Below the pieces are notes generated by a model, which was not told the origin of the DNA, searched no databases, and worked only from the letters and a program-made list of their open reading frames with translations. Of a stretch of 64,000 nucleotides of DNA, positions 1 to 64,000 are shown piece after piece. A program made the translations under genes and the position numbers. The stretch lies in IMG/VR virus record IMGVR_UViG_3300008111_000002, positions 1 through 64,000 of that record; one strand, 5' to 3'. Each line of letters begins with the position of its first letter. Position 1 is the first letter of the stretch.

Positions 1-792
1 ATATTCAAATAGCACGTTAACTACAGGTGTTAATTCTTCAGCATACACTGCATTTGTTAAACCTGGCATTGTGGCTGCTGGAGGTTTTGTAACAGGTCGT
101 AGATATACAATTATTACTGCTGGCACTGTTCTTAATGTAACAGTTGCCCCGACTAGTGGTACTGTTCAAGTTGGTATGTACCTAACAGGTTCTGGAGTTA
201 CAGCTGGTACTAGAATTACTGCATTAGGCAGTGGTACAGGCGGTATTGGGACTTATACTGTAAATACTAGTCAATCAGTACTGGGTGCAGTGGCAATGAA
301 AGGTGTTACAGAAGGTACAACATTTAATGCAACTGGTGTTGGATCAGGAACAGGAACGGCTACTCGCAGTCACGGATTAATTGATAGAGATTTTGTGTCT
401 CTCTCTGGTGTAGTTGGCATGACACAGATTAATGGCGCTAGTTTCTACGTTAAGGCTAGTGGCTATGCTGCTAATCAATTTGCTATCTATACTGATGATA
501 CATTAATTCCTGCAGTAGATTCTACAGTATATAGTACATATCTGTCAGGTGGTACTATAGAGTCCCCAATTAAATTCTATCAAGGAGATAGAATTTTTAT
601 CAGCGATGTTGTAGGAATGACTGAGCTTAACAATAATAGATATTACGTTAAGCCTTTGACTTATAATACGTTTGAATTATATTCAAATAGCACGTTAACT
701 ACAGGTGTTAATTCTTCAGCATACACTGCATTTGTTAAACCTGGCATTGTGGCTGCTGGAGGTTTTGTAACAGGTCGTAGATATACAATTAT
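1..792 (+). repeat. Exact 114-bp direct repeat (1-114 = 679-792), followed by a 12-bp tandem duplication ATATACAATTAT (781-792, 793-804)
   Basis: Base-by-base comparison. The offset is 678 bp (226 codons, in frame). The protein reads [10 protein letters not shown] versus [14 protein letters not shown]. Confidence 0.95.
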
Positions 793-3700
793 ATATACAA
801 TTATCACTGCTGGCACTACGGATTTTTCAGGGTCACATGGTGCAGCAAACAACAACCCAGGCACACAATTTGTTGCAACTGGCGCAGGGACAGGGACGGG
901 AACTGCCTACTACGGTGGTACTGCGTATGAAAGATTTACCTATGCCGTAACTGCGATCACTAAAGCAAGTCCTGCAAAAGTAACATTAGATGCTGCACAT
1001 CATTACAATGACGGGGATCTTGTCAATATTAGTGACATAGCAGGCATGACACAGATCACTGGTTTGTACTATGCTAAGGTGTCAACTGCTGGATTAAGTT
1101 CATCTCAATTAGAATTGTACACTGATCCCACTCTAGTTACTCCTGTAGTTAGTACATCTTATGGTACATTTGCTACTGGCGCAACTATAACAGCTGGCAG
1201 TTTTGTTAGAGGCAAAGTTTATACTATTGTTAGTACAGGCAGCGGATCAACAGACTTTACGCTAATTGGCTCGTCTAGCAATACTGTAGGCACAGTATTC
1301 ACGGCTACCACAGTGGGAACAGGCACTGGTACTGCCACAGTCACCGGTAATATATACGGTGGTCAAGAAGTATTATTAATTGGACTTACGTCTAATGCTA
1401 ACGATAACAGGGAAGCTAACGGTCTTACTTCACAGTTATCGGATCATACTAATCTGATCATTAGAGGTTTACAAAACTTTAGATTTGACAGCGTCGACAA
1501 CGTTAACCCAACTAGACCTAGTACTGCTTTAGAATTCAGTGCAACTAGTCCGGACATCCTACGTGTTATTGCATATGGGTTATCGTTAGCCGACGGTTCG
1601 GTATTACCTGCCAATCAAGCGGTATTATCCATTGATACAAGTTTTGCATATTTAAAACCGGTAAGTGATGCAGACAAGGTATTAACAGTTGATCCCGACA
1701 ATGGGGCCAAGACAATGGGTGGCACTATTGGTGATACTAAGATTGCTGTCATTGATATTAGTGGATCAGAAAACGCGGCAAAACGTGATTTATTAAATTC
1801 AGGAACATTAGCATTTGCTTGGAATGGTAAAATACATAGAATTACAGAGTATGTAGCAGCAGCCGGACTTGTTCCTGCGTATATATCATTTGTTGACTAT
1901 AGCGATAACAATAATTACAGTCAAACAGCTAGTGGCATTAATAAAGTATTTCCAGATGACGAATCAAGGACACTACGTGCAGGTTTGCCGAGCGGATCTA
2001 CTGGGGCTGTCACTATTAAAATTTCAACTTGTCGAGCTACTGGACATGACTTCTTAGATATAGGCACCGGCGGATTTAACACCAGCAACTATCCAACAAC
2101 TATTTTTGGTAACCCAAGTCAAGAACCTAGTCAAGAAAACGAAGTTATTGAAACTAATAAAGGCCGTGTATTCTATGTAACTACAGACCAGGACGGTGTA
2201 TTCCGTGTAGGACCTTATTTTACAGTTGACCAGGGTACTGGTACTGTTACGTTCTCAGCAAGTATTGCACTGAGTAACTTAGACGGTATTGGATTTAAAC
2301 GTGGTGTTACTGTTAGCGAGTTCTCCACAGATAACACAATGACCAACAATGCTGCTGACACTGTTCCAGTGCAGTCGGCTATTCGCGGATATATCGATAA
2401 ACGTCTAGGCTTAGATCATGGTGGTGGCCTGATTCCAACACCAAACTTGATCGGACCGGGGTACTTACCACTAAACGGTCAATTGGCTATGGTCGGTAAT
2501 CTTAGCATGGGCGGCAATAAAATCATTGGCATAGGTGCGCCTAGTTCCTCAACTGATGCTGCTACAAAAGCCTATGTTGACACGCAAGTTGGACTCAATG
2601 ATGAACTATCAGAATTAACTGATGTTAGTATATTAACTGGCGCAACATTAGCAACATGTACTAATACTACAGTTACAACTAATTTAATTACCTGTGATAC
2701 AACCGCATACCTAGTAATAGGACAGCCAATTAGATTTACGGGTACAACATTTGGCGGTATTAGCGGAAGTCTAACATACTATGTTAAGACTAAACCTAGT
2801 GGAACTACATTCACTGTATCATTAACACCAGGCGGTTCGGCAGTGACACTATCAACTGCTTCGGGTAGTATGGTATGTGCAAACAACATTACTGGTGAAG
2901 TAGTTATTGCTACAGGCGGTAACAAGTCAGTCACAACTGCGTCGTTCGGTGGAGACATTACTTCACAGTACACTAGTGTGAATACAACTACTCTAGTAGG
3001 TGGTGTAACTAGTTTCCCAACTATTGACTCAGGGATAGTTGATGTAGGTCAAATTAACGTTAGTAACGGTATTGTTGTTACTGACATAACTGGTTTCCCA
3101 ACAAGCGGTACTATTCAGATAGGTAACGAACTGTTTACCTATACTGGTGTAACACTAGCTTCTAATAGATTTGACAGCGTAACTAGAGGCGTTAAGACTA
3201 CAACTGCAACTACACACGCAGCTGGAGCAACAGTTATAGGTGTAAACAATGCTAGACTTGACATGCAGATTGCACCAGAAGTCATTGTTAACGCTGATGT
3301 TAGTCCAACTGCTGCTATTCAACAGAGCAAACTGTCATTAACTAATGCAACTGCTAATACATCAGGCGCGGCAGTAAAAGGTATTGCAAAATTTGACAGT
3401 GCTAACTTTGAAGACGACGGTGCAGGATTTATCGGTATTAAAGCAGGTGGTGTTGCTGTAACTGAAATTGCCAATATTGGCAATGGCGCAGTACTGGGTA
3501 ACTTCACTGGCAGCGCAACGTATCCTAGAGAACTTACAGCAGAGTCAATTCTTAAGAAGGGAACCTGGAATGAATTTAATGCTTCGGCAACACTAAGTCA
3601 ACCATATGCATATACGTTTACTAAAGGTGCTAGCGAAGTAGCAAGTTCATTTAGTATATCTGCTATCACAACCAACGGTTCTGCAAATTCTCTAGTTAGA

Positions 3701-4447
3701 ACTAAGTCGTCAACTGAAGCTGGATTTATTGACGTACAAGCAATTCAATTGAATAGTAACACTGTATTAGCATACTCAGGTTCAACACTAGTTGTTAAAA
3801 CACCAGGCGGTACTGAACTGATCAGCGGTATAGGTAGTGCAGATAACTCAACTCCTGTGACCTATAAAGGACAGTGGACTCCGGGAACAAATGCAACATT
3901 GGCTGCAACCAGTTCTACAAACGTGGCAATTACTAATGATACAACTTCTGCTACAGCCTATGTAACTTTTGTAACTGCTACTAGTGGTAATCAAGGTGTT
4001 AGAGTTAATTCTAACATGACCTACAATGCCAGTACTAATGTATTAACAACAACAGCAACACAGGCAAGATTTGCTGACTTGGCTGAATATTATACAGCAG
4101 ACAAGGAATACGAACCAGGCACTGTGTTGATATTTGGCGGCACTGCTGAAACTACAACTACAAACGTCTTTGGTGATGCAAGACTAGCAGGTGTTGTTTC
4201 TACTGCTCCAGGCTACTCAATGAATGCTGAACTAGCAGGAACTAGAGCACTAGTAGCACTACAAGGTCGTGTACCATGTAAGGTAGTTGGCCGTGTTAAG
4301 AAAGGTGATATGTTAACCACTGCTGGTATTGTGGGACATGCTGCTAAGGCCATAGATCCAAAAGTTGGAACAATTATTGGTAAAGCACTAGAAGACAAAG
4401 ACTACACCGAAATGGGTGTAATTGAAGTTGCAGTTGGTAGAGTTTAA
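2..4447 (+). CDS. Large tail fibre / receptor-binding protein, 5'-truncated by the window edge
   Basis: The frame is open from base 2, so the GTG at 71 is probably not the start. The protein is Thr/Gly/Ser-rich with repeated FCCH-like modules ([42 protein letters not shown]). The C-terminal [10 protein letters not shown]...[11 protein letters not shown]...IEVAVGR resembles intramolecular-chaperone (peptidase G2-like) tails of phage fibres. Confidence 0.85.
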
Positions 4448-4468
4448 AGATAAGGATCGGAGCGAAAA

Positions 4469-6256
4469 ATGACACAAAAAATAATTAATACCGGCACTGC
4501 TGATACAGGAAACGGCGATCCGATCCGCACAGCGTTCGGTAAGGTCAATGATAATTTTACTGAACTGTACACTGCATTAGGATTAGACAACGGCGGAATA
4601 AATCTAGGTGCGTTTGAATTTACGGGCAGTACGATGAGTACCACTGACAGTTCGGCTATTGTCATCGACCAGGCTGTTACTGTAGCAAGTGAACTGACTA
4701 TGCAAGGTGATATTGTTCCTAATATCGCTAATGAACATAATTTAGGCAGTGCTGCTAGACCTTGGAAGAGTTTATATGTCAGCAACAACACAATCTACAT
4801 CGGTGGCAATAGTCTAGGAGTAGATAATAATGGCAGCCTTACTTGGAATGGCAGCACTGTTGCACATGCTGATGGCGAGTTTATTAGACTGGATGCCCTC
4901 ACTGATGTAAATCTTGGTAGCCCGCAAGCAGGTGATGTGCTTTCGTATCAAGGTGGTTATTGGACTGCCGCTACCGTTGATAAATTAAAGATCACTGATG
5001 GGGTTGAAGTTACCTTGGTCGGTGGTCCAGGTGTTGCCGATCCTTTTGTTACTTTTCCTGCTATAACTGGTGGTGATCAACTTCAAATTCAAGGAGCAGA
5101 AGTCAGCACGATTGCAGGCAATCTCGCTCTTACCTCTGTTACAGATATCAACATAATATCAAACGGTTCTGGCGCAGCACCTGGAGGATCAAAGAATTGG
5201 ACATTTAGTGCAGACGGGTCGGTGACTATACCCGGAGACATCCGCAGCGAAGGCAACATCAACATTGACATCAACTTGAGTGACTCAACTCTGCGCCGTT
5301 GGCAGTTTGGTGAGGATGGCGATCTGGAATTGCCGCAAGATGGTGGCATAGTATTTGATCGTGCCGATACAACAATTCGTGTGGGCATGGGATTCCACAT
5401 TGCCAGCGGTGAAGGTATCAGTCTTGACGCTATTGATCAAACTGCTATACTAACTCTAAGTGGTGCTGGTAATGGTCCAGTAAATCAAACTTATAACAAA
5501 ACTAACAATACACTTTATACAGGTAATGACAACAGTAGTGTCACTGTAGAAAACCTAGGCGGCACTTGGTTTGTATTCATAGATGGTGATGCCAAATACA
5601 CCAGCAATGATCTCATCGGGTGGGCTCTAAGTACTGGACCTGGACCTGTGCCAGTTGGAGTATTGTCAAATGGCTATAAGAGTTGGGGATTTTCTTCAAC
5701 AGGTGAACTGACATTGCCCGAAGGTGCTGTGGTAAAAAATATATCTGGGAACTTGACCATTGAAGGTGAAAGCTATGTAATTATTGATTCTGCAAATAAT
5801 GGACAGATTGAGATAGGACGAAGCAGTGGTGTAGGAGCTGTGATACTAGGTAATAAATCCTTAGGCACCAATTCAATAATTGACAGTGATTTATTTGTTA
5901 ACAACGGAGTCTATGAAAGATTCAGTAGTTTGGCCGATGCCACAGGTATTGTAACACACAACTGCGCCAACGGACACATATTCTATCACACCAGCCCAGA
6001 TGCTCTTTTTACAGTAAACTTTACCAATCTAAATTTACCTATTGACTATGCTACCTCATTGACCTTGATCATAGCACAAGGTGGCACAGGCTTTATTCCT
6101 AACTCTGTTGGAATAAGTGGAGTATTACAGACCATAAACTGGCGGGGCAATGTTATCCCAACACCCAGCACCAACAGAACAGATGTAGTTACTTTTAGCA
6201 TTATCTGCACAGCTCTAAATACCTATACTGTGCTGGGACAACTAACAGGATACTAA
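4469..6256 (+). CDS. Baseplate/tail fibre protein with T4 gp9/gp10-like N-terminus
   Basis: The N-terminus IINTGTADTGNGDPIRTAFGKVNDNFTELY is the gp9/gp10-type motif. Internal W-x-F-x3-G-x-[LV]-x-[LI]-P repeats. Confidence 0.75.
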   Translation: MTQKIINTGTADTGNGDPIRTAFGKVNDNFTELYTALGLDNGGINLGAFEFTGSTMSTTDSSAIVIDQAVTVASELTMQGDIVPNIANEHNLGSAARPWKSLYVSNNTIYIGGNSLGVDNNGSLTWNGSTVAHADGEFIRLDALTDVNLGSPQAGDVLSYQGGYWTAATVDKLKITDGVEVTLVGGPGVADPFVTFPAITGGDQLQIQGAEVSTIAGNLALTSVTDINIISNGSGAAPGGSKNWTFSADGSVTIPGDIRSEGNINIDINLSDSTLRRWQFGEDGDLELPQDGGIVFDRADTTIRVGMGFHIASGEGISLDAIDQTAILTLSGAGNGPVNQTYNKTNNTLYTGNDNSSVTVENLGGTWFVFIDGDAKYTSNDLIGWALSTGPGPVPVGVLSNGYKSWGFSSTGELTLPEGAVVKNISGNLTIEGESYVIIDSANNGQIEIGRSSGVGAVILGNKSLGTNSIIDSDLFVNNGVYERFSSLADATGIVTHNCANGHIFYHTSPDALFTVNFTNLNLPIDYATSLTLIIAQGGTGFIPNSVGISGVLQTINWRGNVIPTPSTNRTDVVTFSIICTALNTYTVLGQLTGY

Positions 6257-6262
6257 CAGAAC

Positions 6263-6270
6263 GGTAAATA
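6263..6270 (+). promoter_or_regulatory. T4-late-like promoter (G/A)TAAATA; also at 10525, 16070, 18986, 24445, 24840, 31004, 31278, 49525
   Basis: The same TAAATA core recurs 6-40 nt before start codons of structural/late-type genes, and resembles the T4 gp55 consensus TATAAATA. Confidence 0.65.
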
Positions 6271-6288
6271 TACTAAAGAGAGCGGAAT

Positions 6289-6846
6289 ATGGCTATACAA
6301 ACAATTAACATAGGAAATGCTGTAAATGATGGTCTAGGAGACGATCTACGCACGGCTTTTCAAAAGGTCAACGCTAATTTTGCAGATTTAAATAGCCAGC
6401 AATCAATTACTGGTCAAAATCTTAATACAGCAACAGGCGTAGGAATTTTTAAACAAAAAGTAGGTACTAACTTACAATTTAAATCACTGGTTAGCGATGG
6501 TAAAATTACCCTAACACCGTCTAATGATTACATCACTGTTGGCACTGTACAAAAAGACGGATTTAGTTCCATAACAACAAACAGTGGTAGCATCACAGCT
6601 AATGTTACAACCGCTTACGATCAAATCACAATCCAAGGTGGTGCTAACATAAATGTAACAGCATCACAAAGAACTATTACTGTAGATACGAAACAAAATA
6701 TTGGATTTATTTTAAACGACGCTGATCTAGGAACTATTGGATCGGGTACTGACAATTTAATTACTTTTTTATTGCAGGTCACCGATATTGATTTTGGAAC
6801 AATAGATCAGCCCGCAGGTATTGAATACGATGCTGGTACAATTTAA
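6289..6846 (+). CDS. Baseplate wedge protein, gp9/gp10-like N-terminus
   Basis: MAIQTINIGNAVNDGLGDDLRTAFQKVNANF motif; follows a late-type promoter. Confidence 0.7.
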   Translation: MAIQTINIGNAVNDGLGDDLRTAFQKVNANFADLNSQQSITGQNLNTATGVGIFKQKVGTNLQFKSLVSDGKITLTPSNDYITVGTVQKDGFSSITTNSGSITANVTTAYDQITIQGGANINVTASQRTITVDTKQNIGFILNDADLGTIGSGTDNLITFLLQVTDIDFGTIDQPAGIEYDAGTI

Positions 6847-6858
6847 CGGAGAAATAAA

Positions 6859-7974
6859 ATGGCATTAAGAATTAGAAGAGGAACTTCTGTACAACGAACA
6901 GGAATCACACCAGTATCTGGAGAGTTGATTTTTGATACAACTCAAAATAAACTATATGTCGGTAACGGATCAACTGCCGGCGGTGTTGAAGTTGTTGCAG
7001 GGTCTATTGGTGGTAATTTAGGTTCTAATATTAACCTAAATAATTTTGATATCACTGGCGCAGGTAATATTAATATTACAGGAACAATTACTGCATCCGG
7101 AACAATTACAGGTAACGGCGATCTTGTTTTAGGAAATGCTGATACTGATAATGTTCAGTTTGGTGCAGATATTAATTCAAATATTGTTCCTAATACAGGT
7201 TCATTAACCGTTGGTACTAGCGCCAAACCTTGGCAAACTGTTTTTACCTCAACCTTAGAAAATACTAGCGGAATTACTAGTAATAGCAATTTAACTCTTA
7301 ACGGTCTAGTTACAGTTGGAAATAACCTAGTACCAAACACTACATTAACAAAAAATATCGGAACTTCTACACTAAGATGGCGTAACGTATGGGCAGAAAC
7401 ATTAGCATTAGAAAATATTCAAATTACGCAGAATAATATTAGAAGTATTGATTCAAATTCAGACATTAATATAGAACCGTCAGGAAACGGAAGAGTTTTG
7501 CTTGGTCCAACTAAAATTAGATCTTATGCAGATTTTGGATATGAAAATAACGTTGTTACTAGAGCAAGCAATACAGGAATTTTTTATAACTGGAATCAAG
7601 CAACTGAATTATTTACCAGTATTAATAGTGCATTTGAAACTTCATATACACAACTAGCAGGAACTACTCAAGAAACATTCACAGTAGCAGCAATAGATAC
7701 TTCAATTTATGCAGGTTTTAGAGCAGAATTTAACGTTAGAAATTCTCAGGGATCAGAAACATTTTCTATTTCTGGTAATTTTTATTCCGGAACTGTGGAA
7801 ATTTCTGCTAAACAAAATTCTCATATACACAGTGGCGGTATTACAATAATTAATTCTATTAGCGTTTCTCCAGGAAGCGGATCCCTTGTCAATATTAGAT
7901 TTACAACTACAACTAATGTAAATGCTGCGGTCATTACTAAAGTGAAAGCCCATGCAACACTGTTTACTGTTTAA
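6859..7974 (+). CDS. Tail fibre protein with Mtd_N/hyaluronidase-like N-terminal anchor
   Basis: LRIRRGT...PVSGELIFDTTQNKLYVGNGSTAGG N-terminal motif; beta-rich body. Confidence 0.7.
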   Translation: MALRIRRGTSVQRTGITPVSGELIFDTTQNKLYVGNGSTAGGVEVVAGSIGGNLGSNINLNNFDITGAGNINITGTITASGTITGNGDLVLGNADTDNVQFGADINSNIVPNTGSLTVGTSAKPWQTVFTSTLENTSGITSNSNLTLNGLVTVGNNLVPNTTLTKNIGTSTLRWRNVWAETLALENIQITQNNIRSIDSNSDINIEPSGNGRVLLGPTKIRSYADFGYENNVVTRASNTGIFYNWNQATELFTSINSAFETSYTQLAGTTQETFTVAAIDTSIYAGFRAEFNVRNSQGSETFSISGNFYSGTVEISAKQNSHIHSGGITIINSISVSPGSGSLVNIRFTTTTNVNAAVITKVKAHATLFTV

Positions 7975-7979
7975 AAATT

Positions 7980-10511
7980 ATGTCATTAAAATGGAATACT
8001 CCTTTAGGTACGTTAGGAACATTTAATGAAAGGACTCAGGTAAATGTTCCTTTGTCAACTACCTCAGTTACTCCAGTTACATATTCTATAATATCCGGAA
8101 AACTTCCTGTTGGTCTACAGTTATTAAACGGAATTATTAAAGGAGTTCCGGTTGAAATAAAAAATACAAGTCAATATAAATTTGTAATAAGAGCTAATAA
8201 TAGTTCATTGATTGTAGATCGAACATTTTCAATTACTATAGAAGGCCCAGATGCACCAGTTTGGCAAACTCCAGAAGGATATTTGCCAGTTGGATTTAAT
8301 GATGCTTATTTTGTTTTAGATGATTCTTATGTTGATTTTCAGTTAGAAGCATATGATACTGACAGGATAGATGGCGATACATTATTTTATTACATACCAA
8401 ATAACAGCGGCGAGCTTCCTCCAGGTTTAACTTTATCATCAACAGGAAGAATTAGCGGTTTTGTGGCGGCGGTTCCAAAGTTAGAATTAAATCAATCTAC
8501 TGGAAATTTTGACACCACAGGATATGATTTTATTCCTTTTGATCTAGGTGAGGTATCAACCACAGGATATGATACTTTTACTTACGATAATACTATATTT
8601 GATTTTCAAGAACCTGTTAAACCACTTAGACAAATTAGTAGATACTATTCATTTACAGTTTCGGTAACAGATGGCGAAACTGAAACTAAAAGAAATTTTA
8701 GAATTTATGTTGTCGATGAACAATTTTTAAGAGCAGATAATGCTATTATTAGATCATCTGATAATGTATTTAAAGCGGATAATAATTATTTAAGAAATCC
8801 ACTTTGGATTACTCCTGCTAATTTAGGTAAACGTAGAGCTAATAATTATACAACAATTTATCTAGAAGTTTATAATCCAATAACACTAGCTCAAAATATT
8901 GTTTACTTCTTAGATGATAAAAACCCGGATGGTACAAATAGTGTTTTGCCACCCGGTCTACAATTAGATAGTGTAAACGGAGAAATTGTAGGAAAAATTC
9001 CTTATCAACCTAGAATTTCTGTCAACTATAAATTTACCATTAGAGCAGTATCTTTTGAACAAACTACCCTAGCTACAAAATATAGCATATCCGGTAATTG
9101 GAATAACGATACTATCTATAAAGTTGGAGATGTTGTTCGTTGGATTGATCCTGCAATTTATAATGACAGCAGTCTTAGAGCAGGTATTGGTGAATCTTTA
9201 TATATTGCCTTAGTCGAACACAAAAATAAATTACCTAGTAACGTTGGAGTTTGGACCGAGGGTGCCACCAGTACTGTAAGAACATTTAATATTGATATTG
9301 TTGGTGATATTGAAAGAGGAATTTCTTGGAAATCAAACTCTTATCTTGGTGCACTTAATCCCAATGAAGTATCAGAATTATTTGTAGAAGCCGAAAGTTT
9401 ATCATATAGCGGGTCTGTTAATTATACATTGATCCACGGAGAATTACCTCCAGGTTTACAATTATTAAGCAACGGATTAATTATAGGAAAAGTAAATCAA
9501 GTTGGAAGTCAAACAATTGAAGGAATAACAAGATTTTACGACGGTGGTCCTAGCTCAAATGCATTTGGTATAACGTTCGATCAAAACCGTACCACATTTG
9601 ATAAAGTTTATAAATTTACCGTTAAAGCAAGAGATCCGGCTAATTTTGCAGAGTTTAATAAATTGTTTTCAATTAAAATAATTGGTGAAACAACTAAACA
9701 ATACACAAATCTTTATCTAAGAGCATTACAACCACTAGAAAAAAGAAACAACTGGTATGATTTTATAACTGATAGTACTATTTTTGATCCTAAAATTCTT
9801 TACAGAGTTGGAGACCCTAATTTTGCTACACAGTCATCAGTGCAAATGTTGTTGTTTGCCGGAATAGAAAAAAGTGATGCTGTAGAATTAATACAGGCCA
9901 TGAGCCGCAATCATTATAAGAAGAGAATAAAATTTGGATCGTTGGCCAAAGCTCAGGGTAAAGATTTAATAACTCAAGAAGTAAAATACGAAGTAGTCTA
10001 TGTAAACATTATTGATGATCTAGAACAAAATAAACAAAGTATCTCAAATATTGTTCGTTTGCCTGATCACATATCAAGTCCCGTTTTGTCTGATCAAAAT
10101 AATATCACTGTCGATGGCGGCGGAACAAATGGTTTGAATTGGAATTACAAAGTTTCAGATCGAGATATACAACAGGTATTTCCAAACTCATTTAACAATA
10201 TGAGGAATCAAATTAAGCAAATTGGAGATAGAAACAGAGACTTTCTTCCCCTCTGGATGAGAAGTATACAACCAGGAGATCCAGTTGAATTAGGATATAC
10301 CAAAGCGTTAGTGCTTTGCTATGTTAAACCGGGATTTGCTGATGAAATAATAATTAAAATTAAATCAAGAAAATTTGATTTTAAATTATTAGATTTTATG
10401 GCCGATCGATATGTTGTTGATTATTTAAATGTTACTATCGGGGATCAATATTTTCTATTTCCCCAAACAGATATTAAAAATAGATTAATTAGCTCAACTG
10501 CTGGATCGTGA
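7980..10511 (+). CDS. Virion structural protein with putative Ig-like (He_PIG-type) repeats
   Basis: Four G-x-LP-[PV]-GL-x-L...G-x-I-x-G repeats (GKLPVGLQL, GELPPGLTL, VLPPGLQL, GELPPGLQL); lies in the structural cluster. Confidence 0.7.
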   Translation: MSLKWNTPLGTLGTFNERTQVNVPLSTTSVTPVTYSIISGKLPVGLQLLNGIIKGVPVEIKNTSQYKFVIRANNSSLIVDRTFSITIEGPDAPVWQTPEGYLPVGFNDAYFVLDDSYVDFQLEAYDTDRIDGDTLFYYIPNNSGELPPGLTLSSTGRISGFVAAVPKLELNQSTGNFDTTGYDFIPFDLGEVSTTGYDTFTYDNTIFDFQEPVKPLRQISRYYSFTVSVTDGETETKRNFRIYVVDEQFLRADNAIIRSSDNVFKADNNYLRNPLWITPANLGKRRANNYTTIYLEVYNPITLAQNIVYFLDDKNPDGTNSVLPPGLQLDSVNGEIVGKIPYQPRISVNYKFTIRAVSFEQTTLATKYSISGNWNNDTIYKVGDVVRWIDPAIYNDSSLRAGIGESLYIALVEHKNKLPSNVGVWTEGATSTVRTFNIDIVGDIERGISWKSNSYLGALNPNEVSELFVEAESLSYSGSVNYTLIHGELPPGLQLLSNGLIIGKVNQVGSQTIEGITRFYDGGPSSNAFGITFDQNRTTFDKVYKFTVKARDPANFAEFNKLFSIKIIGETTKQYTNLYLRALQPLEKRNNWYDFITDSTIFDPKILYRVGDPNFATQSSVQMLLFAGIEKSDAVELIQAMSRNHYKKRIKFGSLAKAQGKDLITQEVKYEVVYVNIIDDLEQNKQSISNIVRLPDHISSPVLSDQNNITVDGGGTNGLNWNYKVSDRDIQQVFPNSFNNMRNQIKQIGDRNRDFLPLWMRSIQPGDPVELGYTKALVLCYVKPGFADEIIIKIKSRKFDFKLLDFMADRYVVDYLNVTIGDQYFLFPQTDIKNRLISSTAGS

Positions 10512-10561
10512 TAAAATACAACACATAAATATAACGATATTTCCGATCGTGGAGAAAATAA

Positions 10562-11164
10562 ATGACAAGTAATATAAATTTTGCCGGTATCAACGAAAAC
10601 TTTCCTGTAGCAGGACAGGATAATGATACGCAGGTATTTAGAGACAATTTTAGTTTAATTAAAGAAAACTTTAGATATTCGTATAACGAAATAACATCGC
10701 TGCAATCAAATACCGCTAAATTAAATGCCGAAAACGATTTTGGTGGTAGCATTATTACAGGTGCAGTTTTTGTTGATAATCGAGATAGGGTGCATTCATA
10801 TAGCACCATTGCAGAATCTCAACCACTGGCTGTGTATGAAGTTGATTACGGACAAGGCAATTATCAAATCTTTCGAGTTAACAAAGACATTAATTTACAA
10901 TTTACCAATTTTCCAATTTCTTCGGGTGTTGGAAAAGTAACATTAGAATTATATGGCGATGATGGAGTATCTCCAAGAACAATTACGCTGATCACAGAAG
11001 GTGGAACCAGTTTTAAAAGAAGTAGAGTAACAGCTACTAACGGTGGTATTGTAAATTTTCCTAATCCATTACAAGTACAGAGCAGCACCAATCCTGTAAT
11101 TATTGAAGTTTGGAGATACAATTCCACTACCATTTATCTAAATTATGTAGGGAACTTTGTCTAA
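10562..11164 (+). CDS. Putative virion structural protein
   Basis: Has a late-type promoter and a GGAGA RBS. The N-terminal INENFPVAGQDNDTQVFRDNF resembles tail/baseplate N-termini. Confidence 0.55.
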   Translation: MTSNINFAGINENFPVAGQDNDTQVFRDNFSLIKENFRYSYNEITSLQSNTAKLNAENDFGGSIITGAVFVDNRDRVHSYSTIAESQPLAVYEVDYGQGNYQIFRVNKDINLQFTNFPISSGVGKVTLELYGDDGVSPRTITLITEGGTSFKRSRVTATNGGIVNFPNPLQVQSSTNPVIIEVWRYNSTTIYLNYVGNFV

Positions 11165-11403
11165 TGTTTCACCCATTTGAAGGCGATTTATCACAACTAA
11201 AAGACAACGAAGTTGAAGATCGTCTTCAAGATCTTACTAAAAAATTTTTTACAGCACAACGTCTAGGCAATAATGAACTATTGACACAACTTTCTACTTT
11301 TGTTACAATTTATAGAGAAGAACTAAGTAATCGCTATAGAGCTAAACTTAAAAGTAATCAAGATAGAGATTTGGATCAATTAATTAATGTTGAAAACCGT
11401 TAA
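11164..11403 (+). CDS. Hypothetical helical protein
   Basis: The ATG overlaps the upstream TAA (TAATG). This start is more likely than the 11110 start in the ORF track. Confidence 0.6.
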   Translation: MFHPFEGDLSQLKDNEVEDRLQDLTKKFFTAQRLGNNELLTQLSTFVTIYREELSNRYRAKLKSNQDRDLDQLINVENR

Positions 11404-11854
11404 CAGCGAAAACGATTTAATCGAAGGTGTTTTAAAATTTGGGCCTGACATTTTAGAACATTGTCTTTGTTCTGACGATTTGATACAATATGTAGATCGA
11501 ATTCGTGAAGAACATTTAAACTATCCAATCCCCCCATCTAGCATTAATCCATTAAATTGGTTTATACCAGAAGAATATCGAACAATGGATATTGAAGAAT
11601 ACCTAATAAATCATTGTCCTGAACAAAATTATGATAGAGTAGTTCAAGAATTGGATCTGTATCGTAAAAATAATTTGATTATACTTCTAAAAACTATGAA
11701 ATATATAGTAGATATTCTTAGAGCCAATAACATAGTTTGGGGAGTAGGACGAGGTAGTAGTGTAGCTAGTTATGTGCTCTATTTGATAGGGGTACACAAG
11801 GTAGACAGTGTTAAATACAACCTGCCAATAGAAGAATTCTTCAAGGAGATATAA
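11387..11854 (+). CDS. Stand-alone fragment of DNA polymerase III alpha (DnaE) palm/NTPase region
   Basis: IVWGVGRGSSVASYVLYLIGVHKVDSVKYNLPIEEF matches the DnaE GPGRGSxAGSLVAYxLxITxxDP motif. The ORF ends before the catalytic PDxDxD. Confidence 0.8.
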   Translation: MLKTVNSENDLIEGVLKFGPDILEHCLCSDDLIQYVDRIREEHLNYPIPPSSINPLNWFIPEEYRTMDIEEYLINHCPEQNYDRVVQELDLYRKNNLIILLKTMKYIVDILRANNIVWGVGRGSSVASYVLYLIGVHKVDSVKYNLPIEEFFKEI

Positions 11855-11855
11855 A

Positions 11856-12083
11856 ATGGGTAAAACATATACAAGTATGCAAGGAAAAGAAGTTGACATG
11901 GAAAAATTGTCAATTCGCAACGAATTAACTCCTGCTGTAGGAAATATGAAGGTTAATGCTCGAGGTGACGAGCTTGGATCAAATGGAGAGATTGTTAGAA
12001 CAAGAGAACAGATTCTACAAGACTATTACAAAGAAAATCCGAGAGCAGTTTCAGAAGAAGTAATGAAGCGTCAGAAAGGTTAA
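11856..12083 (+). CDS. Hypothetical protein
   Basis: ORF with GGAG RBS, tightly packed with neighbours. Confidence 0.65.
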   Translation: MGKTYTSMQGKEVDMEKLSIRNELTPAVGNMKVNARGDELGSNGEIVRTREQILQDYYKENPRAVSEEVMKRQKG

Positions 12084-12084
12084 T

Positions 12085-12477
12085 ATGGGTAAAGTTATAG
12101 GAAAATTACGTCCTCTTAGAGATAAGATTATTGTTCACAATATGCATTTTGGTGAACAACGTAGTTCTGGAGGAATTGTTATTTTAGGTGATGACGGTAA
12201 AGATCGTGGTATCTATCCTCGTTGGGGACAGGTATATGCAGTTGGTCCGGATCACAACGAAGAATTTACAGTCGGAGATTGGGTCTTAGTTGAACATGGT
12301 CGGTGGACCAGAGGTATAGAATATACCGAGGACGTTGAACAAGAACCCAAAACTATTAGAATGGTTGACAATAACTGCATACTTATGTGGGCCAACGAAA
12401 AACCAGAAGCAGTTAATATTGCCAAAGGTGTAGATGTACCACAAGCAGTAGATGCTTATAGATTGGAAAACAAATGA
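12085..12477 (+). CDS. groES: GroES/Cpn10-like co-chaperonin
   Basis: LRPLRDKIIV...SSGGIVI...GQVYAVGP...VGDWVL pattern of Cpn10. Confidence 0.8.
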   Translation: MGKVIGKLRPLRDKIIVHNMHFGEQRSSGGIVILGDDGKDRGIYPRWGQVYAVGPDHNEEFTVGDWVLVEHGRWTRGIEYTEDVEQEPKTIRMVDNNCILMWANEKPEAVNIAKGVDVPQAVDAYRLENK

Positions 12478-12845
12478 CAAACCCTTTTAAAGACCAGCAA
12501 GACTTTATGACCGCCTGCGGACAAACTTCAGTAGGCTTTCATGAAGATCAATTTAGAATGTATCTTAATTTAATTGTTGAAGAAGCTAAAGAGCTTTCAG
12601 AAGCATTAGAAAAAGATGATAAAGTAGAAATGGTAGATGCATTAACTGATATTCTAGTAGTTACTATTGGTGCAATGCACAGTGCTGGATTTGATCCAGA
12701 AGGTGCGTGGAATGAAGTTATGCGTACCAATTTTGCAAAAATAGATCCAGAAACAGGCATGGTTCGTAAGCGTGAAGATGGAAAAATCTTAAAACCAGAA
12801 GGTTGGACGCCCCCGGATTTGACAAAGTTTTTAACAAAAGAATAA
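12474..12845 (+). CDS. MazG-like / PRA-PH all-alpha NTP pyrophosphohydrolase
   Basis: LIVEEAKEL...EMVDALTDILVV...EVMRTNFAK...REDGKILKPEGW motifs. Confidence 0.8.
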   Translation: MTNPFKDQQDFMTACGQTSVGFHEDQFRMYLNLIVEEAKELSEALEKDDKVEMVDALTDILVVTIGAMHSAGFDPEGAWNEVMRTNFAKIDPETGMVRKREDGKILKPEGWTPPDLTKFLTKE

Positions 12846-12868
12846 TGGGCTTGACAGGCCCATTTTTT
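12844..12868 (+). terminator. Intrinsic terminator with TTGACA in its loop
   Basis: AATGGGC-ttgacag-GCCCATT followed by a T-run. Confidence 0.7.
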
Positions 12869-12879
12869 AACTGTAAAAT
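12851..12879 (+). promoter_or_regulatory. Sigma70-type promoter TTGACA-N17-TAAAAT
   Basis: Near-consensus hexamers with a 17-nt spacer, 6 nt upstream of the ORF at 12886. Confidence 0.75.
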
Positions 12880-12885
12880 AAACAC

Positions 12886-13125
12886 ATGTATCTAAAGAAA
12901 AAAGACTGGGATATAAACGAACTAGTGCGTCAAATATCAACCATTACTCGTGAGTGTACCAGTCCCTACAACGAAGGTTTTACTGCATGGGGTCTTAAAC
13001 AAGATCTATACACATTAAAATTTCATTTAGACGAATGTTTAAAAAATTGTCCTGAGTTTGCTGACGAAAAACAATGGCTTGACGAACAAGAAAAGAAAAA
13101 ACTAATAAAGATTTTAAAAGAATGA
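12886..13125 (+). CDS. Hypothetical protein
   Basis: ORF directly after the promoter; overlaps the next gene (ATGA). Confidence 0.6.
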   Translation: MYLKKKDWDINELVRQISTITRECTSPYNEGFTAWGLKQDLYTLKFHLDECLKNCPEFADEKQWLDEQEKKKLIKILKE

Positions 13126-13913
13126 AAGTTGGTATTATTGGTTTTGGATATGTTGGACAGGCAATTGCATGGGCACATCACAACTGTGACGAACTAGTCA
13201 TAAGAGATCCAAAGCTCAACGACTCTGCAGGACTTGATAAATTTGTAGACTGTGACGCAATATTTGTTTGTGTGCCAAGTCCGTCGACAGAAGATGGGCA
13301 TTGTGATACCAGTATATTAGAACAGACTTTAAAAGAATTATTGTTTGTTAATATTGCCAACTCAATTCCTATAATTTGTAAAACAACTGCTCCCCCTAGT
13401 GTTTATAAAAAGTTATTAAAACAATATCCAAACATTGTTCATTGTCCAGAATTTCTAACAGCCGCTAACAATACCATTGATTATATGAACAGTATGTATT
13501 TTGTTCTTGGCGGACACACCGAATGGATATGGCGAGCTAAAGATGTTATTCAGCGAGGAGTAAAACTTACTGACGGAAATTTTATAGGTGTAGATATTGC
13601 TGCTGCGGCCTTATACAAATATATGATGAATTGTTACCTAGCAACTAAAGTAACACTAATGAATGATTTTAAAGCATTAGCAGATGCAGAGGATGTAAAT
13701 TGGGAATCAATTAAACAACTATCTTCACACGATCTAAGATTTGGAACGACACATATGGATGTTCCCGGACCGGATGGTCACTATGGTTGGGGAGGTGGTT
13801 GTTTTCCCAAGGACGTGGCTGCTATAATAATGGAAGCTATAGATAAGAACCTCAACTTTGAATTGATGCAGAGAGTTGAAACGATTAATAAAAAACACAG
13901 AGGACTAGCATGA
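13122..13913 (+). CDS. ugd: UDP-glucose/GDP-mannose 6-dehydrogenase family protein (short form)
   Basis: GIIGFGYVG Rossmann motif, FVCVPSP, KTTAPP, HCPEFL, GWGGGCFPKD catalytic Cys motif. At 263 aa it lacks the usual C-terminal domain. Confidence 0.8.
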   Translation: MKVGIIGFGYVGQAIAWAHHNCDELVIRDPKLNDSAGLDKFVDCDAIFVCVPSPSTEDGHCDTSILEQTLKELLFVNIANSIPIICKTTAPPSVYKKLLKQYPNIVHCPEFLTAANNTIDYMNSMYFVLGGHTEWIWRAKDVIQRGVKLTDGNFIGVDIAAAALYKYMMNCYLATKVTLMNDFKALADAEDVNWESIKQLSSHDLRFGTTHMDVPGPDGHYGWGGGCFPKDVAAIIMEAIDKNLNFELMQRVETINKKHRGLA

Positions 13914-14059
13914 ACAACTATTCAGAACTTGTGGTGTCATTACATGAAATTGCCAGAGCCGTTGAAGCACGTTTTGGATCTTGTCAAATTAGTCAAGACA
14001 TTAGAGATTGTGCAGATAGACTGCACGAGCTCGGAGAACCATTAAAGGTAAAAGAATGA
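13910..14059 (+). CDS. Small hypothetical protein (49 aa, below the ORF-track cut-off)
   Basis: MNNYSELVVSLHEIARAVEARFGSCQISQDIRDCADRLHELGEPLKVKE; ATGA overlaps with both neighbours. Confidence 0.6.
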   Translation: MNNYSELVVSLHEIARAVEARFGSCQISQDIRDCADRLHELGEPLKVKE

Positions 14060-14973
14060 AAGAACTATGGGTAGAAAAATATCGTCCTAATAAGCTAGAC
14101 GAATATGTATGGCGCGATGACAGTCAACGTAAGCAGGTAGAATCTTGGGTTAACGATCGAAGTATTCCTCACTTGTTGTTGAGCGGAGTTCCTGGCATTG
14201 GTAAAACTACAATGGCCAAGATGCTGATTAATGAAATTGGCATTGAAGGTGCAGATGTCATTGAGGTTAACGCCAGCCGCGAAACAGGCATTGATTTTAT
14301 TAGGGATACAATTGTTCCTTTTATCAGTTCTATTCCATGGGGTCCATTTAAGGTTGTATTACTAGACGAAGCGGATCGTCTTAGTCCACAAGGTCAAGAT
14401 TCTCTCAAAGGTATTATTGAAGAATACAGCAACTTTGCTCGTTTTATTTTAACCTGTAACAGTCCTAACAGAGTTGTTCCTGCACTGCACAGTCGTTGTC
14501 AACAGTTTCACTTTACTAAATTAGATCAAACTGAATTTACTGCTCGTGCAGCTACTATTCTATTGTCAGAAAATATTGACTTTGATATTGAAACACTAGA
14601 GGCATATGTATCCACAACATATCCAGACATGCGTAAGTGTATCAATTTACTGCAACAAAATTGTAGAGACAATAAACTAAATGCAGTTACTAAAGAAGAT
14701 GCAGGAAATCTTGAGTGGAAATTTCAAATGGTTGAACTATTCAAGGCTAATAAAATTACAGAAGCTCGTAAATTAGTATGTGGAAAATTACAAGCGGAAG
14801 AAATAGAAGAAGTGTATCGTTGGCTATATGACAATATACATTTGTTTAGCGATGACCTAACTAAACAAGAAACCGCTATCCTAACAATTAAACAAGGATT
14901 AGTTGATCATCCTATGGTTAGTGATCCAGAAATTAATCTAGCAGCAACTATGATTAGACTGTCAAGGATCTAA
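14056..14973 (+). CDS. Clamp loader AAA+ subunit (T4 gp44 / RFC small subunit)
   Basis: LWVEKYRP, Walker A GVPGIGKT, NASRETG, Walker B VVLLDEAD, LHSRC. Confidence 0.92.
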   Translation: MKELWVEKYRPNKLDEYVWRDDSQRKQVESWVNDRSIPHLLLSGVPGIGKTTMAKMLINEIGIEGADVIEVNASRETGIDFIRDTIVPFISSIPWGPFKVVLLDEADRLSPQGQDSLKGIIEEYSNFARFILTCNSPNRVVPALHSRCQQFHFTKLDQTEFTARAATILLSENIDFDIETLEAYVSTTYPDMRKCINLLQQNCRDNKLNAVTKEDAGNLEWKFQMVELFKANKITEARKLVCGKLQAEEIEEVYRWLYDNIHLFSDDLTKQETAILTIKQGLVDHPMVSDPEINLAATMIRLSRI

Positions 14974-14974
14974 T

Positions 14975-15211
14975 ATGAGTGCTAGATATATGATTGTAAC
15001 CTATATCCAAACACCTAAAGGCAAGTGGGACGAGATTACAGAATTTAAAAACAGTTTAAAAACTAAACATTATCAAACCGCAAAGGTAATACTTGACCTT
15101 TACAATAAAAAGGTTGTAATGAATAGCCTGAACAAAGAAGCCGGTTTCGACGATCTTCTTGAAATGTACAAGCGATTATTGGGGGATCAATTGACCCCCC
15201 ACTTACCTTAA
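14975..15211 (+). CDS. Hypothetical protein
   Basis: Its TAA shares a palindromic TTAA (15208-15211) with the convergent phoH stop. Confidence 0.6.
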   Translation: MSARYMIVTYIQTPKGKWDEITEFKNSLKTKHYQTAKVILDLYNKKVVMNSLNKEAGFDDLLEMYKRLLGDQLTPHLP

Positions 15212-15948
15212 GAGTCTCCGTAAATCGCTAGTATCTCCTTAACCGCCTCATGGCGTTCTACATCTTTAGCAGTAAACTGACAGATGTCAACGTATCTGTG
15301 ATTTTCAAAGTTATTATATAACTGTAAGAATTCTAGCAGACCGTTATTTGTTGGTCTATCAGCTTGATTCAAATCTCCAGTGACTATCATCCTAGAGTCT
15401 TGACCCAACCTAGTTAGCAGCATTTTCATTTGACTAGGTGTGGCATTTTGCATTTCGTCCGCAATAATAACTGCGTTTTTGAATGTACGTCCTCTCATGT
15501 ACGCTAGTGGACTAATTTCAATCACCCCCTCTTTAATAAAGTTTTCAATTTCTTTAGCGTAGTAGTATTCTTCAAATACATCCATTAATGGCCTTGTCCA
15601 GGGCTCCATTTTTTGTTGAAGTGTTCCTGGCAAAAAGCCATGCTGCTCATCTACACTAACAGCTGGTCTAGTAACGACAATTTTGTCAATCTGTTGTTCT
15701 TGTAACAGCTTTACCGCCCACTGACACGCAATCATAGTTTTACCCGTACCGGCAGGACCTATAGCAAAAAGTATGTGCTTTTTTGCGTCCTGTAGTTTTA
15801 GTAGGTAGTTTTCTTGATTGAGGTTTTTGGGATAAATTAGAACTCTGTTCTTCTTTTTTGGTAGATACTTGTTAATTTGTATAACGTTATCAACTTCATG
15901 TGCAAAATCCAGCTTTTTGTTAGCTGCTGCTTTTCTTTGTTTTCTCAA
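15208..15948 (-). CDS. phoH: PhoH-like ATPase
   Basis: GPAGTGKT, TRPAV, LGFLPG-like HGFLPG, AYMRGRTF, IADEMQN, GDLNQAD. The probable start is TTG at 15948, after GGAGG. Confidence 0.93.
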   Translation of the reverse strand: MRKQRKAAANKKLDFAHEVDNVIQINKYLPKKKNRVLIYPKNLNQENYLLKLQDAKKHILFAIGPAGTGKTMIACQWAVKLLQEQQIDKIVVTRPAVSVDEQHGFLPGTLQQKMEPWTRPLMDVFEEYYYAKEIENFIKEGVIEISPLAYMRGRTFKNAVIIADEMQNATPSQMKMLLTRLGQDSRMIVTGDLNQADRPTNNGLLEFLQLYNNFENHRYVDICQFTAKDVERHEAVKEILAIYGDS

Positions 15949-16018
15949 AGGATAGCCTCCTATTTTATGCGTTAGGCACGGACCTTTCAACCGTTGTGTC
16001 CGTGTCCGAACACATTTG

Positions 16019-16076
16019 TATTTACGATTTTGGCAAAAAAATAATAAGTTAAGTTAATTTTTTGAAGCGATAAATA
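16019..16076. promoter_or_regulatory. Back-to-back T4-late-like promoters (GTAAATA on minus at 16019-16025; GATAAATA on plus at 16069-16076)
   Basis: Both sit in the divergent intergenic gap and match the TAAATA motif found before many structural genes. Confidence 0.6.
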
Positions 16077-16091
16077 CATTGGGAGATTTCT

Positions 16092-16625
16092 ATGTTAGAT
16101 ATTAAAGACGTTATCCGCAATATTGAAACAATTTACGGCTCAAATAGCAGCCTTAAAATGCTTAAAGATTTCGAGCGGGTAGTTGACGAATTAGATTGTT
16201 ACGTTTACGAAAACTGGATTGACGGAGAACTTGTACAAGGACCTGTAGAATCAAGATATTGGGTAGCATGTAAATTCATGTGGCCCTACAAAAAAATGCC
16301 CAATCCAATTGCTGCTAAACGATTAATTGATTACGGATGTAAAGTTTCTTATAGCGAAGAGCTAATTTCAAAAGTACGAAAAATTAGAACTCCTGACGAT
16401 ATTCGTCCGGGAACTAAAAAAGGTAAAATTGATCATATATCTGTTTGGATAGTAGAAATTGCTATGCCTAAAAAATTAATGCACGATATTGATCAAGGTT
16501 ATAAAGAGTTAGATCATAATAAGGTCGAAGATGTACTTGATCAATCAGCAGGAATTAAATTGCAGAACAATATGGCAGATCAACAAGCACAGGAATTTAC
16601 AAATGCTGAAACAGCAACAGCTTAA
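16092..16625 (+). CDS. Conserved-looking phage hypothetical protein
   Basis: Long clean ORF with GGGAG RBS after a late promoter. Confidence 0.7.
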   Translation: MLDIKDVIRNIETIYGSNSSLKMLKDFERVVDELDCYVYENWIDGELVQGPVESRYWVACKFMWPYKKMPNPIAAKRLIDYGCKVSYSEELISKVRKIRTPDDIRPGTKKGKIDHISVWIVEIAMPKKLMHDIDQGYKELDHNKVEDVLDQSAGIKLQNNMADQQAQEFTNAETATA

Positions 16626-17346
16626 CGAAGGACTACGTCCTGGAGATCTACAAGATCTTATCGAACCAACATTTTATGTAGATAAATTTCGATCTAAAAT
16701 GGGAGAAGATCGCGATGTCTGTGTGGTTAGCTTTTTAGTTAAAGATAGACTACCTGCCAGAGACATGATGGAATTTATTGAAAAAGGATATCAGTTTGTT
16801 TTAGACGCCGATGTTAGTAGTGGAGAAGACAACAATGGCGGATACACTGTGTTTGTAGAATTAGAAAGACAGGCCGATCTTCATAAAAATATTAAAGAAA
16901 TTATAGAAGGATTAAAACGTCTAACAAAAATTAATGAATGGAGTTTTAGATATCATAAAAACTTCGAAACTCACGAACTAGGCGAAAATTTAGAAAAAGT
17001 TATTCCTAATAATGCCAACGAATATGACGGATTAATGACTAGGATTAAAACAGAGAGTATTAAAAAGTTTTTTAATAAAACTTTAATGGATGATCTAAAG
17101 TTAAACAGTGACATTATAACTATCTACAAACCTTTTAATCAAAAATTACAGTTTAAATTAGTTGCTCAAGATAGTATTGAAAACATTCTTGAGGGAGCGA
17201 CTTCACAAATACAAGTAGACGACAAAAGCATGAGTGAGGTATTTTGGCTTACTAAAGTTATTGGAGACTACGGTATCACAAAAATAGGTAATCAGTTCTT
17301 ACTAACAAATAAGAACGAATCATTAATGGTGGAGAGACTAATATGA
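16603..17346 (+). CDS. Hypothetical protein
   Basis: Probable start is ATG 16603 (MLKQQQLNEG...); couples to the endolysin gene by an ATGA overlap. Confidence 0.65.
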   Translation: MLKQQQLNEGLRPGDLQDLIEPTFYVDKFRSKMGEDRDVCVVSFLVKDRLPARDMMEFIEKGYQFVLDADVSSGEDNNGGYTVFVELERQADLHKNIKEIIEGLKRLTKINEWSFRYHKNFETHELGENLEKVIPNNANEYDGLMTRIKTESIKKFFNKTLMDDLKLNSDIITIYKPFNQKLQFKLVAQDSIENILEGATSQIQVDDKSMSEVFWLTKVIGDYGITKIGNQFLLTNKNESLMVERLI

Positions 17347-17972
17347 GTTTTACATTTGAATTTACAAAAGCACAACTAGGACAAATTATTCCTAAAAATC
17401 CGTACTTAAATAATTGGTACGAAGCACTACATGAAATTTTACCGGAATATGAAATTAACACTCCCAAACGTGTAGCGGCGTTTATTGCACAATGCGCACA
17501 CGAGTCTGGAAATTTCTTATTCCTAAAAGAAAATTTAAACTACAAAGCAGAAAGCCTAGTAAAGGTATTTCCAAAATACTTTCCTAGCATGGATATTGCA
17601 CAGCAATATGCTAAAAAACCAGAAAAAATTGCCAACAGAGTTTATGCAAGTCGTATGGGCAACGGTGACGAATCCAGCGGCGACGGTTGGAAGTTTTGTG
17701 GTCGTGGATTAATTCAATTAACTGGTAAAAATAATTACACATTTTTTGCTGCCAGTATTGGAGTGGATCTAAACGAAGCAGCAGAATATCTACAGACATT
17801 TGAAGGTGCTGTTCAGTCAGCATGTTTCTTTTGGGAAAATACAAAATTAAATAAAGAAGCAGATGAAGGTGATATCAAGACCATGACTAAAAAAATCAAT
17901 GGTGGATTTATTGGTCTAGACGATCGTATCAAACACTATGAACATGCCCTGCATGTATTTGGAGCTCACTAA
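17343..17972 (+). CDS. Glycoside hydrolase family 19 endolysin
   Basis: AAFIAQCAHESG, GDGWKFCGRGLIQLTGKNNY, INGGFIGLDDR motifs. Confidence 0.92.
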   Translation: MSFTFEFTKAQLGQIIPKNPYLNNWYEALHEILPEYEINTPKRVAAFIAQCAHESGNFLFLKENLNYKAESLVKVFPKYFPSMDIAQQYAKKPEKIANRVYASRMGNGDESSGDGWKFCGRGLIQLTGKNNYTFFAASIGVDLNEAAEYLQTFEGAVQSACFFWENTKLNKEADEGDIKTMTKKINGGFIGLDDRIKHYEHALHVFGAH

Positions 17973-17974
17973 CA

Positions 17975-18439
17975 ATGTGGCAATTTCAATGGTTTCTTAG
18001 TCTTATTCCAGATGGTATCTTTATTTGGATTACTTATGGGTTAATTGCTGCTGGATTTGGATTATACATAACCAGCAAATTAGTAAGCTGGATACCATTG
18101 ATGAGTCAATATAGGTTACCAGTTGAACTAATTGGCGTTGCCGTGTTAGTAGTGGGTTTTTATTTGTTTGGTGGTTACGGTGTTGAAATGAGTTGGCGAG
18201 ATAAAGTTCGCCAACTTGAAGAACAAATTAAGGCAGCTGAAGAAAAGAGTGCTCAAGTCAATACCGTTATAAAAGAAAAGATTGTATACAAAACTAAAGT
18301 CATTAAAGAAAAAGAAGTTCAATATATTGACAGAATTAAAGAAGTAGAAAAAGTAATCGATGCAAAATGCGAAGTTGATCCTGCTGCCATTGATATACTC
18401 AATCAAGCTGCTGAAGATCCTACCAAGGAGACAAAATGA
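17975..18439 (+). CDS. Putative i-spanin (Rz-like)
   Basis: N-terminal TM helices, then a coiled coil and a C-terminal Cys; follows the endolysin and overlaps a lipoprotein gene. Confidence 0.65.
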   Translation: MWQFQWFLSLIPDGIFIWITYGLIAAGFGLYITSKLVSWIPLMSQYRLPVELIGVAVLVVGFYLFGGYGVEMSWRDKVRQLEEQIKAAEEKSAQVNTVIKEKIVYKTKVIKEKEVQYIDRIKEVEKVIDAKCEVDPAAIDILNQAAEDPTKETK

Positions 18440-18699
18440 AATATTTGTTAATTCCGTTGGTATTGCTTGCAGGTTGTTCTACTACAGTTCCAGTAAAAAT
18501 GAAATTTCCCGATATTCCTCCAGAACTTGCAGAAACATGTCCTGCGTTAGAAAAAACTCCAGAAGGAACAACTCAATTAAGCAAAACTTTAGAAGTTGTG
18601 GTAAAAAATTATAGCAAGTACCATCAATGCAAGACTAAGGTTGATGCCTGGAATGAATGGTATCAAGAAAATAAAAAGATTTACGATAGTATTAAATAA
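18436..18699 (+). CDS. Putative o-spanin (Rz1-like lipoprotein)
   Basis: Lipobox LLAGC, Pro-rich segment (FPDIPPEL..CP), further Cys. Confidence 0.75.
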   Translation: MKYLLIPLVLLAGCSTTVPVKMKFPDIPPELAETCPALEKTPEGTTQLSKTLEVVVKNYSKYHQCKTKVDAWNEWYQENKKIYDSIK

Positions 18700-18710
18700 T
18701 AGGAAAATTT

Positions 18711-18944
18711 ATGAACTGGGTTAATAGTATGCTGTCTGATAGTATTAATAAAAGCATAAGCAGCAAACGTGTTGTTACATTCCTAGCATTTTTGATGTGT
18801 TCGGCAGCATTTATTGGGGATCTGTTTTATAACTTAGATGTAAAAGATAGCACATACGAGGGAATGATGTACATCGTAATTGCTGGACTAGGTTTTACAG
18901 CATCTGAAAAATTTTCCAAACAAAAAGACAATAATAGTGAGTAA
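18711..18944 (+). CDS. Small 2-TM protein, holin-like
   Basis: SSKRVVTFLAF...; two hydrophobic helices and a charged C-terminus, within the lysis cassette. Confidence 0.5.
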   Translation: MNWVNSMLSDSINKSISSKRVVTFLAFLMCSAAFIGDLFYNLDVKDSTYEGMMYIVIAGLGFTASEKFSKQKDNNSE

Positions 18945-19025
18945 TAGCAGCAGTTAATTCAAGGTTTAATTTTTTAAATTTTTAGTTAAATAACAGTGTA
19001 GTTAATACAACACGGAAGGAGCGAT

Positions 19026-19310
19026 ATGAATAGTGATCTTAAACTATTTAAATGGGTGGTAATTCTTTTAGCACTGCCTTTGAGTTTAGCCATATTCGGT
19101 GGTGATAGTTTCCGCTATCCCTGTCAAGATCCCAAAAACTGGGACAAAGAAATGTGTAAGTTACCCACTTGCGATGTGACCCGTACTTGCCCAGAGCACA
19201 TTTTTAAAGGTCAACGAGATCCTAGACTAGGACCTCCTAAAGATGGAGAATCAGCCCCAACAGCAAAATCAGCAGTTTCAATAGCTCAAGACAATAAAGG
19301 ATGCAGATAA
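19026..19310 (+). CDS. Membrane-anchored Cys-rich periplasmic protein
   Basis: N-terminal hydrophobic helix, then RYPCQDPKNWDKEMCKLPTCDVTRTCP. Confidence 0.6.
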   Translation: MNSDLKLFKWVVILLALPLSLAIFGGDSFRYPCQDPKNWDKEMCKLPTCDVTRTCPEHIFKGQRDPRLGPPKDGESAPTAKSAVSIAQDNKGCR

Positions 19311-19849
19311 TGGAAATTTTACAAAGATTCAAAAAAGAAGATAAAGAAACTGGAGAACACTTTATCTATACAGAAGAGCAATTAATGGCTCGTCTAAAGT
19401 TTTTTATTGGTATTTGTTTAGCACTTACGCTAACAGGTATTGTATTTGTTGTGTTATACAGCATTATTTTTGTAACACAACCATTAAACGCAATTAGCCC
19501 AATCGACCAAAAGTTTTTTGAGTTAATTATTCCTATTGCCACATTCTTAACAGGTACCCTAAGCGGTATCATGTTAGCAGGCAATGACAAGGATCTGAGA
19601 GCTAAGGCTCTTGACGCAGCTAACAAAGCACCCACAGTTAGCCCAGCACCAAGCAGTCCACTTCCGCCCGGCGGAGGTTTTAGTGCAAGTGCAAGCTTTG
19701 GCGGAGCTAGTATGAGTTTAAATAAAGCGGCAGTTCCTGCATTTGGTGCAGCTACAGAAACTTCTGCATTTGGTGCAGCATCAGCAGCACCAGTAATGAG
19801 CAGCACAGGAAAACCTATGCCTGTTCAACCAGAACAACCAGAACTATAA
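19301..19849 (+). CDS. 2-TM membrane protein with Pro/Ala-rich tail
   Basis: Two long hydrophobic segments and a low-complexity C-terminus. Confidence 0.65.
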   Translation: MQIMEILQRFKKEDKETGEHFIYTEEQLMARLKFFIGICLALTLTGIVFVVLYSIIFVTQPLNAISPIDQKFFELIIPIATFLTGTLSGIMLAGNDKDLRAKALDAANKAPTVSPAPSSPLPPGGGFSASASFGGASMSLNKAAVPAFGAATETSAFGAASAAPVMSSTGKPMPVQPEQPEL

Positions 19850-19858
19850 GGAGATAGT

Positions 19859-20080
19859 ATGAAACACTTTTTATTAGCAATTAGTTTAGCATTAGGATTT
19901 TCAACTGCGGTATTAGCAGCAGATGCAGCAAAACCAGAAACTGTAAAAGTTTGCGTTGACGTACAAGGCAAGGATGGTAAACCAGTTATTGATCCAAAAA
20001 CTAAAAAACCAAAACAAGATTGTAAAGAAATTAAAAAGCATAAAAAGCATGAAGGCACAAAAGTTCCAGAAAAAAAATAA
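19859..20080 (+). CDS. Small secreted Lys-rich protein
   Basis: Signal peptide MKHFLLAISLALGFSTAVLA, two Cys, GGAG RBS. Confidence 0.65.
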   Translation: MKHFLLAISLALGFSTAVLAADAAKPETVKVCVDVQGKDGKPVIDPKTKKPKQDCKEIKKHKKHEGTKVPEKK

Positions 20081-20105
20081 TTTCATCTTAGTAGTTTAAT
20101 TAAAT

Positions 20106-20131
20106 AAAAGGACTGTTGACGCAGTCCTTTT
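20106..20131 (+). terminator. Intrinsic terminator with TTGACG as its loop
   Basis: AAAAGGACTG-ttgacg-CAGTCCTTTT, a perfect 10-bp inverted repeat. Confidence 0.75.
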
Positions 20132-20145
20132 ATCTTTTGTATAAT
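20116..20145 (+). promoter_or_regulatory. Sigma70-type promoter TTGACG-N18-TATAAT
   Basis: Directly upstream of dnaJ (ATG at 20155). Confidence 0.7.
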
Positions 20146-20154
20146 ATTAAAACT

Positions 20155-20997
20155 ATGGATTACTATTCAACCCTTGGATTACAGAGAGGTGCTTCTCAAG
20201 AAGAAATTAAAAAAGCTTACAGAAGCATGGCAATGAAACATCACCCAGATCGTGGTGGTAACGAAAAAACATTTAAAGAAATCAGTCAAGCATACGATGT
20301 ACTAACCGATCCACAGAAAAAACAAATGGTTGACATGGGAATGGATCCTCTTAATCCGCACCAACAACATCATCACGGCGGACAACAATTTCATTTTAAT
20401 ACAGGAAACTTTGAGGATATATTTTCTCAATTTGGATTTAATCCCTTTGGCAGTTTTCAGCAACAACAACGTAGAAAAAATTCTAGTATACAAGTAGCTG
20501 TAGAAATTACTCTTTTAGATGTACTAAATGGTAAATCTATGGAAGCTGAAATTGGAATGCCTAACGGACAACGTAAATTAGTAACAATTAATATTCCAGC
20601 CGGAGTTCATCATGGACAACAAATAAAATATGGAGGCATGGGAGATAGTTCTATTCCACACATTCCACCCGGCGATTTACTAGTCAATATAAAAATAAAA
20701 TCAGACGATATCTTTCAACGCGATGGAAATAATTTAATTTGTGAATGGAAGATGCCTGTTTGGGATGCAATTCTAGGAAACAGTATTAATATCAAAACTA
20801 TAGATGATAGAACTATTAATATTAATATTCCTCCAGGAACACAGCCAGACACTATGTTTAGTTGTTCAGGAGAAGGACTACCAGATGTACATACAAAAAT
20901 CAAAGGTAAACTGTTAGTCAAAATTAAAATTGGAATTCCTAAAAATCTAACCCAAGAACAACGAGATCTAATACTAAAAATAAAACATGGAATTTAA
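20155..20997 (+). CDS. dnaJ: DnaJ/CbpA-type chaperone (J-domain plus C-terminal domain, no Zn finger)
   Basis: DYYSTLG...EIKKAYRSMAMKHHPDRGG (HPD motif), G/F-rich linker, PGDLLV. Confidence 0.93.
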   Translation: MDYYSTLGLQRGASQEEIKKAYRSMAMKHHPDRGGNEKTFKEISQAYDVLTDPQKKQMVDMGMDPLNPHQQHHHGGQQFHFNTGNFEDIFSQFGFNPFGSFQQQQRRKNSSIQVAVEITLLDVLNGKSMEAEIGMPNGQRKLVTINIPAGVHHGQQIKYGGMGDSSIPHIPPGDLLVNIKIKSDDIFQRDGNNLICEWKMPVWDAILGNSINIKTIDDRTININIPPGTQPDTMFSCSGEGLPDVHTKIKGKLLVKIKIGIPKNLTQEQRDLILKIKHGI

Positions 20998-21484
20998 ACT
21001 AGGAGCTCACGAAAGTCTCATAACTACCAGCTCAAATTGGGACTTTGACAAAGACGGTAATGCTGAAGAATTTGAAAAATCAATGATTGAATTTATGGTT
21101 GCTAATCACGGAATAGGACTAGCGGCTAATCAAATTGGTATTACTAAGCGAGTATTTGTAATTGGTAGCATTAACATTCCTGGATTTCCAGAACCATTTG
21201 CTGTGTTTAATCCTGTAATTACAGAATACAGCAAAGATCAAAATGTAGATAAAGAAGGTTGCTTAAGTTATCCTAATCTGTGGTTAACTGTTAAACGACC
21301 AGAATGGATTGTTACACAATATCAAGATTCTAAAGGAAACTATCATGAAGTAAAAATAGATGGTTATCTTGCTAGATGTTTTCAACACGAATACGATCAT
21401 CTTAATGGTGTGTGCTTTGTAGACAAAGTATCCCAGATGAAGTTACAATTAGCTATGAAGAAACTAAGGAAACAAAAACAATGA
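20987..21484 (+). CDS. def: Peptide deformylase
   Basis: GIGLAANQIG, EGCLS and QHEYDHLNG motifs are all present. Confidence 0.95.
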   Translation: MEFKLGAHESLITTSSNWDFDKDGNAEEFEKSMIEFMVANHGIGLAANQIGITKRVFVIGSINIPGFPEPFAVFNPVITEYSKDQNVDKEGCLSYPNLWLTVKRPEWIVTQYQDSKGNYHEVKIDGYLARCFQHEYDHLNGVCFVDKVSQMKLQLAMKKLRKQKQ

Positions 21485-23781
21485 TCCAACCTAGTGAATC
21501 ACTACAAGCAATCTTTGAAAGATCTATTAAGATTGCTAAAGATAATAGTCACGAGTATATTACCATTGAACATATACTGTACAGTATTATGCTTGATGAA
21601 CCATCCTATAAAGTTATTGAGAACTTTGGAGCAGATGCAGAGTTTATTAAAACAAACTTAGATGCATTTGTTAAAAACAATCTTGATGATTTAAAAAGCA
21701 CTATTGTTGATCGTCCAAAGAAAACTAATAGTGTAGAGCGTGTTTTAAATAGATGTTTTACACAGGTATTGTTTAGCGGACGTCAACATATTGAACCCAT
21801 CGATGTTCTTATAAGTATTTTAAGTGAAAAGAATTCTTTTGCATTTTACTTCTTAACTAAATCTGGCGTCGTTAAAGATAAATTTGTCAAGTATTTCCAC
21901 GAAAACTTTAACGAAGAAGAAAACGAAATTGAAACACAACTAACGAATCCTAATCAAGTGGAAAAAATAATCAATACATTCTGCACTAATCTTTCATTGC
22001 AGGCCAAACAAAAGAAAATTGATCCTGTAATTGGCAGAGATGAAGAATTAGAAAAAGTACAATTAGTACTGGCAAGACGTAATAAGTGCAATGTTCTCAT
22101 GGTAGGCGATCCCGGTGTAGGTAAGACTGCCATTGCAGAGGGACTGGCACGTAAGATTCACGAAAAGAAAGTTCCTAAGTTTATTCAAGACCATACTGTT
22201 TATACTCTTGATATCAGTGCATTGTTAGCTGGTAGTAAGTATAGAGGTGACTTTGAAGAGCGTGTTAAAGCAGTTCTTTCTGCACTTGAGAAGAAAGGTA
22301 AAATTATTCTGTTTATTGATGAAGCACACATGATGCAGGGCGCAGGTGCTGCTAATCAATCAAGCAATGATATGGCCAATATGCTTAAGCCTATTCTTAC
22401 CAAAGGTGTTATTAAACTAGTGGCGTCAACTACATGGGAAGAATATCGCAAACACTTTGAAAAAGATCGTGCATTGATGCGCAGATTTCAAAGAATTACT
22501 ATTGACGAACCTTCCGCTGAAGTATCCGTTAAAATTCTCAAAGGTGTTAAGAAGTATTATGAAAAACATCATAATGTTAAAATTACCGAAGGTGCTATTG
22601 AACAGGCAGTTAAGTTGTCAGTAAAGTATATGACTGATAAGAAACTGCCAGACAAAGCAATTGATATCCTAGACTGTGCCAGTGCTCGTTATAAATTAAA
22701 AGACGAAGACGACGGTGATGTTATCAACATTGTTGATGTAGAGCAGATTCTGTTTGAAGTCAGTAAGATGCTTAATATGCCATTAGAAAATATTGCACAG
22801 AAAGAAAGTAAAAATCTTAGCAATCTAGAAAAAAATCTCAAGACCGTAATTTTTGGTCAAGATACAGCCGTTGATAATTTGCTGGACAAAATTTTTGTTG
22901 CTCAAGCAGGAATGAAATCTCCTAATAAACCAATTGGTAGTTTCTTGTTCTTAGGACCAACTGGTTGTGGTAAAACTGAAACTGCTAAACAATTAGCAGA
23001 TAAAATGTCTATGCCGTTGATCCGTTTTGATATGAGTGAATATCAAGAAAAGCATTCAGTGGCTAAACTGATCGGTGCTCCTCCGGGTTACGTTGGATTT
23101 GAAGACAATGCTGGTCAATTAATTACCAAACTACAGGAAAATCCCAACAGTGTATTACTGTTAGATGAAATTGAAAAAGCTCATCCAGATGTCAGTAATG
23201 TGTTGTTACAGTTAATGGATAACGGTTTTGTAACTGGTTCCAATGGTAAAGTTGCAGATGCTCGAAATGTTATTTTAATTATGACCAGTAATTTAGGTGC
23301 AGCCGACAATGAGAAGAATACCATTGGTTTTGGAACACTAGAAAAAACTGGTGAAGACGATAAGGCTGTTAAGAAATTCTTTAAACCAGAATTCCGTAAT
23401 CGTTTAGATGCTGTAATCAAGTTCAGCAGTCTTAAACCAGAAGTTGTACACAGTATTGTTGAGAAGTTTATCAAAGATCTGTCAACACAAATCAAAGATA
23501 AAGGTATTGAGATCGTTGCCAACACTGATGCTATCAAATATCTAGCAGAAAAAGGTTATGACAGTAAAATGGGTGCAAGACCGTTGGCTAGAATTATCGA
23601 TAACGAAATTAAGAGTCCGCTAAGTCGTAAAATTCTGTTTGGCGAACTTCAAGCAGGTGGCAAAATTACAGTTACCGTTAATAATGGTAAGTTGGATTTT
23701 GATATTGTTGATTCAAAGAAAAAGCTTGCCAAGTCAGATGACATTATTGAATCAATTACATTTAACAATATTGTACCGTGA
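21481..23781 (+). CDS. clpA: ClpA/ClpB-family AAA+ unfoldase
   Basis: Clp N-domain, GDPGVGKT, LFIDEAH, second Walker A GPTGCGKT, FDMSEYQEKH, LIGAPPGYVG, GARPL. The short middle region suggests ClpA. Confidence 0.9.
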   Translation: MIQPSESLQAIFERSIKIAKDNSHEYITIEHILYSIMLDEPSYKVIENFGADAEFIKTNLDAFVKNNLDDLKSTIVDRPKKTNSVERVLNRCFTQVLFSGRQHIEPIDVLISILSEKNSFAFYFLTKSGVVKDKFVKYFHENFNEEENEIETQLTNPNQVEKIINTFCTNLSLQAKQKKIDPVIGRDEELEKVQLVLARRNKCNVLMVGDPGVGKTAIAEGLARKIHEKKVPKFIQDHTVYTLDISALLAGSKYRGDFEERVKAVLSALEKKGKIILFIDEAHMMQGAGAANQSSNDMANMLKPILTKGVIKLVASTTWEEYRKHFEKDRALMRRFQRITIDEPSAEVSVKILKGVKKYYEKHHNVKITEGAIEQAVKLSVKYMTDKKLPDKAIDILDCASARYKLKDEDDGDVINIVDVEQILFEVSKMLNMPLENIAQKESKNLSNLEKNLKTVIFGQDTAVDNLLDKIFVAQAGMKSPNKPIGSFLFLGPTGCGKTETAKQLADKMSMPLIRFDMSEYQEKHSVAKLIGAPPGYVGFEDNAGQLITKLQENPNSVLLLDEIEKAHPDVSNVLLQLMDNGFVTGSNGKVADARNVILIMTSNLGAADNEKNTIGFGTLEKTGEDDKAVKKFFKPEFRNRLDAVIKFSSLKPEVVHSIVEKFIKDLSTQIKDKGIEIVANTDAIKYLAEKGYDSKMGARPLARIIDNEIKSPLSRKILFGELQAGGKITVTVNNGKLDFDIVDSKKKLAKSDDIIESITFNNIVP

Positions 23782-24452
23782 TTACAGCCAAATACATAAG
23801 AAAAAAATTCTACAACAAGTGGTCTTATAAACTCAGCCTCCGAATTAAGGGGGCTGGGATTTTTAGATACAACAGCTATGCTGACATTAAAGCATTAATG
23901 ATTAGTCCTAAGTCGCCCCATTTTAAATTGTATAAACTTGAAGAAAAGGCATTAGACAATAAAGAGTATGTATATGCCATTGCAGACTTTTTATCCAAAC
24001 ATCCTAAAGAAATTGCAGCGTTGAGAATAGAGGGCAGCACTCTTGATATCTATGCTAACGATAAAGATTTTTTTAATGAAGCTAGCGATGCTTTTAAACT
24101 GTTTACATGGAAACGTTTTATTCCGGATCCTACTACGGAACATCTGTTAGATAATGGTAGAAAAATAATTGGAAAACGCCTAGCTCATAACAAATATCAG
24201 TATAAAGTTTATCTAACTCCGCACAAATTGCCCGTTGGCAATGCTGTAAGAACTAGTTTTATTGAATTTGTAGATCAAAATTCAGAAAAAGTTCTAATGT
24301 CTCTTTCTGTTAAAGATTGGTTTCTACGAACACAATGGAACTGGGACCGTAGATACATTTATGTAGATAACGAACAAACATTGTTAATGCTAAAGCTCAA
24401 ATGTGGCGATGCTTTGGGCAGCGTATACGAATATCTAATTATTGATAAATAA
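23778..24452 (+). CDS. Hypothetical protein
   Basis: GTGA overlap with the clpA stop; clean 224-aa ORF. Confidence 0.65.
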   Translation: MITAKYIRKKFYNKWSYKLSLRIKGAGIFRYNSYADIKALMISPKSPHFKLYKLEEKALDNKEYVYAIADFLSKHPKEIAALRIEGSTLDIYANDKDFFNEASDAFKLFTWKRFIPDPTTEHLLDNGRKIIGKRLAHNKYQYKVYLTPHKLPVGNAVRTSFIEFVDQNSEKVLMSLSVKDWFLRTQWNWDRRYIYVDNEQTLLMLKLKCGDALGSVYEYLIIDK

Positions 24453-24457
24453 TTACT

Positions 24458-24826
24458 ATGCCAGCACAAAGTATAGTTTTAGTAAATCAAACCACAACGG
24501 TTTCTAACAATCTTTCGCAATATACCTATTCCGCCAAACAAAAAGGCGACGGGTATGACAACGTTGGGGATGGGAAACATACCGTTGTATTCCTATTTGA
24601 CAACTTTAAGGGCGCAGTAAAAATGCAAGCAACCCTTGCTATAGATCCCACTGAAGCAGATTGGTTTGATGTTACATACGATTTAAATCCATCTGATTTA
24701 ACCGCACTTGATAGTACACCTTTAGTAACCGCAGAATATCGTAATTTTACTGGCAATTTTACATGGATCAGAGCTGGTTACATACTGCAACAAGGTACTA
24801 TCCGCGAAATTCGTTATAATCACTAA
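24458..24826 (+). CDS. Hypothetical late protein (beta-rich, possibly structural)
   Basis: Preceded by GATAAATA (24444-24451). Confidence 0.6.
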   Translation: MPAQSIVLVNQTTTVSNNLSQYTYSAKQKGDGYDNVGDGKHTVVFLFDNFKGAVKMQATLAIDPTEADWFDVTYDLNPSDLTALDSTPLVTAEYRNFTGNFTWIRAGYILQQGTIREIRYNH

Positions 24827-24870
24827 CTTCAAACAGTAGATAAATATAGTATCATCTTACGGAAGATACT

Positions 24871-26490
24871 ATGAGAGACCTATTATCTAAATTAGACGCT
24901 ATTATTAGCGAAACACAATTAAATCCAAATGATCCCAAAGGCGATTATGAGGCTAAGAAAAAATCTTTACAGGATTTAGAAAATGATCCTGTGGCTGCAG
25001 AAGATCCAGAAATTGCCGCTGCAATTGATCAGCGTAAAACAGATCTAGAAAAAGAAGCTAAACAAAAAGGCGTTGTTGAAAATTTTGAAATTGGAGACGA
25101 GTTTGGTATTAGCTTTGCAGAAGATCTAGAAATTGGCACAACAATTACAGAGATCCTAGAAGACGGCATTGTCATTGATCTAGACGACGATGCAGTTTCA
25201 TTCCTAGAAAGTCAAGGAATTAAATTCTTTGAAGGTGAACTTGTAGAAGGTGTAGCTGGTCCTAAGAGCTGCTGGAAGGGCTACAGAAAAGTTGGTACTA
25301 AGCCAGGCACTGGTCGTAACGCAGGCAAACGTGTAAATGACTGCGAGAAAATTGGTGAAAATCTAGACGAATATTTCTTTTTTGATGATCCAAAGAAAAA
25401 AGATCGTGGGCCTAGAGATTCTGGGCATGACGAATTAGATCGACGTGCAAAATCCAAAGTAGACTTGGGCGGTAGAGATGCTAGAGATTATAAAGATGCT
25501 AAGAAAAAAGGACAGTATAAAATTTCTGGGCCTAAAGGTAAACTTCCAGAAGACCATGGTCCTGAAAATCCAGACGCAAGTTATAACGTAGGTGAGTACG
25601 ATCGCGAAGGCGATATGGCCAAAGACGATTTAAGAACTATCAATGATGCTGCTAAAGAATTATACAGCATTATCAAAGCAGACGAAAATCTACCAGAATG
25701 GGTACAGGCCAAAATTGTTAAAGCAATGGATTATTTAGACACTGCTCGCGACTACATGAAGGCTAACAAATATGCTGAAGATACAGAAGTAGACGAAGCT
25801 AGAAAACCAGCAATAAACTTTGATGGTGACGATATTCAAAAATTAATTACTATAGACGATCTGCCTACATTAAAAGCACAGGCATTTGATTTAATTTCTA
25901 AACCAAGCCAACGTCCAATGAAACCAGAAAAAGTAGAATGGTTTAAAAATGCCCTCGAAAGAATAATGGATAAGAAAGGGGTCATTAAATTAATGTATGA
26001 CCTAATGTTATCAGGTGAGGGGCATGGTGTAATTGGTACTAGATCGTCAATGGGGCAAAGTAATTACAGAAAGAGATTTGCCGATGACATAAACGAAGGT
26101 GATGTAAGCACAGGTAATCTTCAAAAGATGATGCAATACACTAATTTAATAGGAAACTATGTCGATGATCCAGAAGCCAAGAAATATGTAAATGAACTAA
26201 AATCTATGTTAAACTGGTATTTAGGTCAAGATAAAGAATCAAATGTTGATGAAGCTAAGTATCAAGGTCGTGAAGTGCCGTTAGGCAAGAAGATGGCTGG
26301 CGATGTTAAAAAATCAAAAGTATATGTACGTAAGCCAAATGGTAATATTGTCAAAGTAAACTTTGGCGATAAAAAGATGCGTATTAAAAAATCTAATCCT
26401 GCACGTAGAAAATCATTCCGTGCTAGACATAACTGCAAAAATCCAGGTCCACGTTGGAAAGCACGTTATTGGTCATGCAGGAGCTGGTAA
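24871..26490 (+). CDS. Modular late protein / putative head-internal polyprotein
   Basis: Late promoter at 24839-24846. Modules are separated by [ILV]xE sites (VVE, LVE, LDE, LPE, VDE, INE, VDE). The basic C-terminal module is KSFRARHNC...ARYWSC. Confidence 0.6.
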   Translation: MRDLLSKLDAIISETQLNPNDPKGDYEAKKKSLQDLENDPVAAEDPEIAAAIDQRKTDLEKEAKQKGVVENFEIGDEFGISFAEDLEIGTTITEILEDGIVIDLDDDAVSFLESQGIKFFEGELVEGVAGPKSCWKGYRKVGTKPGTGRNAGKRVNDCEKIGENLDEYFFFDDPKKKDRGPRDSGHDELDRRAKSKVDLGGRDARDYKDAKKKGQYKISGPKGKLPEDHGPENPDASYNVGEYDREGDMAKDDLRTINDAAKELYSIIKADENLPEWVQAKIVKAMDYLDTARDYMKANKYAEDTEVDEARKPAINFDGDDIQKLITIDDLPTLKAQAFDLISKPSQRPMKPEKVEWFKNALERIMDKKGVIKLMYDLMLSGEGHGVIGTRSSMGQSNYRKRFADDINEGDVSTGNLQKMMQYTNLIGNYVDDPEAKKYVNELKSMLNWYLGQDKESNVDEAKYQGREVPLGKKMAGDVKKSKVYVRKPNGNIVKVNFGDKKMRIKKSNPARRKSFRARHNCKNPGPRWKARYWSCRSW

Positions 26491-26843
26491 TGTTATTAAA
26501 CGAATTGTTTTCTAAATCAATAGAAGAACCTAAAAAATACGATCCAGAAGTAGATTATCTTGATGATTTAAAATTCTGGATCAGTAATAATGATGAAGCA
26601 TTATCAAAAATGATAATGCCGGCCATAACTCAACAAAAATCGCAACCAAACGAAGAATCTAACTACCAACTCTACATTAAACCGTTGGCAAAGTGCGCAG
26701 AAGATTATTGTGTGAAGTTTGATTTACTACATAGTAAAGACGAGATTTTTACTCCAGAAGCTATTGTAACTTTAGCAAAAAAAATTGCAGAAGAGCAAAG
26801 TAACTTTATTAAAAAAGGCGACTACAATAATGAGACTGTTTGA
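26490..26843 (+). CDS. Hypothetical late protein (MLLNELF start)
   Basis: TAATG coupling; N-terminus resembles neighbouring genes. Confidence 0.6.
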   Translation: MLLNELFSKSIEEPKKYDPEVDYLDDLKFWISNNDEALSKMIMPAITQQKSQPNEESNYQLYIKPLAKCAEDYCVKFDLLHSKDEIFTPEAIVTLAKKIAEEQSNFIKKGDYNNETV

Positions 26844-27468
26844 ATTCTTAGATAAAATGAACGAACAGGATGATGATAATTACCCACGTCCTGTTGATGA
26901 ATTAAAAAAACTTATCGCTATTACAGAACAACAAAAAGATGTTGTTGAAAGTCTTGCCCGAGAAGCACAAAAGATTACTACAGAAATCAAGTACGATCAA
27001 ACAGTACAAGACATTGTGAGTAGAATTAGACAATTAGCAGAAAAAATTACCTTTGAAGATAAAGGATACAAAAGCGAAATTGAGTCAGCAATCGATGATG
27101 CATTAAACGCAATGAATGAACTTGAGTCGGCTGTGTATCAAATTGACGAACCATTTAAAGATCTATTAAGAGCATTAGATAATGAAGTGCTTGAATTAGA
27201 ATATGAAATGGATGAACACAAATGGAAAAGAGAATCTGCTGATCCAAAATTAACAATGCCTAAACAAAGAGATCCTAATTGGAAAACTATGCAGGCCAAA
27301 GGTTCTAGTGGTGCTGCTGGCGCACATAGAGATAAAAAGAAAGAACAAAAACAGGGTTACGAAAAACATAGAGCGAAAAGCATGGCCGAAGGGCATGGAC
27401 GATACTGGTGTTCTACAGATAAGAAATGGAAAACACGCAAAGGCCCTAAACAAACTCGTAGTTCATGA
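26830..27468 (+). CDS. Hypothetical late protein (MRLFEFLD start; acidic coiled coil plus basic tail)
   Basis: Probable start is ATG 26830. Confidence 0.6.
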   Translation: MRLFEFLDKMNEQDDDNYPRPVDELKKLIAITEQQKDVVESLAREAQKITTEIKYDQTVQDIVSRIRQLAEKITFEDKGYKSEIESAIDDALNAMNELESAVYQIDEPFKDLLRALDNEVLELEYEMDEHKWKRESADPKLTMPKQRDPNWKTMQAKGSSGAAGAHRDKKKEQKQGYEKHRAKSMAEGHGRYWCSTDKKWKTRKGPKQTRSS

Positions 27469-27770
27469 AACAATATAGAATTACTTCAGAAAATTCCAAA
27501 AATTTAGATAGCACTGATGATTGCTATCTGGATCCTAGCGATCCTATACACGAAATAAAAAGAATGCAATACCTTGGCGGACTTGGTGCACAGGCAAGAC
27601 TACAAGAATATAAGATAGAGCAACAAGGTAGCAATATTTCTGTAACAGGGATGGAAAAACAACAGTTAGAAAAGAAACACAAGATTAAACCAGGAACACC
27701 GGAATGGTTTCAATTATGGTTTAGTCTACCTTACATGACTGGAGAAAAACCTGTAGGAGATAAAAAATGA
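27465..27770 (+). CDS. Hypothetical protein
   Basis: ATGA overlaps on both sides. Confidence 0.6.
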
Positions 27771-28093
27771 TTGAAGTATCTGAATCAGCTAAAGCAAAAG
27801 TTATTGATCTATTAAATGAAGAAAATAATCCCGATCTTATGTTGAGAACATTTGTTCAAGGTGGCGGATGCAGTGGTTTTCAATACGGTTTTACATTTGA
27901 CGAAATTAAATCAGACGACGATTTTGAAATAAATTTAGATACAAAATGGAAATTAGTTATAGATTCTATGAGTATGCAATATCTCACTGGTGCAATAATT
28001 GACTATACAGAAGATTTAAATGGCAGTCAGTTTACAATTAAAAATCCCAATGCACAAACAACCTGCGGCTGTGGATCTAGTTTTTCAGTTTAA
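27767..28093 (+). CDS. erpA: A-type Fe-S cluster carrier (IscA/ErpA/HesB family)
   Basis: GGGCSGFQY and [14 protein letters not shown] motifs. Confidence 0.92.
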
Positions 28094-28095
28094 TT

Positions 28096-28254
28096 ATGGA
28101 CAAAACTCTCAAAGACTACATTGATAGAACTAACAAGCGTTTAGCGGAGGAACGTAAAGTTCCCTCAACACCCAACCCTAATCAATATCCCGTTCAACCA
28201 GAACAAAAAAATCCAGATTCTGACGAAAAAATTAATCCATACGGACAACATTAA
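28096..28254 (+). CDS. Small hypothetical protein (52 aa)
   Basis: MDKTLKDYIDRTNKRLAEERKV...; TAATG-coupled to the next gene. Confidence 0.5.
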   Translation: MDKTLKDYIDRTNKRLAEERKVPSTPNPNQYPVQPEQKNPDSDEKINPYGQH

Positions 28255-29582
28255 TGAGAGCCAAAGAATTCATTACTGAAAACTTTGCTGACGGTAAAGT
28301 CAAAGGCAAAAGTCGCCCAGGCCGTGTAAAACGTGCAGGTGCCAGTTGTTCTGGTTCAGTAACTGATCTTCGCAAACGTGCTAAAAATGCATCTGGCGAA
28401 CGAGCCAAAATGTATCACTGGTGCGCCAACATGAAAAGCGGACGTAATGAATCCGTTGAAGAAGGTTGGAAAGAAGCCGAAGACATCAAATTATCATTTG
28501 AAGAAGGATACTTCGCTATAGAAAATACTCCAGAAGGAATATTGGTCTACGGAGAAGATGTTAGGTTCACTGATGATAAAGCATGGGTGGATTTTGTTTA
28601 TAATTTGTCTAAGGATGAAATTGTAAATTATAAAGTAAGTCACGGGTACAATGGTAGTTACGACTATGATTTTGACTACATAAAAACAACCATTGACGAG
28701 ATCGCAGATGAAATTAAACGAAGTTATGGAACTACGTGGGACGAAATCAGCGACGAGTTACATGGCGGATTAAGTGTAGATGAAGGTTGGAAAGATTGGG
28801 TAGCAGGAGCTGCATTAGGAGCTGCTGCATTAACTTCGCAGGCTAAACCAATTATTGTTCAGCAGCACGTAGAACCAGGCGATACGGTCTATTCTATAGC
28901 TAGACAAAATAATGTTGATCCTAAAGAAATTATGAAATTAAATAATTTCAATAAAGATACAAAATTAAAAAAAGGTCAAATGGTTAAGGTACCTGACTAT
29001 TCTAAACCAGTAGATACTAAACCAGAAGTTAAAAAAATAACAAAACCAGAAAAAATAGATAAAAAATTAGATATTTCAAATACTGTCACCGGCACCAAAC
29101 ATGAAGCAATATTAAGACACTATGCTAATAAAGCTAATATCAAAGGAAACGAATTAGTTGCATTTTTAGCACAAGTAGCACACGAGACCATGGATTTTAA
29201 ACACATGGCAGAGATTGGTGGCAGTTTAGATTTTAAAAAGTATGATATTAGATTTGCTCCAGGCAAGGCAAAGCAATTAGGTAATACTGAACCAGGTGAT
29301 GGCGCTAAGTTTAAAGGTAGGGGATACATTCAACTAACTGGCAGATACAATTATGCCAAAGCAGGAGAAGCATTAGGTCTACCACTAGAGAAAAAACCAG
29401 AGCTAGTTGAGAAGCCAGAAATAGCTGCCAAGGTAGCAATATGGTATTGGAAGAACAGAGTTAAACCTAATGTAGATGATTTTAAAGATGTTAAGGGTGT
29501 AACCAAACCAATCAATCCAGGGTTAAAAGGATTAGAAGATAGGAAAGAAAAATATCAAGCGTATAAGGTAGCCGTCAAATGA
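28254..29582 (+). CDS. Modular LysM + GH19 peptidoglycan hydrolase, probably virion-associated
   Basis: LysM (HVEPGDTVYSIARQNNVDPKEIMKLNNF...LKKGQMVKVP) and GH19 (AFLAQVAHET, GDGAKFKGRGYIQLTGRYNY, INPGLKGLEDR). N-terminus is MRAKEFITE. Confidence 0.85.
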   Translation: MRAKEFITENFADGKVKGKSRPGRVKRAGASCSGSVTDLRKRAKNASGERAKMYHWCANMKSGRNESVEEGWKEAEDIKLSFEEGYFAIENTPEGILVYGEDVRFTDDKAWVDFVYNLSKDEIVNYKVSHGYNGSYDYDFDYIKTTIDEIADEIKRSYGTTWDEISDELHGGLSVDEGWKDWVAGAALGAAALTSQAKPIIVQQHVEPGDTVYSIARQNNVDPKEIMKLNNFNKDTKLKKGQMVKVPDYSKPVDTKPEVKKITKPEKIDKKLDISNTVTGTKHEAILRHYANKANIKGNELVAFLAQVAHETMDFKHMAEIGGSLDFKKYDIRFAPGKAKQLGNTEPGDGAKFKGRGYIQLTGRYNYAKAGEALGLPLEKKPELVEKPEIAAKVAIWYWKNRVKPNVDDFKDVKGVTKPINPGLKGLEDRKEKYQAYKVAVK

Positions 29583-30226
29583 GAGCTCGAGAAATATTAC
29601 CAGAAAAGTGGAGTACAAAATATAAACGCTCTATAAATTGTTCTAATCCTAAAGGATTTAGTCAAAAGGCGCACTGTGCTGGCCGTAAGAAAAATGAAAG
29701 CAGCAGCGAAGAAGAAGTTTATAGCAAAGAAAATAACTGGGGATTATCTTCAGAAGATGCCGAGCATTTGCTTCATCAACTAGATGATCCTGAATACAAT
29801 ATAACTAGAGAGTTCGATGATTATCCCGGATTTGAATATATGTATGAATATTACACTCAGCATTTTTCCGGAGGACAATATTTTTACGATATTCTCAAAG
29901 ATGCATTAGAAGATATTAAAGACGGATATCTTGAAATAGACAAAGATGTTGACGAGGGTTGGAAAAGCAAAATGGCCGGTGCTGCGTTAGCTGCTGCCAA
30001 TTTATTAGGAAGTCCTGCCCAGGCTACAGAAGAACCAGTCAAACCTATCACTATTGCCTACGTGATGATTGACGGTGAAATGAGAAAATATAATCTTGGT
30101 GATAGATTTTCTGATGCTAGAGAAGCAGAAAAATTTATCAGCGGAGTCTTGGACAAGCAAGGTTTACAAGGATATCAATTAGAAATTAAACATGGATATC
30201 CTAAAAAGAAAGATGGTGAAAAATGA
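29579..30226 (+). CDS. Modular late protein (basic N-module, acidic middle, EGWK-AGAAL module)
   Basis: MRAREILPE start; CSNPKGFSQKAHCAGRKK; shares EGWK..AGAAL with the previous gene. Confidence 0.6.
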   Translation: MRAREILPEKWSTKYKRSINCSNPKGFSQKAHCAGRKKNESSSEEEVYSKENNWGLSSEDAEHLLHQLDDPEYNITREFDDYPGFEYMYEYYTQHFSGGQYFYDILKDALEDIKDGYLEIDKDVDEGWKSKMAGAALAAANLLGSPAQATEEPVKPITIAYVMIDGEMRKYNLGDRFSDAREAEKFISGVLDKQGLQGYQLEIKHGYPKKKDGEK

Positions 30227-31011
30227 GAGCCAAAGAGTTTGTTACGGAAAGAATGAAAACTACATGGGTTCGACCGTGGATATCTTCTGCTGTGACAAAA
30301 ATTGGTAATTATAAAAATGATTTAGAATGGTACAATAAGTTTTTTAAAAATTTAAATGCCAGCCAAGAACTTAAACAATGGGCTGAACAGGCTCTAAATC
30401 GTCCGTTAACAATCAAGCCAAAGTTATTAGATCAACCTAATAATCCATTGGCTGCTATAGAAGCAGATCACGAAATTAGCGGCGATCCAATTAAGCATAC
30501 AATTACCATAGAAGTTAATGTAGCACATGCGCCTACAGATGAAAAAACTGCTGTTAATTTCATAGACAGACTTAGTTCTTTATTAATACACGAATTAAAT
30601 CATGCTAGCCAGCGTAGTGGACAAATTAAAAAATCCAAAGACGATGACAGTGTTTATGATATTGAAACAGATGTTTGGAAAAAGACTCCTCCAAAAGCAT
30701 TAACTAAACGAGACGAGTATTATCTGTATATGTTAAACAATATGGAGCGAGATGCTTGGATCAGTCAAATTGCCAACGATATATACAACAAACTTGGAAA
30801 AGATAGTTTAGGCAATTTAAACAACATACTAAAACAGTCACAGCGTGAAGATTATGCAGTAATTGGTAGCAAAATAGTACAAGTTCCAAATTTAAAAGCG
30901 TTATGGGATGCTATTAACTATTATGGTAGATTTTTAAAATACAGCAAAGAAGATACGTGGAATAAGGTTAAAAAAGAACTATATAGCTATCTATCCAAAT
31001 ACGGTAAATAA
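30223..31011 (+). CDS. Late protein with HExxH (zincin-like) motif
   Basis: MRAKEFVTE start; LIHELNHAS, with a downstream MERDAW. Confidence 0.55.
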   Translation: MRAKEFVTERMKTTWVRPWISSAVTKIGNYKNDLEWYNKFFKNLNASQELKQWAEQALNRPLTIKPKLLDQPNNPLAAIEADHEISGDPIKHTITIEVNVAHAPTDEKTAVNFIDRLSSLLIHELNHASQRSGQIKKSKDDDSVYDIETDVWKKTPPKALTKRDEYYLYMLNNMERDAWISQIANDIYNKLGKDSLGNLNNILKQSQREDYAVIGSKIVQVPNLKALWDAINYYGRFLKYSKEDTWNKVKKELYSYLSKYGK

Positions 31012-31017
31012 TATATT

Positions 31018-31281
31018 ATGAAAATTAAAGAGATACTCGAGTCTGCTACGGCTGGTGCAACTTCCGCAGGAAGTATTGCTACTGTACCAAACCCGCATAT
31101 TAGCCCTGGTAAAGCTAGGGGTAAAAAAAGTTATTTGGGTAATCCCTGGGGCGGAATCAGTGGTACTAAAGCACCCCCTCAACCCAAAGTAAAACAGTTA
31201 AAAAATAAAGACGGAACAGCCAAAAATGCACTAGATCAAAGCACTAGTTTATTTGGTGAAGGCAATTACGTCAAAAGATAA
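31018..31281 (+). CDS. Small late protein (MKIKEILE start)
   Basis: Preceded by GGTAAATA (31003-31010). Confidence 0.6.
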   Translation: MKIKEILESATAGATSAGSIATVPNPHISPGKARGKKSYLGNPWGGISGTKAPPQPKVKQLKNKDGTAKNALDQSTSLFGEGNYVKR

Positions 31282-31319
31282 ATACACTATACGCCTTTAA
31301 ACGAACAACGGAGATTTAA

Positions 31320-32456
31320 ATGGATTTTTACAAAATTTTACAAAAGTTCAACGACATTGACCCTGTAAAAACAGAGAGCAAGTCTGTTGCAACTGAACCA
31401 ACAGTAGCTAAAAAAGTTGCATTAGCAGAAGATGCTCAACTAAGAGTATTAGCTGGTGTTAGCACAATCCTTGAAGAAGGACGCAGAATTAGCGATAGAC
31501 AAGATGTTGCCGAAGCTAAGAAAAAGAATGAATACGCAATTGGTATGGCTGCTGCTAAAAAAGAAGCAGGAATGGGTGATAAACCAGCAACTGGTTTACC
31601 TAAGAAAGTAGTTAAAAAAGGTCACGAAATTGCCAAAGCAATCAAGCGTGACGAAAGCGTTGAAGTTGAAGGCGAGCAACTAGACGAAATGTTTAATGAT
31701 GAAGATCCAGTAGGCACTAAGAAAAAAACATCTTCTGGTACTGCTACCAAGACTGACAAAGGTCTTAAGCACGAAAGAAAGTATGGTAAAGATACCGATG
31801 AAGAAGAAGAAGATGACGATAAACCAGCTAAAAAGAAAACTAAAGAATCTTTCCGTTCTAAATTTGAAGCAATGGTAGAAGCCAAAAAAGACGATGCTGA
31901 TATGAAAGTTGGTGATAAGAAAAAATCATCGACTGGTGGCACTATTGAAAAAACCAAGACTGGTGTTAAGCACACAGCTGGTAAAAACTACAGTGGTAAG
32001 GCTGCAGAAAAAGAAGTCAAGGAAGGTGCTAAGCCAGACGCTAACAAAGACGGCATTCCGGATTACGCACAAGACGGAAAAGGTCCTAAGGACCTAGGAA
32101 AAGGTAAAACACCTGCTGCCAAAGACGGCGGTGACAAGAAAGATGGCAAGAAAGGTATGTCGGCCAAACAAGAGAAATACTTTGGCAAAAAGAATGAGTC
32201 TACACAAGTTACTAAAAAAGTAGTTGCTGAAAGTGTACAACAAAAATACACATTCAAGCAGTGCTTACAATTAGTTAAAGAAAGTGGCGGCCAACAACAA
32301 ATTGATCCAGTTGACACAGCATTGTGGAAATGGGCTCAAAGAGTTGCTGTATCTAAAGTGCAAGAAGGTGCAGCACGTGAAGCGATGGCAGCATTTGTAT
32401 ATGAAAGAATGGGCGGTGAGTTTACACTCTACGACGTTCTATCAGAAACAAAATAA
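31320..32456 (+). CDS. Highly charged late protein, possible prohead core/scaffold
   Basis: Lys/Glu-rich and low complexity, with several xxE sites (LAE, LEE, VAE, LDE, MVE). Late promoter at 31277-31284. Confidence 0.5.
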   Translation: MDFYKILQKFNDIDPVKTESKSVATEPTVAKKVALAEDAQLRVLAGVSTILEEGRRISDRQDVAEAKKKNEYAIGMAAAKKEAGMGDKPATGLPKKVVKKGHEIAKAIKRDESVEVEGEQLDEMFNDEDPVGTKKKTSSGTATKTDKGLKHERKYGKDTDEEEEDDDKPAKKKTKESFRSKFEAMVEAKKDDADMKVGDKKKSSTGGTIEKTKTGVKHTAGKNYSGKAAEKEVKEGAKPDANKDGIPDYAQDGKGPKDLGKGKTPAAKDGGDKKDGKKGMSAKQEKYFGKKNESTQVTKKVVAESVQQKYTFKQCLQLVKESGGQQQIDPVDTALWKWAQRVAVSKVQEGAAREAMAAFVYERMGGEFTLYDVLSETK

Positions 32457-32472
32457 TCATTTATTTGATAAT

Positions 32473-32504
32473 AAAAAGCCAGTCCTGAGTTGACTGGCTT
32501 TTTT
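32473..32504 (+). terminator. Intrinsic terminator overlapping a -35 box
   Basis: AAAAAGCCAGTC-ctgagtt-GACTGGCTTTTT(T), a 12-bp inverted repeat. Confidence 0.8.
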
Positions 32505-32518
32505 ATTGACTATATAAT
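32490..32518 (+). promoter_or_regulatory. Sigma70-type promoter TTGACT-N17-TATAAT
   Basis: Consensus-like hexamers upstream of an AAGGAG RBS and the ORF at 32541. Confidence 0.8.
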
Positions 32519-32540
32519 TGTCCTATAAGGAGAATATTAT

Positions 32541-32807
32541 ATGGCAAAAATGTATGGTCCTGAAGAACGGGCTAAACTAGAACGTCTCATTAACGAAGGT
32601 TCAAATGTTCTACGCGAAGTAGAAGATCTTCAAGAAGGCTTAAAAGAAACTGTCAAAGCAGTTGCAGAAGAACTACAAGTCAAGCCAAGCATTATTAACA
32701 AAGCAATCAAAATAGCACATAAAGACAATTGGAAATCTCATGAAGAAGAATGGGATGAAATTGAAATGATTCTCGGTGTTACTAAAAACTTACCCGAGAA
32801 AGACTAA
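32541..32807 (+). CDS. Small dsDNA-binding protein (T4 DsbA/GapR-like)
   Basis: Helical pattern LREVEDLQEGLKETVKAVAEELQVKPSIINKAIKIAHK; recognised by eye only. Confidence 0.55.
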   Translation: MAKMYGPEERAKLERLINEGSNVLREVEDLQEGLKETVKAVAEELQVKPSIINKAIKIAHKDNWKSHEEEWDEIEMILGVTKNLPEKD

Positions 32808-33100
32808 TGATTAATGATTTATTTAGACCCACTTTAGAATGGATTAAGGATGATTGGCAATCCAACCCTGCTCGTTTTATTGTGGAGTTTTTTGCTTGGG
32901 GTATTAGCATTGGCTGCTCGATTACCATGGCTCTCACAGTACCCAATCCGCCGTTACTTATACTTTACCCTATTTGGATCACTGGTTGTGCTATGTATGC
33001 TTGGGCTGCTTATACTCGGAAATCTTTTGGGATGCTTGCTAACTACATGCTCCTTGTAACTATTGATGCATTTGGATTGATTAGAATGCTAATTCAATAA
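32807..33100 (+). CDS. Small multi-pass membrane protein
   Basis: About three hydrophobic helices. Confidence 0.6.
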   Translation: MINDLFRPTLEWIKDDWQSNPARFIVEFFAWGISIGCSITMALTVPNPPLLILYPIWITGCAMYAWAAYTRKSFGMLANYMLLVTIDAFGLIRMLIQ

Positions 33101-33231
33101 TGTTATCTGTATTTTTAGAAATAATTTTTAATTGGATAATCATGGGTATGGTCCTAGCTACAGTCATGGCTGGGTGTTTATATTTTGCAATTTTATGCGA
33201 AAAAATTGTTGACTATTTGTTTAGTCACTAA
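33100..33231 (+). CDS. Small hydrophobic ORF (43 aa)
   Basis: MLSVFLEIIFNWIIMGMVLATVMAGCLYFAILCEKIVDYLFSH; TAATG-coupled. Confidence 0.45.
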   Translation: MLSVFLEIIFNWIIMGMVLATVMAGCLYFAILCEKIVDYLFSH

Positions 33232-33248
33232 ATATCCAGTACAGGGTT

Positions 33249-33296
33249 TAATCAGCCATAAATGATTACGTTGGTGTTTGCAAGCCAAAAATTGCA
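33249..33296 (+). promoter_or_regulatory. Twin RNA hairpins with GCCAWAAA loops in the DNA polymerase leader (candidate translational operator)
   Basis: TAATCA-gccataaa-TGATTA (33249-33268) and TGCAA-gccaaaaa-TTGCA (33279-33296), ending one base before the AGGAGA RBS. Confidence 0.6.
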
Positions 33297-33308
33297 TAGG
33301 AGAAAAAT

Positions 33309-35975
33309 TTGAGTTACGTTGACGCATTCTACGACCGCGATAATGATATTATCAACGTTGTTGAACGTGACGATAAGGGTAATCGTCACTATAAAGAACA
33401 TCCCGCAAAACATATTTTCTATTATCAAGACGCTCGTGGAAAATATAAATCAATTTACGGCGAACCTCTAACCAGAGTTAATTGCCGCAACATTAAAGAC
33501 TTACATAAAGAATTAAAAATATACGGTAGTAAAAAACTGTATGAATCGGATATTAATCCAATATTTAGATGTCTTGAAGAAAATTATCTTAATGTAGATT
33601 CTCCAAAACTTAATGTTTGTTTCTTTGACATTGAAGTAGACTTTGACCCAGAACGTGGTTATGCTGCGCCAGATGACGCATTTATGCCAATTACTGCAAT
33701 CACACTACATCTACAATGGTTAGATAGTCTTATTACTCTAGCTATTCCCCCCAAAAGTATTTCAATGGTGCAGGCTAAAGAAAGTGTTAAGGACTTTCCT
33801 AATACGTTTTTGTTTGACAATGAAGCTGATCTTTTAGATACATTTTTAAATCTCATAGACGATGCTGATGTTTTAAGTGGATGGAATAGTGAAGGGTTTG
33901 ATATTCCATATACCGTTAATCGTGTTACTAAAGTATTGAGTAAAGATGACACAAGACGCTTTTGTCTGTGGAATCAATATCCTAAAAAACGAGAATATGA
34001 AAAGTTTGGTAAGACCGCAGTAACTTACGACTTTTATGGACGGGTACACCTTGACAGTCTTGAATTATATCGCAAGTACACATACGAAGAACGACATACG
34101 TATAGACTAGATGCCATTGCTGAGACAGAAATTGACGAGCGTAAGACTGTATACGAAGGCACATTAGATCAATTATACAACGAAGACTTTCGCAAGTTTG
34201 TTGAATATAATAGACAAGATACTGCACTATTAGATAAACTCGATAAAAAATTAAAATTTCTTGATCTTGCAAATAAAATTGCACATGAAAATACTGTTTT
34301 GTTACAAACAACTATGGGTGCCGTAGCTGTTACAGAGCAGGCTATTATTAACGAAGCACATCGCAGAGGCATGCAGGTTCCTAATCGCATTAGACGTGAA
34401 CCAGGTAGTGATCCTGCGGCAGGTGCATATGTTGCTTATCCTAAGAAAGGTATTCATGAGTGGATTGGTTCTCTTGATATTAACAGTCTTTATCCTAGTG
34501 CTATTCGCGCCTTAAACATGGGACCAGAAACCATTGTTGGACAATTACGTCCAGATGGTACTAAAGCATACATAGATGCAGAGATGGACAAGGGCAAATC
34601 CTTTGCCAGTGCATGGGAAGGTATATTTGGTTCATTGGAGTATACTGCTGTAATGAATCAAGAAGTTGGTCGTGAAATAACTATTGATTGGGCCAACGGA
34701 AGTAGTGATGCATTAAGTGCAGCACAAATTTACGAATTGATCTTTAACAGTCATCAACCGTGGGTGATATCAGCTAACGGCACTATTTTTAGTTATGAAC
34801 ACGAAGGTATTATACCAGGACTACTTGCACGTTGGTATAAAGAACGTAAAGAAATGCAGGCAAAATTAAAAGAATGTATACAGGCGGGAAATAAAATTGA
34901 AGAAGAATATTGGGATAAACGTCAACTGGTTAAGAAAATTAACCTTAATAGCTTATATGGTGCTATTCTTAATCCTGGTTGTAGGTTTTTTGATCCTCGT
35001 ATCGGCCAATCCACAACTCTTACTGGACGGCAAATTGCCAAGCACATGGCTAGTAAGGTAAATGAAATAGTCACCGGCGAATACAATCACGTAGGTAAAG
35101 CAATTATCTATGGCGATACTGACTCGTGTTATTTTTCAGCATACAATACTTTGAAAAAAGAAATAGAAAAAGGTGCTATACCGTGGACTAAAGAAACTGT
35201 AGTACAGCTTTATGATCAAATTGGTGATGAAGTTAACGATACGTTTATTAAATTTATGCAAGATGCTTTTCATTGCCCAAAAACTAGAGGTGATGTAATT
35301 AAAGCAGGCAGAGAAATTGTTGCCAGTAAAGGATTGTTCATTACCAAAAAACGCTATGCCGTATTATATTATGACAAAGAAGGCAAACGTTCAGACATAA
35401 ATGGTAAGCCGGGTAAAATCAAAGCCATGGGATTGGATCTTAAACGTTCGGACACTCCTGTAGTAATCCAAGACTTTTTAACAGAAGTGTTAACTAAAGT
35501 TCTTAATGGTATTCCTAAAGAAGAAATTCTAGAATATATTACATCGTTTAGAACTGAATTTAAAACTAGACCCGGATGGGAGAAAGGATCACCAAAACGT
35601 GCAAACAACATTACAGAATATGCCAATAAAGAGAAGAAGCTTGGCAAGGCAAATCTTCCTGGTCATGTTAGAGCAAGCCTTAATTGGAACACGCTCAAAA
35701 GAATGTTCGACGACAAATACTCAATGAACATTGTAGACGGGTCTAAAGTCATTGTGTGTAAAGTCAAAGACAATCCCATGGGATATACATCAGTAGCATA
35801 TCCTGTAGATGAACTTAGACTTCCTCAATGGTTTAAAGACTTACCTTTCAACGATGCTGAAATGGAAAATTCAGTTATCGACGAAAAATTAGAAAACCTT
35901 ATTGGTGTTTTGGAATGGGACATCAGTTCAACAAGGTCGGATAATACATTCAACAAATTGTTTGATTTTGAATGA
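33309..35975 (+). CDS. polB: Family B DNA polymerase (T4 gp43-like)
   Basis: Exo I FFDIEV, Exo II GWNSEGFD, Exo III YNRQD, region II SLDINSLYPS, KKINLNSLYG, YGDTDS, KKRYA. TTG start; C-terminal NKLFDFE resembles a clamp-binding tail. Confidence 0.97.
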   Translation: MSYVDAFYDRDNDIINVVERDDKGNRHYKEHPAKHIFYYQDARGKYKSIYGEPLTRVNCRNIKDLHKELKIYGSKKLYESDINPIFRCLEENYLNVDSPKLNVCFFDIEVDFDPERGYAAPDDAFMPITAITLHLQWLDSLITLAIPPKSISMVQAKESVKDFPNTFLFDNEADLLDTFLNLIDDADVLSGWNSEGFDIPYTVNRVTKVLSKDDTRRFCLWNQYPKKREYEKFGKTAVTYDFYGRVHLDSLELYRKYTYEERHTYRLDAIAETEIDERKTVYEGTLDQLYNEDFRKFVEYNRQDTALLDKLDKKLKFLDLANKIAHENTVLLQTTMGAVAVTEQAIINEAHRRGMQVPNRIRREPGSDPAAGAYVAYPKKGIHEWIGSLDINSLYPSAIRALNMGPETIVGQLRPDGTKAYIDAEMDKGKSFASAWEGIFGSLEYTAVMNQEVGREITIDWANGSSDALSAAQIYELIFNSHQPWVISANGTIFSYEHEGIIPGLLARWYKERKEMQAKLKECIQAGNKIEEEYWDKRQLVKKINLNSLYGAILNPGCRFFDPRIGQSTTLTGRQIAKHMASKVNEIVTGEYNHVGKAIIYGDTDSCYFSAYNTLKKEIEKGAIPWTKETVVQLYDQIGDEVNDTFIKFMQDAFHCPKTRGDVIKAGREIVASKGLFITKKRYAVLYYDKEGKRSDINGKPGKIKAMGLDLKRSDTPVVIQDFLTEVLTKVLNGIPKEEILEYITSFRTEFKTRPGWEKGSPKRANNITEYANKEKKLGKANLPGHVRASLNWNTLKRMFDDKYSMNIVDGSKVIVCKVKDNPMGYTSVAYPVDELRLPQWFKDLPFNDAEMENSVIDEKLENLIGVLEWDISSTRSDNTFNKLFDFE

Positions 35976-35983
35976 TTTCTAGG

Positions 35984-36012
35984 TTGATTTTCATTCTTGA
36001 TCTAAATATAAT
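35984..36012 (+). promoter_or_regulatory. Sigma70-type promoter TTGATT-N17-TATAAT
   Basis: Intergenic, upstream of a GGAG RBS and the ORF at 36038. Confidence 0.7.
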
Positions 36013-36037
36013 CTTAATATACATGGAGACTCTCTAA

Positions 36038-36775
36038 ATGAAAGACATTTTACAAGACATTGTAAGCCACACACAGAACCTTGGCTTTTTAACCACAGTC
36101 AAAGTTACAGGTGCAGAAGATAAAACTGAAATCTTCTCAATGGCTGATGACAAATCAGTTATTATGACAGCCGAAACTGCTAATCCATATCCAGACATGA
36201 TTGGTACATTTGGCATGCCGCAACTTAACAAACTCAAATATTTGTTAGACGGTAGCGAATATAAGGACGATGCTAAGATCAGTATTACTACAGCAGAACG
36301 CAACGGCGAAACTATTCCGGTTGGTATTCACTTTGAAAACAAAGACAGTGATTTTAAAAACGATTATCGTTTTATGAATCAAGAAATCATCAATGAAAAG
36401 ATGAAGACTGTCAAGTTCCGCGGAGTTAAGTGGGATGTTGAGATTGAGCCTAGCGTAGCAGGTATTCAAAGATTTAACTTTCAAGCTGGTGCTAATCCAG
36501 AACATCCAACATTCTTAGCAAAAACAGATGGCGGCAATCTAAAGTTTATTTTTGGCGATTCTGCAACACACGGCGGTGAGTTTGTATTTGCACAGAATGT
36601 TGCAGGTAAATTAGATCGCGGTTGGACATGGCCAGTTGGTCCTATTCTAAGTATTCTTAAAATTGCCGACAGCAATAACACCCAGATGAGTTTAAGTAAT
36701 GAAGGTGCTATTCAAATTACACTTGATAGCGGTCTTGCATCTTACAAATATATCATTCCTGCAAAGGCAGTTTAA
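36038..36775 (+). CDS. Probable sliding clamp (gp45-like)
   Basis: 245 aa with two similar alpha/beta halves, directly after polB. A clamp loader is present in the window. No diagnostic motif seen. Confidence 0.45.
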   Translation: MKDILQDIVSHTQNLGFLTTVKVTGAEDKTEIFSMADDKSVIMTAETANPYPDMIGTFGMPQLNKLKYLLDGSEYKDDAKISITTAERNGETIPVGIHFENKDSDFKNDYRFMNQEIINEKMKTVKFRGVKWDVEIEPSVAGIQRFNFQAGANPEHPTFLAKTDGGNLKFIFGDSATHGGEFVFAQNVAGKLDRGWTWPVGPILSILKIADSNNTQMSLSNEGAIQITLDSGLASYKYIIPAKAV

Positions 36776-37146
36776 TGATTAAAAACATACACGCTTCTGG
36801 GCGGTATATACAGGTTACTGGCGGAGACGCCAGTACCTATGTTAACAACTACTCTGGTTCACAGGGTGTTGGTAATCTGCGATATAATATTTCTAATCAA
36901 CAAATGGAAGTCTACGACGGAAACAACTGGATGATGTTGAATATGAGTCATGCCAGTGTTGGACTAAACAGCGAGGCTGAATCTTTACTTGACTGGGCTC
37001 GTCAGAAACGTGATGAAGAATTGGCTTGGGAATCATTGGCAGAATCTAATAAAGCTGTTAAAATAGCATTAGAAAATTTAGAAACAGCACGTCAACAATT
37101 AAACATCACTGCCAAGCTAGCGAGAGAATATGAAGAATTGGCGTGA
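36775..37146 (+). CDS. Hypothetical protein
   Basis: TAATG-coupled ORF. Confidence 0.6.
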   Translation: MIKNIHASGRYIQVTGGDASTYVNNYSGSQGVGNLRYNISNQQMEVYDGNNWMMLNMSHASVGLNSEAESLLDWARQKRDEELAWESLAESNKAVKIALENLETARQQLNITAKLAREYEELA

Positions 37147-37369
37147 TGCTGATCACAAAGTATCCTATTATTATGAAAATGATACAGGAAGAATTATTGG
37201 ACAGGTTTATAATCTGGCCCATACTAACATCTACGGAGCAAAAGTAGTCAGCGAATTTAACGAAGAAAAATATTTAGGCCAGTATATTAACGAAACATTT
37301 GCTAAACAGGCTATAGAATATTTCTGGAATTTACAAGAGAGAACACTAACACATGAAACAACCAGTTGA
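37130..37369 (+). CDS. Hypothetical protein
   Basis: Overlaps both neighbours. Confidence 0.55.
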   Translation: MKNWRDADHKVSYYYENDTGRIIGQVYNLAHTNIYGAKVVSEFNEEKYLGQYINETFAKQAIEYFWNLQERTLTHETTS

Positions 37370-39017
37370 TTTAACCCCATTACAAAAAGACTATGCAGTA
37401 TATTTGCCTGCCATTAGTTCTTTTTACTCTACATATATAGATAAGCAAAGAAAAGAAGAATTTGTTTCTAAAGAACGTATTCCTGTAGGATTTGATCGCG
37501 GTATTGAAGGCATGAACTTTCTAAATCCCGAACAAGGTTATTTTTATTACAAGTACGGTCTGTATTCAGCAGGTCATGCACAATTAGACATTGAAAAGAG
37601 TCTAAATCAAGAACTAATGATACAACAAAGAGATCGTAGCAAAACTATGATTTTAGGAGATTCGGGCGGTTATCAGATTGGTAAAGGCGTTATTAAATTT
37701 GACTGGTCAGATTTTGAAGGTGAAAAAGCCAACAAAGTTCGTGAAAAAATCCTAACTTGGTTAGACGTTACTGCTGATTGGGCCATGATGTTAGACGTTC
37801 CGACCTGGGCCTGTGATCACATTCATCAACCCAAAACTGGTCTTAAAGATTTTCAAGACTGCCTTGATAAAACACGTTTTAACAACGAATATTTTATTAA
37901 AAAACGTCTTGGTGTTAAAGACGGCGGAACAAAATTATTAAACGTTTTACAAGGTTCAAACTGGGAAAACGCAGAAGCGTGGTACCAGGGTGTAAAAGAG
38001 TTTTCCGATACTAGCAAATACGGAGACAAAGCAGCAGAAGGATGGGCTATGGGCGGTGCCAATATGTGCAAGATGCCCGTAACTCTTAAACGTCTTATTA
38101 CCATGAAGTTTGACGGTATGTTAGAAGGCAAAGATTGGATGCACTTCTTAGGTACTGCTCAATTAGATTGGAGTTGTTATCTTACCTCTATTCAAAGGCA
38201 AATTAGAAAACATGTTAACGAAAACTTTACCATTTCTTTTGACTGCGCATCACCCTTCATTGCAACAGCGCACGGACTTGTCTATACCAATGCCCAACAC
38301 ACTCCCAAGCGATGGTCGGTCATTATGGACAAAGCGCCAGATACCAAGACTCTTTCAGAATCCAATTTCCCGTTCCCGTTTGAGTCAGAAGTTGGACGAC
38401 GTCTAACAATGGGAGATATTTGTTATTATGATTCAGGTGTACTTAAATCTGAAGATGAATTAGGCTTAGATCCAAAAACTGGAAAACCTATAACATTAGA
38501 TACTACAAATCCAAATCACTATCATATAGTTCCTAACCGCCTAAATAAGCTTGGAAAAATTCCAAGAAAAACTAGTTGGGATTCATTTGCGTATGCTCTT
38601 ATGATGAGTCACAATGTGTATTGTCATATTGCCGCTGTTCAACGTGCAAATCAATTAATGGATATTGAATTATACAATAAACCAAGAATGCCTTGGAGAA
38701 CTTATAAAGCTAAAATGAAAGACAATGATTTTAGCGATGAGATTAGCGATTGGGTTCCAAGAAACATTCTGTATTTTGACAGTTTTGTTGAAGAGCTTTT
38801 TGCCTGCAAAGATAAGGATACAGCATTTGAAATGATTGAGACTGCTACTACTCTAGGTTTCTTAAACGGTGTAGAAGGTGCTCGACTACGTGGCGGAGTA
38901 ACTAGTATTGCTGATAATTTATTTTATGAAGAAGGCGAAGAAAATAAATCTGCTTATCAAGATGAACGAAACGATGGAGAATTAGATAAGCTTGAATCTT
39001 TATTTAGAGAGGACTAA
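37353..39017 (+). CDS. dpdA: TGT-fold transglycosylase, DpdA-like (7-deazaguanine insertion into DNA)
   Basis: Ordered TGT motifs: GDSGGYQ, MMLDVP, NVLQG, GWAMGG, HFLG, SFDCASP (catalytic Asp), SHNV. No CxCxxC zinc triad. Clustered with folE and queE. Confidence 0.8.
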   Translation: MKQPVDLTPLQKDYAVYLPAISSFYSTYIDKQRKEEFVSKERIPVGFDRGIEGMNFLNPEQGYFYYKYGLYSAGHAQLDIEKSLNQELMIQQRDRSKTMILGDSGGYQIGKGVIKFDWSDFEGEKANKVREKILTWLDVTADWAMMLDVPTWACDHIHQPKTGLKDFQDCLDKTRFNNEYFIKKRLGVKDGGTKLLNVLQGSNWENAEAWYQGVKEFSDTSKYGDKAAEGWAMGGANMCKMPVTLKRLITMKFDGMLEGKDWMHFLGTAQLDWSCYLTSIQRQIRKHVNENFTISFDCASPFIATAHGLVYTNAQHTPKRWSVIMDKAPDTKTLSESNFPFPFESEVGRRLTMGDICYYDSGVLKSEDELGLDPKTGKPITLDTTNPNHYHIVPNRLNKLGKIPRKTSWDSFAYALMMSHNVYCHIAAVQRANQLMDIELYNKPRMPWRTYKAKMKDNDFSDEISDWVPRNILYFDSFVEELFACKDKDTAFEMIETATTLGFLNGVEGARLRGGVTSIADNLFYEEGEENKSAYQDERNDGELDKLESLFRED

Positions 39018-39020
39018 TTT

Positions 39021-39230
39021 ATGTATAAAAACAGAATTTTACATCTAACAGAGTCTCACAGATTATTAGATAATCAAATTAACGAAATAGAAAAGACTGG
39101 AAATTTTAAAGACGAAATTCTTTCTGAAATGAAAAAGAAAAAACTAGCCCTTAAAGATGAAATTTCAAGATTAACCAAACTTCAATGGGAACACGATCAC
39201 GAAAGTGTTGACTTTGATGATGATCGATAG
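39021..39230 (+). CDS. DUF465/YdcH-like small coiled-coil protein
   Basis: ESHRLLDNQINEIEK...MKKKKLALKDEISRL pattern. Confidence 0.65.
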   Translation: MYKNRILHLTESHRLLDNQINEIEKTGNFKDEILSEMKKKKLALKDEISRLTKLQWEHDHESVDFDDDR

Positions 39231-39236
39231 TATAAT
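39208..39236 (+). promoter_or_regulatory. Sigma70-type promoter TTGACT-N17-TATAAT
   Basis: Consensus-like, 6 nt before ATG 39243. Confidence 0.75.
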
Positions 39237-39242
39237 TGATTC

Positions 39243-39668
39243 ATGACTGAAAACGATTACGAACTTTTTGCTAATCAAATGGAAGAAAAATATCCAAAGA
39301 TATTTTCAGGCCGTTACGGTGGATTTGCTGTAGGCGCTGGATGGTGGCCTATTGTAGAAGCATTATGTAATCAAATACAACATCATATCGATTGGCGAGC
39401 TAAACAGAATGTTATTGTACCGCAGGTAGTTGTAGAACAGATTAAAGAAAAATTCGGCGGGCTTCGTTTTTACTATCAAGGCGGTGACGACTACATTCAC
39501 GGACTAGTGTCTATGGCAGAGTCTTGGGCTGGATACAGTTGTGAAGAATGTGGTAAGCCTGGAACTAAACGTAGTGGAGGATGGATCAAAACTTTGTGTG
39601 ACGAGCACGAAGCAGAGAGACAGAAGAGATACGAAAGTTATGCTAAACAAAATGGACTAGAACTATGA
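39243..39668 (+). CDS. Phage hypothetical protein with Zn-ribbon
   Basis: GWWPIV, QIKEKFGGLRFYY, CEECGKPG...WIKTLC. Confidence 0.7.
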   Translation: MTENDYELFANQMEEKYPKIFSGRYGGFAVGAGWWPIVEALCNQIQHHIDWRAKQNVIVPQVVVEQIKEKFGGLRFYYQGGDDYIHGLVSMAESWAGYSCEECGKPGTKRSGGWIKTLCDEHEAERQKRYESYAKQNGLEL

Positions 39669-39826
39669 AATGTAATGCATGTGGACTTAGCATTAAAGAA
39701 AGCGGGGTTGGATGCGATTGGAATCAAGGTCGTTGCCCGCATAGAACTCCTATGTTAACCGATTATCATTTTAGATATCTAAATCTTTTTAATTCAATCA
39801 AAAACTTTTTTAAAAGAGGCAAATAA
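39665..39826 (+). CDS. Small Cys-rich protein (53 aa)
   Basis: MKCNACG...CDWNQGRCPH; overlaps both neighbours. Confidence 0.55.
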   Translation: MKCNACGLSIKESGVGCDWNQGRCPHRTPMLTDYHFRYLNLFNSIKNFFKRGK

Positions 39827-40323
39827 TGGCAAACTGGAAAGTATCTCCTTATTATAAAAAATCTTGTGAAGAACACGAACAGTATTTTAAAGACGGTCAG
39901 ATAATTGTTCGCAAAACTGGATTTAGGGGTGCCAGTTTTTTTGTTGAAACTAACGATGACAACCCTCCAGAATTTGAATTTGATTTTGTTCCTGGCGGCG
40001 ATGGCCGCAAAGACAGTATCGATATGTATAACTGCGTAGGTAACAATATTGAAAATGTTGAATTAGATTCAATGTGGGACGGCTGCTGGGAAGATATTGA
40101 TTTTCCCGAGGACTTTGATGAAGATGAAAAAGAACGTCTAATGGAACAGATTGATGAAGAAGGTATCTACGAAGTTCTTGAAGGTAATGAAGGCTGGAGT
40201 CAAAACGAGTGCCAAGCATGGATTTGGGGACCAATCTTGATTGAGGATGAAAATGGCAATCAAGTTCGTATCATTGCAGCAGACGAAAATGGTAATGTTG
40301 TAGATTTTAAGGAAGAAGAATGA
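39826..40323 (+). CDS. Very acidic hypothetical protein
   Basis: Asp/Glu-rich 165-aa ORF. Confidence 0.65.
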   Translation: MANWKVSPYYKKSCEEHEQYFKDGQIIVRKTGFRGASFFVETNDDNPPEFEFDFVPGGDGRKDSIDMYNCVGNNIENVELDSMWDGCWEDIDFPEDFDEDEKERLMEQIDEEGIYEVLEGNEGWSQNECQAWIWGPILIEDENGNQVRIIAADENGNVVDFKEEE

Positions 40324-40853
40324 AACGTGATTACAACTCAGGTGTTGCAGACAGCATCACGTTCTTCACAGGCGTAGAAATTGAACGTACTCCTGCGTAT
40401 GGAATGAAGACTCTATTTGTAGTTAGTGTCCACGATCCATATATTATTATGGAACTTGCTCGCAATAATAATTGCAAACACATTTACTTTGGTGCTAATC
40501 AAAGTTTTAAAACTAAAGGCGTTAATGATGCAGAAACATGGCGCCCTTGGGAAGATATGATCTATGTCTGTCTAGATGCAGAAGATGGTTTTTGGTGTAC
40601 ACTAGACTTTGATGTATCCGAAACTGAAGGTCTTTTGGAGAGTGGACTTACAGAAAAACGTAGATTTATTCCGCAGATTAGTGTAAAATTACCTTATATT
40701 AATCAACTAGGCTATAATGCTACGTTAAAGATTGATGATAAAGATTTTAGTGCAACCAATCCTGGGGTATGGTGCCATAACCTACAGGACCTTCTGAGAA
40801 GAGATCGCTTTACAGATTGGGACCAATATGGCAAGGATGAGATACTCAAATAA
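40320..40853 (+). CDS. Uncharacterised protein in the deazaguanine locus
   Basis: FTGVEIERTPAYGMKTLFV, HIYFGANQSF, NPGVWCH; alpha/beta pattern; function not recognised. Confidence 0.6.
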   Translation: MKRDYNSGVADSITFFTGVEIERTPAYGMKTLFVVSVHDPYIIMELARNNNCKHIYFGANQSFKTKGVNDAETWRPWEDMIYVCLDAEDGFWCTLDFDVSETEGLLESGLTEKRRFIPQISVKLPYINQLGYNATLKIDDKDFSATNPGVWCHNLQDLLRRDRFTDWDQYGKDEILK

Positions 40854-41206
40854 TGGCAACTGGAAAGATTGTAGGGTATGCTAGTCAGGCAAAAATGTCT
40901 GCAATTAGACCTGCCCGCAAAATAAGGAAACAAAAAGTGAAACTTACATTTAGACAACGTATTCGTAATTGGTTGAATAATGACGATTACGAACAAGACA
41001 TTCCTCAAACAGTAGAAGCAGACAGATTTTCTACTGAGGGTATGCGATTACAAATTTATAAAGCCAGCGGTGGGTACGTTATAGAAACTCGCAGTTACGA
41101 TAGTCATAAAGATCGCAATTTTACAACTATGCACGTAATTACCGAAGATCAGGATCTAGGTGACTCACTAGGTAAAATTGTTATGATGGAGGCACTGAAG
41201 CGATGA
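40853..41206 (+). CDS. Hypothetical protein
   Basis: TAATG-coupled ORF. Confidence 0.6.
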   Translation: MATGKIVGYASQAKMSAIRPARKIRKQKVKLTFRQRIRNWLNNDDYEQDIPQTVEADRFSTEGMRLQIYKASGGYVIETRSYDSHKDRNFTTMHVITEDQDLGDSLGKIVMMEALKR

Positions 41207-41412
41207 ACATTAAAGAATTTACAGTTAAACAAAGTACAGGATTTGCACTTAAAGTCAAGAGTTGGAAATGTCTTAGTCCAGCAGATCTAAATAGCATTGA
41301 GTTTATTAACGAGTCCTATAACGATGATGGCGAAATAACTCATTTATCTACATACAATTTTTTCATGACTGATGATGAAATTAAAACTTTGTGCGAAGGA
41401 ATGCTTAAGTGA
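41203..41412 (+). CDS. Hypothetical protein
   Basis: ATGA/GTGA overlaps with neighbours. Confidence 0.55.
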   Translation: MNIKEFTVKQSTGFALKVKSWKCLSPADLNSIEFINESYNDDGEITHLSTYNFFMTDDEIKTLCEGMLK

Positions 41413-41804
41413 TTGTTAAACAAGACATTAGACCTAACAAAATGATTTGGGTGACTTTCCGTAAGGAAGGTATTCATAAATATCCTGCGGCTCTTACAGA
41501 TCCCAATCTAGCTACAGGAGATGAATATGACGTATCGTTTTTGGGTCACCCTCATCGCCACATCTTTCATTTCAGGGTGTGGATCAATGTGCTCCATAAT
41601 GACAGGGACATCGAGTTCATCCAATTCAAACGATGGCTCGAGTCGTTGTATAATGGTCAAGGTGCCGTTCTAAGCCTTGACTATAAAAGTTGTGAAATGA
41701 TGTCAGATGATTTACATGACATTATCAGCAAGAAGTATCCAGGCCGCGAGGTTTGGATTGAGGTCTCCGAGGATGGAGAAAATGGTTCATTCATCAAATA
41801 CTAA
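41409..41804 (+). CDS. QueD-like T-fold protein, DpdL type (putative 7-carboxy-7-deazaguanine decarboxylase)
   Basis: GIH...FLGHPHRHIFHF (LxxxHRHxF), RDIEF, SCEMM, VSEDGENG. Size and motifs fit the T-fold QueD paralogs found in deazaguanine-modifying phages. Confidence 0.7.
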   Translation: MIVKQDIRPNKMIWVTFRKEGIHKYPAALTDPNLATGDEYDVSFLGHPHRHIFHFRVWINVLHNDRDIEFIQFKRWLESLYNGQGAVLSLDYKSCEMMSDDLHDIISKKYPGREVWIEVSEDGENGSFIKY

Positions 41805-41819
41805 CTAAAGGAAATACCG

Positions 41820-42050
41820 ATGAAAACTGAAGTTGAGAAGATTTTTAATGATCTCGACGCCCTGTTGGACTTCTGCAGATTTGAACTTCTGCCGTACAAT
41901 CCAGCAGATTTGTATAATCGCCAAAGTAAAGTTTGGCAAGCTTACGAGGCATCTAAACGCCCTCGTCGACATTTCGATCGCAATGATCGCAATGGAGATC
42001 GAAAGGAGTGGAAGCCACGAGGCACTCAAAATTATCGGTCTAGACACTGA
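41820..42050 (+). CDS. Hypothetical protein with Arg-rich tail
   Basis: AAGGA RBS; TGATG coupling to the glycosyltransferase gene. Confidence 0.55.
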   Translation: MKTEVEKIFNDLDALLDFCRFELLPYNPADLYNRQSKVWQAYEASKRPRRHFDRNDRNGDRKEWKPRGTQNYRSRH

Positions 42051-43144
42051 TGACAATATTCCTAGTTGATTTAGAAGCAGTCGAAACTAGGTACACAGGC
42101 GAGTGGAAAAAACACTTGCCTGTGTTGCTACGAAAGGCAGGACACAATGTCAACATTATATCAGGTCCTACGGACATTCCTAGTGCTACCACTCCTGGAG
42201 CATTTCTCAACTTTGGCGGCACTAATATATATAAAGCTAGTCAAGTGGAGCAGATGGGCCGTTTATTTTGTAGCGGATCCGTTCATCCCGGCGACCACTT
42301 TATTTTTACTGATGCTTGGCATCCAGGCATCATAAACTTAAAATACATGAGCGAGTTACTGAGTATTCCAGTGACTACACACGGCTTATGGCATGCTGGT
42401 AGTTATGATCCCCAAGACTTTTTAGGGCGATTAGTTGGTAACAAACCTTGGGTTAGAAATGCTGAGAAGAGTTTCTATCACGCATTTGACCACAACTATT
42501 TTGCCACAGAGTTTCATGTACATCTGTTTATGAAACAATTACTTAATGACGGATACACTAGTGAAAATCCGTGGTGGAAACAAGACTGGGACGAACGCTA
42601 CGACAGTGGCAAAATTGTTCGTTCAGGTTGGCCAATGGAGTATATGGAAGATACTTTGAGTATGTATAAAGGTATGGAAAAGAAAGATGTTATTCTTTTT
42701 CCGCACAGATTGGCTCCAGAAAAACAATTAGATATCTTTTTAGACTTAAAAGATCAATTACCTCAGTATGAATTTATTGTTTGTCAAGAAAGACAACTGA
42801 CAAAAAACGAATATCATAATTTGTTAGGAGAAAGTAAATTAGTATTCTCAGCTAATTTACAAGAAACTTTAGGTATCAGTTGGTACGAGGGTGCTGTTGT
42901 TAATTCTATTCCAATGGTGCCCGGACGTCTAAGTTACAAAGAAATGGCACTAGAAGAGTTTACATATCCTTCAGAGTGGACAGAATCTTTTGAAAAATAT
43001 AAAATGCACAGAAAAGAAGTTGTAGATAGGATTGTTTACTACATGGAAAATTATCAATCTTTTCTACCACGCCTAAATAAACAGGTAGATTACTTAACTA
43101 AAAATTATTTTAGTTGTAATAAACTATTGGAGATGTTAAAATAA
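42050..43144 (+). CDS. GT-B (GT4-like) glycosyltransferase
   Basis: ILFPHRLAPEKQ and QETLGISWYEGA (Ex7E donor-binding motif); 364 aa, two-domain. Confidence 0.8.
   Translation: MTIFLVDLEAVETRYTGEWKKHLPVLLRKAGHNVNIISGPTDIPSATTPGAFLNFGGTNIYKASQVEQMGRLFCSGSVHPGDHFIFTDAWHPGIINLKYMSELLSIPVTTHGLWHAGSYDPQDFLGRLVGNKPWVRNAEKSFYHAFDHNYFATEFHVHLFMKQLLNDGYTSENPWWKQDWDERYDSGKIVRSGWPMEYMEDTLSMYKGMEKKDVILFPHRLAPEKQLDIFLDLKDQLPQYEFIVCQERQLTKNEYHNLLGESKLVFSANLQETLGISWYEGAVVNSIPMVPGRLSYKEMALEEFTYPSEWTESFEKYKMHRKEVVDRIVYYMENYQSFLPRLNKQVDYLTKNYFSCNKLLEMLK
43114..43142 (+). promoter_or_regulatory. Sigma70-type promoter TTGTAA-N17-(TGT)TAAAAT upstream of folE
   Basis: 17-nt spacer and an extended -10 TG. Confidence 0.5.
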
Positions 43145-43180
43145 TAATGTCATCCACGACTATAACTCGGAGAATAAAAA

Positions 43181-43921
43181 ATGGTTTATGAAAATATGTA
43201 CAAAAGCAATGATGAAGATTTAGATATCATTGTCCCAAGAGAAAAAAATATCAGCGAAGTAATTCGTTCACGAATTAAAGCAGCAAATGCTCGTTTCCAT
43301 GCAAATGATAATATTGCGGACTTTATTGAAAATGAAGATGAAGTAGATCAATTAGTTGACGAAGTAGCAGGTCAATTTCAAGGCGTTTTAAATTCATTAA
43401 TTATAGATACAGAAAATGATCATAATACTCAAGACACAGCTAGACGAGTGGCAAAGATGTTCGTCAGAGAAACTTTTGGAGGACGTTACAAAAATGTTCC
43501 AAAGGTTACGGCTTTCCCTAACATGGGCTATAAGAGTCTTTACACTACTGGTCCTATTAGTATCCGTTCAACTTGCGCTCACCACTTCCAAAATATCGTC
43601 GGTAGATGTTGGGTTGGCATCATACCTGAGGGGGAAGTTATCGGACTCAGTAAGTTCAACAGATTGGTACATCACATTTGCGAACGACCCCAGATTCAAG
43701 AAGAAATGACTACGCAAATTGCAGACGCACTAAAAAAATATGCCAAGACTGAAAATATTGCAGTAGTAGTTAAAGCAGAACATCATTGTATGACTATGCG
43801 AGGTGTTCGTGAGCATGAAAGCGATATGACTACTGCAATTATGTTAGGTGCATTTGGAACTGATCCGGCACTTAAACAAGAGTTTTATGATATCTGCCTA
43901 AGCATGAAAGGACATTCATGA
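43181..43921 (+). CDS. folE: GTP cyclohydrolase I
   Basis: DTARRVAKM, STCAHH, IGLSKFNR, QIQEEMT, AEHHCMTMRG. Confidence 0.95.
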   Translation: MVYENMYKSNDEDLDIIVPREKNISEVIRSRIKAANARFHANDNIADFIENEDEVDQLVDEVAGQFQGVLNSLIIDTENDHNTQDTARRVAKMFVRETFGGRYKNVPKVTAFPNMGYKSLYTTGPISIRSTCAHHFQNIVGRCWVGIIPEGEVIGLSKFNRLVHHICERPQIQEEMTTQIADALKKYAKTENIAVVVKAEHHCMTMRGVREHESDMTTAIMLGAFGTDPALKQEFYDICLSMKGHS

Positions 43922-44139
43922 ATTCCGTTGAAGTAGCAAATAACTTAATTAATCGTGTAAAAAATTTACAAACGTTTGAAGTTAAGCGTATGTTAGACGG
44001 TCCCATAGAATTTAGAGGTGGCCGCATTCCATTTGATATTAAAGCAAATCAGGAATGTGCATGGTTTAAAGTTGTAGCGTTATCTCAACAAGAAGCAGAA
44101 CAAATGGTTGACCGCTGGTTACAAGGAGAGGATGATTGA
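43918..44139 (+). CDS. Hypothetical protein
   Basis: ATGA overlaps with neighbours. Confidence 0.55.
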   Translation: MNSVEVANNLINRVKNLQTFEVKRMLDGPIEFRGGRIPFDIKANQECAWFKVVALSQQEAEQMVDRWLQGEDD

Positions 44140-44579
44140 TAGTTCTCAAACTTTTGGAAAAATTAGGCCGTAAAAGAATTATTATGGATCGTATGAGTAA
44201 CGAACCGTATTTAGAAAGATACTATCTTTTTCTTAAAGAAAGAAATAAATTTCCTTTTAATATTTTTTTACATAAATTTTTAAAAGGTGATCCGGATGAT
44301 CTTCACGATCATCCTTGGCCATATGCTACATTAATTCTTAAAGGCGGCTACTGGGAAACTACTCCAAGGGGAAAATTTTGGAGAGGAGCCGGCCATTTTA
44401 GAACTTGTAGTGCAGAAAGTTACCATCGAATTGAATTGGAACCGGGTGTAGATTGCTGGACACTGTTTATGCCAGGACCCCATAAAAGAGAATGGGGGTT
44501 TGATGTTAACGGTAGGTGGATACAACATGAACAATATTTAAAAGAACGTTATGAACAAGCTCATACTAGATCAATATAA
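44136..44579 (+). CDS. Cupin-fold protein
   Basis: DLHDHPW...ILKGGYWE...YHRIEL cupin metal motifs. Confidence 0.75.
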   Translation: MIVLKLLEKLGRKRIIMDRMSNEPYLERYYLFLKERNKFPFNIFLHKFLKGDPDDLHDHPWPYATLILKGGYWETTPRGKFWRGAGHFRTCSAESYHRIELEPGVDCWTLFMPGPHKREWGFDVNGRWIQHEQYLKERYEQAHTRSI

Positions 44580-45048
44580 AATGTCTAATCTAGTTTCTAA
44601 AATTGCTAGAGATATTACTGTTAGCGATTGGAAACCAGATTATGTTGTAGGTTTAACTAGAGGCGGACTAATTCCTGCTGTAATGTTAAGTCACTATTTT
44701 TCAATACCCATGCATACCCTGGGTGTAAGCCTAAGAGATCAGTTAGGCGGAGAAAGTAATCTATGGATGGCTGAAGATGCACTAGATTATAAAAATATTT
44801 TAGTTGTTGACGATATTAACGATACAGGAGCAACATTTAACTGGATCGTTAATGATTGGAAATCTAGTTGTTTTCCTGACAATCCTAATTGGAATAATGT
44901 ATGGAATCAAAATGTTAAATTTGCAGTATTAGTTGATAATCTATCTAGTGATTTTCAATATAGAATGGATTATGTAGGAATGGAAATTAATAAAGCAGAA
45001 AACAATGTTTGGGTTGATTTTCCGTGGGAGGAATGGTGGGCAAAATGA
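44551..45048 (+). CDS. Type I phosphoribosyltransferase (Gpt/Hpt-like)
   Basis: VVGLTRGGLIPA, PRPP-binding loop ILVVDDINDTGAT, WVDFPWE. Confidence 0.88.
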   Translation: MNKLILDQYKMSNLVSKIARDITVSDWKPDYVVGLTRGGLIPAVMLSHYFSIPMHTLGVSLRDQLGGESNLWMAEDALDYKNILVVDDINDTGATFNWIVNDWKSSCFPDNPNWNNVWNQNVKFAVLVDNLSSDFQYRMDYVGMEINKAENNVWVDFPWEEWWAK

Positions 45049-45431
45049 AACAATCTATAATGGAGGATCAACCTCCTTTTATTGAAGATAGTAAGGCACC
45101 ATGGGATAACTTACTAGAAGAAGACTTTCATGTAAAAGTTTTCTACGACAAGTATCCTGTTACAGAAGGGCATCTTTTATTTGTGCCTAAATATAATACT
45201 GTCGCAGTCTTAATGGATGCATTTGAAAGTGCTGTTCGTGATGGTATGCGTATGGTAGACGAAGGTACATGTGACGGGTTTAACGTTGGTTTTAATTACG
45301 GCAATGCAGCTGGGCAAACAGTAGGTTGGCCACACGTTCATTTAATTCCAAGACGCAAGGGCGATATGGAAGACCCAACAGGCGGAGTTCGTCACGTTAT
45401 ACCAGAGAAAGGAAATTATAAAAAATGGTAA
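45045..45431 (+). CDS. HIT-family nucleotide hydrolase
   Basis: PVTEGHLLFVPK, GFNVGFNYGNAAGQTVGWPHVHLIPR. Confidence 0.9.
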   Translation: MKQSIMEDQPPFIEDSKAPWDNLLEEDFHVKVFYDKYPVTEGHLLFVPKYNTVAVLMDAFESAVRDGMRMVDEGTCDGFNVGFNYGNAAGQTVGWPHVHLIPRRKGDMEDPTGGVRHVIPEKGNYKKW

Positions 45432-45610
45432 AACAAGGATCTAAATGGGGAACAGGAAATGGTAAAATATTTCAGGTAATAAATGTTATTGAAGTTGATG
45501 AACATACCTGGGTTTACTATCGAGATATTAAAGTAATTAACGAAGAAATTAAAGAATATAGTTGTTACATTGAAAGCTTTTTACAAAGATTTACTCCCCT
45601 ACCAGAATGA
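45425..45610 (+). CDS. Hypothetical protein
   Basis: Overlapping small ORF in the operon. Confidence 0.5.
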   Translation: MVKQGSKWGTGNGKIFQVINVIEVDEHTWVYYRDIKVINEEIKEYSCYIESFLQRFTPLPE

Positions 45611-45804
45611 ATATTATACAAATACCGTGGACCGGTTATCAAAGTAATATTTGGTGGAATAATGTTTGCGCTGACGTAGTAGAACACTTTGGTCTACCGG
45701 GAAACAAATACACTACAGAAGTGAGCGAAAATGCAATGAAATTTTGTTTCCGTGACGAAAAAGATGCGTTAATGTGCAGACTATTGGTAAGCGAATATGT
45801 ATGA
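45607..45804 (+). CDS. Hypothetical protein
   Basis: Overlapping small ORF in the operon. Confidence 0.5.
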   Translation: MNIIQIPWTGYQSNIWWNNVCADVVEHFGLPGNKYTTEVSENAMKFCFRDEKDALMCRLLVSEYV

Positions 45805-46337
45805 AAGAAAAATTTAAAAAAACATATATGGAAACTGCAAAAATTTTTGCAGAACTTAGTTATGCACGTAGATTACATGTTGGTGCTATTGTAGTTAAGA
45901 ATGATAGAATTATTTCAATTGGTTATAACGGTATGCCCGCCGGGTGGGATAACGATTGCGAAACAAAACAATACATGGATCAAGATGCCGGGGGCTGGCT
46001 AAATCCAGACGAAATAGAAGAACGGTGGCCGTATACAGAAGAAACGTTGGAACAATTCAGCGACGATACTGTATATAAAAAAACATCAAGATATAATTAT
46101 AAAACTCGTCCAGAAGTTCTTCATGCAGAATCAAATGCTATTGCTAAATTAGCAAAATCAAATGACAGCGGAGATGGAGCAGACATATTCATTACTCACA
46201 GTCCATGCATCGAATGTGCTAAATTAATCTATCAATCTGGAATACGCAGAGTATTTTATGGGCAAGGATACAGAGACGATTCGGGTATTGAATTTTTAAA
46301 AAAATCAGGAGTTGAAATTGAAAAGCTGGACACTTGA
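45801..46337 (+). CDS. dCMP deaminase
   Basis: VGAIVV, SIGYNG, HAESNAI and PCIECAK zinc motifs. Probable start is ATG 45801. Confidence 0.92.
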   Translation: MKEKFKKTYMETAKIFAELSYARRLHVGAIVVKNDRIISIGYNGMPAGWDNDCETKQYMDQDAGGWLNPDEIEERWPYTEETLEQFSDDTVYKKTSRYNYKTRPEVLHAESNAIAKLAKSNDSGDGADIFITHSPCIECAKLIYQSGIRRVFYGQGYRDDSGIEFLKKSGVEIEKLDT

Positions 46338-46482
46338 AGTAGAAGAGGATCCCAAAACTGGAGATTGCATGTTGACCTTTCCTCCGGATCTGCTAGAACA
46401 AGCAGGATGGAAAGAAGGTGATACATTAGAATGGATTGATCAAGGTGATGGTACTTGGCAATTGTTAAAAAAGAATGTATAA
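46318..46482 (+). CDS. AbrB/MazE/SpoVT-like small DNA-binding protein (54 aa)
   Basis: TTG-started ORF absent from the track: MKSWTLEVEEDPKTGDCMLTFPPDLLEQAGWKEGDTLEWIDQGDGTWQLLKKNV. Confidence 0.65.
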   Translation: MKSWTLEVEEDPKTGDCMLTFPPDLLEQAGWKEGDTLEWIDQGDGTWQLLKKNV

Positions 46483-46483
46483 T
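46455..46483 (+). promoter_or_regulatory. Sigma70-type promoter TTGGCA-N17-TATAAT upstream of queE
   Basis: 17-nt spacer, 5 nt before ATG 46489. Confidence 0.6.
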
Positions 46484-46488
46484 AAATT

Positions 46489-47349
46489 ATGAGTAAAATT
46501 AAAATTGCAGAGCTGTTTTACAGCATACAAGGTGAAGGACGCTATATGGGTGTGCCTTCTGTTTTCTTACGTACATTTGGATGCAACTTTAAATGTGCAG
46601 GCTTTGGTATGCCACACGGTAAGATTAGCATTGAAGCAGATGACATTGCATACACTCATGCAAATATTGAATCGTTTCAAAAATACGAAGAACTTCCTCT
46701 AGTGTCTACAGGATGTGATAGTTATGCTAGCTGGCATCCTGCTTTTAAAGATCTTAGTCCAATGCTTACTAGTGAAGCTATTGTAGATCGCATTATGGAA
46801 ATTATTCCGTTTAATGAATGGCGTGATGAGCATCTAGTCATTACAGGCGGTGAGCCGTTACTAGGGTGGCAACGTGCTTATCCTGAGTTGCTAGAACATC
46901 CTAAAATGAAATCTTTGAAAGAAATTACTTTTGAAACAAATGGTACTCAAAAACTTGATCCTAAATTTAAAGATTATTTGATTAAATGGGGTTTAAAAGA
47001 AAGAGGATACAATAAACTTACGTTTTCAGTTAGTGCCAAACTAAGTTGTTCTGGGGAGGAACGGCATGAAGCAATTCGTCCAGATGTTATACGCGAATAT
47101 GAGGAGGTAGGCTACACATATCTTAAATTTGTAGTAGCGACAGAAGAAGATGCAGAAGAAGCAATTGAAACAATCGACATTTACAGAGCCGAAGGGTTTG
47201 CGGGACCCGTATATCTTATGCCAGTTGGCGGGGTGGAGTCTGTTTATAGTCTTAATAATCGTAGGGTCGCTGAATTAGCAATGAAGAACGGATTACGTTA
47301 TTCAGATCGTTTACAGGTACCATTATTTAAAAATGAGTGGGGAACTTAA
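46489..47349 (+). CDS. queE: 7-carboxy-7-deazaguanine synthase (radical SAM)
   Basis: ELFYSIQGEG, FLRTFGCNFKC...GCDS, VITGGEP, FETNG, SAK, LKFVV, YLMP, RLQV. Confidence 0.9.
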   Translation: MSKIKIAELFYSIQGEGRYMGVPSVFLRTFGCNFKCAGFGMPHGKISIEADDIAYTHANIESFQKYEELPLVSTGCDSYASWHPAFKDLSPMLTSEAIVDRIMEIIPFNEWRDEHLVITGGEPLLGWQRAYPELLEHPKMKSLKEITFETNGTQKLDPKFKDYLIKWGLKERGYNKLTFSVSAKLSCSGEERHEAIRPDVIREYEEVGYTYLKFVVATEEDAEEAIETIDIYRAEGFAGPVYLMPVGGVESVYSLNNRRVAELAMKNGLRYSDRLQVPLFKNEWGT

Positions 47350-47801
47350 TGAAAAAATATATTAAAAAAATATTTGGTATTGATAAAATTGAAGAAACCA
47401 AAGCAAAATTAGAAACTGAGAAAGAAGCATTACAAGCTGCAAGAGATAAAGCAGTTGCAGAAACTGTAAAAGCACAAGAAGAAGAAGAACTTGCTAAAAT
47501 AACTCCAAAAGAACGTGCTACTAGAAAAAAAGAACCTTGGGTTGCAGTTTTACAAACACATGTTAATAAAGAAAATTTAAGAAACGGTTTTTTTGAACTT
47601 GACTGGAATGAATACTTTGTTGTACAATTAAAACAACAAGGCTATGGTCTTGACGGTGACCCAGACGAAGAAATTGTAGATCGCTGGTTCCGTGCATTAT
47701 GTAATGATATTGCGGGAGATGAAGGTATTAATATGGATCGTCGCGGTGCAGGTTATATTAATGTTCAACAAATTGGTTCAGGAAAATCTGAGGTTTCATG
47801 A
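47349..47801 (+). CDS. Hypothetical protein
   Basis: Coiled-coil N-terminus, FELDWNEYF motif. Confidence 0.65.
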   Translation: MKKYIKKIFGIDKIEETKAKLETEKEALQAARDKAVAETVKAQEEEELAKITPKERATRKKEPWVAVLQTHVNKENLRNGFFELDWNEYFVVQLKQQGYGLDGDPDEEIVDRWFRALCNDIAGDEGINMDRRGAGYINVQQIGSGKSEVS

Positions 47802-48808
47802 CATATATTCTAGTCGATACGGCTAATACATTTTTTCGTGCTCGTCATGTAATTAATGGCGATACTGATATGAAGCTCGGTATGGCTTTTCATATTACTT
47901 TAAATTCTATTAAAAAAGCATGGAAAGATTTTAATGGATCTCATGTAGTATTTTGTCTCGAAGGACGCAGTTGGCGTAAGGATCACTACGCTCCTTACAA
48001 ACGCAATCGTGCAGAAACTAGGGCTGCTCTTACCCCCTCTCAACAGGAAGAAGATAAACTATTTTGGGAAGCATTTGATACATTTAAAGAGTTTATTACA
48101 GATAAAACTAACTGTACTGTGATGCAACATCCGCAATTGGAAGCTGACGATTTAATTGCTGGTTGGATTCAGAGTCATCCTAATGACGATCATGTTATTA
48201 TTTCAACCGATACTGATTTTGTACAATTAATTGCTTCCAATGTTAAACAATATAACGGAATAACTGAAACAACTATTACACACGAAGGTTATTTTGACGA
48301 CAAGGGAAAATCAGTTATTGATAAAAAAACCAAAGAAGCAAAAGCTGCTCCTGACCCCGAATGGTTATTATTTGAAAAATGTATGCGAGGAGACACTAGT
48401 GATAATATCTTTAGTGCATATCCGGGTGTTCGTGTGAAAGGTACAAAAAATAAAGTTGGTCTTACAGAAGCATTTGCTGATAGAAATAGTAAAGGGTTTA
48501 GTTGGAACAATTTAATGTTGCAACGATGGATTGATCATGAAGGCCAAGAACATCGTGTACTTGATGATTATCAAAGAAATTGTCTGTTAATCGATTTAAG
48601 AAAGCAACCAATTGAGATTAGAGAAATAATTAAAAATACAATTAACGAATCCATATCAGCAAACAAAGATGTTGGACAAGTTGGTATTAAATTATTAAAG
48701 TTTTGCAATCTGTATGACCTAAAAAAGATTTCTGAACAGGCGCAGACTTATGCAGAACCGTTAAATGCAAGATATAAAGCAACAGAACTAATGACAAGGG
48801 AAGTATGA
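47798..48808 (+). CDS. rnh: 5'-3' exonuclease / T4 RNase H-like (FEN family)
   Basis: ILVD, YKRNR, LEADDLIA, ISTDTDFVQL, GDTSDNI. Confidence 0.9.
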   Translation: MTYILVDTANTFFRARHVINGDTDMKLGMAFHITLNSIKKAWKDFNGSHVVFCLEGRSWRKDHYAPYKRNRAETRAALTPSQQEEDKLFWEAFDTFKEFITDKTNCTVMQHPQLEADDLIAGWIQSHPNDDHVIISTDTDFVQLIASNVKQYNGITETTITHEGYFDDKGKSVIDKKTKEAKAAPDPEWLLFEKCMRGDTSDNIFSAYPGVRVKGTKNKVGLTEAFADRNSKGFSWNNLMLQRWIDHEGQEHRVLDDYQRNCLLIDLRKQPIEIREIIKNTINESISANKDVGQVGIKLLKFCNLYDLKKISEQAQTYAEPLNARYKATELMTREV

Positions 48809-49284
48809 TGACAGAGTTACATGCAAAACCAATCATTGAAAATAAATTTTGGGTGATAGAAAAAGATGGCAATCGATATGCAACACTTCGAAAAGATGAA
48901 GAAGATCGATTCGTGATGAGTAATTCCACAGGAATTAAAATTTTTAAAAATAAAGAAAGTTTAACAAAACAATTTGGCAACGATTTTTTTATTGCTAAAA
49001 TTATTAAAGAAAGTCACAATGCTCAAGAATTAGAAGTACATGGTTATGCTACGAGTGTTGTTCCGCATAATCCCTTATATGATATTAAAAGAAAACTGCC
49101 TCTGTTTACAAAAAGTGAGGACAGCAAAAGTCTTTATTGCGCAGGACACTATATAATTAAATTTGAAAAAGGTTGGGTAAAAAGTTTTTGTCCAAAGTTG
49201 ATTACTTTGCAAAGATATGATTACCGAGGACCTTATAAAAGTGAGTGTGATTTAAAACAGGCCATAAACAATGTCAGTAGATAA
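48805..49284 (+). CDS. Hypothetical protein
   Basis: Clean coupled ORF. Confidence 0.6.
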   Translation: MMTELHAKPIIENKFWVIEKDGNRYATLRKDEEDRFVMSNSTGIKIFKNKESLTKQFGNDFFIAKIIKESHNAQELEVHGYATSVVPHNPLYDIKRKLPLFTKSEDSKSLYCAGHYIIKFEKGWVKSFCPKLITLQRYDYRGPYKSECDLKQAINNVSR

Positions 49285-49519
49285 TTTACCAAATCGTTTA
49301 ACCAGCGTAGAAAAATTGGTTCAAAGACTTAAAAGTGCAGAATTAAGCAATCAAAAAGAAATACGTATTACTACTCAAGAAGCCAGAGAGATTATAACTG
49401 ATTTATCCATCTTAACCTCTAAAATGGCTAATCATATTCAAGAAATCAACGAAAGACTTAAAAAATTAGAAACTAACCAGGGTGTAGTCGAAGTTAAGAT
49501 GGATGGCGGGTCTTTCTAA
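49271..49519 (+). CDS. Hypothetical coiled-coil protein
   Basis: Clean coupled ORF. Confidence 0.55.
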   Translation: MSVDNLPNRLTSVEKLVQRLKSAELSNQKEIRITTQEAREIITDLSILTSKMANHIQEINERLKKLETNQGVVEVKMDGGSF

Positions 49520-49558
49520 AAAAGATAAATATATGCGTATATAATTTGGATACGCATT

Positions 49559-49846
49559 ATGAGTAGACCTAAACCAAAAGTTCTTTTAGAATACGGAAGT
49601 AAGGACAATTATAAATTAGAACAGATTTTAGAAGCGGAAGCAATTTGGGCCGTATTCTATAAGGGCCAGCCCTTTAATCTAAAAAGCGGAAGTATGGTTG
49701 CAAGCTATCCTGGACCAAAATATAAAAAAGTTTCATTTAGTAATCCAGGCCATGCGCACAACCTTGCTAAAAAATTAAATAAAATGTTTAAGACTTCTGA
49801 CTTCTCAGTTTATAAGTTGACTACCGGTGAAGAAATCAAAAATTAA
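49559..49846 (+). CDS. Hypothetical basic protein
   Basis: Late promoter GATAAATA at 49524-49531 and an RBS-covering hairpin upstream. Confidence 0.65.
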   Translation: MSRPKPKVLLEYGSKDNYKLEQILEAEAIWAVFYKGQPFNLKSGSMVASYPGPKYKKVSFSNPGHAHNLAKKLNKMFKTSDFSVYKLTTGEEIKN

Positions 49847-50246
49847 AATTGAACAAAAAGATCAATTTACAACTGTTTTTTTAAAAGCAGCAAGTATTGA
49901 AATAACTGATACAAAATTTAAAGATTATAAAAATGCTTGGTGGCTAAACTTTAGACATAAAGACGACGGCGGACTACGATTATCAGATCAAGGAATTGAG
50001 TTCGTTCAAAAATATGCAGACATAAAAACATATTTTATAGAATTTCCAGAAGATTTAAAAATTACACCTCAAATTTTAGTCTGGCTCGACAACTTTATTA
50101 AATCCCCATATCATATAGGAAAAAAAGGAATAACTGTGCTGTCCGAAATAGCTGCATTTGAGTTATACTTATTTTCCGGAGATGTTCAAAAACTTGGCTC
50201 AAACAAAGCTATGGCCAAGAGATTTGCTCAAGATTTAAACAATTAA
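49827..50246 (+). CDS. Hypothetical protein
   Basis: GTG start, overlapping the previous ORF. Confidence 0.55.
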   Translation: MKKSKIKIEQKDQFTTVFLKAASIEITDTKFKDYKNAWWLNFRHKDDGGLRLSDQGIEFVQKYADIKTYFIEFPEDLKITPQILVWLDNFIKSPYHIGKKGITVLSEIAAFELYLFSGDVQKLGSNKAMAKRFAQDLNN

Positions 50247-50270
50247 ATCCTGTCTGATTTAAATATTATC

Positions 50271-50543
50271 ATGAAACTTAACCCATTGAGTATTTGTAAG
50301 AAAAGAAAAGTAAATTTTTTACCAGTACATTTTTCTAAAATAGCCGTCAATGACGAGAGCTTATTTTTTGATAACGGTTTGGTAGATTGGATTGAAAACA
50401 AACTCAACGGAAGATATGCTATTGTAACATTACCTTATGTAATAGAAAATAGCAAAACAACTACTAAAACTTTTGTAGCCTTTGAGGATTCAAAAGAATT
50501 AACATATTTTATGTTAGCTTACCCAAATTTAAGGAGAAACTGA
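50271..50543 (+). CDS. Hypothetical protein
   Basis: TAAATA at 50260-50265 upstream. Confidence 0.55.
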   Translation: MKLNPLSICKKRKVNFLPVHFSKIAVNDESLFFDNGLVDWIENKLNGRYAIVTLPYVIENSKTTTKTFVAFEDSKELTYFMLAYPNLRRN

Positions 50544-50773
50544 TGAACGAAGAACAAATGACACAGACTGCACCAGAAGCAGCAGCAGCACCTACACAAG
50601 CTGCACCAGAAAAAGAAGGAACAGAATTAAATATTGGCGACCTTCAATCATTAAAAGCAATTATTGATATTGCAAGTCAACGCGGAGCATTTAAAGCAAC
50701 TGAACTAGAAGCTGTTGGAAAAACGTATAATCGTTTAAACAAGTTTTTAGAAGAAGTAGCTAAAGGACAATAA
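50543..50773 (+). CDS. Hypothetical protein
   Basis: AAGGAG RBS; RGAFKATELEAVG motif. Confidence 0.6.
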   Translation: MNEEQMTQTAPEAAAAPTQAAPEKEGTELNIGDLQSLKAIIDIASQRGAFKATELEAVGKTYNRLNKFLEEVAKGQ

Positions 50774-50775
50774 TT

Positions 50776-51438
50776 ATGGCAATTAAGCACGTAGGCAAAA
50801 TGAAAAACAACGGAGCAAAAGTTCTTGTTGCTTTTCGTACATTGCCCGGAGATCCGTATTTTGCATTAGTAGTTGGTACAGCTAGTTTAAGTGATTCATA
50901 CCACAATGCAATCATTACACTAGTTGAAAGCCAACAAGCACAAGATGCTAATGAACTAGGAGAAATCCTTGGAATTAGACATTTTCCAGATGGAAGATTA
51001 ATGTTAGAAGCCATGCACGTAGATGGAAAATTAGTTAAAGTTCCAACATCAGATGTATTAATGACACCTGATACTAGTAATATGGTCCCGTTATCAGAAT
51101 TAAATGCTCTAATAGCCGAACAACGGGGTGTAGCTATTGATGAGTTAGTGAATTTTATTGGTCACACTGCCGGATCCTCAATTGAAGAAGTTGCAAGAGT
51201 GAATGAAATTCCTTCAGAAACAGCAACTTTGCCAACGGGCAATGACACATCAAAAACTACTTCTGCTAGTGTGAATCAAACAGATAATGCACTGTTAACT
51301 GATAAAGATTTGGCTCGCTCCTATCGTAGCCAAGCAGATTCTATGTATAAAGAAGCTGCTAAGTTGCGTAAACAGGCAGACGAATTAGATCCACCACAGA
51401 AAAAAACTACAAAGGCTAAAGAAACATCTGATGCCTAA
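50776..51438 (+). CDS. Hypothetical protein
   Basis: Clean 220-aa ORF. Confidence 0.65.
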   Translation: MAIKHVGKMKNNGAKVLVAFRTLPGDPYFALVVGTASLSDSYHNAIITLVESQQAQDANELGEILGIRHFPDGRLMLEAMHVDGKLVKVPTSDVLMTPDTSNMVPLSELNALIAEQRGVAIDELVNFIGHTAGSSIEEVARVNEIPSETATLPTGNDTSKTTSASVNQTDNALLTDKDLARSYRSQADSMYKEAAKLRKQADELDPPQKKTTKAKETSDA

Positions 51439-51736
51439 AAAATTTTTTCGACCGCCAGAAAAAGTTGTTAATGAATGGCCGGAAATTTTTGAGGACATGT
51501 ATATGAGCACCATGCCTCTCTATTATACAAAATCTATGCAGATTAAATTTGATAATGGGAGGATATGGCAGCTCAATATACAAGAGTTAGTAGTTGAACA
51601 TGGTAGTGATGAATTATCTACTAAACTATTAGAAACATTTAAAGAATATCAACAAGACATCACCGGTGTAGATTTTGAAATTGATATCGATAAATTAAAA
51701 AAAGATATTAAAAAATCAATTAAGAAAATTCTTTAA
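51431..51736 (+). CDS. Hypothetical protein
   Basis: Last plus-strand gene; convergent overlap with the island gene. Confidence 0.6.
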   Translation: MPKKFFRPPEKVVNEWPEIFEDMYMSTMPLYYTKSMQIKFDNGRIWQLNIQELVVEHGSDELSTKLLETFKEYQQDITGVDFEIDIDKLKKDIKKSIKKIL

Positions 51737-52925
51737 AATACTTTTTAGTACTAGATACAATTTCATCAAGGTATTGTTTTCTAAAGTCTAATTGTTTATA
51801 AATGTATAAATTATGTTCAACGATTGACAACCATTTGTTATAATATTTTTCTTTATCATCATTTATCCAAGATAAAAAAGATTCGTGAAATTTAGCGAAT
51901 CTTTTTTTATGATCCGCAATATCGTCATAACTTGTATCTATGAAATCAGTTCTAAATCCATAATTTTGTAATTTTTTTAATATTCCAACTTGTCCAAGTA
52001 TAATAAATGGATGTCCCATAGCAATTGGGCGAAATGTTTTTTCTGTTATAAACATTCCCGGATCCTCAAAAAAAGTTTCTGTTGAAACGGTTAAGAATGT
52101 ATTTTCAAAAATACATAAATTACTTTTTCCAGCAAGATGTGCTGTTCTTAATTCTTCTGTCGAAACATCAGCTTCTATTGGATATTGTGTTTTTAAAGTT
52201 TTACTATAAGTTTCCGATGATTCATCTAAAAATGTAGGATTTAATGATTCTAAATTAGTATCAAAAAAAGATCCACCAGAAACGATTCCTCGAGATAGTA
52301 AATTATTTTTTGCTAAAAAATATAAATGATCTGTTCTATGACTTCTGTGCGCCCTGTTTAAGCTATTAAAAAGTTTAGCACGATTCTTTATTGATTTATA
52401 AAAAATAGGATCATATTGTTTTTTCCAAGCCTCTCCAACCCATTCTATACCTTCAATAAATTCTAAAGTTGGTTTTAGATTATTTTGCCGACACCACTTA
52501 TTGTATTGTTCTTTTGCTTTTAAATTTCCAGATACGATTAGTACACTCTTAGAAGGTAATTCTAATTTATCAAAAGATTCTGTCAGGTATCTATAACAAT
52601 CATATTTTGATGTAAAACTATCTCCTTCAACTACAGAAATTATTACGATTCTTAATTTTTTTTGTTTTGTAGCCTCTATCACATGAATCGGAATATTATC
52701 TAAAATTTTAAAACTATCTTGATGTTCGTCTGTACACCAATCATAAGAATGTCTACTAACTTCAATAAAATATATTCCGGGATAATCATAATTTTTACTA
52801 CAAACAAATTCTAATTCAGGATGTGTATTTCTTTTAACAAAATATTCATAAGGTCTGACATTTTTTACCTGATCTATATGAGAAAGATTTATTTCATTCT
52901 GATTATCAAAATAACACTGTATCAT
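51720..52925 (-). CDS. GT10/fucosyltransferase-like GT-B protein, paralog 1
   Basis: FNSLNRAHRSHR, TETFF..FITEKTFRPIAMGHPFIILG, GFRTDFIDTSYD. Confidence 0.55.
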   Translation of the reverse strand: MIQCYFDNQNEINLSHIDQVKNVRPYEYFVKRNTHPELEFVCSKNYDYPGIYFIEVSRHSYDWCTDEHQDSFKILDNIPIHVIEATKQKKLRIVIISVVEGDSFTSKYDCYRYLTESFDKLELPSKSVLIVSGNLKAKEQYNKWCRQNNLKPTLEFIEGIEWVGEAWKKQYDPIFYKSIKNRAKLFNSLNRAHRSHRTDHLYFLAKNNLLSRGIVSGGSFFDTNLESLNPTFLDESSETYSKTLKTQYPIEADVSTEELRTAHLAGKSNLCIFENTFLTVSTETFFEDPGMFITEKTFRPIAMGHPFIILGQVGILKKLQNYGFRTDFIDTSYDDIADHKKRFAKFHESFLSWINDDKEKYYNKWLSIVEHNLYIYKQLDFRKQYLDEIVSSTKKYFKEFS

Positions 52926-53514
52926 ATCCCCTCGCTAGTATCACACCATTATTTTGAGAATAAACAATTCTGTAATTACGACTGACCAGGAACGGCACAA
53001 CAGCAGAGCATTTTCCTATATAAATTCCGCTATGTTCTTGCAACGGTGTATCATCGCAAATAATAATAGACTTATCAGACATATAAGGATAACAATTTAT
53101 CATTTGATTTAAATGTTCTGCTACACAATTAAGATTAGTCCATTCTAAATTAAATTTTTCTCGATATAAATTTTTTAATCCAGTTTCATCTGGTTTCATT
53201 GGACGATGATTCCAATCATAATTATCTAGATATAAAATTTTTATTTTTTTGTTAAGAGTTGGTAAAACTTCCTTGGTCCATTTTGATCCGTCGCTGACCA
53301 CAAAGGTAGTATTTGTTAAATGAGATAAATTATTTCTAGCAGATTCTGATATATCAACACTATAAAAAGGAACGTTAAATTTCTTCGAATGCAAATTAAA
53401 AAATTCAGTAGAACCTTCTCCCCTCTCGCTACCGATTTCTAATATAATGTCTTTATGCTGATCGTATTCAGCATATAGAATGAAGGGAATCGAGTTTTTA
53501 TGAAAGTTTGCCAT
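52906..53514 (-). CDS. Class I SAM-dependent methyltransferase
   Basis: ILEIGSERGEGST, YSVD, ILYLDN, IICDDT. Confidence 0.7.
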   Translation of the reverse strand: MANFHKNSIPFILYAEYDQHKDIILEIGSERGEGSTEFFNLHSKKFNVPFYSVDISESARNNLSHLTNTTFVVSDGSKWTKEVLPTLNKKIKILYLDNYDWNHRPMKPDETGLKNLYREKFNLEWTNLNCVAEHLNQMINCYPYMSDKSIIICDDTPLQEHSGIYIGKCSAVVPFLVSRNYRIVYSQNNGVILARGYDTVLF

Positions 53515-54600
53515 TTAGTAAATCCTTGCTGGGGTCCATTTCATATCTTTTAAAAAAAAGAAAAAATAATCGTCGGTCATTCCGTATAATTTAAAAGGTC
53601 TATCTTCTAACATAAATTTTAATGCCTCTGGAACTATTCTTTGTTTATCATACATAATTTCTATAATTTTAGATTTATTATGAATCAATTTAGGAAGAAG
53701 TTTAAAATACAAATTCTGTAATTCTGGCTCTGATAAATTTATAATCGATCTAATATTTTCAATGATTCCGGAAATTCTATCTTCTAATAAATCGCAATCG
53801 TCAAAACTATAATCAAATATTTCATCATATAATTTCAAATTAAATTTTTTACAAAAATAATCTTTATAAAAATGTTTGCAGCTAAGAACTAAAAAAGGTT
53901 TAAACCAAGCAATACTTCTTAATGTCTTTTCAGTTAAATGAAATCTACCTTCTTCAAACCAAGTTTCGTTAATAATATCAACAAAACAGTTTTCTATACT
54001 TTTGGGTTTTCTAAAATGTTCTGTAGAATCTTTTGAATATAGATCTTCATCCATTCGTATTCTACCATCATAATATCTCCATCTACAATGATGATCTCTT
54101 AATACTTCGTTCGCTCTGGTAAAAGTTACCATACCCTTGTCAATCCATCCCTCTTTAGCTAATGCATCAACCATTTTAATTCTATGTTCTGCAACACGCA
54201 CATTATAACAACTATAATAATATCTAAAATTTCTAGGACCTCGCATATAAGGAACAATCGCTACTCCCTGATCGTATTTTTCAGGAAAAGACATGTTGTT
54301 AATAAATGATGGAAATGCAGTAATAATATTACCATAAGATGTTTCACATTTTACATGAGGGTGCAACCATTTATCTAAATGTGGTGTTACAACATTTATA
54401 ATTTTATTATTTTTGATACACCAATCTTTCAAATGTATAAAAGCATTTCCATATAATTCCTCTATCGCCACTTCTGTTACGCTATGAACAATAATTTTAT
54501 CGGGGTTTATTTCTTCAATTGATTTAGATAAAAATAACCATTCGTCATCTGTACTAGGAAATAATGAATGACAATTTTGAATAATATATGCTTTTATCAT
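53515..54600 (-). CDS. GT10-like GT-B protein, paralog 2
   Basis: YSCYNVRVAEHR, INETWF..HLTEKTLRSIAWFKPFLVL, FDYSFD. Confidence 0.55.
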   Translation of the reverse strand: MIKAYIIQNCHSLFPSTDDEWLFLSKSIEEINPDKIIVHSVTEVAIEELYGNAFIHLKDWCIKNNKIINVVTPHLDKWLHPHVKCETSYGNIITAFPSFINNMSFPEKYDQGVAIVPYMRGPRNFRYYYSCYNVRVAEHRIKMVDALAKEGWIDKGMVTFTRANEVLRDHHCRWRYYDGRIRMDEDLYSKDSTEHFRKPKSIENCFVDIINETWFEEGRFHLTEKTLRSIAWFKPFLVLSCKHFYKDYFCKKFNLKLYDEIFDYSFDDCDLLEDRISGIIENIRSIINLSEPELQNLYFKLLPKLIHNKSKIIEIMYDKQRIVPEALKFMLEDRPFKLYGMTDDYFFFFLKDMKWTPARIY

Positions 54601-55727
54601 GTTATATTAAATACTGGTTCGATTAAATTGTTAATAAATTTTAAATTATTATATTTTGACAAATATAATTTTATATCAGGAGTGAGGTATACAGTGTCTT
54701 TGACATAAACTGTATAATTTTCTTTTAAAAATTTTTCGCACAATTTTAATTGATGACTTTCTTCAAAAATATCAATTCCCTTTTTATATGAAACATATTC
54801 AAAATAAAAAGGAAGACGTTTTATATTTTGTTCTATATAATACTGCTTTAAGAATTCTAAATGATCAAGATTAAAATCGTCTATCATTTTTCCAAAATTA
54901 AAACTATTTCCAGAATCCATTAACGCATTTCCAAATGCTCTATTATCTCTAGGTAAACATGGACCTCCGAATCCAAATCCGTAATTTAAAAAATCATTTC
55001 CTATGCGTCGATCAGTGCCAATTGTTGATAACACGATATCTATTTCAGAGAATAATTTGTTTTTTATTAAATATTGACCAACCAAATTAGCAAAACTTAT
55101 TTTTAAAGTTAAAAACGAATTAATAGCAATCTTTGTAATTTCTGCTGATCTGAAAGACATTGTTTTTACTTCAGAATTAACTTCTTGAAAAGATTTATAT
55201 ACCTTTATTAATTTATTAATCGAATCAATATCTTCTCCGCCGATTAATACTAAATCAGCTTTTTTTAAATCTTGTATGATCGACCCTTGGGCAATAAATT
55301 CTGGATTGTATAACAATGATGCTCCAGTATCTTTTAAAATATTATTAAAAATTTCGCAATCACCCGGATTAACCGTCGATGTAATAACAATAATCTTATT
55401 GAATAAATTTACTTTTTTAAATTCAGAAAATATATTAAAAATAGATGTTACGTCGTATTTTCCGTTATCTAAAGAAGGTGTCGAAACAATAATAAAGATT
55501 ATATCTGATTTATCAATTAATTCTTTGTTATCTGATGTTGCTGATAATTTTTTTGATTCGATGAGGTATTGATTTACAAATGGTTCATTTGAATAAAATT
55601 TTTTATCGTTTAGACTATCGACATAGGACTGATTTATGTCAGAAACAATAACATTAAAACCAGCTCTTTCGATAACGAGAGCCATTGATAATCCTAATTT
55701 TCCTGCACCGATGATACCAACATTCAT
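54597..55727 (-). CDS. ugd: UDP-glucose/GDP-mannose 6-dehydrogenase
   Basis: GIIGAGKLG, FIIVSTP, STVNPG, YNPEFIAQG, AEITKIAINSF, GFGFGGPCLPRD. Confidence 0.85.
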   Translation of the reverse strand: MNVGIIGAGKLGLSMALVIERAGFNVIVSDINQSYVDSLNDKKFYSNEPFVNQYLIESKKLSATSDNKELIDKSDIIFIIVSTPSLDNGKYDVTSIFNIFSEFKKVNLFNKIIVITSTVNPGDCEIFNNILKDTGASLLYNPEFIAQGSIIQDLKKADLVLIGGEDIDSINKLIKVYKSFQEVNSEVKTMSFRSAEITKIAINSFLTLKISFANLVGQYLIKNKLFSEIDIVLSTIGTDRRIGNDFLNYGFGFGGPCLPRDNRAFGNALMDSGNSFNFGKMIDDFNLDHLEFLKQYYIEQNIKRLPFYFEYVSYKKGIDIFEESHQLKLCEKFLKENYTVYVKDTVYLTPDIKLYLSKYNNLKFINNLIEPVFNIT

Positions 55728-55734
55728 AAAAGTT

Positions 55735-56436
55735 TTAATAAAATACTGATTTGTGGGGAGACTCTAAAGGTGTTGAATTGCTCAGATAATAGATCGACAT
55801 TAAATTTTGTCTTTCGATATCCTCGGGGCAAAGTATCGGCTCTGTAAAACCATGAAAAAACTCTTGCTCATATTCCCAAAAAATTAATCTATTGGGTGTT
55901 GGCTCAACTGTTAATAATTTTTCAGTTTTAGAACGATTCCAAAATTCTAACTGTCCGTTCCATTCAGATTTCCATTCTGGATTTGAATAAATTATTAAAT
56001 TGAACGCTCGATTTAATTTTAATGAATTATTCCAATTAAAATCAATATGCAACCCCAATTGAGAATTGCGAGGAGTTGATGTTATGCCTGCTCCTAAATA
56101 ATGAGGATCGGGTATTATTCCTTCAACTCCTGTAATTTTTGTCATCCATGAAATAAAATTATGTCCTGTTAAATTTAACATTATATTCTGCAATATATCT
56201 GAACCGGTAAAATCTCGAGTTTCTTTTCTCGGACCGGAAGTATTGCCAAGATTCTTATGAATCCATTTATCAGCAGGATAGTTTCTTATATCATTACATA
56301 GATTTTTGTATATTTCTTCGGGAAAAAAATTATCAACAATTATATGTTTGATAGGTGAGGACACCTTATACTGATTTGATAAAGATTCAGTAGCATAATA
56401 TTTTTCTAAATTGTTAAAAAAACTGTTAATTTCCAT
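55735..56436 (-). CDS. 2OG-Fe(II) oxygenase
   Basis: IIVDNF, LHIDFN (HxD), GQLEFW, FFHGF, RQNL. Confidence 0.85.
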   Translation of the reverse strand: MEINSFFNNLEKYYATESLSNQYKVSSPIKHIIVDNFFPEEIYKNLCNDIRNYPADKWIHKNLGNTSGPRKETRDFTGSDILQNIMLNLTGHNFISWMTKITGVEGIIPDPHYLGAGITSTPRNSQLGLHIDFNWNNSLKLNRAFNLIIYSNPEWKSEWNGQLEFWNRSKTEKLLTVEPTPNRLIFWEYEQEFFHGFTEPILCPEDIERQNLMSIYYLSNSTPLESPHKSVFY

Positions 56437-57581
56437 TAGAGATATTCATATATAAAATCAAAAGATGCATTAGTAAAAGAAGTTGCTTTTTGTTGCTCTA
56501 ATCTTTGATAATTTCTTTCACATATTTCTTTAATACTATTTAATAGATTATAATATTCAGATGTTGGAAGATGTACTATTCTTTCTACTTCATCAACGAT
56601 CATTTTTAATCTTGTTTGATTATCTTCTTCTTTATCATAATCTTCATTAATAAACTTACCAAAAGTTTCATAGCCCATGGATCTCAGATCTTCTAAAATG
56701 TACGGAGTTCCAAATATAATAAAAGGTTTTTTACATGCTATCGGTTTATAAATTTTTTCAGTTATAAAACTAGGAGCAGCGCCTTTTATATATTTTCCAT
56801 TCATATGGCTCAAAAAAGGATCAAAAAATGTTTCTATTGCAATGTGAAAATCAGAAGAAGCAACTGTAGAATAGGTAATATCTGCCCATTTATTATAAAC
56901 GTTATCGGTAGAATCAATTCTATGGGGTACTTTAAATAACCATTCTAAAATTTTATCAGTAATAGGAATTTTTAATTTTTTTAAATCTTCCATCATATCA
57001 GAAATAGTAAAAACTGTCTTTTCATAAGGATGTATATTATAAAAAGAATATGTAAAATCTTTTATTAAATCCCGTTCTATTAATTCACAATATAACCAAA
57101 GACGCCAATTTCTATAATTTCTACTAAGAACACTAAATTTTGATTTTGATTCAAGATTTAAGGTATCAAGATTTACCTTACTCAGTAAAAAATTAAATGT
57201 TGTAAAATTGATCCCAGATATATTTTGTTCAATTAATTTTTTTTCTAAAAATTGTTTATGAACATCATCTGCTAGCGCAATATAAATTTGTGTTGGATTA
57301 ATATTTCTTGTTTTAATTAATTCGATTACTTCGTTTAAAAAATTATAATTAAACGTTTCTCCGCAATTTTCATGAAATAATTTTGCAGACGGTGTCGTTC
57401 TTAAATGTTCCCAATGTATTTCATCAATGCAATCTTTAAATTTCACACCATGTTGTTGATCATCATAAAAGTGATGATAAAATACATCATCTGATGAAGG
57501 AACCCATGTTTTTAAATTATTAAATTTTTTATGATCAAATTTAATATGATGAAATTTTTCAGTTTTACTGTATATTGGCAT
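56436..57581 (-). CDS. GT10-like GT-B protein, paralog 3
   Basis: FSVLSRNYRNWR, IETFF..FITEKIYKPIACKKPFIIFG, GYETF..INEDYD. Confidence 0.55.
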   Translation of the reverse strand: MPIYSKTEKFHHIKFDHKKFNNLKTWVPSSDDVFYHHFYDDQQHGVKFKDCIDEIHWEHLRTTPSAKLFHENCGETFNYNFLNEVIELIKTRNINPTQIYIALADDVHKQFLEKKLIEQNISGINFTTFNFLLSKVNLDTLNLESKSKFSVLSRNYRNWRLWLYCELIERDLIKDFTYSFYNIHPYEKTVFTISDMMEDLKKLKIPITDKILEWLFKVPHRIDSTDNVYNKWADITYSTVASSDFHIAIETFFDPFLSHMNGKYIKGAAPSFITEKIYKPIACKKPFIIFGTPYILEDLRSMGYETFGKFINEDYDKEEDNQTRLKMIVDEVERIVHLPTSEYYNLLNSIKEICERNYQRLEQQKATSFTNASFDFIYEYL

Positions 57582-58530
57582 TTACTTGTTCCTCAATCCA
57601 TTTATATGTATGGATCAACCCATATTCGAGATCCTCGCTCGGTCTCCATTCTAAAAATTTTTCAATTAAATCGTTATGGCTTGATCGTCCCATAACACCT
57701 ATTGGACCTTCAATATTGTTAATTACAATTTCTTTTTTAGCAATCTTGGCAATTAATAGTGCAAGATCATTAATAGAAATCATTCTTTCGCTTCCTAAAT
57801 TAATTGGAATATTAATATTGCTTTCCATTATTTTCAATAATCCCGTAATGCATTCGTCAATATATAAAAATGTCCTTGTTTGATTTCCAGGACCCCAAAT
57901 ATCAACTATGCCGTTGGTTGACATTGCAACTTTACGAGACAATGCTGCAGGGGCTTTTTCTCTTCCATCATTCCACGCACCGTATGGTCCATAAACATTA
58001 TGTAACCTAACTACTTTTGCATCAATGTTGTAATTTTTTCTATGTGCCAAATAAAGTCTTTCACTGAACAGTTTTTCCCAACCATATTCTGTATCTGGTT
58101 GGGCCGGATATGCAGTATGCTCTTCACATATAGGATTATCGGGATCCTCTTGATTAAATTCTGGATAAACACATGCACTACTTGTATAAAGTATTTTTTT
58201 GATACCTTTTTTAGAAGCTTCATGAATAATATTAAGATTAATCATTGCAGAGTTGTGCATTATATCAGAGTCGTGCTCACCAATTGCAATATAGCCTGTT
58301 CCTCCCATATCTGCAGCCAGTTGATAAATTTCATCGAGATTTTCAGTAATTAAATTTTCTACATTTCTTGTATCTCGCAAATCTCTAATATAAAACTCAT
58401 CTGCTTCTGTTTCTCTAAATTGATGATATTTTAAATCTACACCAATTACATAATGGCCTTGTTTTTTAAGAGCAGATACTAAATGGCCGCCAATAAATCC
58501 CCCGGCGCCGCAAACTAAAATTCTTTTCAT
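57565..58530 (-). CDS. gme: GDP-mannose 3,5-epimerase-like SDR
   Basis: GAGGFIGGHL, QLAADMGG, YTSSACVYP, YGWEKLFSE (YxxxK), GREKAPAALSRK. Confidence 0.85.
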   Translation of the reverse strand: MKRILVCGAGGFIGGHLVSALKKQGHYVIGVDLKYHQFRETEADEFYIRDLRDTRNVENLITENLDEIYQLAADMGGTGYIAIGEHDSDIMHNSAMINLNIIHEASKKGIKKILYTSSACVYPEFNQEDPDNPICEEHTAYPAQPDTEYGWEKLFSERLYLAHRKNYNIDAKVVRLHNVYGPYGAWNDGREKAPAALSRKVAMSTNGIVDIWGPGNQTRTFLYIDECITGLLKIMESNINIPINLGSERMISINDLALLIAKIAKKEIVINNIEGPIGVMGRSSHNDLIEKFLEWRPSEDLEYGLIHTYKWIEEQVNANIQ

Positions 58531-58540
58531 TTTAAGTCCT

Positions 58541-59851
58541 CTAAATTCCGTATGTATTTAAAAGATACTCTACTTCAGGATTTCCCATTGTTAATAAATG
58601 ATTTCGATTAAATTCAAGAGTATCTTTTAATTTATATGTTAAATCAATTAATTTTGATTCTGGCCATTTTGATATGTTTTCTATTAGATTCATAATAAAT
58701 GAAAATCTTTTTTCGTGATCAAGAATATCATCATATGACTCATCCCAAAATTCCGAAAATGTTTTAAATCCCGATTCTTTTAAATGACCCAATGTTCCCG
58801 GAGCAGCAAAAATAATAAACGGTTGCATAAATGCAATTGGTTTATAAGTTTTTTCAGTTATATGTCTTATATTATTAAAAAAATAAGTTTCGGTAACAAT
58901 ATTGATATAACTATTTTTGTAAAAATCATTCACTTCGGATATTTTCTTCTCCATGGGATATTTAGAAAAATCCGGAGTATCTAATGTTAAAGGCAGAAGC
59001 ACCGAAGAATCATAGACAGTATCCATTCCTAAGCCTAGATTCTTATGTAAATTAATAACATGGGAAGCGTTTTCTATAAAAGGGCGGCCCGATTCTGGTT
59101 GATCTTTCGCCATACTCATATAGGTAACTTCTAGCAAATTTCTTTTAAAAAAATCTAGATATACCAACAATCTATGTTCATTATATCTACGATTAAAGCA
59201 TAAAAATTTTTTCTTTCTTGGGCCAGGAACATATGGATCTGTAGATGCTAGTGCATCTCCAACGTCACACCGATCAAATCTAAAAGTCGGAAAATATTCA
59301 ATCTTAATTTCTTCGGGTATGTTATATTGTTTACAAAAATCTTTATAAATTTCTTTTCCGTTTTGACAATTGCTTACATATACAATTTGAGATAATGGAG
59401 CTCCCTTACCTTTAAAATAATCTGTCATTGCTTTTAAAAATTCGTCATACATATATCCTTCATGTAATAATGTTATAAGAATATAACCTTCTTTTTTTAG
59501 AATTTTTTGAGCCACGGTATCACTGATTCTATTATTATCAAGTAATCCGTTTGAATGATGAAAAGCTCCTAAGATGTCTCGATAGTGATAATTAGTAAAA
59601 TTTAATTCATAAAAAAATGGTTCATCTGGAATATTTGATGGAGAACAAATTCTTAAATTTTTTCCAAATTTATTATAGAAATGAGGCCGCTGTCTTAAAT
59701 CTTCTTTATAACCGTACATAGCATAATCAACATTAATAAATGATGATGTCATGAAATCCATCAATGTTGGAACTCTATTATTTGTAAGGGGTCCGTCCGG
59801 ACCAATCCATTCGTACACAAAATTAATTTTTCTATTATTGCTTGCATTCAT
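58541..59851 (-). CDS. GT10-like GT-B protein, paralog 4
   Basis: FLCFNRRYNEHR, INIVTETYF..HITEKTYKPIAFMQPFII, GFKTF..WDESYD. Confidence 0.55.
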   Translation of the reverse strand: MNASNNRKINFVYEWIGPDGPLTNNRVPTLMDFMTSSFINVDYAMYGYKEDLRQRPHFYNKFGKNLRICSPSNIPDEPFFYELNFTNYHYRDILGAFHHSNGLLDNNRISDTVAQKILKKEGYILITLLHEGYMYDEFLKAMTDYFKGKGAPLSQIVYVSNCQNGKEIYKDFCKQYNIPEEIKIEYFPTFRFDRCDVGDALASTDPYVPGPRKKKFLCFNRRYNEHRLLVYLDFFKRNLLEVTYMSMAKDQPESGRPFIENASHVINLHKNLGLGMDTVYDSSVLLPLTLDTPDFSKYPMEKKISEVNDFYKNSYINIVTETYFFNNIRHITEKTYKPIAFMQPFIIFAAPGTLGHLKESGFKTFSEFWDESYDDILDHEKRFSFIMNLIENISKWPESKLIDLTYKLKDTLEFNRNHLLTMGNPEVEYLLNTYGI

Positions 59852-61196
59852 TATAAAACTCTTCTAATAAAGGAAAGGTAGCTATCAAATCTGTTCCTCT
59901 ACGTTTATCATATTCATTAAACCAGTTAAAAAAATCTTTTCTTCCTTCTTTAATTCTGTCTTCAGTATAATTTGTTGTTTCCATATAGTGAACAACACGC
60001 TTAAACTTTTCAAACTCCAATTCTGAAAATTTAGTTCGATCTTTGTCATCCAAATTATTTTTTATAAAATTTAAATGGTTATGCATAAATGGCATGAATT
60101 GATCCTTTGGTAATATATTCATATCATATTGCAAAGGTTCTTTCAAGAACGGGGTATCAAAACGAATACGCTGCCATTTATTTTGTTGGTATCCATTATA
60201 TTTTGTACGCCATTCTAAAATCTTTTTTAACAAACTTTGAAAATTAGTTACTGTTAAGATATTAAATGTTATCATAAACGTAACAGGCAAACTTGTTTTA
60301 GTTAGATATGTGTCTAAGTTACGCTCCCAAATAGACAGATCTAGACCGGTGCGAATGTATTCTGCCTGCGGACCCCAGGTGTCGACACTGGTAAAAATCT
60401 TAAAGTCTTTAATTTTACCGTTGCTGACTAGGTTATTAACCTTTTCAACTAATCTATCAATTAAAATAGGTTTAACACCAAAGTTGCTATTAATGTTTAA
60501 CTCTAAATTAGGCAGTGGATTTTGTTCTAAATCTTCTAATAATTTCCATGTGCTCTGTTGTAGTAATGGTTCGCCGCCAGTTATCCGAAGTATTGTTAAT
60601 GTCTTACGCACCTCCGGCCACCATTCCCACCAAGCAGCAACATAAGGATTAGTTTCTTCTTCGTGTATTCTAAACCAATCGATATCATTGCGATGATTCT
60701 TTACAGTAGTATAAGGACCGTAGTCCTTAATTTCTTTATAATAACTGCTGCTATGTTTAGGATGGCAGTATCCGCATTTAAAATTGCATTCATTTCCAAA
60801 TGAAATTTCTATATATTGCGGATTAACTGGTTTTAAAGGATTAGATTTGATTGCCGCAAATCTTTCATCTGTATAGATGCTGGCATTACGTTCTTTTCTA
60901 TCACTTATATAATCTTCGCCCAATGTTTCGATATTCCAACAATAATTACAGCCACTGGGTTTTTCACCATCTATCATGGCAGCACGTTCTGATAATTTTT
61001 GTTGAGTGTTATGTAATGCGTTTGGATTTAACGCTATTTCTTTTAAAGGTATTGTATGTGGTGGAGGATGATAACAACTGTGTGTTTCACCTGTTTGTAG
61101 ATATATTGTAGTATGATGCCATTTTGCAAGACAAAAAGTAGGACTGATTTCATTCATTATAGGAATGAATTTTTTAATCCTTGTTATATCTTGCAT
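59835..61196 (-). CDS. Radical SAM protein with N-terminal SPASM/twitch-like domain
   Basis: FCLAKWHH..HSCYH..GCNYCW N-domain; ECNFKCGYC (CX3CX2C); ITGGEPLL; INSN. Confidence 0.85.
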   Translation of the reverse strand: MQDITRIKKFIPIMNEISPTFCLAKWHHTTIYLQTGETHSCYHPPPHTIPLKEIALNPNALHNTQQKLSERAAMIDGEKPSGCNYCWNIETLGEDYISDRKERNASIYTDERFAAIKSNPLKPVNPQYIEISFGNECNFKCGYCHPKHSSSYYKEIKDYGPYTTVKNHRNDIDWFRIHEEETNPYVAAWWEWWPEVRKTLTILRITGGEPLLQQSTWKLLEDLEQNPLPNLELNINSNFGVKPILIDRLVEKVNNLVSNGKIKDFKIFTSVDTWGPQAEYIRTGLDLSIWERNLDTYLTKTSLPVTFMITFNILTVTNFQSLLKKILEWRTKYNGYQQNKWQRIRFDTPFLKEPLQYDMNILPKDQFMPFMHNHLNFIKNNLDDKDRTKFSELEFEKFKRVVHYMETTNYTEDRIKEGRKDFFNWFNEYDKRRGTDLIATFPLLEEFYNECKQ

Positions 61197-62253
61197 TAAA
61201 ATGTTCCTTTAACCAATCATAGTCGTTTATCTTTGCTAACTCGCTGGGTGCATTTTGCCATTTTAAACCAAACCATTTTCCAATAGTTGCACCATCTAAG
61301 GCATATTCTCCAAAAGGTTTATCCTCGCCTTTAGTACACCATATGTCTAAACGTTCTTCTGATTCTTTACTTATCTGTCCATGAAGCTTTTTACTGGCCA
61401 ACTTGACACATTCTCTAAATGCTGAACGCCATGTGCTATATGAATCTGTGTTAAAGGCGGTAATGTTACTGACCTGATCCATAGCTTTAAACTTCTTGCT
61501 AATACTAGTTGTCATATCTGGACTGTTAACATCAACTTCTAAGGTTAATTTGGTAGGTAATAATTTAACACCACCATACCCGTACTCTAAATTGTTAATT
61601 GGATTACGACTACGCCATACATGTACAACATCTCTATCATGCTTAGGAACATAGTAGTTTAGTTTAAAATCTTCAATTAACTCTGCATCTGCATCGACTA
61701 CCCAAAACATAGGAGTTGTAGATATCTTTGCTGCTGCTATGTGTGCTTGGTGTATACCTTTAATTCCGTGTATTCTTTTAGCATTAGGGTATAATTGTAA
61801 AAGACTATTATAATTTTTGTCTGCAAATGATTCGTTGTAACTTATAAACACAACATCAGACGGAATCGAATATGTTAGATTAATGTCAATGTCTTTAATT
61901 TTTCCTGTAAAAAATTGATATTGCCATTCCCTATTGGTTATTTGAGTCCCTCTAGGAATGAGATAAACACCTAGATATGTTTTGTTATCTTGTAAAAATC
62001 TGTGTATGTATTCTTTATCCCACTCTGGAACTACATAACTGAAATCGTAATCAATGACACAATCGTCATCAACTATCCATGCAAATTTTGTAAAGGTATG
62101 TGATAATGCTTCTTGTACAGTTGCACGTTTTTGTGCGTGGGGAAATTTATTTTTTAATTGCTGCCATCTTTGATCAGAGGAGGGAGTTCTTTGATCTATA
62201 AAAAATAAATCATACATTTTTAGTTGGGAAATAGTAAGTAGCACAGAGATCAA
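61174..62253 (-). CDS. GT-A-like glycosyltransferase with internal duplication
   Basis: Two related halves (FFID..WIVDDD and FISYNE..WVVDAD) carrying DxD motifs; WRSAFREC. Confidence 0.6.
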   Translation of the reverse strand: MISVLLTISQLKMYDLFFIDQRTPSSDQRWQQLKNKFPHAQKRATVQEALSHTFTKFAWIVDDDCVIDYDFSYVVPEWDKEYIHRFLQDNKTYLGVYLIPRGTQITNREWQYQFFTGKIKDIDINLTYSIPSDVVFISYNESFADKNYNSLLQLYPNAKRIHGIKGIHQAHIAAAKISTTPMFWVVDADAELIEDFKLNYYVPKHDRDVVHVWRSRNPINNLEYGYGGVKLLPTKLTLEVDVNSPDMTTSISKKFKAMDQVSNITAFNTDSYSTWRSAFRECVKLASKKLHGQISKESEERLDIWCTKGEDKPFGEYALDGATIGKWFGLKWQNAPSELAKINDYDWLKEHFNARYNKD

Positions 62254-63103
62254 AAGTTTCTCTGTAAAGATCAGCAGTAAATTTACTTTGTTTTTCGTTT
62301 AACCAAGGCCATTCAAAACCCAACTCTCTATGTATTTTTGTTCCAAGATCTTGAGCATCTTGTTCTACACTATCATGATTAACATTTTCTTCATAGATAT
62401 TTTTTAAGATTTCAAAATCTCTTACATCAACATAGTTCCAGTTTGTACAATTAGTCATCCAGGTTCCCATACGAGCACCCAGAATAGCATACTTTCCGTT
62501 TTCAATATGAGTTCCGACTGTACTCCATATCTTAAGACGGTGTATATTATGCCACCATATTTGTTGTTTGATTTCGGTAGGTTTAACCTTAACACCATCT
62601 TTAAGAGTCATTTTAACTCCTTCGCGGAATCCTGCTCTCCATGCCTGAAATGGGGTGCAATTAATAACACTTTGACTAAAAGAACGAGGATGATTTTTAT
62701 ATCCATCCTCCCAACAAAAATCTACCTGTGCTTGTGGTGTGTCCGCAGCTTCGTGAGTTTTCATATTAAGAATAAAATCTTTGTGCCAGATTTTAAGACC
62801 ACCGTTACCATACCGTAGTCCGTTAACAGAATTTACACCACACCAACCATAGACTCTTATTTTTTCATTCGACATATCTAAATCCATGTCAAAAAAAGTT
62901 GAATCTACTATATTATCTGCGTCGACTGTGATTAACCAGTCTGTTTCTGATTGATCTGCAGCAACTTTATGCGCAGCATCGCTGCCTTTAACTCCGTGTA
63001 CACGTTTAGCCCAAGGTACTTTTGTTAATAAATCTGCATAATTTTTTTCAGCATTTGGTTCATCATAACTGATAAAAACGGTATCAAACTCAATTACTTT
63101 CAT
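62210..63103 (-). CDS. GT-A-like glycosyltransferase, paralog of the adjacent gene
   Basis: FISYDEPNA, RVHGVKG, ITVDAD, WRAGFREG. Confidence 0.6.
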   Translation of the reverse strand: MKVIEFDTVFISYDEPNAEKNYADLLTKVPWAKRVHGVKGSDAAHKVAADQSETDWLITVDADNIVDSTFFDMDLDMSNEKIRVYGWCGVNSVNGLRYGNGGLKIWHKDFILNMKTHEAADTPQAQVDFCWEDGYKNHPRSFSQSVINCTPFQAWRAGFREGVKMTLKDGVKVKPTEIKQQIWWHNIHRLKIWSTVGTHIENGKYAILGARMGTWMTNCTNWNYVDVRDFEILKNIYEENVNHDSVEQDAQDLGTKIHRELGFEWPWLNEKQSKFTADLYRETFDLCATYYFPTKNV

Positions 63104-63119
63104 TTTACCCCAATCTTAA

Positions 63120-63638
63120 TTAGAGTAAAGGAATCCAAAGAAGGAATCCTTGAGTTGCTAAAAGTGTAGCAAACCCCCCTAAAGATATTCCAATCCAATA
63201 CATACGTATACTAAATGTTAGCATAGAAGCTGCTAAAATAACAATAGCAATTTGATAGAATGCGTTAGCATATGTATACCAGGGGCTTCTTTTTTCTGCC
63301 ACTGCTCTTTCTGCTTCAATGGCTCTTGCTTTAGTCATTAATTCTTTTTTACCTTCCCCCGTTTTAGGATCAGATTCATATCTTTCAATTTTTTCTTTTA
63401 ATTTTTCTGCTTTTTTAGTTTCTTTTCTAAACACAGCATCATCATATGCAATTTCAGCTAACGATTGTTTTACAGATTTTGCTTGATAAAAAGACCAAAT
63501 GTTATTTGATTCGATTGTATTATTTAAAATTTGAGAAGAATTATCACCGTCTAATAAAGATGTTATAGCTAATAGTGCTGCTAATACTGTTATTATCCAA
63601 CCAGTGCGCTCTTTGATTTGTTCTTTATTGTCACTCAT
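63120..63638 (-). CDS. DUF4337-like membrane protein
   Basis: N-terminal TM, NNIWSFYQAKSVK motif, coiled coil, two C-terminal TMs. Confidence 0.7.
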   Translation of the reverse strand: MSDNKEQIKERTGWIITVLAALLAITSLLDGDNSSQILNNTIESNNIWSFYQAKSVKQSLAEIAYDDAVFRKETKKAEKLKEKIERYESDPKTGEGKKELMTKARAIEAERAVAEKRSPWYTYANAFYQIAIVILAASMLTFSIRMYWIGISLGGFATLLATQGFLLWIPLL

Positions 63639-63648
63639 AATTAAATCC

Positions 63649-63999
63649 TTATTTTACTTCAAAGTTTACTTTATCAAAAATTTTAATATAATAAATGCTA
63701 ATATCTTCTGGTAAAGTTGAACCATCAAATTCTACTTCAACCTCATTGTTATTAACTAACGTATTGGCCGAAACTACTATTGGACTTATTAATTCATTAG
63801 GATTATTATATTTTGTAATGTAAAAACGAATTCGAACTTCATCATCTGGATTAGAAATTAATGATTTAACATAATTTTTAGCACCATCAGTAATTAATGC
63901 AACTTTGAAAACTTTTTTCTCTAATAAAATAGATATTCTTGCATCTAAGAATGATTCATTTATATCGTTATCAAATTCTATTCTTACAAAATCTCCAAA
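63649..63999 (-). CDS. Hypothetical protein, 5'-truncated by the window edge
   Basis: Open frame from 63999 (FGDFVRIEFDNDINESFLDARIS...) to TAA at 63651-63649. Confidence 0.6.
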   Translation of the reverse strand, partial: FGDFVRIEFDNDINESFLDARISILLEKKVFKVALITDGAKNYVKSLISNPDDEVRIRFYITKYNNPNELISPIVVSANTLVNNNEVEVEFDGSTLPEDISIYYIKIFDKVNFEVK

Positions 64000-64000
64000 C

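What the first reader, a model, noticed from the sequence alone, without database searches (positions are those of the whole stretch)
37353..47349. 7-deazaguanine DNA-modification locus with DpdA, DpdL-like, FolE and QueE but no QueC or canonical QueD
Seen: a TGT-fold enzyme, FolE, QueE and a T-fold protein with LxxxHRHxF, all in one co-oriented 10-kb block. No QueC, QueF or ArcS motifs were found in this window. Established: FolE-QueD-QueE make CDG, QueC makes preQ0, and phage DpdA swaps guanine in DNA for the deaza base. As I recall, the LxxxHRHxF QueD paralog (DpdL) was described as a CDG decarboxylase giving unsubstituted 7-deazaguanine. Inference: the genome carries dDG or a CDG-derived base as anti-restriction armour, and may add further chemistry (see the following findings).
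Basis: partly seen in the sequence, partly recalled or inferred. Interest (0 to 1): 0.8.

Follow-up and report, generated by a model that had tools for sequence, protein, structure and literature searches.

The report
Phage 7-deazaguanine DNA-modification gene cluster
A large freshwater phage carries a known type of gene cluster (DpdL type) that should replace guanine in its DNA with a 7-deazaguanine base, but the cluster also keeps a sugar-transferring enzyme and other unstudied genes, so the final base is probably not yet known.

Summary
Window 37353-47349 is one co-oriented block. It encodes a TGT-fold DpdA-like enzyme (554 aa), a DpdL-like protein with LGHPHRHIF, FolE and a QueE-like radical SAM enzyme. 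No QueC or QueD is in the 64-kb window.

The "no QueD" point is probably a boundary effect. The window is the first 64 kb of a 209,836-bp contig that starts inside a giant gene. In every related contig that reaches far enough upstream of that gene, a Pfam-PTPS QueD lies about 4.5 kb before its start. Phage PA5oct also encodes QueD about 51 kb upstream of its DpdA homologue.

This is therefore the DpdL-type pathway of Hutinet et al. 2023 (FolE, QueD, QueE, no QueC, DpdL, DpdA), not a new pathway.

What that paper does not discuss is the rest of the module. Among 29 related loci spanning DpdA to QueE:
- an unknown 177-aa protein is in 29;
- a GT4-type glycosyltransferase is in 28;
- a small cupin is in 25;
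- a purine phosphoribosyltransferase is in 22;
- a HIT protein is in 18.

In isolated phages the glycosyltransferase always lies 0-3 kb from DpdL wherever the two genes co-occur. phiST, where dDG was measured, lacks it. The end product here is unknown: plain dDG or a further-decorated deazaguanine.

The parts
37353..39017 (+). DpdA-like transglycosylase (554 aa). It has a TGT-type barrel core in roughly residues 1-360 and a helical C-terminal extension.
   Evidence: DSGGYQ motif. AF2 model pLDDT 89. Foldseek top PDB hit is TGT 6ygv, E 3.9e-5. BFVD phage transglycosylase hits. hhalign to the ACP17 424-aa DpdA candidate gives 96.5% probability. Invariant residues are S72, D103, S104, G106, P150, H264 and D297. 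The family has 860 clusters at 50% identity.
40320..40853 (+). Conserved 177-aa protein of unknown function (h177), alpha/beta fold.
   Evidence: Present in 29 of 29 loci spanning DpdA to QueE. A 31%-identical homologue lies directly upstream of the ACP17 DpdA candidate. The PA5oct homologue lies 28 kb from the cluster. AF2 pLDDT 81, with no PDB fold match at E < 0.09. No Pfam, PHROG or NCBIfam hit.
40853..41206 (+). 117-aa accessory ORF of unknown function.
   Evidence: Present in 18 of 29 loci. No family hit.
41409..41804 (+). DpdL-like QueD paralogue (131 aa) with LGHPHRHIF. Proposed CDG-converting enzyme.
   Evidence: phrog_17812, 9e-33. 55% identical to ACP17 DpdL and 34% to phiST CGPG_00067. 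Family-invariant residues are H23, H49-R50-H51, S94-C95-E96-M97 and E121-D122. The motif definition comes from PMC10516641.
41820..42050 (+). Small conserved ORF (76 aa) between DpdL and the glycosyltransferase.
   Evidence: A homologue is found in 61 of 80 related loci. No family hit.
42050..43144 (+). GT-B, GT4-like glycosyltransferase (364 aa) with an E-x7-E motif (ETLGISWYE).
   Evidence: ESM Atlas: viral clusters named glycosyl transferase family 1, and structural neighbours in GT4/GT1 families with TM 0.71-0.97. The ACP17 orthologue hits Pfam Glycos_transf_1 weakly, 2.5e-4. Present in 28 of 29 loci. Adjacent to or within 3 kb of DpdL in Phosso, PA5oct-like phages, ACP17, X1, BUDD and BCSR5.
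43181..43921 (+). GTP cyclohydrolase I (FolE).
   Evidence: Pfam PF01227, 5e-47, 160 bits against a cut-off of 27. The CAHH and HHC motifs are visible in the translation. Present in 22 of 29 loci.
44136..44579 (+). Small phage cupin (147 aa; the PHROG name is 'cysteine dioxygenase').
   Evidence: phrog_4786, 5e-39. Atlas structural neighbours are cupins. Present in 25 of 29 loci. It travels with PRT-QueD-QueE in other lineages.
44551..45048 (+). Type I purine phosphoribosyltransferase (165 aa), Gpt/Hpt-like.
   Evidence: Pfam Pribosyltran, 2e-12. The best NCBIfam matches are xanthine PRT at 2e-9 and HGPRT at 7e-7, both below cut-off. A VVDDINDTGAT PRPP loop is present. Present in 22 of 29 loci. 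The PA5oct homologue lies in its cluster.
45024..45431 (+). HIT-family nucleotide hydrolase or transferase (135 aa).
   Evidence: Pfam HIT, 1.2e-8. NCBIfam HinT, 6e-11. Present in 18 of 29 loci.
45774..46337 (+). dCMP deaminase. An accessory gene that occupies the slot where more distant relatives carry QueD.
   Evidence: Pfam dCMP_cyt_deam_1, 3e-21. Present in only 7 of 29 loci. Relatives carry QueD between PRT/HIT and QueE.
46489..47349 (+). QueE-like radical SAM enzyme (CDG synthase) with a CX3CX39C cluster motif.
   Evidence: phrog_2076, 4.5e-52. NCBIfam QueE models score 1.8e-15 to 1.7e-9, below cut-offs. C32, C36 and C76 are conserved in all 17 aligned homologues. Present in 29 of 29 loci.

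Best explanation
The block is a DpdL-type 7-deazaguanine DNA-modification module of a large phage related to Pseudomonas phage PA5oct.

Proposed pathway:
- FolE turns GTP into dihydroneopterin triphosphate.
- A QueD converts that to CPH4. QueD is not in the window. By conserved gene order it should lie about 9 kb upstream of the window start; otherwise the host enzyme would serve.
- QueE makes 7-carboxy-7-deazaguanine (CDG).
- No QueC was found in the window or in any related locus fetched, so the pathway as seen stops at CDG and does not reach preQ0.
- The DpdL paralogue keeps the three metal-binding histidines but has Leu in place of the catalytic Cys. It converts CDG; the proposal in the literature is decarboxylation to 7-deazaguanine.
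- The 554-aa TGT-fold DpdA-like enzyme exchanges guanine in phage DNA for the deaza base.
- The Gpt/Hpt-like phosphoribosyltransferase most simply recycles the released guanine into GMP. Alternatively it ribosylates the deaza base.
- The GT4-type glycosyltransferase and the 177-aa protein are as conserved in this lineage as DpdL. They probably act on the same base or on the modified DNA. The final product may therefore be a decorated deazaguanine rather than plain dDG.

What is shown here: gene identities, folds, conserved order, and absence of QueC from the sequence examined. What is inferred: every enzymatic step, DNA as the target, and any role of the glycosyltransferase.
For: Gene identities: FolE, QueE-like, DpdL homology and motif, TGT fold of the 554-aa protein.

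Conserved order PolB - s245 - DpdA - h177 - DpdL - GT - FolE - cupin - PRT - HIT - QueE - 5'-3' exonuclease in 29 loci. Partial synteny with PA5oct and ACP17.

QueC is absent from the window and from all related loci, while unrelated QueD loci do hit it.

QueD lies upstream of the giant gene in all 16 loci that reach far enough, and it passes the Pfam PTPS cut-off. PA5oct encodes FolE and two QueD paralogues 51 kb upstream of its DpdA homologue.

PA5oct DNA resists restriction enzymes in a way that suggests a modified G (PMC12191111).

Linkage of the glycosyltransferase to DpdL: 17 of the 22 phage records with a homologue also carry DpdL, and there the two genes lie 0-3 kb apart.
Against: No activity of DpdL has been demonstrated. 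dpdL plus dpdA of phiST and ACP17 gave no dDG in E. coli.

Nothing here shows that the transglycosylase acts on DNA rather than tRNA. It has no conserved cysteine cluster like the zinc site of canonical TGT. HMMER cannot link it to TGT, and hhalign does not link it to the BcepGomr DpdA.

QueD could not be shown on the window's own contig. The contigs that carry QueD diverge from the window after position 6258.

The glycosyltransferase has no obvious acceptor on unsubstituted 7-deazaguanine. DpdL also occurs without it in phiST, RHph_I1_18 and Ahp1.
Confidence: 0.65

Rival explanations
1. Plain dDG, as in phiST. DpdL decarboxylates CDG and DpdA inserts 7-deazaguanine. The glycosyltransferase, h177, cupin and HIT genes serve unrelated functions and are neighbours only through shared early-gene organisation.
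For: phiST carries dDG with DpdA3, DpdL, FolE, QueD and QueE and no glycosyltransferase. DpdL occurs without the glycosyltransferase in RHph_I1_18 and Ahp1. In PA5oct, h177 lies 28 kb from the cluster.
Against: Glycosyltransferase homologues are found in only 22 of 50,697 phage records. In 17 of those they lie within 3 kb of DpdL, across hosts as different as Sinorhizobium, Pseudomonas, Acidovorax, Xanthomonas and Burkholderia. The gene is present in 28 of 29 metagenomic clusters. ACP17 dpdA plus dpdL alone gave no dDG.
Confidence: 0.3
2. Pre-replicative route. The phosphoribosyltransferase joins CDG or 7-deazaguanine to PRPP, as in tubercidin and toyocamycin biosynthesis (my own knowledge). 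The nucleotide is converted to a dNTP and incorporated by the phage family B polymerase. The TGT-fold protein plays a minor or different role.
For: The PRT sits between FolE and QueE and travels with cupin-QueD-QueE in several lineages. PolB lies immediately upstream. A MazG-like pyrophosphatase is at 12474-12845.
Against: The DpdA-like gene is in 29 of 29 clusters but PRT in only 22. No kinase or reductase specific to such a nucleotide was identified. Hutinet et al. argue for post-replicative insertion wherever DpdA is present.
Confidence: 0.1
3. The module acts on tRNA or on small molecules rather than DNA. For example, the TGT-fold enzyme modifies tRNA. Or FolE, the PTPS-like DpdL and the glycosyltransferase make a pterin glycoside, as cyanobacteria do with FolE, PTPS and a pteridine glycosyltransferase (my own knowledge).
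For: TGT enzymes are primarily tRNA enzymes. The best solved-structure match is a tRNA enzyme. FolE, a PTPS paralogue and a roughly 360-aa GT-B enzyme are the parts list of pterin glycoside synthesis.
Against: DpdL lacks the catalytic Cys needed for PTPS or QueD chemistry. QueE is in 29 of 29 clusters. The closest viral structural matches include nt-1 R9TGF0 and phiST M4SLA5. PA5oct DNA behaves as G-modified.
Confidence: 0.05

Closest known systems
Cellulophaga phage phiST dDG system (DpdA3, DpdL, FolE, QueD, QueE; Hutinet et al. 2023, PMC10516641)
   Same: A DpdL with LxxxHRHxF (34% identity), FolE, QueE and a TGT-fold transglycosylase. No QueC. The QueD is of the CxxxHGY type.
   Different: phiST DpdA3 is 259 aa and only marginally similar (hhalign 74%, Foldseek E 4.8e-3). 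phiST has a MazG in the cluster but no GT4 glycosyltransferase, h177, cupin, PRT or HIT. Its DNA base has been measured. Here nothing has been measured.
Acidovorax phage ACP17 and Pseudomonas jumbo phage PA5oct clusters (closest cultured relatives)
   Same: Both share the DpdA-like, GT4-like and DpdL genes and QueE next to PolB. Identities to PA5oct are DpdA 43%, GT 42%, DpdL 54%. Identities to ACP17 are GT 35%, DpdL 55%, h177 31%. PA5oct keeps QueD about 51 kb upstream, next to the same SOD-like gene.
   Different: ACP17 has QueD and FolE inside the cluster. Its 424-aa transglycosylase is linked to the window's protein only by profile comparison. PA5oct has FolE and two QueD paralogues elsewhere, and its PolB is split by a homing endonuclease. 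The chemistry of the modification is unknown in both.
preQ0/dPreQ0-type DpdA systems (FolE-QueD-QueE-QueC plus DpdA1/DpdA2/bDpdA), e.g. BcepGomr
   Same: The early pathway and the base-exchange logic.
   Different: QueC is absent here. The BcepGomr DpdA is not detectably related by hhalign.
Tubercidin/toyocamycin 7-deazapurine nucleoside pathways (my own knowledge)
   Same: FolE, QueD and QueE chemistry combined with a phosphoribosyltransferase that can act on a 7-deazaguanine base.
   Different: Those pathways make free nucleoside antibiotics in Streptomyces and have no TGT-fold enzyme. Whether the phage PRT accepts a deaza base is untested.
Phage DNA glycosyltransferases of the GT-B fold (T4 alpha/beta-glucosyltransferases) and tRNA queuosine mannosyltransferase
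   Same: GT-B fold enzymes that decorate an already modified base in a nucleic acid. A queuosine mannosyltransferase cluster is among the Atlas structural neighbours (TM 0.74).
   Different: There is no sequence-level relation, and the TM score is no better than for generic GT4 enzymes. The acceptor here is unknown.

Membership tests
DpdA / TGT superfamily transglycosylase | TGT-type (beta/alpha)8 barrel fold | tested here: met
   AF2 model pLDDT 89, pTM 0.89. The top PDB hit is TGT 6ygv (E 3.9e-5, probability 1.00, TM 0.50 on the target), and QTRT1/2 ranks third. BFVD matches include Motura 'tRNA guanine transglycosylase', nt-1 R9TGF0 and phiST M4SLA5.
DpdA / TGT superfamily transglycosylase | Catalytic aspartates in the DSGG[FY]Q motif and in the later beta-strand motif | tested here: inconclusive
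   D103 (in DSGGYQ) and D297 are invariant in 67 diverse homologues. The DSGG, VQG, HLLG and YDS motifs align with the ACP17 protein. Equating them with TGT Asp102 and Asp280 rests on my memory of TGT numbering. No residue-level structural alignment was available.
DpdA / TGT superfamily transglycosylase | Structural zinc site (CxCxxC...H) of canonical TGT | tested here: not met
   No cysteine is invariant or nearly invariant in the family alignment, and no such motif occurs in the sequence. Whether this site defines phage DpdA subfamilies was not checked.
DpdA / TGT superfamily transglycosylase | Recognised by the Pfam TGT model | tested here: not met
   No Pfam hit. However, the BcepGomr, phiST and ACP17 proteins taken as phage DpdAs also have none, so this does not discriminate.
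DpdA / TGT superfamily transglycosylase | Exchanges guanine in DNA (not tRNA) for a 7-deazaguanine | not testable with these tools
   Needs biochemistry or mass spectrometry of virion DNA.
DpdL (proposed CDG decarboxylase) | LxxxHRHxF in place of the QueD motif CxxxHGH | tested here: met
   L45-G-H-P-H49-R50-H51-I-F53. L45, H49, R50, H51 and F53 are kept in at least 95% of 82 homologues. The motif is as defined in PMC10516641.
DpdL (proposed CDG decarboxylase) | Sequence homology to the founding members (phiST CGPG_00067, ACP17) | tested here: met
   tblastn gives ACP17 55% identity (4e-35) and phiST 34% (7e-8). phrog_17812, 9e-33.
DpdL (proposed CDG decarboxylase) | T-fold / relation to QueD | tested here: inconclusive
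   My hhalign of DpdL against phage QueD aligns only the C-terminal SCEM...EDGEN region (probability 26%, E 7e-4). There is no Pfam PTPS hit, as is also true of phiST and ACP17 DpdL. The paper reports HHpred 99.9% for phiST DpdL.
DpdL (proposed CDG decarboxylase) | Genome context: DpdA, FolE, QueE and QueD present, QueC absent | tested here: inconclusive
   DpdA, FolE and QueE are present, and QueC is absent from the window. QueD is absent from the window but conserved upstream of the giant gene in relatives. It could not be shown on this contig. 146 kb of the contig was not examined.
DpdL (proposed CDG decarboxylase) | CDG decarboxylase activity | not testable with these tools
   Unproven even for the founding members.
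QueE (CDG synthase) | Radical SAM enzyme with three cluster cysteines whose best family matches are QueE | tested here: met
   phrog_2076, 4.5e-52. The five best NCBIfam matches are QueE models, all below their equivalog cut-offs. C32, C36 and C76 are invariant in the 17-sequence alignment, with a 39-residue spacer before the third Cys.
FolE (GTP cyclohydrolase I) | Pfam PF01227 above the gathering score | tested here: met
   160 bits against a cut-off of 27. NCBIfam FolE models score 2.5e-50 but below their equivalog cut-offs.
QueD / QueC in the window | CxxxHG[HY] PTPS protein; PP-loop SGGxDS QueC | tested here: not met
   Motif scans, phmmer and tblastn were all negative in the six frames of the window.
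GT4-type GT-B glycosyltransferase | GT-B fold with a C-terminal E-x7-E motif | tested here: inconclusive
   The Atlas feature and structure neighbours are GT1/GT4 families, but the structure used was that of the top hit, not of this protein. ETLGISWYE is visible in the sequence. The window protein has no Pfam hit. The ACP17 orthologue hits Glycos_transf_1 at 2.5e-4, below the cut-off.

The most novel reading that the evidence does not exclude
The conserved DpdA - DpdL - GT4 glycosyltransferase core makes a sugar-decorated 7-deazaguanine in DNA. h177, the cupin and the HIT and PRT enzymes may contribute, and the phage's own nucleotide-sugar genes may feed it. A glycosylated deazapurine in DNA has not been described. 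The core is shared by this very abundant metagenomic clade and by PA5oct, ACP17, Phosso, X1/BUDD and BCSR5. This would also explain why ACP17 dpdA plus dpdL alone gave no product and why the G modification of PA5oct is still unidentified.
Probability: 0.25. Interest if true: 0.85.

Novelty: new variant of a known kind. Interest (0 to 1): 0.55.

Why it matters
7-deazaguanine replacement is one of the main ways phages hide guanine from restriction enzymes, and DpdL is its least understood branch: no activity has been shown and reconstitution failed.

This locus shows that the DpdL branch is far larger than the few isolates described. The transglycosylase family alone has 860 clusters at 50% identity and about 8,000 at 90%, all unannotated.

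In most of this branch DpdL comes with a glycosyltransferase and other enzymes that published models do not include. PA5oct and ACP17 are cultured phages that carry the same genes, so the identity of the base can be tested directly. PA5oct is a candidate therapeutic phage, and its DNA is already known to be targeted by modification-dependent END nucleases.

Tried and rejected
1. QueD remnant in the empty slot. Relatives carry QueD between HIT and QueE. I translated window 45380-45830 in three frames. The small ORFs there (45425-45610, 45607-45804) show no similarity to QueD. The weak phmmer scores (E 0.8-2.6) are noise.

2. A QueD-like domain in the 381-aa ORF 56436-57581(-). tblastn E was 0.31 and phmmer E 1.4. 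The BLASTP alignment is a short YRxWR coincidence, and Pfam finds nothing. Rejected.

3. Sequence-level links of the 554-aa protein to TGT. Pfam, NCBIfam, PHROGs, and phmmer and profile hmmsearch against PDB were all empty. hhalign to the BcepGomr DpdA was not significant. Only structure and hhalign to ACP17 gave a link.

4. h177. Atlas gave no usable lead, and the fold search against PDB had no match better than E 0.098.

5. Finding QueD on the window's own contig. Six attempts failed:
- a single-protein scan hit the same limit;
- a degenerate 59-nt pattern for the N-terminus of the nearest QueD matched 5 contigs, not this one;
- the 5' half of the giant gene is not on this contig;
- no QueD cluster with longest contig 209,836 or 185,915 appears among the best 120;
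- hopping beyond the 3' end of the window ran into a 4,631-aa tail-fibre-like gene longer than the flank limit.

6. The near megablast search of the block against 50,697 phage records found nothing.

7. Supplementary tables of Hutinet 2023 are not held, so I could not check which DpdA subfamily the authors assigned to ACP17.

Full report
**What is there.** Window 37353-47349 is a run of co-oriented, tightly packed + strand ORFs lying between a family B DNA polymerase (33309-35975) and a 5'-3' exonuclease (47798-48808). The named genes check out.
- FolE, 43181-43921: Pfam GTP_cyclohydroI, 5e-47.
- QueE-like radical SAM protein, 46489-47349: PHROG 2076, 4.5e-52. The five best NCBIfam matches are QueE models, though below their cut-offs.
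- A 131-aa protein, 41409-41804, carrying LGHPHRHIF.
- A 554-aa protein, 37353-39017, carrying DSGGYQ.

The block also holds genes the finding did not name:
- a 177-aa protein of unknown function (40320-40853);
- a 364-aa GT-B glycosyltransferase (42050-43144);
- a small cupin (44136-44579);
- a type I purine phosphoribosyltransferase (44551-45048);
- a HIT protein (45024-45431);
- a dCMP deaminase (45774-46337).

**The transglycosylase.** No sequence method recognises the 554-aa protein. Pfam, NCBIfam, PHROGs, phmmer against PDB, and a 67-sequence profile against PDB are all empty. This is not informative on its own, because the BcepGomr, phiST and ACP17 proteins taken as phage DpdAs also lack a Pfam hit.

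The family is very large and unannotated. There are 7,982 clusters at 90% identity among the 8,000 candidates scored, and 860 representatives at 50% identity. An AlphaFold2 model on the alignment is confident (pLDDT 89.3, pTM 0.89). Its best solved-structure match is Zymomonas tRNA-guanine transglycosylase (E 3.9e-5), and mouse QTRT1/2 ranks third. The remaining hits are generic TIM barrels.

Against predicted viral structures it matches:
- the protein annotated tRNA guanine transglycosylase in phage Motura (2.9e-11);
- Vibrio phage nt-1 R9TGF0 (7.5e-8);
- the Dinoroseobacter phage protein annotated queuosine tRNA-ribosyltransferase (1.8e-4);
- phiST M4SLA5, 259 aa (4.8e-3).

hhalign links the family profile to the 424-aa ACP17 protein beside that phage's DpdL. 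The probability is 96.5%, and the DSGG, VQG, HLLG and YDS motifs are in register. Invariant residues are S72, D103, S104, G106, P150, H264 and D297. No cysteine cluster is conserved, so the canonical TGT zinc site is not there.

I accept the protein as a TGT-fold, DpdA-like enzyme. Its subfamily is unresolved: it looks structurally nearer the nt-1 type than the phiST type.

**DpdL.** Hutinet et al. 2023 define DpdL as a QueD paralogue in which CxxxHGH becomes LxxxHRHxF, and they propose that it decarboxylates CDG. [quoted passage not shown] Expression of dpdL plus dpdA from phiST and from ACP17 in E. coli gave no dDG.

The window protein is 55% identical to the ACP17 DpdL and 34% to the phiST DpdL. 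Across 82 homologues, H23, H49-R50-H51, S94-C95-E96-M97 and E121-D122 are invariant. My own profile comparison with phage QueD is weak. The T-fold assignment therefore rests on homology to the published members.

**Where the window comes from, and QueD.** The window is positions 1-64000 of IMGVR_UViG_3300008111_000002, which is JGI contig Ga0114344_1000002 (209,836 bp). A second contig, Ga0620986_01283 (185,915 bp), is about 98% identical over the block.

The window has no QueD or QueC by motif scan, phmmer or tblastn. But the contig begins inside a giant gene. The window's first ORF is the C-terminal half of a protein of about 2,900 aa. In contigs 97.5% identical to window 118-6258, the order upstream is QueD - KdsA-like - GT8-like - UvdE - SOD-like - HNH - IscA-like - giant gene. 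QueD ends about 9 kb before window position 1, and it passes the Pfam PTPS cut-off (54.5 bits).

The same order holds in all 16 fetched loci that extend far enough. They cover giant-gene variants from 50% to 100% identity, and there is no counter-example.

PA5oct is the closest isolate (DpdA 43%, GT 42%, DpdL 54%). It encodes FolE gp231, a CxxxHGH QueD (gp230) and a CxxxHGY QueD (gp226) 51 kb upstream of its DpdA homologue. They lie next to the same SOD-like gene, gp223.

Two caveats remain. The QueD-bearing contigs diverge from the window after position 6258, so they are mosaic relatives rather than the same genome. And I could not show QueD on this very contig. I put about 0.85 on the phage encoding QueD. 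In more distant relatives QueD sits inside the cluster, between PRT/HIT and QueE. In the window that slot holds two small ORFs and the dCMP deaminase, which are not QueD remnants.

**QueC.** BcepGomr QueC hits ten unrelated QueD loci but none of the 80 DpdA-clade loci, the window or the upstream loci. As far as it can be seen, the pathway stops at CDG, as in the published DpdL systems.

**The conserved module.** In the 29 related loci that span DpdA to QueE, the counts are as follows:

| Gene | Loci (of 29) |
|---|---|
| DpdA, h177, DpdL, QueE | 29 |
| Glycosyltransferase | 28 |
| Cupin | 25 |
| FolE | 22 |
| PRT | 22 |
| HIT | 18 |
| dCMP deaminase | 7 |
| Extra radical SAM | 5 |
| QueD | 0 |

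In the phage isolate collection the glycosyltransferase has homologues in only 22 of 50,697 records. Seventeen of these carry DpdL, and there the two genes are 0-3 kb apart: Phosso, eleven PA5oct-like records, ACP17, X1, BUDD and BCSR5. DpdL also occurs without the glycosyltransferase in phiST, RHph_I1_18 and Ahp1. The glycosyltransferase therefore looks like an added step in one branch, not a requirement for DpdL.

The protein has an E-x7-E motif, and its neighbours in the ESM Atlas are GT1/GT4 enzymes. The ACP17 orthologue touches Pfam Glycos_transf_1. h177 has a confident alpha/beta model with no PDB match. The 2023 paper mentions neither a glycosyltransferase nor a phosphoribosyltransferase. 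Full-text searches found no later work on DpdL or on these partners.

**Mechanism.** Most likely this is the DpdL pathway.
- FolE, QueD and QueE make CDG.
- DpdL converts CDG.
- The DpdA-like enzyme swaps the product into DNA.
- The PRT most simply salvages the guanine released. A role in ribosylating the deaza base, as in tubercidin biosynthesis (my own knowledge), is the alternative.

The tight linkage of the GT4 enzyme to DpdL makes a further decoration plausible. The same genome carries nucleotide-sugar enzymes: UDP-glucose dehydrogenase-like genes at 13122-13913 and 54597-55727, and an epimerase/dehydratase at 57565-58530. What the acceptor would be is unknown, because plain 7-deazaguanine offers no obvious handle. 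PA5oct DNA resists several restriction enzymes in a pattern that suggests modified G, and the base has not been identified.

**Verdict.** This is a known kind of system (the DpdL branch of 7-deazaguanine DNA modification), seen here in a very abundant uncultured clade. It has a divergent transglycosylase and a conserved set of extra enzymes that current models do not explain. The supposed lack of QueD is most likely a contig-boundary effect.

Noticed in passing
L002:20038-21042 (JGI Ga0620986_01283); the corresponding site in the window is 47349-47405: A contig about 98% identical to the window carries an extra 334-aa radical SAM gene directly after QueE that the window lacks. Its NCBIfam matches are weak (viperin-like 1.5e-12, also MoaA and NrdG). 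Homologues occur in five other related clusters. In four of these (L019, L021, L022, L059) the gene sits before QueE and FolE, PRT and HIT are missing.
   Followed up: partly
window 46489-47349: The QueE of this clade has its three conserved cluster cysteines spaced CX3CX39C (C32, C36, C76). ACP17 and BcepGomr QueE have the usual CX3CX2C. A roughly 38-residue insertion sits inside the cluster-binding loop.
   Followed up: partly
window 51720-63638 (- strand): A lower-GC (about 28-30%) minus-strand cluster encodes a UDP-glucose/GDP-mannose dehydrogenase, a 2OG-Fe(II) oxygenase, an NAD epimerase/dehydratase, a twitch-domain radical SAM protein (NF033640, 2.4e-95), GT2-like proteins and a methyltransferase-like protein. 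This points to synthesis of an unusual nucleotide sugar. Any link to the GT4 enzyme in the deazaguanine block is untested.
   Followed up: partly
window 12474-12845 (+): A MazG/PRA-PH-type nucleotide pyrophosphohydrolase (Pfam 5e-12) lies 25 kb upstream of the block. phiST has a MazG-like gene directly beside its DpdL.
   Followed up: no
window 1-6258: The contig starts inside a giant gene (about 2,900 aa in relatives). Six IMG/VR contigs are 97.5% identical to window 118-6258 but drop to 35-44% protein identity immediately after 6258. This is either a recombination mosaic or a hypervariable cassette. By coordinate arithmetic, the related 185,915-bp contig also appears to end within this gene.
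   Followed up: partly
L168 (PA5oct NC_071039 166507-176938): PA5oct encodes two QueD paralogues 2 kb apart: gp230 with the canonical CxxxHGH motif and gp226 with CxxxHGY. It also has DpdL in the DpdA cluster. The annotated QueD genes of phiST, ACP17 and the metagenomic clade are all of the CxxxHGY type.
   Followed up: partly
window 33309-35975 versus L001:3605-8831: The family B DNA polymerase is one intact 888-aa ORF here. In PA5oct it is split in two by a Hef-like homing endonuclease gene.
   Followed up: no
window 13122-13913 and 54597-55727: There are two separate UDP-glucose/GDP-mannose dehydrogenase-like genes in one 64-kb window. The first is short, at 263 aa.
   Followed up: no
L169:1-5263 (about 10-15 kb beyond the 3' end of the window): Just past the window, relatives encode a 4,631-aa protein with weak carbohydrate-binding and FG-GAP hits, followed by a Collar-domain protein. 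The structural and tail-fibre region starts there.
   Followed up: no

Follow-up and report, generated by a model that had tools for sequence, protein, structure and literature searches.

The replacement of guanine in DNA by 7-deazaguanines is a well-studied anti-restriction strategy of phages, and the closest described relatives of the locus examined here are the systems that include DpdL, a QueD paralog and the proposed decarboxylase of 7-carboxy-7-deazaguanine (CDG). In the type represented by Cellulophaga phage phiST, FolE, QueD, QueE and DpdL are found without QueC, and the transglycosylase is DpdA3, accompanied by a kinase-like protein and MazG but by no glycosyltransferase (GT); the DNA of phiST contains 2'-deoxy-7-deazaguanosine (dDG; PMC10516641). 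Glycosylation of nucleic acid bases is known from other settings. The T4 alpha- and beta-glucosyltransferases are GT-B enzymes that act on hydroxymethylcytosine in DNA, and the tRNA-queuosine mannosyltransferases (the QTMAN/GTDC1 family) are GT4-type GT-B enzymes that act on a 7-deazaguanine derivative in a nucleic acid. HuiG, from the huimycin cluster of Kutzneria albida, transfers GlcNAc from UDP-GlcNAc to the 2-amino group of a free 7-deazaguanine derivative and is encoded with FolE, QueD, QueE and QueC homologs; like the dapiramicin GTs, it offers a chemical precedent, from a secondary-metabolite pathway that also has a methyltransferase and no DNA-insertion enzyme (PMC7439116). Among small-molecule enzymes, the GT4 members BshA and MshA transfer from UDP-GlcNAc to small polar acceptors.

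The DNA considered here is a 64,000-nucleotide stretch of a large phage genome (the window; positions 1 to 64,000 of IMG/VR record IMGVR_UViG_3300008111_000002), and in it a predicted GT-B glycosyltransferase is encoded between dpdL and folE. The original prediction described the order dpdL, a small Arg-rich ORF, a GT4-like GT and folE as tightly coupled, and placed it 8.5 kb from and opposite to a separate sugar island. That observation is correct. All four ORFs are present on the + strand (Table 1), and their coupling is tight: a GTGA start/stop overlap lies at 41409, a 15-nt gap with a GGAA ribosome-binding site precedes the small ORF, a TGATG stop/start overlap joins the small ORF to the GT, and a 36-nt gap with a GGAG site precedes folE. 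The sugar island is likewise real, lying 8.6 kb downstream at about 28% GC. A DpdA/TGT-like transglycosylase located 3 kb upstream was missed by the original prediction, and QueE, a purine phosphoribosyltransferase (PRTase), a HIT protein and a cupin are also part of the block. A megablast search of the region against phage genomes found no match.

Table 1. Features of the predicted deazaguanine module and the separate sugar island within the window
Position	Strand	Length (aa)	Assignment
37353-39017	+	554	DpdA-like DNA guanine transglycosylase (TGT superfamily)
40320-40853	+	177	Protein of unknown function, recurrent neighbour of the module
41409-41804	+	131	DpdL (QueD paralog, proposed CDG decarboxylase)
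41820-42050	+	76	Small basic protein (pI 9.7), function unknown
42050-43144	+	364	GT-B (GT4-like) glycosyltransferase, predicted
43181-43921	+		FolE, GTP cyclohydrolase I (first step to 7-deazaguanines)
44136-44579	+		Cupin-fold protein, role unknown
44551-45048	+		Purine phosphoribosyltransferase
45024-45431	+		HIT-family nucleotide hydrolase/transferase (Hint/Fhit-like)
46489-47349	+		QueE-like radical SAM 7-carboxy-7-deazaguanine synthase
51720-63638	-		Sugar island: UDP-glucose dehydrogenase, NAD epimerase, 2OG oxygenase, radical SAM protein

The DpdL assignment is supported by the sequence LGHPHRHIF at residues 45-53, which corresponds to the LxxxHRHxF signature that replaces the CxxxHGH of QueD (PMC10516641), as well as by homology to phiST CGPG_00067 (34% identity, tblastn E 4e-12), ACP17 DpdL (55% identity, E 1.5e-39) and PHROG 17812 (E 9e-33); its true start may be the ATG at residue 12, where homology begins. 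FolE is identified by Pfam PF01227 (E 5e-47) and PHROG 2197 (E 2.5e-53), and QueE by its match to the QueE of PAC2, ACP17, phiST and Phosso, a weak Pfam Radical_SAM hit and a local QueE HMM (E 9e-89). No QueC or QueD was detected in the 64-kb window, which does not cover the rest of the genome. The PRTase matches Pfam Pribosyltran (E 2e-12), with purine, xanthine-guanine and hypoxanthine-guanine PRTases as the closest PDB entries (1vdm, E 9e-12), and it also belongs to the module in PA5oct-like phages and in BUCT-ZZ01, where it is annotated XGPRT. The HIT protein (Pfam HIT, E 1e-8; PDB HIT proteins, E 3e-8) is conserved after the PRTase in many loci, while the cupin-fold protein (PHROG 4786, E 5e-39; only weak cupin matches in the PDB) is conserved in the close lineage. 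Homologs of the small basic ORF occur in 89 related loci between DpdL and the GT, with a conserved N-terminal core (IF-DL---LD-CR-eL...NPADLY) and a variable Arg/Lys-rich tail, so that it is a real gene; it is absent in Phosso, ACP17, PA5oct and L086 (L-numbers denote individual related loci). Homologs of the 177-aa protein lie directly beside the GT in L099 and L109, near it in L126, and directly upstream of DpdA in ACP17, although Pfam, PHROG and Atlas searches gave it no assignment.

The transglycosylase is a more divergent case, and its membership of the DpdA/TGT superfamily rests on motifs, a chain of homology and genomic context. It carries DSGGYQ (103-108), LQG (199), GG (234), HFLG (264) and FDC (296), thereby providing the catalytic and substrate motifs DSGGxQ, QG, GG, xLxG and FD(C), which are invariant across 7 divergent relatives. 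It gave no Pfam hit at E 0.001 and no PHROG hit, and a PDB profile search built only from its close relatives found nothing. A broader family profile, however, hit TGT in 44 of 45 PDB matches at E-values of only 0.02-0.7, with DSGGxQ aligned on the DSGGYQ of TGT and the motifs aligned onto Z. mobilis TGT. The AlphaFold2 model (pLDDT 71) is an alpha/beta barrel and returned only generic TIM-barrel matches, whereas neighbours in the Atlas carry TGT and DpdA Pfam domains. The homology chain runs from the window protein to a 540-aa protein of PAC2 (43% identity), a 402-aa protein of L086, a 424-aa protein of ACP17 and a BUDD protein annotated as queuine tRNA-ribosyltransferase. The ACP17 protein matches, at E about 1e-38, the homologous protein of Vibrio phages nt-1, VH7D and KVP40, which is annotated queuine tRNA-ribosyltransferase in some of these records, and the homolog of Vibrio phage 2.275.O sits beside QueF, a queuosine-biosynthesis protein and FolE. 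The finding of this protein excludes an earlier reading in which the module had no DpdA and the GT replaced it.

The GT itself has no Pfam, PHROG or NCBIfam hit and no match in a PDB sequence search; its Pfam Glycos_transf_1 score is 11.9 bits (E 0.16) against a cut-off of 26.4, and 42 of 59 family members hit this model weakly (best E 1.3e-8), as befits a divergent family of its own. Its AlphaFold2 model (pLDDT 94.8, pTM 0.92) is nonetheless a two-Rossmann-domain GT-B fold with an inter-domain cleft. Foldseek against the PDB gives a probability of 1.00 and TM scores of 0.6-0.65 to GT4/GT5 structures, the best being glycogen synthase, BshA, MshA, PglA and WaaG (E down to 8e-11), although identity to BshA and MshA is only 9-13% and their pathway context is unrelated; against BFVD, the ACP17 homolog scores TM 0.87. 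The motifs that define retaining GT4 enzymes and bind the nucleotide-sugar are present as FPHR220-x4-K225 and E272-x7-E280, along with H115-A-G117. Across 59 divergent relatives E280 is invariant and R220, K225 and E272 are at least 90% conserved, and a profile alignment to PDB 8xsg, a GT, covers both motifs. The possibility that the protein is a misread DpdA3 is ruled out by its GT-B fold, which is not a TIM barrel, and neither it nor anything else in the window resembles phiST DpdA3. The comparison with the T4 glucosyltransferases drawn in the original prediction holds at the level of the fold only: none of the 50 listed PDB matches is described as a T4 DNA glucosyltransferase, a cyanophage protein named "DNA alpha-GT" is only rank 34 in BFVD, and the acceptor here would be a purine analogue without a hydroxymethyl group. 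A bacterial QTMAN-like cluster is among the structural neighbours (TM about 0.73-0.76), but similarity is no better than to generic GT4 enzymes, these phages make no queuosine, and at most one of the 59 members can match the N-terminal QTMAN_N domain (PF12038).

This GT family is very large, with 1072 clusters at 50% identity and more than 8000 at 90%, and the refuting condition set in the original prediction, that GT homologs are not linked to dpd genes, is clearly not fulfilled. In 127 of 130 informative loci a DpdL gene lies within 5.4 kb of the GT, and DpdA is usually adjacent or within a few kb; several other contigs were too short to be informative, and scans with the proteins P0142 and P0147 found nothing. 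The loci include PA5oct-like phages, Phosso, ACP17, BUDD/X1, BCSR5, cyanophage BUCT-ZZ01, and chromosomal cassettes in Magnetospirillum and Methylobacterium. Gene order is shuffled between lineages while proximity is kept: DpdL-small ORF-GT in the window, DpdA-GT-DpdL in PA5oct and ACP17, GT-DpdA-DpdL in BUDD, DpdL-GT-DpdA in L110 and L126, and GT-DpdL-DpdA-QueD in Magnetospirillum. Many of the linked loci belong to related jumbo-phage lineages, so part of the linkage is shared ancestry, and three family members are not dpd-linked, namely L088, L140 and PhiXhv-12, the last lying next to GlmS and an LmbE-type deacetylase. No GT-DpdA or GT-DpdL fusion was found among 390 proteins, which contained only one PRTase-GT chimera (P0229).

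A similar association is seen among phage records. DpdL was found by tblastn in 28 phage records, including phiST and ACP17; all 17 records with a match covering at least 80% of the GT carry DpdL, and BUCT-ZZ01 adds one more by HMM. Of the 28, the 18 records that combine DpdL with the GT comprise 17 with a DpdA2-like enzyme and BCSR5 with a divergent 446-aa candidate, while the remaining 10 have a DpdA3-type enzyme, usually next to a kinase, and no GT. About 67 records with a DpdA2-like enzyme but no DpdL have no GT. The GT therefore follows DpdL, as expected for a step downstream of it, and is a component of a DpdL/DpdA module. Whereas phiST uses DpdA3, the 554-aa transglycosylase of the window is DpdA2-like, and a GT4-like enzyme is an obligate companion. 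Sugar-nucleotide genes join the cassette in other lineages: L096 has a full NAD epimerase/dehydratase between DpdL and the GT, plus a GT2, PA5oct-like phages have a short NAD-epimerase-like protein, and BUCT-ZZ01 has a second GT.

The block is best explained as one 7-deazaguanine DNA-modification module. In this view FolE and QueE, with a QueD encoded outside the window, would convert GTP to CDG, DpdL would convert CDG to 7-deazaguanine, and the DpdA-like transglycosylase would exchange guanine in DNA for the deaza base, with the PRTase probably recycling the released guanine, a step that is likewise inferred. The GT, predicted to be an active, retaining-type enzyme that uses a nucleotide sugar, would most likely, because it travels with DpdL and the DpdA2-like enzyme as a cassette, transfer a sugar onto the deazapurine made by DpdL, either as the free base before insertion or as the base already in DNA, and in either case the phage DNA would carry a glycosylated 7-deazaguanine. 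Whereas the gene identities, the fold, the conservation of motifs and the genomic linkage are established by the analysis, the acceptor, the sugar, the order of steps, the final product and transfer to a base in duplex DNA are inferred in the absence of chemical evidence of any kind, and this explanation is held with only moderate confidence. The original interpretation, that the GT decorates the deaza base or its precursor as a new DNA hypermodification, is accordingly supported in part: the enzyme class and the linkage to dpdL and dpdA in many independent lineages bear it out, and searches of the accessible literature for a glycosylated 7-deazaguanine in DNA, or for this GT, found no description. 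It is also in keeping with the resistance of PA5oct DNA, whose modification is unidentified, at several G-containing restriction sites (PMC12191111). Against it, 7-deazaguanine has no obvious O-nucleophile, such that the sugar would have to go on N2, on O6 or on an electron-rich ring carbon, or DpdL would have to make something other than plain 7-deazaguanine. The GT family is acidic (median pI 5.7), which gives no sign of DNA binding, but DpdA is equally acidic and the property does not discriminate.

The main rival, considered unlikely but not negligible, is that the GT is a pathway or insertion helper, perhaps forming a transient glycosyl intermediate or activating the base so that the product of DpdL becomes usable by the DpdA2-like enzyme, or working with that enzyme, with plain dDG as the final base as in phiST. 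The exact complementarity of the GT and DpdA3 among the DpdL-positive phages, which the original prediction did not consider, also fits this reading, as do the adjacency of the GT and DpdA genes, with overlapping or abutting stop and start codons, in PA5oct, ACP17, BUDD and BCSR5, and the failure of ACP17 DpdL plus DpdA without the GT to give dDG in E. coli (PMC10516641). However, no transglycosylase is known to need a glycosyltransferase, DpdA2-type enzymes work alone in other phages, and the extra sugar-nucleotide genes and second GTs of some cassettes suggest a stable glycan product rather than a transient one. The same adjacency to DpdA, together with the sub-threshold Pfam score, could point to a non-catalytic, structural or DNA-handling subunit of DpdA, but the conservation of the R-x4-K and E-x7-E motifs and the HAG loop at 90-100% across the family argues for retained catalysis, and this is the least likely of the alternatives.

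It is also unlikely that the GT acts on an unrelated acceptor, such as another modified DNA base, a phage or host protein, or a host glycan or lipid, and lies near the dpd genes only because early and nucleotide-metabolism genes cluster in these phages. The nearest solved structures do act on small molecules and glycans, the distant members in L088 and PhiXhv-12 have no dpd neighbours, and a dCMP deaminase lies nearby. Nevertheless, the linkage survives gene-order shuffling and holds on bacterial chromosomes, where there is no phage replication module, the GT is absent from related DpdA-bearing phages that lack DpdL, and no hydroxymethylase was seen among the ORFs of 21-51 kb that were scanned against Pfam. 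Less likely still is a pterin glycoside made by FolE, the PTPS-like DpdL and the GT as a small metabolite, as cyanobacterial and Chlorobium pteridine glycosyltransferases do downstream of FolE and PTPS. Those enzymes are grouped by CAZy with GT-1- and AviGT-4-like proteins and glycosylate tetrahydrobiopterin (PMC5683033). Pteridine glycosyltransferases are GT-B enzymes of about 350 aa. DpdL is itself a PTPS/QueD paralog for which the decarboxylase activity is only proposed, yet the cassette includes a DNA transglycosylase and QueE, which have no role in pterin glycosides, and phiST, with DpdL but no GT, has dDG in its DNA.

In the papers found here every sugar-bearing phage DNA base is a pyrimidine, and none is a purine or deazapurine. 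A conserved GT within a DpdL/DpdA cassette would thus either extend the known chemistry to a glycosylated deazapurine or represent a missing enzyme in the unproven DpdL route to dDG. Should the cassette make a sugar-bearing 7-deazaguanine in DNA, which is possible though somewhat less likely than not, it would be, as far as is known, the first glycosylated purine-type base found in natural DNA, although the literature searches addressed only deazaguanine. The family occurs in cultured phages (PA5oct, ACP17, Phosso, BUDD and BUCT-ZZ01), so that the prediction is open to direct test. It also bears on phage therapy, because the therapeutic phage PA5oct is targeted by nucleases that sense modified DNA. 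Beyond its abundance in environmental jumbo phages, the cassette lies on Magnetospirillum and Methylobacterium chromosomes, next to a CoiA-like nuclease in M. aberrantis, where it could be the modification half of a new restriction-modification-like system, and bacterial self-modification systems may be affected as well.

The region spanning 33-49 kb of the window is a + strand replication and nucleotide-metabolism block of a large phage. It holds, in order, a family B DNA polymerase, a sliding-clamp-like protein, a 554-aa protein, several small open reading frames (ORFs), the four genes considered here, and then a cupin, a phosphoribosyltransferase, a HIT protein, a dCMP deaminase, a QueE-like radical SAM enzyme and an RNase H/FEN nuclease. 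The polymerase and the gene order resemble those of the PA5oct-like Pseudomonas jumbo phages and Sinorhizobium phage Phosso, at about 50% polymerase identity. No phage genome in GenBank is close at the DNA level, although the exact proteins occur on a 186-kb metagenomic contig. Other cargo in the window includes a ClpB-like chaperone, PhoH, a truncated second UDP-glucose dehydrogenase-like ORF and a protein with ubiquitin-E1 FCCH-like domains (see table).

Coordinates of features in the window and in related loci (locus numbers denote individual loci compared with the window)
Location	Position	Strand	Feature
Window	71-4447		1458-aa protein with ubiquitin-E1 FCCH-like domains, next to tail-fibre-like genes
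Window	13122-13913		Truncated second UDP-glucose dehydrogenase-like ORF
Window	15208-15990	-	PhoH
Window	21412-23781		ClpB-like double AAA+ chaperone
Window	33309-35975	+	Family B DNA polymerase
Window	37353-39017	+	554-aa DpdA/TGT-like transglycosylase
Window	40320-40853	+	177-aa protein with no family assignment
Window	41409-41804	+	DpdL
Window	41820-42050	+	76-aa basic protein
Window	42050-43144	+	Predicted GT-B glycosyltransferase (GT)
Window	43181-43921	+	GTP cyclohydrolase I (FolE)
Window	44551-45431	+	Purine phosphoribosyltransferase and HIT protein
Window	51720-63638	-	Low-GC sugar island
L092 (phage BUDD)	6374-6868		Small PAPS-reductase-like (PP-loop) protein
L093 (phage BCSR5)	6152-6799		Small PAPS-reductase-like (PP-loop) protein
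L094 (Xanthomonas phage PhiXhv-12)	5669-8903		Distant GT homolog with GlmS and an LmbE-type deacetylase
L096 (metagenomic lineage)	3808-7100		GT2, DpdL, NAD-dependent epimerase/dehydratase, GT
L129 (Vibrio phage Bakedbeans)	9230-10381		gp176, 383 aa, with C-terminal DpdL
L132	5468-5929		Recurrent purine phosphoribosyltransferase
L147 (Magnetospirillum aberrantis SpK, contig of 424 kb)	8324-14053		GT-DpdL-DpdA-QueD cassette

The original prediction described a tightly coupled order of dpdL, a small Arg-rich ORF, a GT4-like glycosyltransferase and folE, lying apart from and opposite to a separate sugar island, and this observation holds. The first ORF is DpdL, as it carries LGHPHRHIF, the LxxxHRHxF signature that replaces the CxxxHGH of QueD (PMC10516641), and it matches the DpdL of phages phiST and ACP17. 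The 76-aa basic protein is conserved in 89 related loci and is therefore a real gene. The GT has no direct family hit, but with an alignment of 59 divergent relatives it is predicted to fold, at a pLDDT of 94.8, into a GT-B structure for which the best solved neighbours are the GT4/GT5 enzymes glycogen synthase, BshA, MshA, PglA and WaaG. The four genes, of which the last encodes GTP cyclohydrolase I, are joined by overlapping or near-abutting stop and start codons. The sugar island, 8.6 kb downstream, is also real. With a GC content of about 28%, against about 36% elsewhere, it encodes a UDP-glucose/GDP-mannose dehydrogenase, an NAD epimerase/dehydratase, a 2OG-Fe(II) oxygenase, a radical SAM protein and several unknowns, and could supply the donor sugar of the GT or serve an unrelated glycan.

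The GT family maintains the two hallmarks of retaining GT4 enzymes in its C-terminal domain, namely FPHR220-x4-K225 and E272-x7-E280. E280 is invariant, whereas R220, K225 and E272 are conserved in at least 90% of 59 sequences that are only 29-52% identical to the query. A family profile aligns these motifs onto the same motifs of a solved glycosyltransferase (PDB 8xsg). The N-terminal acceptor domain has its own conserved set, rich in aromatic and acidic residues, composed of Y15, W19, F52, D88, W90, Y99, H115, G117, D120, D123, W134 and E139. On this conservation alone, the protein is read as an active enzyme with a family-specific acceptor, the identity of which is not evident from the sequence.

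The original prediction overlooked a DpdA-like protein within the same block. The 554-aa protein is not recognized by Pfam or PHROGs, yet carries the TGT-superfamily motifs DSGGYQ, LQG, GG, HFLG and FDC, which are invariant across seven relatives down to 18% identity. A profile of those relatives retrieves tRNA-guanine transglycosylases as 44 of its 45 PDB matches with the motifs in register, although the E-values are only 0.02 and above. A chain of significant pairwise matches connects the window protein to a 540-aa protein of PAC2, a 402-aa protein of locus L086, a 424-aa protein of ACP17 and the BUDD protein annotated as queuine tRNA-ribosyltransferase. The ACP17 protein in turn matches, at an E-value of about 1e-38, the homologous protein of Vibrio phages nt-1, VH7D and KVP40, annotated as queuine tRNA-ribosyltransferase in some of these records. 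These phages carry DpdA2-type enzymes. The homolog of the window protein in Vibrio phage 2.275.O sits beside QueF, a queuosine-biosynthesis protein, a precursor transporter and FolE, and Atlas neighbours of the protein carry TGT and DpdA domains. Its AlphaFold2 model (pLDDT 71) is an alpha/beta barrel, but matches only generic TIM barrels. The protein is accordingly taken as a DpdA2-like DNA transglycosylase with good but not complete confidence. It belongs to a very large environmental family, of which 7982 clusters at 90% identity were scored in one search.

An absence of linkage between GT homologs and dpd genes had been named beforehand as grounds for rejecting the prediction, and such linkage was found. 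Among GenBank phages, all 17 records with a match covering at least 80% of the GT also have DpdL; these are Phosso, eleven PA5oct-like phages, ACP17 (two records), BUDD, X1 and BCSR5. A local HMM adds the cyanophage BUCT-ZZ01, in which the order is QueE-XGPRT-QueD-FolE-GT-like-DpdA-DpdL-GT. The GT abuts DpdA in PA5oct, ACP17, BUDD and BCSR5, and abuts DpdL in the window, Phosso, PA5oct, ACP17 and BUCT-ZZ01. Local HMMs for DpdL and DpdA were further used to score 80 close and 30 more divergent IMG/VR loci, 20 loci from GTDB genomes, 4 contigs from divergent representatives and 7 annotated phage loci. Of 130 informative loci, 127 have DpdL within 5.4 kb of the GT. The order of GT, DpdL and DpdA differs between lineages, which argues for selection on proximity and not just inheritance. 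The exceptions are long-branch members: L088, a polA phage with no dpd genes within 8 kb; L140; and PhiXhv-12, where the most distant GT homolog forms a trio with GlmS and an LmbE-type deacetylase, a BshA/BshB-like arrangement without dpd genes that points to UDP-GlcNAc chemistry in the wider family.

The 28 DpdL-positive records of cultured phages split in two. Eighteen have the GT, of which 17 have a DpdA2-like enzyme and BCSR5 has a divergent 446-aa candidate. The remaining 10 have a DpdA3-type enzyme and no GT, and comprise the five Cellulophaga records and MA9V-3, with the phiST type, and D479, Ahp1 (Ahp1_CNU-2021), Bakedbeans and RHph_I1_18, with a related type. About 67 further records carry the DpdA2-like enzyme with neither DpdL nor the GT, these being the Vibrio phages of the nt-1/KVP40 group, Stenotrophomonas phages, pf16 and 2.275.O; where the locus was examined or the record annotation shows it, they carry QueC or QueF routes. 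Thus, with the reservation that applies to BCSR5, the GT appears exactly when DpdL is combined with a DpdA2-like transglycosylase, and DpdL systems come in two exclusive forms. In phiST and D479, DpdA3 lies next to a kinase-like protein, and the kinase and MazG or phosphoesterase partners of DpdA3 raise the question of whether it works at the nucleotide level. In Bakedbeans, DpdL is itself part of a fusion, forming the C-terminal 120 residues of gp176 behind 260 unassigned N-terminal residues.

The cassette is not confined to phages. In the order GT-DpdL-DpdA-QueD it also lies on chromosomal-size contigs, up to 3.2 Mb, of several Magnetospirillum genomes, and it occurs as DpdA-DpdL-GT in Methylobacterium (loci L141-L152 and L154 across the two genera). 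In M. aberrantis the gene directly upstream encodes a protein with a CoiA-like nuclease domain, followed further upstream by a two-component histidine kinase and response regulator and then a HEPN protein (HEPN_LA2681). No phage structural genes were seen among the ten neighbouring proteins tested, and the locus may represent a bacterial modification-restriction island.

Signs of sugar chemistry are found elsewhere in the cassette. In L096 a full-length NAD-dependent epimerase/dehydratase lies between DpdL and the GT, with a GT2 just upstream, which suggests that a dedicated sugar-nucleotide supply and a second sugar belong to the module. PA5oct-like phages have a short NAD-epimerase-like protein two genes after DpdL, and BUCT-ZZ01 has a second GT-B protein in the cassette. 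BUDD and BCSR5 carry, along with DpdL and the GT, a small PAPS-reductase-like protein that might be a QueC-like amidating enzyme, and so their product may differ from that of the window lineage. A purine phosphoribosyltransferase, often followed by a HIT protein, recurs in the window lineage and PA5oct, and in BUCT-ZZ01 is annotated XGPRT. In the window it is of the purine (xanthine/guanine/hypoxanthine) type, while the HIT protein is Hint/Fhit-like and not GalT-like. By inference only, the phosphoribosyltransferase may salvage the guanine that DpdA releases, returning it to GTP. The 177-aa protein recurs directly beside the GT in loci L099 and L109, or beside DpdA in ACP17, and may be a further component of the module. 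In addition, one 291-aa protein (P0229) joins an N-terminal phosphoribosyltransferase fragment to the C-terminal half of the GT, and is either a real fusion or an assembly or gene-calling chimera.

In the most likely mechanism, FolE, QueD and QueE would make 7-carboxy-7-deazaguanine, which DpdL would convert, most likely to 7-deazaguanine as proposed for phiST. The DpdA2-like enzyme would exchange this base into DNA, and the GT would add a sugar from a nucleotide sugar to the deazapurine, either on the free base or in DNA. The analysis establishes the gene identities, the predicted fold, the motifs and the linkage, whereas glycosyl transfer itself, the acceptor atom, the sugar, the order of steps and the end product are inferred. 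The original proposal that the GT decorates the deaza base or its precursor is only partly supported. N2-glycosylation has a direct precedent in HuiG, which puts GlcNAc on the 2-amino group of a free 7-deazaguanine derivative in a cluster with FolE, QueD, QueE and QueC homologs (PMC7439116). C-glycosylation of the electron-rich pyrrole ring, or an unrecognized DpdL product with a nucleophilic side group, are the other chemical options. Two published observations fit a missing step: ACP17 DpdL plus DpdA gave no dDG in Escherichia coli (PMC10516641), and PA5oct DNA has an unidentified G modification (PMC12191111).

Among the alternatives, the exact complementarity with DpdA3 fits a helper role for the GT in which the final base is plain dDG, though this is considered unlikely. 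An unrelated acceptor is less likely still, as it is hard to square with the bacterial cassettes and with the absence of the GT from DpdA phages that lack DpdL. Pteridine glycosyltransferases acting after FolE and PTPS suggest a pterin glycoside (PMC5683033), but this doubtful reading does not explain the obligate DpdA and QueE. Least likely is a non-catalytic partner, against which the conserved catalytic motifs argue.

Searches of a library of papers found no description of this GT, of a GT in any dpd cluster, or of a glycosylated deazaguanine in DNA, and the key paper on DpdL (PMC10516641) does not contain the string "glycosyl". While 7-deazaguanine DNA-modification modules are already known, the one described here differs in its added, conserved glycosyltransferase, and if the favoured explanation is right its product would be a new DNA hypermodification.

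What the first reader, a model, noticed from the sequence alone, without database searches (positions are those of the whole stretch)
51720..63103. Inverted, very AT-rich glycan-biosynthesis island
Seen: 11 overlapping minus-strand genes, visibly more AT-rich than the replication region (strongest at 51.7-60 kb): four GT10-like paralogs, two GT-A proteins, an epimerase, a dehydrogenase, a methyltransferase, a 2OG oxygenase and a radical SAM enzyme. No flippase, polymerase or transporter is seen. Inference: a cytoplasmic pathway making a modified oligosaccharide for virion-protein glycosylation, DNA hypermodification or host surface conversion.
Basis: partly seen in the sequence, partly recalled or inferred. 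Interest (0 to 1): 0.65.

Follow-up and report, generated by a model that had tools for sequence, protein, structure and literature searches.

The report
Jumbo-phage late glycosylation operon
An uncultured freshwater jumbo phage carries, just downstream of its tail-fibre genes, a tightly packed set of soluble sugar-building enzymes that probably decorates a cytoplasmic target, most likely virion proteins, with an unusual L-galactose-type glycan; clusters of this kind are known in phages, but several of these enzyme families are undescribed.

Summary
There are eleven abutting minus-strand genes at 51720-63103, and they lie in the most AT-rich stretch of the 210-kb record. The annotations mostly stand, with four refinements.

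- The "epimerase" is a full-length homolog of GDP-mannose 3,5-epimerase, so the likely donor is GDP-L-galactose or GDP-L-gulose.
- The four paralogs form a virus-only GT-B family with no Pfam model. GT10 membership is not supported by sequence, although fucosyltransferases are among the tied best fold matches.
- g11, and by paralogy g10, have a GT-A fold.
- The radical SAM enzyme belongs to NF033640 and has an N-terminal auxiliary cluster.

It is not an isolated inverted island. It is the 3' end of a 49-kb leftward structural block. It probably forms one late transcription unit of 16 genes that starts beyond the window, behind an ATAAATA late-promoter-like site, and includes two more probable GT8-like transferases.

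The module is syntenic in many metagenomic phages. Its core also sits downstream of a tail-fibre-like gene in Ralstonia phage RsoM2USA.

None of the eleven genes encodes a membrane protein. DNA glycosylation is disfavoured, because no hydroxypyrimidine-making enzymes were found. Virion-protein glycosylation is the best guess, but the target remains unproven.

The parts
51720..52925 (-). g1, 401 aa: GT-B glycosyltransferase, paralog of g8 (new family without a Pfam model). Last gene of the unit. Its end overlaps the end of the convergent + strand gene 51431-51736.
   Evidence: blastp to g8 at 2.5e-20, 29% identity over 339 aa. Invariant R...ETxF...TEK...PF motif shared by the four paralogs. No Pfam, NCBIfam or PHROG hit. 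GC 0.269.
52906..53514 (-). g2, 202 aa: probable class I SAM-dependent (TylF/Methyltransf_24-like) methyltransferase.
   Evidence: PF13578 at E 0.0031, 18.8 bits, below the 26.3 cut-off. phrog_24975 at 1.7e-7. Conserved E26-I-G-S...E33-G-S-T motif I and D54 in 7 orthologs.
53515..54600 (-). g3, 361 aa: GT-B paralog. Together with g4 it forms an accessory insertion that is absent from the nearest syntenic relatives.
   Evidence: blastp to g8 at 7.6e-14. g3 and g4 are missing in L003, L012, L020, L021 and L047. g3-like and g4-like genes occur in the more distant group.
54597..55727 (-). g4, 376 aa: NDP-sugar 6-dehydrogenase (UDP-glucose dehydrogenase-like).
   Evidence: PF03721 at 1.2e-33 and PF00984 at 6.7e-18. 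TIGR03026 at 213.7 bits, above the 189.8 cut-off. phrog_9148 at 3e-100. PDB 3gg2 at 2e-33, with UDP-Glc DH entries ahead of GDP-Man DH at 9e-21. Invariant GxGxxG, K199, N203, C257 and D261.
55735..56436 (-). g5, 233 aa: 2OG-Fe(II) oxygenase of the prolyl-hydroxylase-like clade.
   Evidence: PF13640 at 2.3e-12. The nearest solved proteins are OGFOD1 and HIF prolyl hydroxylase. Invariant H130-x-D132...H195...R209.
56436..57581 (-). g6, 381 aa: GT-B paralog. It has the lowest GC of the island (0.251).
   Evidence: blastp to g8 at 7e-18. It shares the ETxF...TEK...PF motif.
57565..58530 (-). g7, 321 aa: GDP-mannose 3,5-epimerase-like SDR, the probable source of GDP-L-galactose or GDP-L-gulose.
   Evidence: phmmer against PDB: GDP-mannose 3',5'-epimerase 2c59 at 1.8e-88, 300 bits, residues 3-317. 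The next family, UDP-GlcA decarboxylase, scores only 2e-24. PF01370 at 6e-44. 50-54% identical to epimerases of 53 cyanomyovirus records, one of them annotated as GME.
58541..59851 (-). g8, 436 aa: central member of the new GT-B family.
   Evidence: AF2 model with pLDDT 85. VIA Z 10.8-10.2, tied among T4 beta- and alpha-glucosyltransferases, a Rickettsia GT, FUT9 and H. pylori FucT. Foldseek finds GT-B enzymes at about 1e-4. More than 1000 metagenomic homologs, none with a Pfam domain. No tblastn hit in 50,697 phage records. The ESM-Atlas shape neighbours are virus-only, and one cluster is fused to an SDR domain.
59835..61196 (-). g9, 453 aa: radical SAM enzyme with an N-terminal auxiliary-cluster ('twitch') domain. 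It is the most conserved gene of the module.
   Evidence: NF033640 at 2.4e-95, 320 bits, above the 170 cut-off. Invariant C22, C41, C83, C86 and C137-x3-C141-x2-C144. 58-85% identical across syntenic phage contigs. Cellular homologs are mostly in Bdellovibrionota, often next to GT2/GT4 genes and further rSAM paralogs.
61174..62253 (-). g10, 359 aa as listed from a TTG start; more likely 347 aa from the ATG at 62217. GT-A-like protein with an extra N-terminal region of about 125 aa. Paralog of g11.
   Evidence: blastp to g11 at 34% identity, 8e-28. PF00535 at E 1e-4, 22.8 bits, just under the 23.3 cut-off. Close homologs are 345-347 aa and the family consensus starts at 'MYD'. Invariant DxD.
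62210..63103 (-). g11, 297 aa: GT-A fold transferase (residues 1-150) plus a helical C-terminal domain of unknown fold class.
   Evidence: AF2 model with pLDDT 87.7. VIA: B4GALNT1 Z 11.5, WrtF fucosyltransferase 10.7, STIV A197 10.7, PBCV-1 A64R 10.3, SpsA 10.3. Invariant D61-x-D63. Atlas nearest cluster is 'GT family 2 protein' at 0.99. Its profile has no PDB sequence hit.
63120..63638 (-). g12, 172 aa: DUF4337 protein with C-terminal TM-like segments. It is an insertion specific to this phage and sits between the upstream part of the unit and g11.
   Evidence: PF14235 at 8e-31. KD19 maximum 1.97 at residue 126. Absent from syntenic relatives.
63649..64000 (-). 3' part of u210 (210 aa, unknown function), cut by the window end. 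In the full record (G000:C1) the unit continues with u286 at 64268-65128 and u269 at 65125-65934 (both probable GT8/GT77-like GT-A transferases), then u116 at 65931-66281, and a late-promoter-like CATAAATA at about 66314.
   Evidence: ORFs in L006. Profiles of u286 and u269 hit only glycogenin in PDB (E 0.009 and 0.16). The nearest named Atlas clusters of u286 are PF03407/PF01501 clusters at 0.95-0.96. The ATAAATA motif is 33 nt upstream of u116, and no other copy lies between it and g1. The motif is conserved in L003 and L009.

Best explanation
The eleven genes are the downstream two-thirds of a single, probably late-expressed, 16-gene operon (u116 to g1, about 51.7-66.3 kb of the full record). 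The operon follows the tail-fibre and baseplate genes of a T4-like jumbo phage. It encodes a soluble, cytoplasmic glycosylation pathway.

Proposed steps:
- g7 converts host GDP-mannose into GDP-L-galactose or GDP-L-gulose.
- g4 supplies a uronic-acid nucleotide sugar.
- Up to eight transferases build an oligosaccharide. Four are GT-B paralogs of a new, fucosyltransferase-like family (g1, g3, g6, g8). Two are GT-A proteins (g10, g11). Two are GT8/GT77-like proteins lying upstream (u269, u286).
- g2 (methyltransferase), g9 (N-twitch radical SAM) and g5 (prolyl-hydroxylase-like oxygenase) tailor the sugars and/or prepare the acceptor.

There is no lipid-carrier-initiating transferase, flippase, polymerase or exporter. 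The acceptor is therefore most likely a cytoplasmic macromolecule, most probably virion proteins (tail fibres or baseplate) made at the same time.

Shown: gene order, paralogy, folds, family memberships, catalytic residues, synteny, composition and the promoter-like motif.
Inferred: donor identity, co-transcription, late timing and the protein acceptor.
For: - Enzyme identities.
- GME-like g7: 300 bits to GDP-mannose 3',5'-epimerase against 89 bits for the next family.
- Functional coupling of the GT-B family with the SDR: a viral cluster of 705-aa proteins fuses a g8-like fold to an Epimerase/GDP_Man_Dehyd domain. g7 matches positions 292-597 of the 715-position phrog_540.
- Structural context: the minus-strand block 51720-100494 contains tail fibres and a gp10-like baseplate protein directly upstream.
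- Conserved linkage: the order 'tail fibre - u116 - u269 - u286 - (u210) - g11 - (g10) - g9 - g8 - g7 ...' recurs in dozens of IMG/VR contigs at 28-85% identity. In Ralstonia phage RsoM2USA, the only record among 50,697 deposited phage records to match g9 or g11, the core follows a tail-fibre-like gene and lies near proteomically confirmed structural genes.
- Promoter: ATAAATA occurs only 32 times on both strands of 210 kb. Twenty-seven copies are intergenic, almost all 11-60 nt upstream of a same-strand start. One lies 33 nt upstream of u116, and none lies inside the unit. It is conserved at the same place in L003 and L009.
- No TM segment in any enzyme.
- g5 is nearest to protein prolyl hydroxylases.
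- The g9 family sits among GT2/GT4 genes in Bdellovibrionota chromosomes.
Against: - No acceptor has been identified. The tail-fibre proteins show no collagen-like or other obvious acceptor repeats.
- No RNA data exist for this phage, so late expression rests on a motif only.
- The ATAAATA motif also precedes some genes of the replication block, and it is absent upstream of the module in more distant relatives.
- Soluble transferases also act on lipid-linked intermediates in ordinary O-antigen pathways, so the lack of membrane proteins does not exclude a host-envelope target.
- The best fold matches of g8 include T4 DNA glucosyltransferases, tied at Z 10.6-10.8.
- The RsoM2USA virion proteomics covered only ten abundant bands and reports no glycosylation.
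Confidence: 0.45

Rival explanations
1. Host-envelope remodelling. The soluble phage transferases hijack the host's own undecaprenyl-linked intermediates and its flippase or ligase, and so change LPS, capsule or flagellar glycans late in infection. This could serve superinfection exclusion or prevent progeny from adsorbing to debris. It is the usual reading of cyanophage 'LPS' clusters.
For: - g7-like GME genes sit in cyanomyovirus clusters that are annotated as cell-wall/LPS synthesis (PMC9602691).
- Peripheral soluble GTs are normal in O-antigen pathways (established knowledge).
- The g9 family occurs in bacterial chromosomes among GT2/GT4 genes and, in one case, between two flagellin genes.
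- The phage has a second cluster with GT25 ('LPS biosynthesis') and PseB/CapD-like genes at 167-172 kb.
Against: - There is no initiating phosphoglycosyl transferase, flippase, polymerase, ligase or O-acyltransferase.
- The GT-B family is virus-only in the Atlas shape search and is very rare in the cellular loci fetched.
- The module is tightly and anciently linked to tail-fibre genes rather than to lysis or early genes.
- A lytic jumbo phage gains little from late surface conversion.
Confidence: 0.2
2. DNA hypermodification. The transferases glycosylate a hydroxylated pyrimidine in phage DNA, as T4 does with hmC and as RB69 and DLP3 do with poly-arabinosylated 5-hydroxycytosine. The purpose would be to evade restriction.
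For: - The phage is T4-like. Its DNA polymerase matches more than 2,600 phage records, among them many E. coli and cyanobacterial phages.
- T4 beta- and alpha-glucosyltransferases are among the tied best fold matches of g8 (Z 10.8 and 10.6).
- Multi-GT clusters with their own nucleotide-sugar genes are known to glycosylate DNA (PMC13326640; bioRxiv 10.1101/2023.12.21.572611).
- The island abuts the replication module.
Against: - There is no thymidylate-synthase-family gene in the 210 kb held.
- In complete relatives the TS gene is canonical (LPPCH, PFNIASY with Asn) and lies far from the module. Two complete relatives have no TS gene at all.
- No C5-DNA methyltransferase and no TET/JBP match was found in G000-G004. 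The TET control was uninformative.
- No dCTPase or nucleotide kinase lies in or beside the island, unlike the RB69 and DLP3 clusters (PMC13326640).
- g5 is prolyl-hydroxylase-like, not TET-like.
- The unit is oriented with, and promoted like, the structural genes.
Confidence: 0.08
3. A soluble glycoconjugate or modified peptide. The conserved core (u116, u269, u286, u210, g11, g9, g10) glycosylates and radical-SAM-modifies a small phage-encoded protein or metabolite. u116 or u210 could be the substrate or a scaffold. This would resemble glycocin or RiPP maturation, with a role in assembly, signalling or counter-defence.
For: - Auxiliary-cluster radical SAM enzymes are typical peptide maturases (established knowledge; review cited in PMC5332604).
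- In Bacteriovoracaceae the g9 family lies with M16 peptidases, ABC ATPases and other rSAMs as well as GTs.
- The SunS S-glycosyltransferase is among the GT-A fold matches of g11 (Z 9.4).
- Two small conserved proteins of unknown function sit inside the core.
Against: - No precursor-peptide features were identified, and there is no leader-peptidase or exporter in the phage.
- Eight transferases and dedicated nucleotide-sugar enzymes argue for a sizeable glycan rather than a single sugar.
- Fold matches of this level are generic for GT-A.
Confidence: 0.12

Closest known systems
Cyanomyovirus 'LPS / cell-wall' glycan gene clusters (for example Synechococcus phage S-SCSM1 ORF113-135; SynMITS9220M01 genes 187-200)
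   Same: - T4-like phages with a run of soluble glycosyltransferases plus nucleotide-sugar enzymes.
- Their epimerase is 50-54% identical to g7 and is annotated in S-SCSM1 as GDP-mannose 3,5-epimerase. It sits next to fucosyltransferase-type GTs, and these genomes carry many 2OG-Fe(II) oxygenases (PMC9602691).
- The function is equally untested.
   Different: - No homolog of the g8 GT-B family was found in any deposited phage record, and g9 and g11 matched only RsoM2USA. u269 and u286 were not searched against the deposited phages.
- The SynMITS9220M01 cluster lies among metabolic and tRNA genes, not behind tail fibres.
Ralstonia jumbo phage RsoM2USA ORF345-355 (MG752970)
   Same: It is the only record among 50,697 deposited phage records that matches g9 or g11. 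The order is the same: tail-fibre-like gene, then u116, u269, u286, u210, g11, g9 and a g10-like gene, at 27-44% identity.
   Different: - It lacks the GT-B paralogs, the methyltransferase, the oxygenase and the dehydrogenase. Its only SDR is a distant one (23% to g7) lying upstream of the core.
- All these genes are annotated as hypothetical and none has been studied (PMC8504454).
Chlorovirus (PBCV-1) and other giant-virus capsid glycosylation machineries
   Same: These are virus-encoded, cytoplasmic glycosylation of structural proteins by soluble GTs, independent of the host. PBCV-1 A64R is among the GT-A fold matches of g11 (Z 10.3). The topic is reviewed in PMC9614988.
   Different: They are eukaryotic viruses with unrelated sequences, and no radical SAM component is known from my reading. 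Here the protein target is only inferred.
DNA glycosylation systems of T4-like phages (T4 a-gt/b-gt; RB69 and DLP3 poly-arabinosyl-5-hydroxycytosine clusters)
   Same: They have GT-B transferases, several per cluster, with dedicated nucleotide-sugar genes in Straboviridae-like genomes (PMC13326640). T4 glucosyltransferases are tied best fold matches of g8.
   Different: Those clusters contain a ThyA-homolog hydroxylase or hydroxymethylase, a dCTPase and a nucleotide kinase. None was found here or next to the module in complete relatives.
GT10 alpha-1,3/4-fucosyltransferases (H. pylori FucT, human FUT9)
   Same: - GT-B fold, with Z 10.2-10.3 and the lowest rmsd among the top rows.
- An invariant acidic residue followed by a T-E-K motif in the C-terminal domain. 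From memory this resembles the GT10 nucleotide-binding motif, so it is a lead only.
- A probable GDP-beta-L-sugar donor, given the neighbouring GME.
   Different: None of 27 family members matches PF00852 even at E <= 10. The family profile hits no solved fucosyltransferase by sequence. Other GT-B families score the same by fold.
Cytoplasmic hydroxyproline-linked glycosylation of Skp1 in Dictyostelium and Toxoplasma (my own knowledge, not tested here)
   Same: A soluble prolyl 4-hydroxylase is followed by several soluble GT-A and fucosyltransferase-type enzymes, including a GT77. Together they build an oligosaccharide on a cytoplasmic protein. That matches the combination of g5, the u269/u286 (GT8/GT77-like) pair and the fucosyltransferase-like GTs.
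   Different: This is only an analogy of logic. No sequence relationship has been shown, and g5 is not part of the ancestral core of the module.

Membership tests
GT10 fucosyltransferases (Pfam PF00852) | Significant match to the family profile | tested here: not met
   PF00852 does not appear for any of the 27 members of the g8 family, even at E <= 10. There is no hit at 0.01 for g1, g3, g6 or g8.
GT10 fucosyltransferases (Pfam PF00852) | GT-B fold with closest structural similarity to solved GT10 enzymes | tested here: inconclusive
   FUT9 (8d0o) scores Z 10.3, H. pylori FucT (5zoi) 10.2, and plant FUT13 and FUT11 9.2 and 8.9. These are tied with the T4 glucosyltransferases, a Rickettsia GT and GT4 enzymes at Z 10.8-9.7.
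GT10 fucosyltransferases (Pfam PF00852) | Use of a GDP-beta-L-fucose-type donor | not testable with these tools
   The only evidence is indirect: the adjacent GME-like g7 and fusions of the GT-B fold to an SDR/GDP_Man_Dehyd domain.
GDP-mannose 3,5-epimerase (GME) | Full-length similarity to characterised GME that is clearly stronger than to other SDR nucleotide-sugar enzymes | tested here: met
   2c59 at 1.8e-88, 300 bits, residues 3-317. 8sg0 at 3.5e-84. The next family, UDP-GlcA decarboxylase, scores 2e-24.
GDP-mannose 3,5-epimerase (GME) | Catalytic acid/base pair and epimerase activity on GDP-mannose | not tested
   Only the GxxGxxG motif and K153 were seen as invariant across a broad SDR set.
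Nucleotide-sugar 6-dehydrogenase (TIGR03026) | Score above the curated cut-off, and the catalytic Cys/Lys/Asn/Asp present | tested here: met
   213.7 bits against the 189.8 cut-off. Invariant K199, N203, C257 and D261. Substrate (UDP-Glc or another) is not resolved: every equivalog model scores far below its cut-off.
N-terminal twitch radical SAM (NCBIfam NF033640) | Score above the cut-off, CxxxCxxC present, and additional N-terminal Cys ligands | tested here: met
   320 bits against the 170 cut-off. C137, C141 and C144, together with C22, C41, C83 and C86, are invariant in 16 sequences that include distant paralogs.
2OG-Fe(II) oxygenase, prolyl-hydroxylase-like (PF13640) | Profile match above the cut-off, with the HxD...H triad and the 2OG-binding Arg | tested here: met
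   48.2 bits against the 27 cut-off. H130, D132, H195 and R209 are invariant. The substrate (protein, sugar or other) was not tested.
Class I SAM methyltransferase (Methyltransf_24 / TylF-like) | Profile match above the cut-off; SAM motif I | tested here: inconclusive
   18.8 bits, below the 26.3 cut-off. Motif I and the acidic residue after beta-2 are conserved.
GT-A nucleotide-diphospho-sugar transferases (GT2-like) for g10 and g11 | GT-A fold with a DxD motif; family profile match | tested here: inconclusive
   The fold criterion is met: Z 11.5-10.3 to GT-A transferases over residues 1-150, with an invariant DxD. Nucleotidyltransferases of the same fold score Z about 10. PF00535 scores 22.8 bits, just under the 23.3 cut-off, for g10 only.
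GT8/GT77-like transferases for u269 and u286 (outside the window) | Significant similarity to GT8 or Nucleotid_trans families | tested here: inconclusive
   The family profiles hit only glycogenin, at marginal E-values (0.009 and 0.16). Atlas feature neighbours are PF03407/PF01501 clusters at 0.95-0.96. Single-sequence Pfam scans give nothing.
Phage DNA glycosylation system | An enzyme that puts a hydroxyl on a DNA pyrimidine: a ThyA-homolog hydroxymethylase or hydroxylase, or a C5-MTase with TET | tested here: not met
   PF00303 is absent from G000. It is canonical (Asn in PFNIASY) in G001-G003 and absent from G004 and G005. PF00145 and PF12851 are absent from G000-G004. Caveats: G000 is about 60% complete, and the TET control was uninformative.
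Wzx/Wzy- or ABC-dependent surface polysaccharide locus | Initiating phosphoglycosyl transferase, flippase or ABC exporter, and polymerase or ligase | tested here: not met
   No such Pfam or NCBIfam hits. No TM-like segments in any gene from u116 to g1 other than g12.

The most novel reading that the evidence does not exclude
A virus-specific protein-glycosylation system conserved across a large clade of uncultured jumbo phages. A core of four GT-A-type transferases and an N-terminal-twitch radical SAM enzyme is extended by a new fucosyltransferase-like GT-B family fed by a phage GDP-mannose 3,5-epimerase. Together they decorate tail fibres with an L-galactose-containing, radical-SAM-modified glycan that tunes host recognition or shields the fibres. 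The same radical SAM family performs a still unknown sugar or protein modification in Bdellovibrionota glycan and flagellin loci.
Probability: 0.25. Interest if true: 0.75.

Novelty: new variant of a known kind. Interest (0 to 1): 0.55.

Why it matters
Phage-encoded glycan clusters are widely annotated, for example as cyanophage 'LPS genes', but their targets are almost never known.

This module gives a concrete and testable case, for four reasons:
- It is conserved next to tail-fibre genes across many jumbo phages.
- Its core has a cultured representative, RsoM2USA.
- It points to a specific donor, GDP-L-galactose or GDP-L-gulose.
- It contains three enzyme families with no described function: a GT-B family with more than 1000 metagenomic members and no Pfam model, the g10/g11 GT-A family with more than 6000 members, and the NF033640 radical SAM family.

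If the target is the virion, glycosylated receptor-binding proteins would become part of the biology of phages of Gram-negative hosts. If the target is the host envelope or DNA, the module would be a new route for either.

Tried and rejected
- Megablast of the island against 50,697 phage records found nothing. tblastn of g8 also found nothing.
- Sequence searches of g8, its family profile, g10 and the g11 profile against PDB chains gave no glycosyltransferase hit. Fold assignment therefore rests on AlphaFold models.
- Foldseek against PDB for g8 gave only weak GT-B hits, at about 1e-4 with TM 0.3-0.5. VIA-align placed it in GT-B but could not separate the GT families.
- Pfam scans of all members of the g8 family and of the u269/u286 family at E <= 10 returned only noise.
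- The canonical T4 late promoter TATAAATA occurs only 3 times, against about 44 expected on both strands. I rejected it as the late signal in favour of the shorter ATAAATA, which k-mer enrichment found de novo.
- I looked for collagen-like or other repeat acceptors in the tail fibres and found none.
- I considered the MT + TET + GT route of DNA hypermodification, because the island has a methyltransferase, a 2OG oxygenase and GTs. I rejected it for three reasons. g2 is a small O-MTase-like protein. g5 is prolyl-hydroxylase-like. No PF00145 or PF12851 match was found.
- Expression could not be tested. The window's DNA is present in lake and freshwater runs from 16 studies, but no RNA run holds it.
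- I looked for a phage GDP-mannose pyrophosphorylase (PF00483) and found none.
- The literature searches for jumbo phage + glycosyltransferase + radical SAM, and for twitch radical SAM in phages, gave nothing specific.

Full report
**Setting.** The window is the first 64 kb of an IMG/VR virus record of 209,836 bp. The record is linear and CheckV estimates it at about 60% complete. Its DNA polymerase (33309-35975) is 50% identical to that of Sinorhizobium jumbo phage Phosso and 46% to that of Agrobacterium phage Atu_ph07. It also matches more than 2,600 further phage records, among them many E. coli and cyanobacterial phages. This is therefore an uncultured T4-like jumbo phage. Near-identical DNA occurs in lake and freshwater metagenomes from 16 studies, and no RNA run holds it.

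**Checking the observation.**
- Layout. The ORF listing gives exactly eleven minus-strand ORFs from 51720 to 63103. Eight of the ten junctions overlap or abut. The listed TTG start of g10 (62253) is probably wrong. Close homologs are 345-347 aa and the family consensus begins at 'MYD'. This fits the ATG at 62217.
- Composition. The island genes average GC 0.302 (GC3 0.203), against 0.378 for the other 191 ORFs (Mann-Whitney p = 3e-5). The fifteen lowest-GC 11.4-kb windows of the whole record all start between 47.5 and 55 kb.
- The same bias exists in relatives, but it is milder. Island genes there are 0.33-0.355 and flanking genes 0.38-0.42, and the GT-B paralogs are always the lowest. The bias is therefore a property of the module, not a sign of recent import.

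**What the genes are.**
- g4 is a nucleotide-sugar 6-dehydrogenase. TIGR03026 scores above its cut-off, and the catalytic K199, N203, C257 and D261 are conserved. UDP-glucose dehydrogenases are its best solved relatives.
- g7 is much more specific than 'epimerase'. It matches GDP-mannose 3',5'-epimerase over its full length at 1.8e-88 (300 bits). The next SDR family scores only 2e-24. It is 50-54% identical to epimerases in 53 cyanomyovirus records, one of which is annotated as GME.
- g5 is a 2OG-Fe(II) oxygenase with an intact HxD...H...R set. Its nearest solved relatives are protein prolyl hydroxylases: OGFOD1 and HIF-PHD.
- g9 belongs to NCBIfam NF033640 (320 bits, cut-off 170). Besides CxxxCxxC, four N-terminal cysteines are invariant even in 20%-identical paralogs.
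- g2 is only weakly a Methyltransf_24-type enzyme, but it keeps SAM motif I.

**The four 'GT10-like' paralogs.**
- g1, g3, g6 and g8 are true paralogs.
- The g8 family has more than 1000 metagenomic members without any Pfam domain. It has no hit in deposited phages.
- An AlphaFold model (pLDDT 85) has a GT-B fold.
- By VIA-align, the T4 beta- and alpha-glucosyltransferases, a Rickettsia GT, human FUT9 and H. pylori FucT are tied at Z 10.8-10.2.
- Neither the family profile against PDB sequences nor a Pfam scan of 27 members at E <= 10 recovers GT10 or any other GT family. GT10 membership is therefore not supported.
- A fucosyltransferase-like mode of action remains plausible on three grounds. 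There is an invariant E-T-x-F...T-E-K...P-F block. The GME gene lies next door. And a virus-only Atlas cluster fuses this fold to an Epimerase/GDP_Man_Dehyd domain.

**The GT-A pair.** g10 and g11 are paralogs (34% identity). The g11 model (pLDDT 88) has a GT-A fold over residues 1-150. It scores Z 11.5 to B4GALNT1 and 10.3-10.7 to WrtF, STIV A197, PBCV-1 A64R and SpsA. The DxD motif is invariant, and a helical C-terminal domain follows.

**The feature is larger than reported.**
- The minus-strand block runs from 51720 to about 100494.
- Upstream of g11 lie, in order:
  - g12 (DUF4337, the only TM-like protein, specific to this phage);
  - u210;
  - u286 and u269;
  - u116;
  - two paralogous Gly/Ser-rich proteins;
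  - three tail-fibre proteins;
  - a gp10-like baseplate protein.
- u286 and u269 carry DxD motifs. Their profiles hit only glycogenin in the PDB (E 0.009 and 0.16). The nearest named Atlas clusters of u286 are Nucleotid_trans/GT8 clusters at 0.95-0.96. They are probably two further GT-A transferases, but single-sequence Pfam scans do not confirm this.

**Promoter evidence.**
- A de novo k-mer search of upstream intergenic regions found ATAAATA enriched 26-fold.
- The motif has only 32 copies on both strands of the record. Twenty-seven are intergenic, almost all 11-60 nt upstream of a same-strand start.
- The full T4 octamer TATAAATA is strongly depleted, with 3 copies against about 44 expected.
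- One copy lies 33 nt upstream of u116, and none lies between it and g1.
- The closest relatives keep the motif at the same place; more distant ones do not.
- I therefore read u116 to g1 as one late-type transcription unit of 16 genes. This is an inference from a motif, not from RNA.

**Conservation.**
- A scan of IMG/VR with g8 returned 79 loci. Mapping the reference proteins onto them shows a fixed order in the closer relatives: tail fibre, u116, u269, u286, (u210), g11, g10, g9, g8, g7, (g6), g5, g2, g1. The same convergent genes then follow.
- g3+g4 and g12 are found only in this phage and in its identical contigs.
- A more distant group keeps u269, u286, g11 and g9 (58-63% identity). It then has two or three extra radical SAM paralogs, then g8 and g7 (60-64%), and then variable GT-B paralogs and a dehydrogenase.
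- Among deposited phages only Ralstonia jumbo phage RsoM2USA matches g9 or g11. There the order is a tail-fibre-like gene, then u116, u269, u286, u210, g11, g9 and a g10-like gene. All are annotated as hypothetical, and they lie next to proteomically confirmed structural genes.
- So there is an old core (u116 to g10) and a lineage-specific extension (the GT-B paralogs, GME, oxygenase, methyltransferase and dehydrogenase).

**The radical SAM family elsewhere.**
- Cellular homologs of g9 are found overwhelmingly in Bdellovibrionota, often in tandem arrays of up to seven paralogs.
- In the isolate Bdellovibrio sp. HCB2-146 the gene is flanked by four GT2 genes.
- In Bacteriovoracaceae it recurs with GT4 and GT2 genes, other radical SAMs, an M16 peptidase and an ABC ATPase.
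- In one Pseudobdellovibrionaceae contig, a homolog 56% identical to g9 lies between two flagellin genes.
- This supports a glycan-related role, possibly in protein glycosylation. It does not reveal the chemistry.

**Which target?**
- DNA.
  - Known phage DNA glycosylation needs a hydroxylated pyrimidine. This comes from a ThyA homolog, together with a dCTPase and a kinase next to the GTs, as in RB69 and DLP3 (PMC13326640). The alternative route is a C5-methyltransferase plus TET (bioRxiv 10.1101/2023.12.21.572611).
  - The record has no PF00303 gene.
  - In three complete relatives the TS gene is canonical (LPPCH, and Asn in PFNIASY) and lies far from the module. Two complete relatives lack a TS gene altogether.
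  - PF00145 and PF12851 are absent. The caveats are that G000 is incomplete and the TET control was uninformative.
  - DNA is therefore unlikely.
- Host envelope. This cannot be excluded, because soluble GTs normally act on lipid-linked intermediates. Against it, there is no initiating transferase, flippase, polymerase or ligase. The GT-B family is virus-only in the Atlas shape search and appeared in only a few of the cellular loci fetched. The module is also tied to tail-fibre genes.
- Virion proteins. This reading fits the position, the orientation, the promoter-like signal, the prolyl-hydroxylase-like oxygenase and the glycogenin-like transferases. No acceptor motif was found in the fibres.
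- I give virion-protein glycosylation 0.45, host-envelope remodelling 0.20, a small glycoconjugate or peptide 0.12, and DNA 0.08.

**Comparison and novelty.** Phage glycan clusters with a GME and fucosyltransferase-type GTs are already annotated in cyanomyoviruses (PMC9602691). Virus-encoded cytoplasmic glycosylation of structural proteins is established for chloroviruses (PMC9614988). The new elements here are:
- the conserved core with an N-twitch radical SAM enzyme;
- a large GT-B family without any model;
- the systematic linkage to tail-fibre genes in jumbo phages.

I rate it a new variant of a known kind, with moderate interest. The enzyme assignments are solid, but the biological target is still an inference.

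Noticed in passing
G000:C1:167234-172137 (outside the window; locus L174): A second glycan gene cluster lies on the minus strand. It holds an RmlD-like reductase, a PseB/CapD-like Polysacc_synt_2 4,6-dehydratase (1.7e-92), a Methyltransf_24 methyltransferase, a GT7C/GT2-like protein, a GT25 protein and a GT2-like protein. It is preceded by an ATAAATA site at 172168. With this cluster the phage devotes more than 20 genes to glycans.
   Followed up: partly
Whole record G000; in the window at 10525, 16070, 24840, 31278 and 49525 (+ strand): ATAAATA is a rare motif (32 copies on both strands). It is almost exclusively intergenic and lies 11-60 nt upstream of same-strand starts. The T4 late octamer TATAAATA is strongly depleted, with 3 copies against about 44 expected. 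This is probably the phage's late-promoter core.
   Followed up: partly
G000:C1:190000-207000 (outside the window): About 20 copies of TTGGTTGACA, mostly 50-90 nt upstream of small minus-strand genes. This looks like an early-gene region with sigma-70-type promoters that have an extended -35 element.
   Followed up: no
window 63120-63638 (-): g12, a DUF4337 protein with C-terminal TM-like segments, is inserted between u210 and g11. It is found only in this phage and in identical contigs. Its role is unknown.
   Followed up: partly
window 61174-62253 (-): The listed TTG start of g10 is probably wrong. The ATG at 62217 gives 347 aa, which matches the 345-347-aa homologs and the family consensus start 'MYD'.
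   Followed up: yes
G000:C1:68332-76590 (outside the window; locus L006): Four consecutive structural proteins share an N-terminal domain of about 130 aa (MPYxVxK...GKNYAGYGE..NENF..LLENFA). They are three tail fibres of 619, 651 and 632 aa and a gp10/Collar-domain baseplate protein of 713 aa. This suggests several alternative fibres docking on one baseplate site. Two paralogous Gly/Ser-rich proteins (308 and 331 aa) follow.
   Followed up: partly
L091 (Pseudobdellovibrionaceae MAG contig), 4105-10362: A g9 homolog that is 56% identical to the phage enzyme lies between two flagellin genes on a bacterial contig. Other Bdellovibrionota carry tandem arrays of up to seven paralogs (L104, L135, L161). 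The family's function is undescribed.
   Followed up: partly
L116, L141, L160, L166, L090/L156 (genome contigs): Contigs filed in MAGs named Fischerella, Pelagibacter/Pelagibacterales, Haliscomenobacter and Crocinitomicaceae carry genes of this phage module: u269-u286-g11-g9 in L116 and L160, g9 with GT-B paralogs in L141 and L166, and g11-g9-g10 in L090/L156. L116 also carries the tail-fibre and convergent flanking genes. They are probably phage contigs mis-binned into these MAGs.
   Followed up: no
window 54000-62000 (sequencing-run search): Several runs labelled 'fungus metagenome' hold the stretch completely, alongside lake-water runs. The label looks odd for a freshwater phage.
   Followed up: no
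window 51720-51736: The stop-proximal 17 nt of g1 (-) overlap the end of the convergent + strand gene 51431-51736. This leaves no intergenic room for terminators between the replication-side block and the late block. GC skew changes sign here.
   Followed up: no
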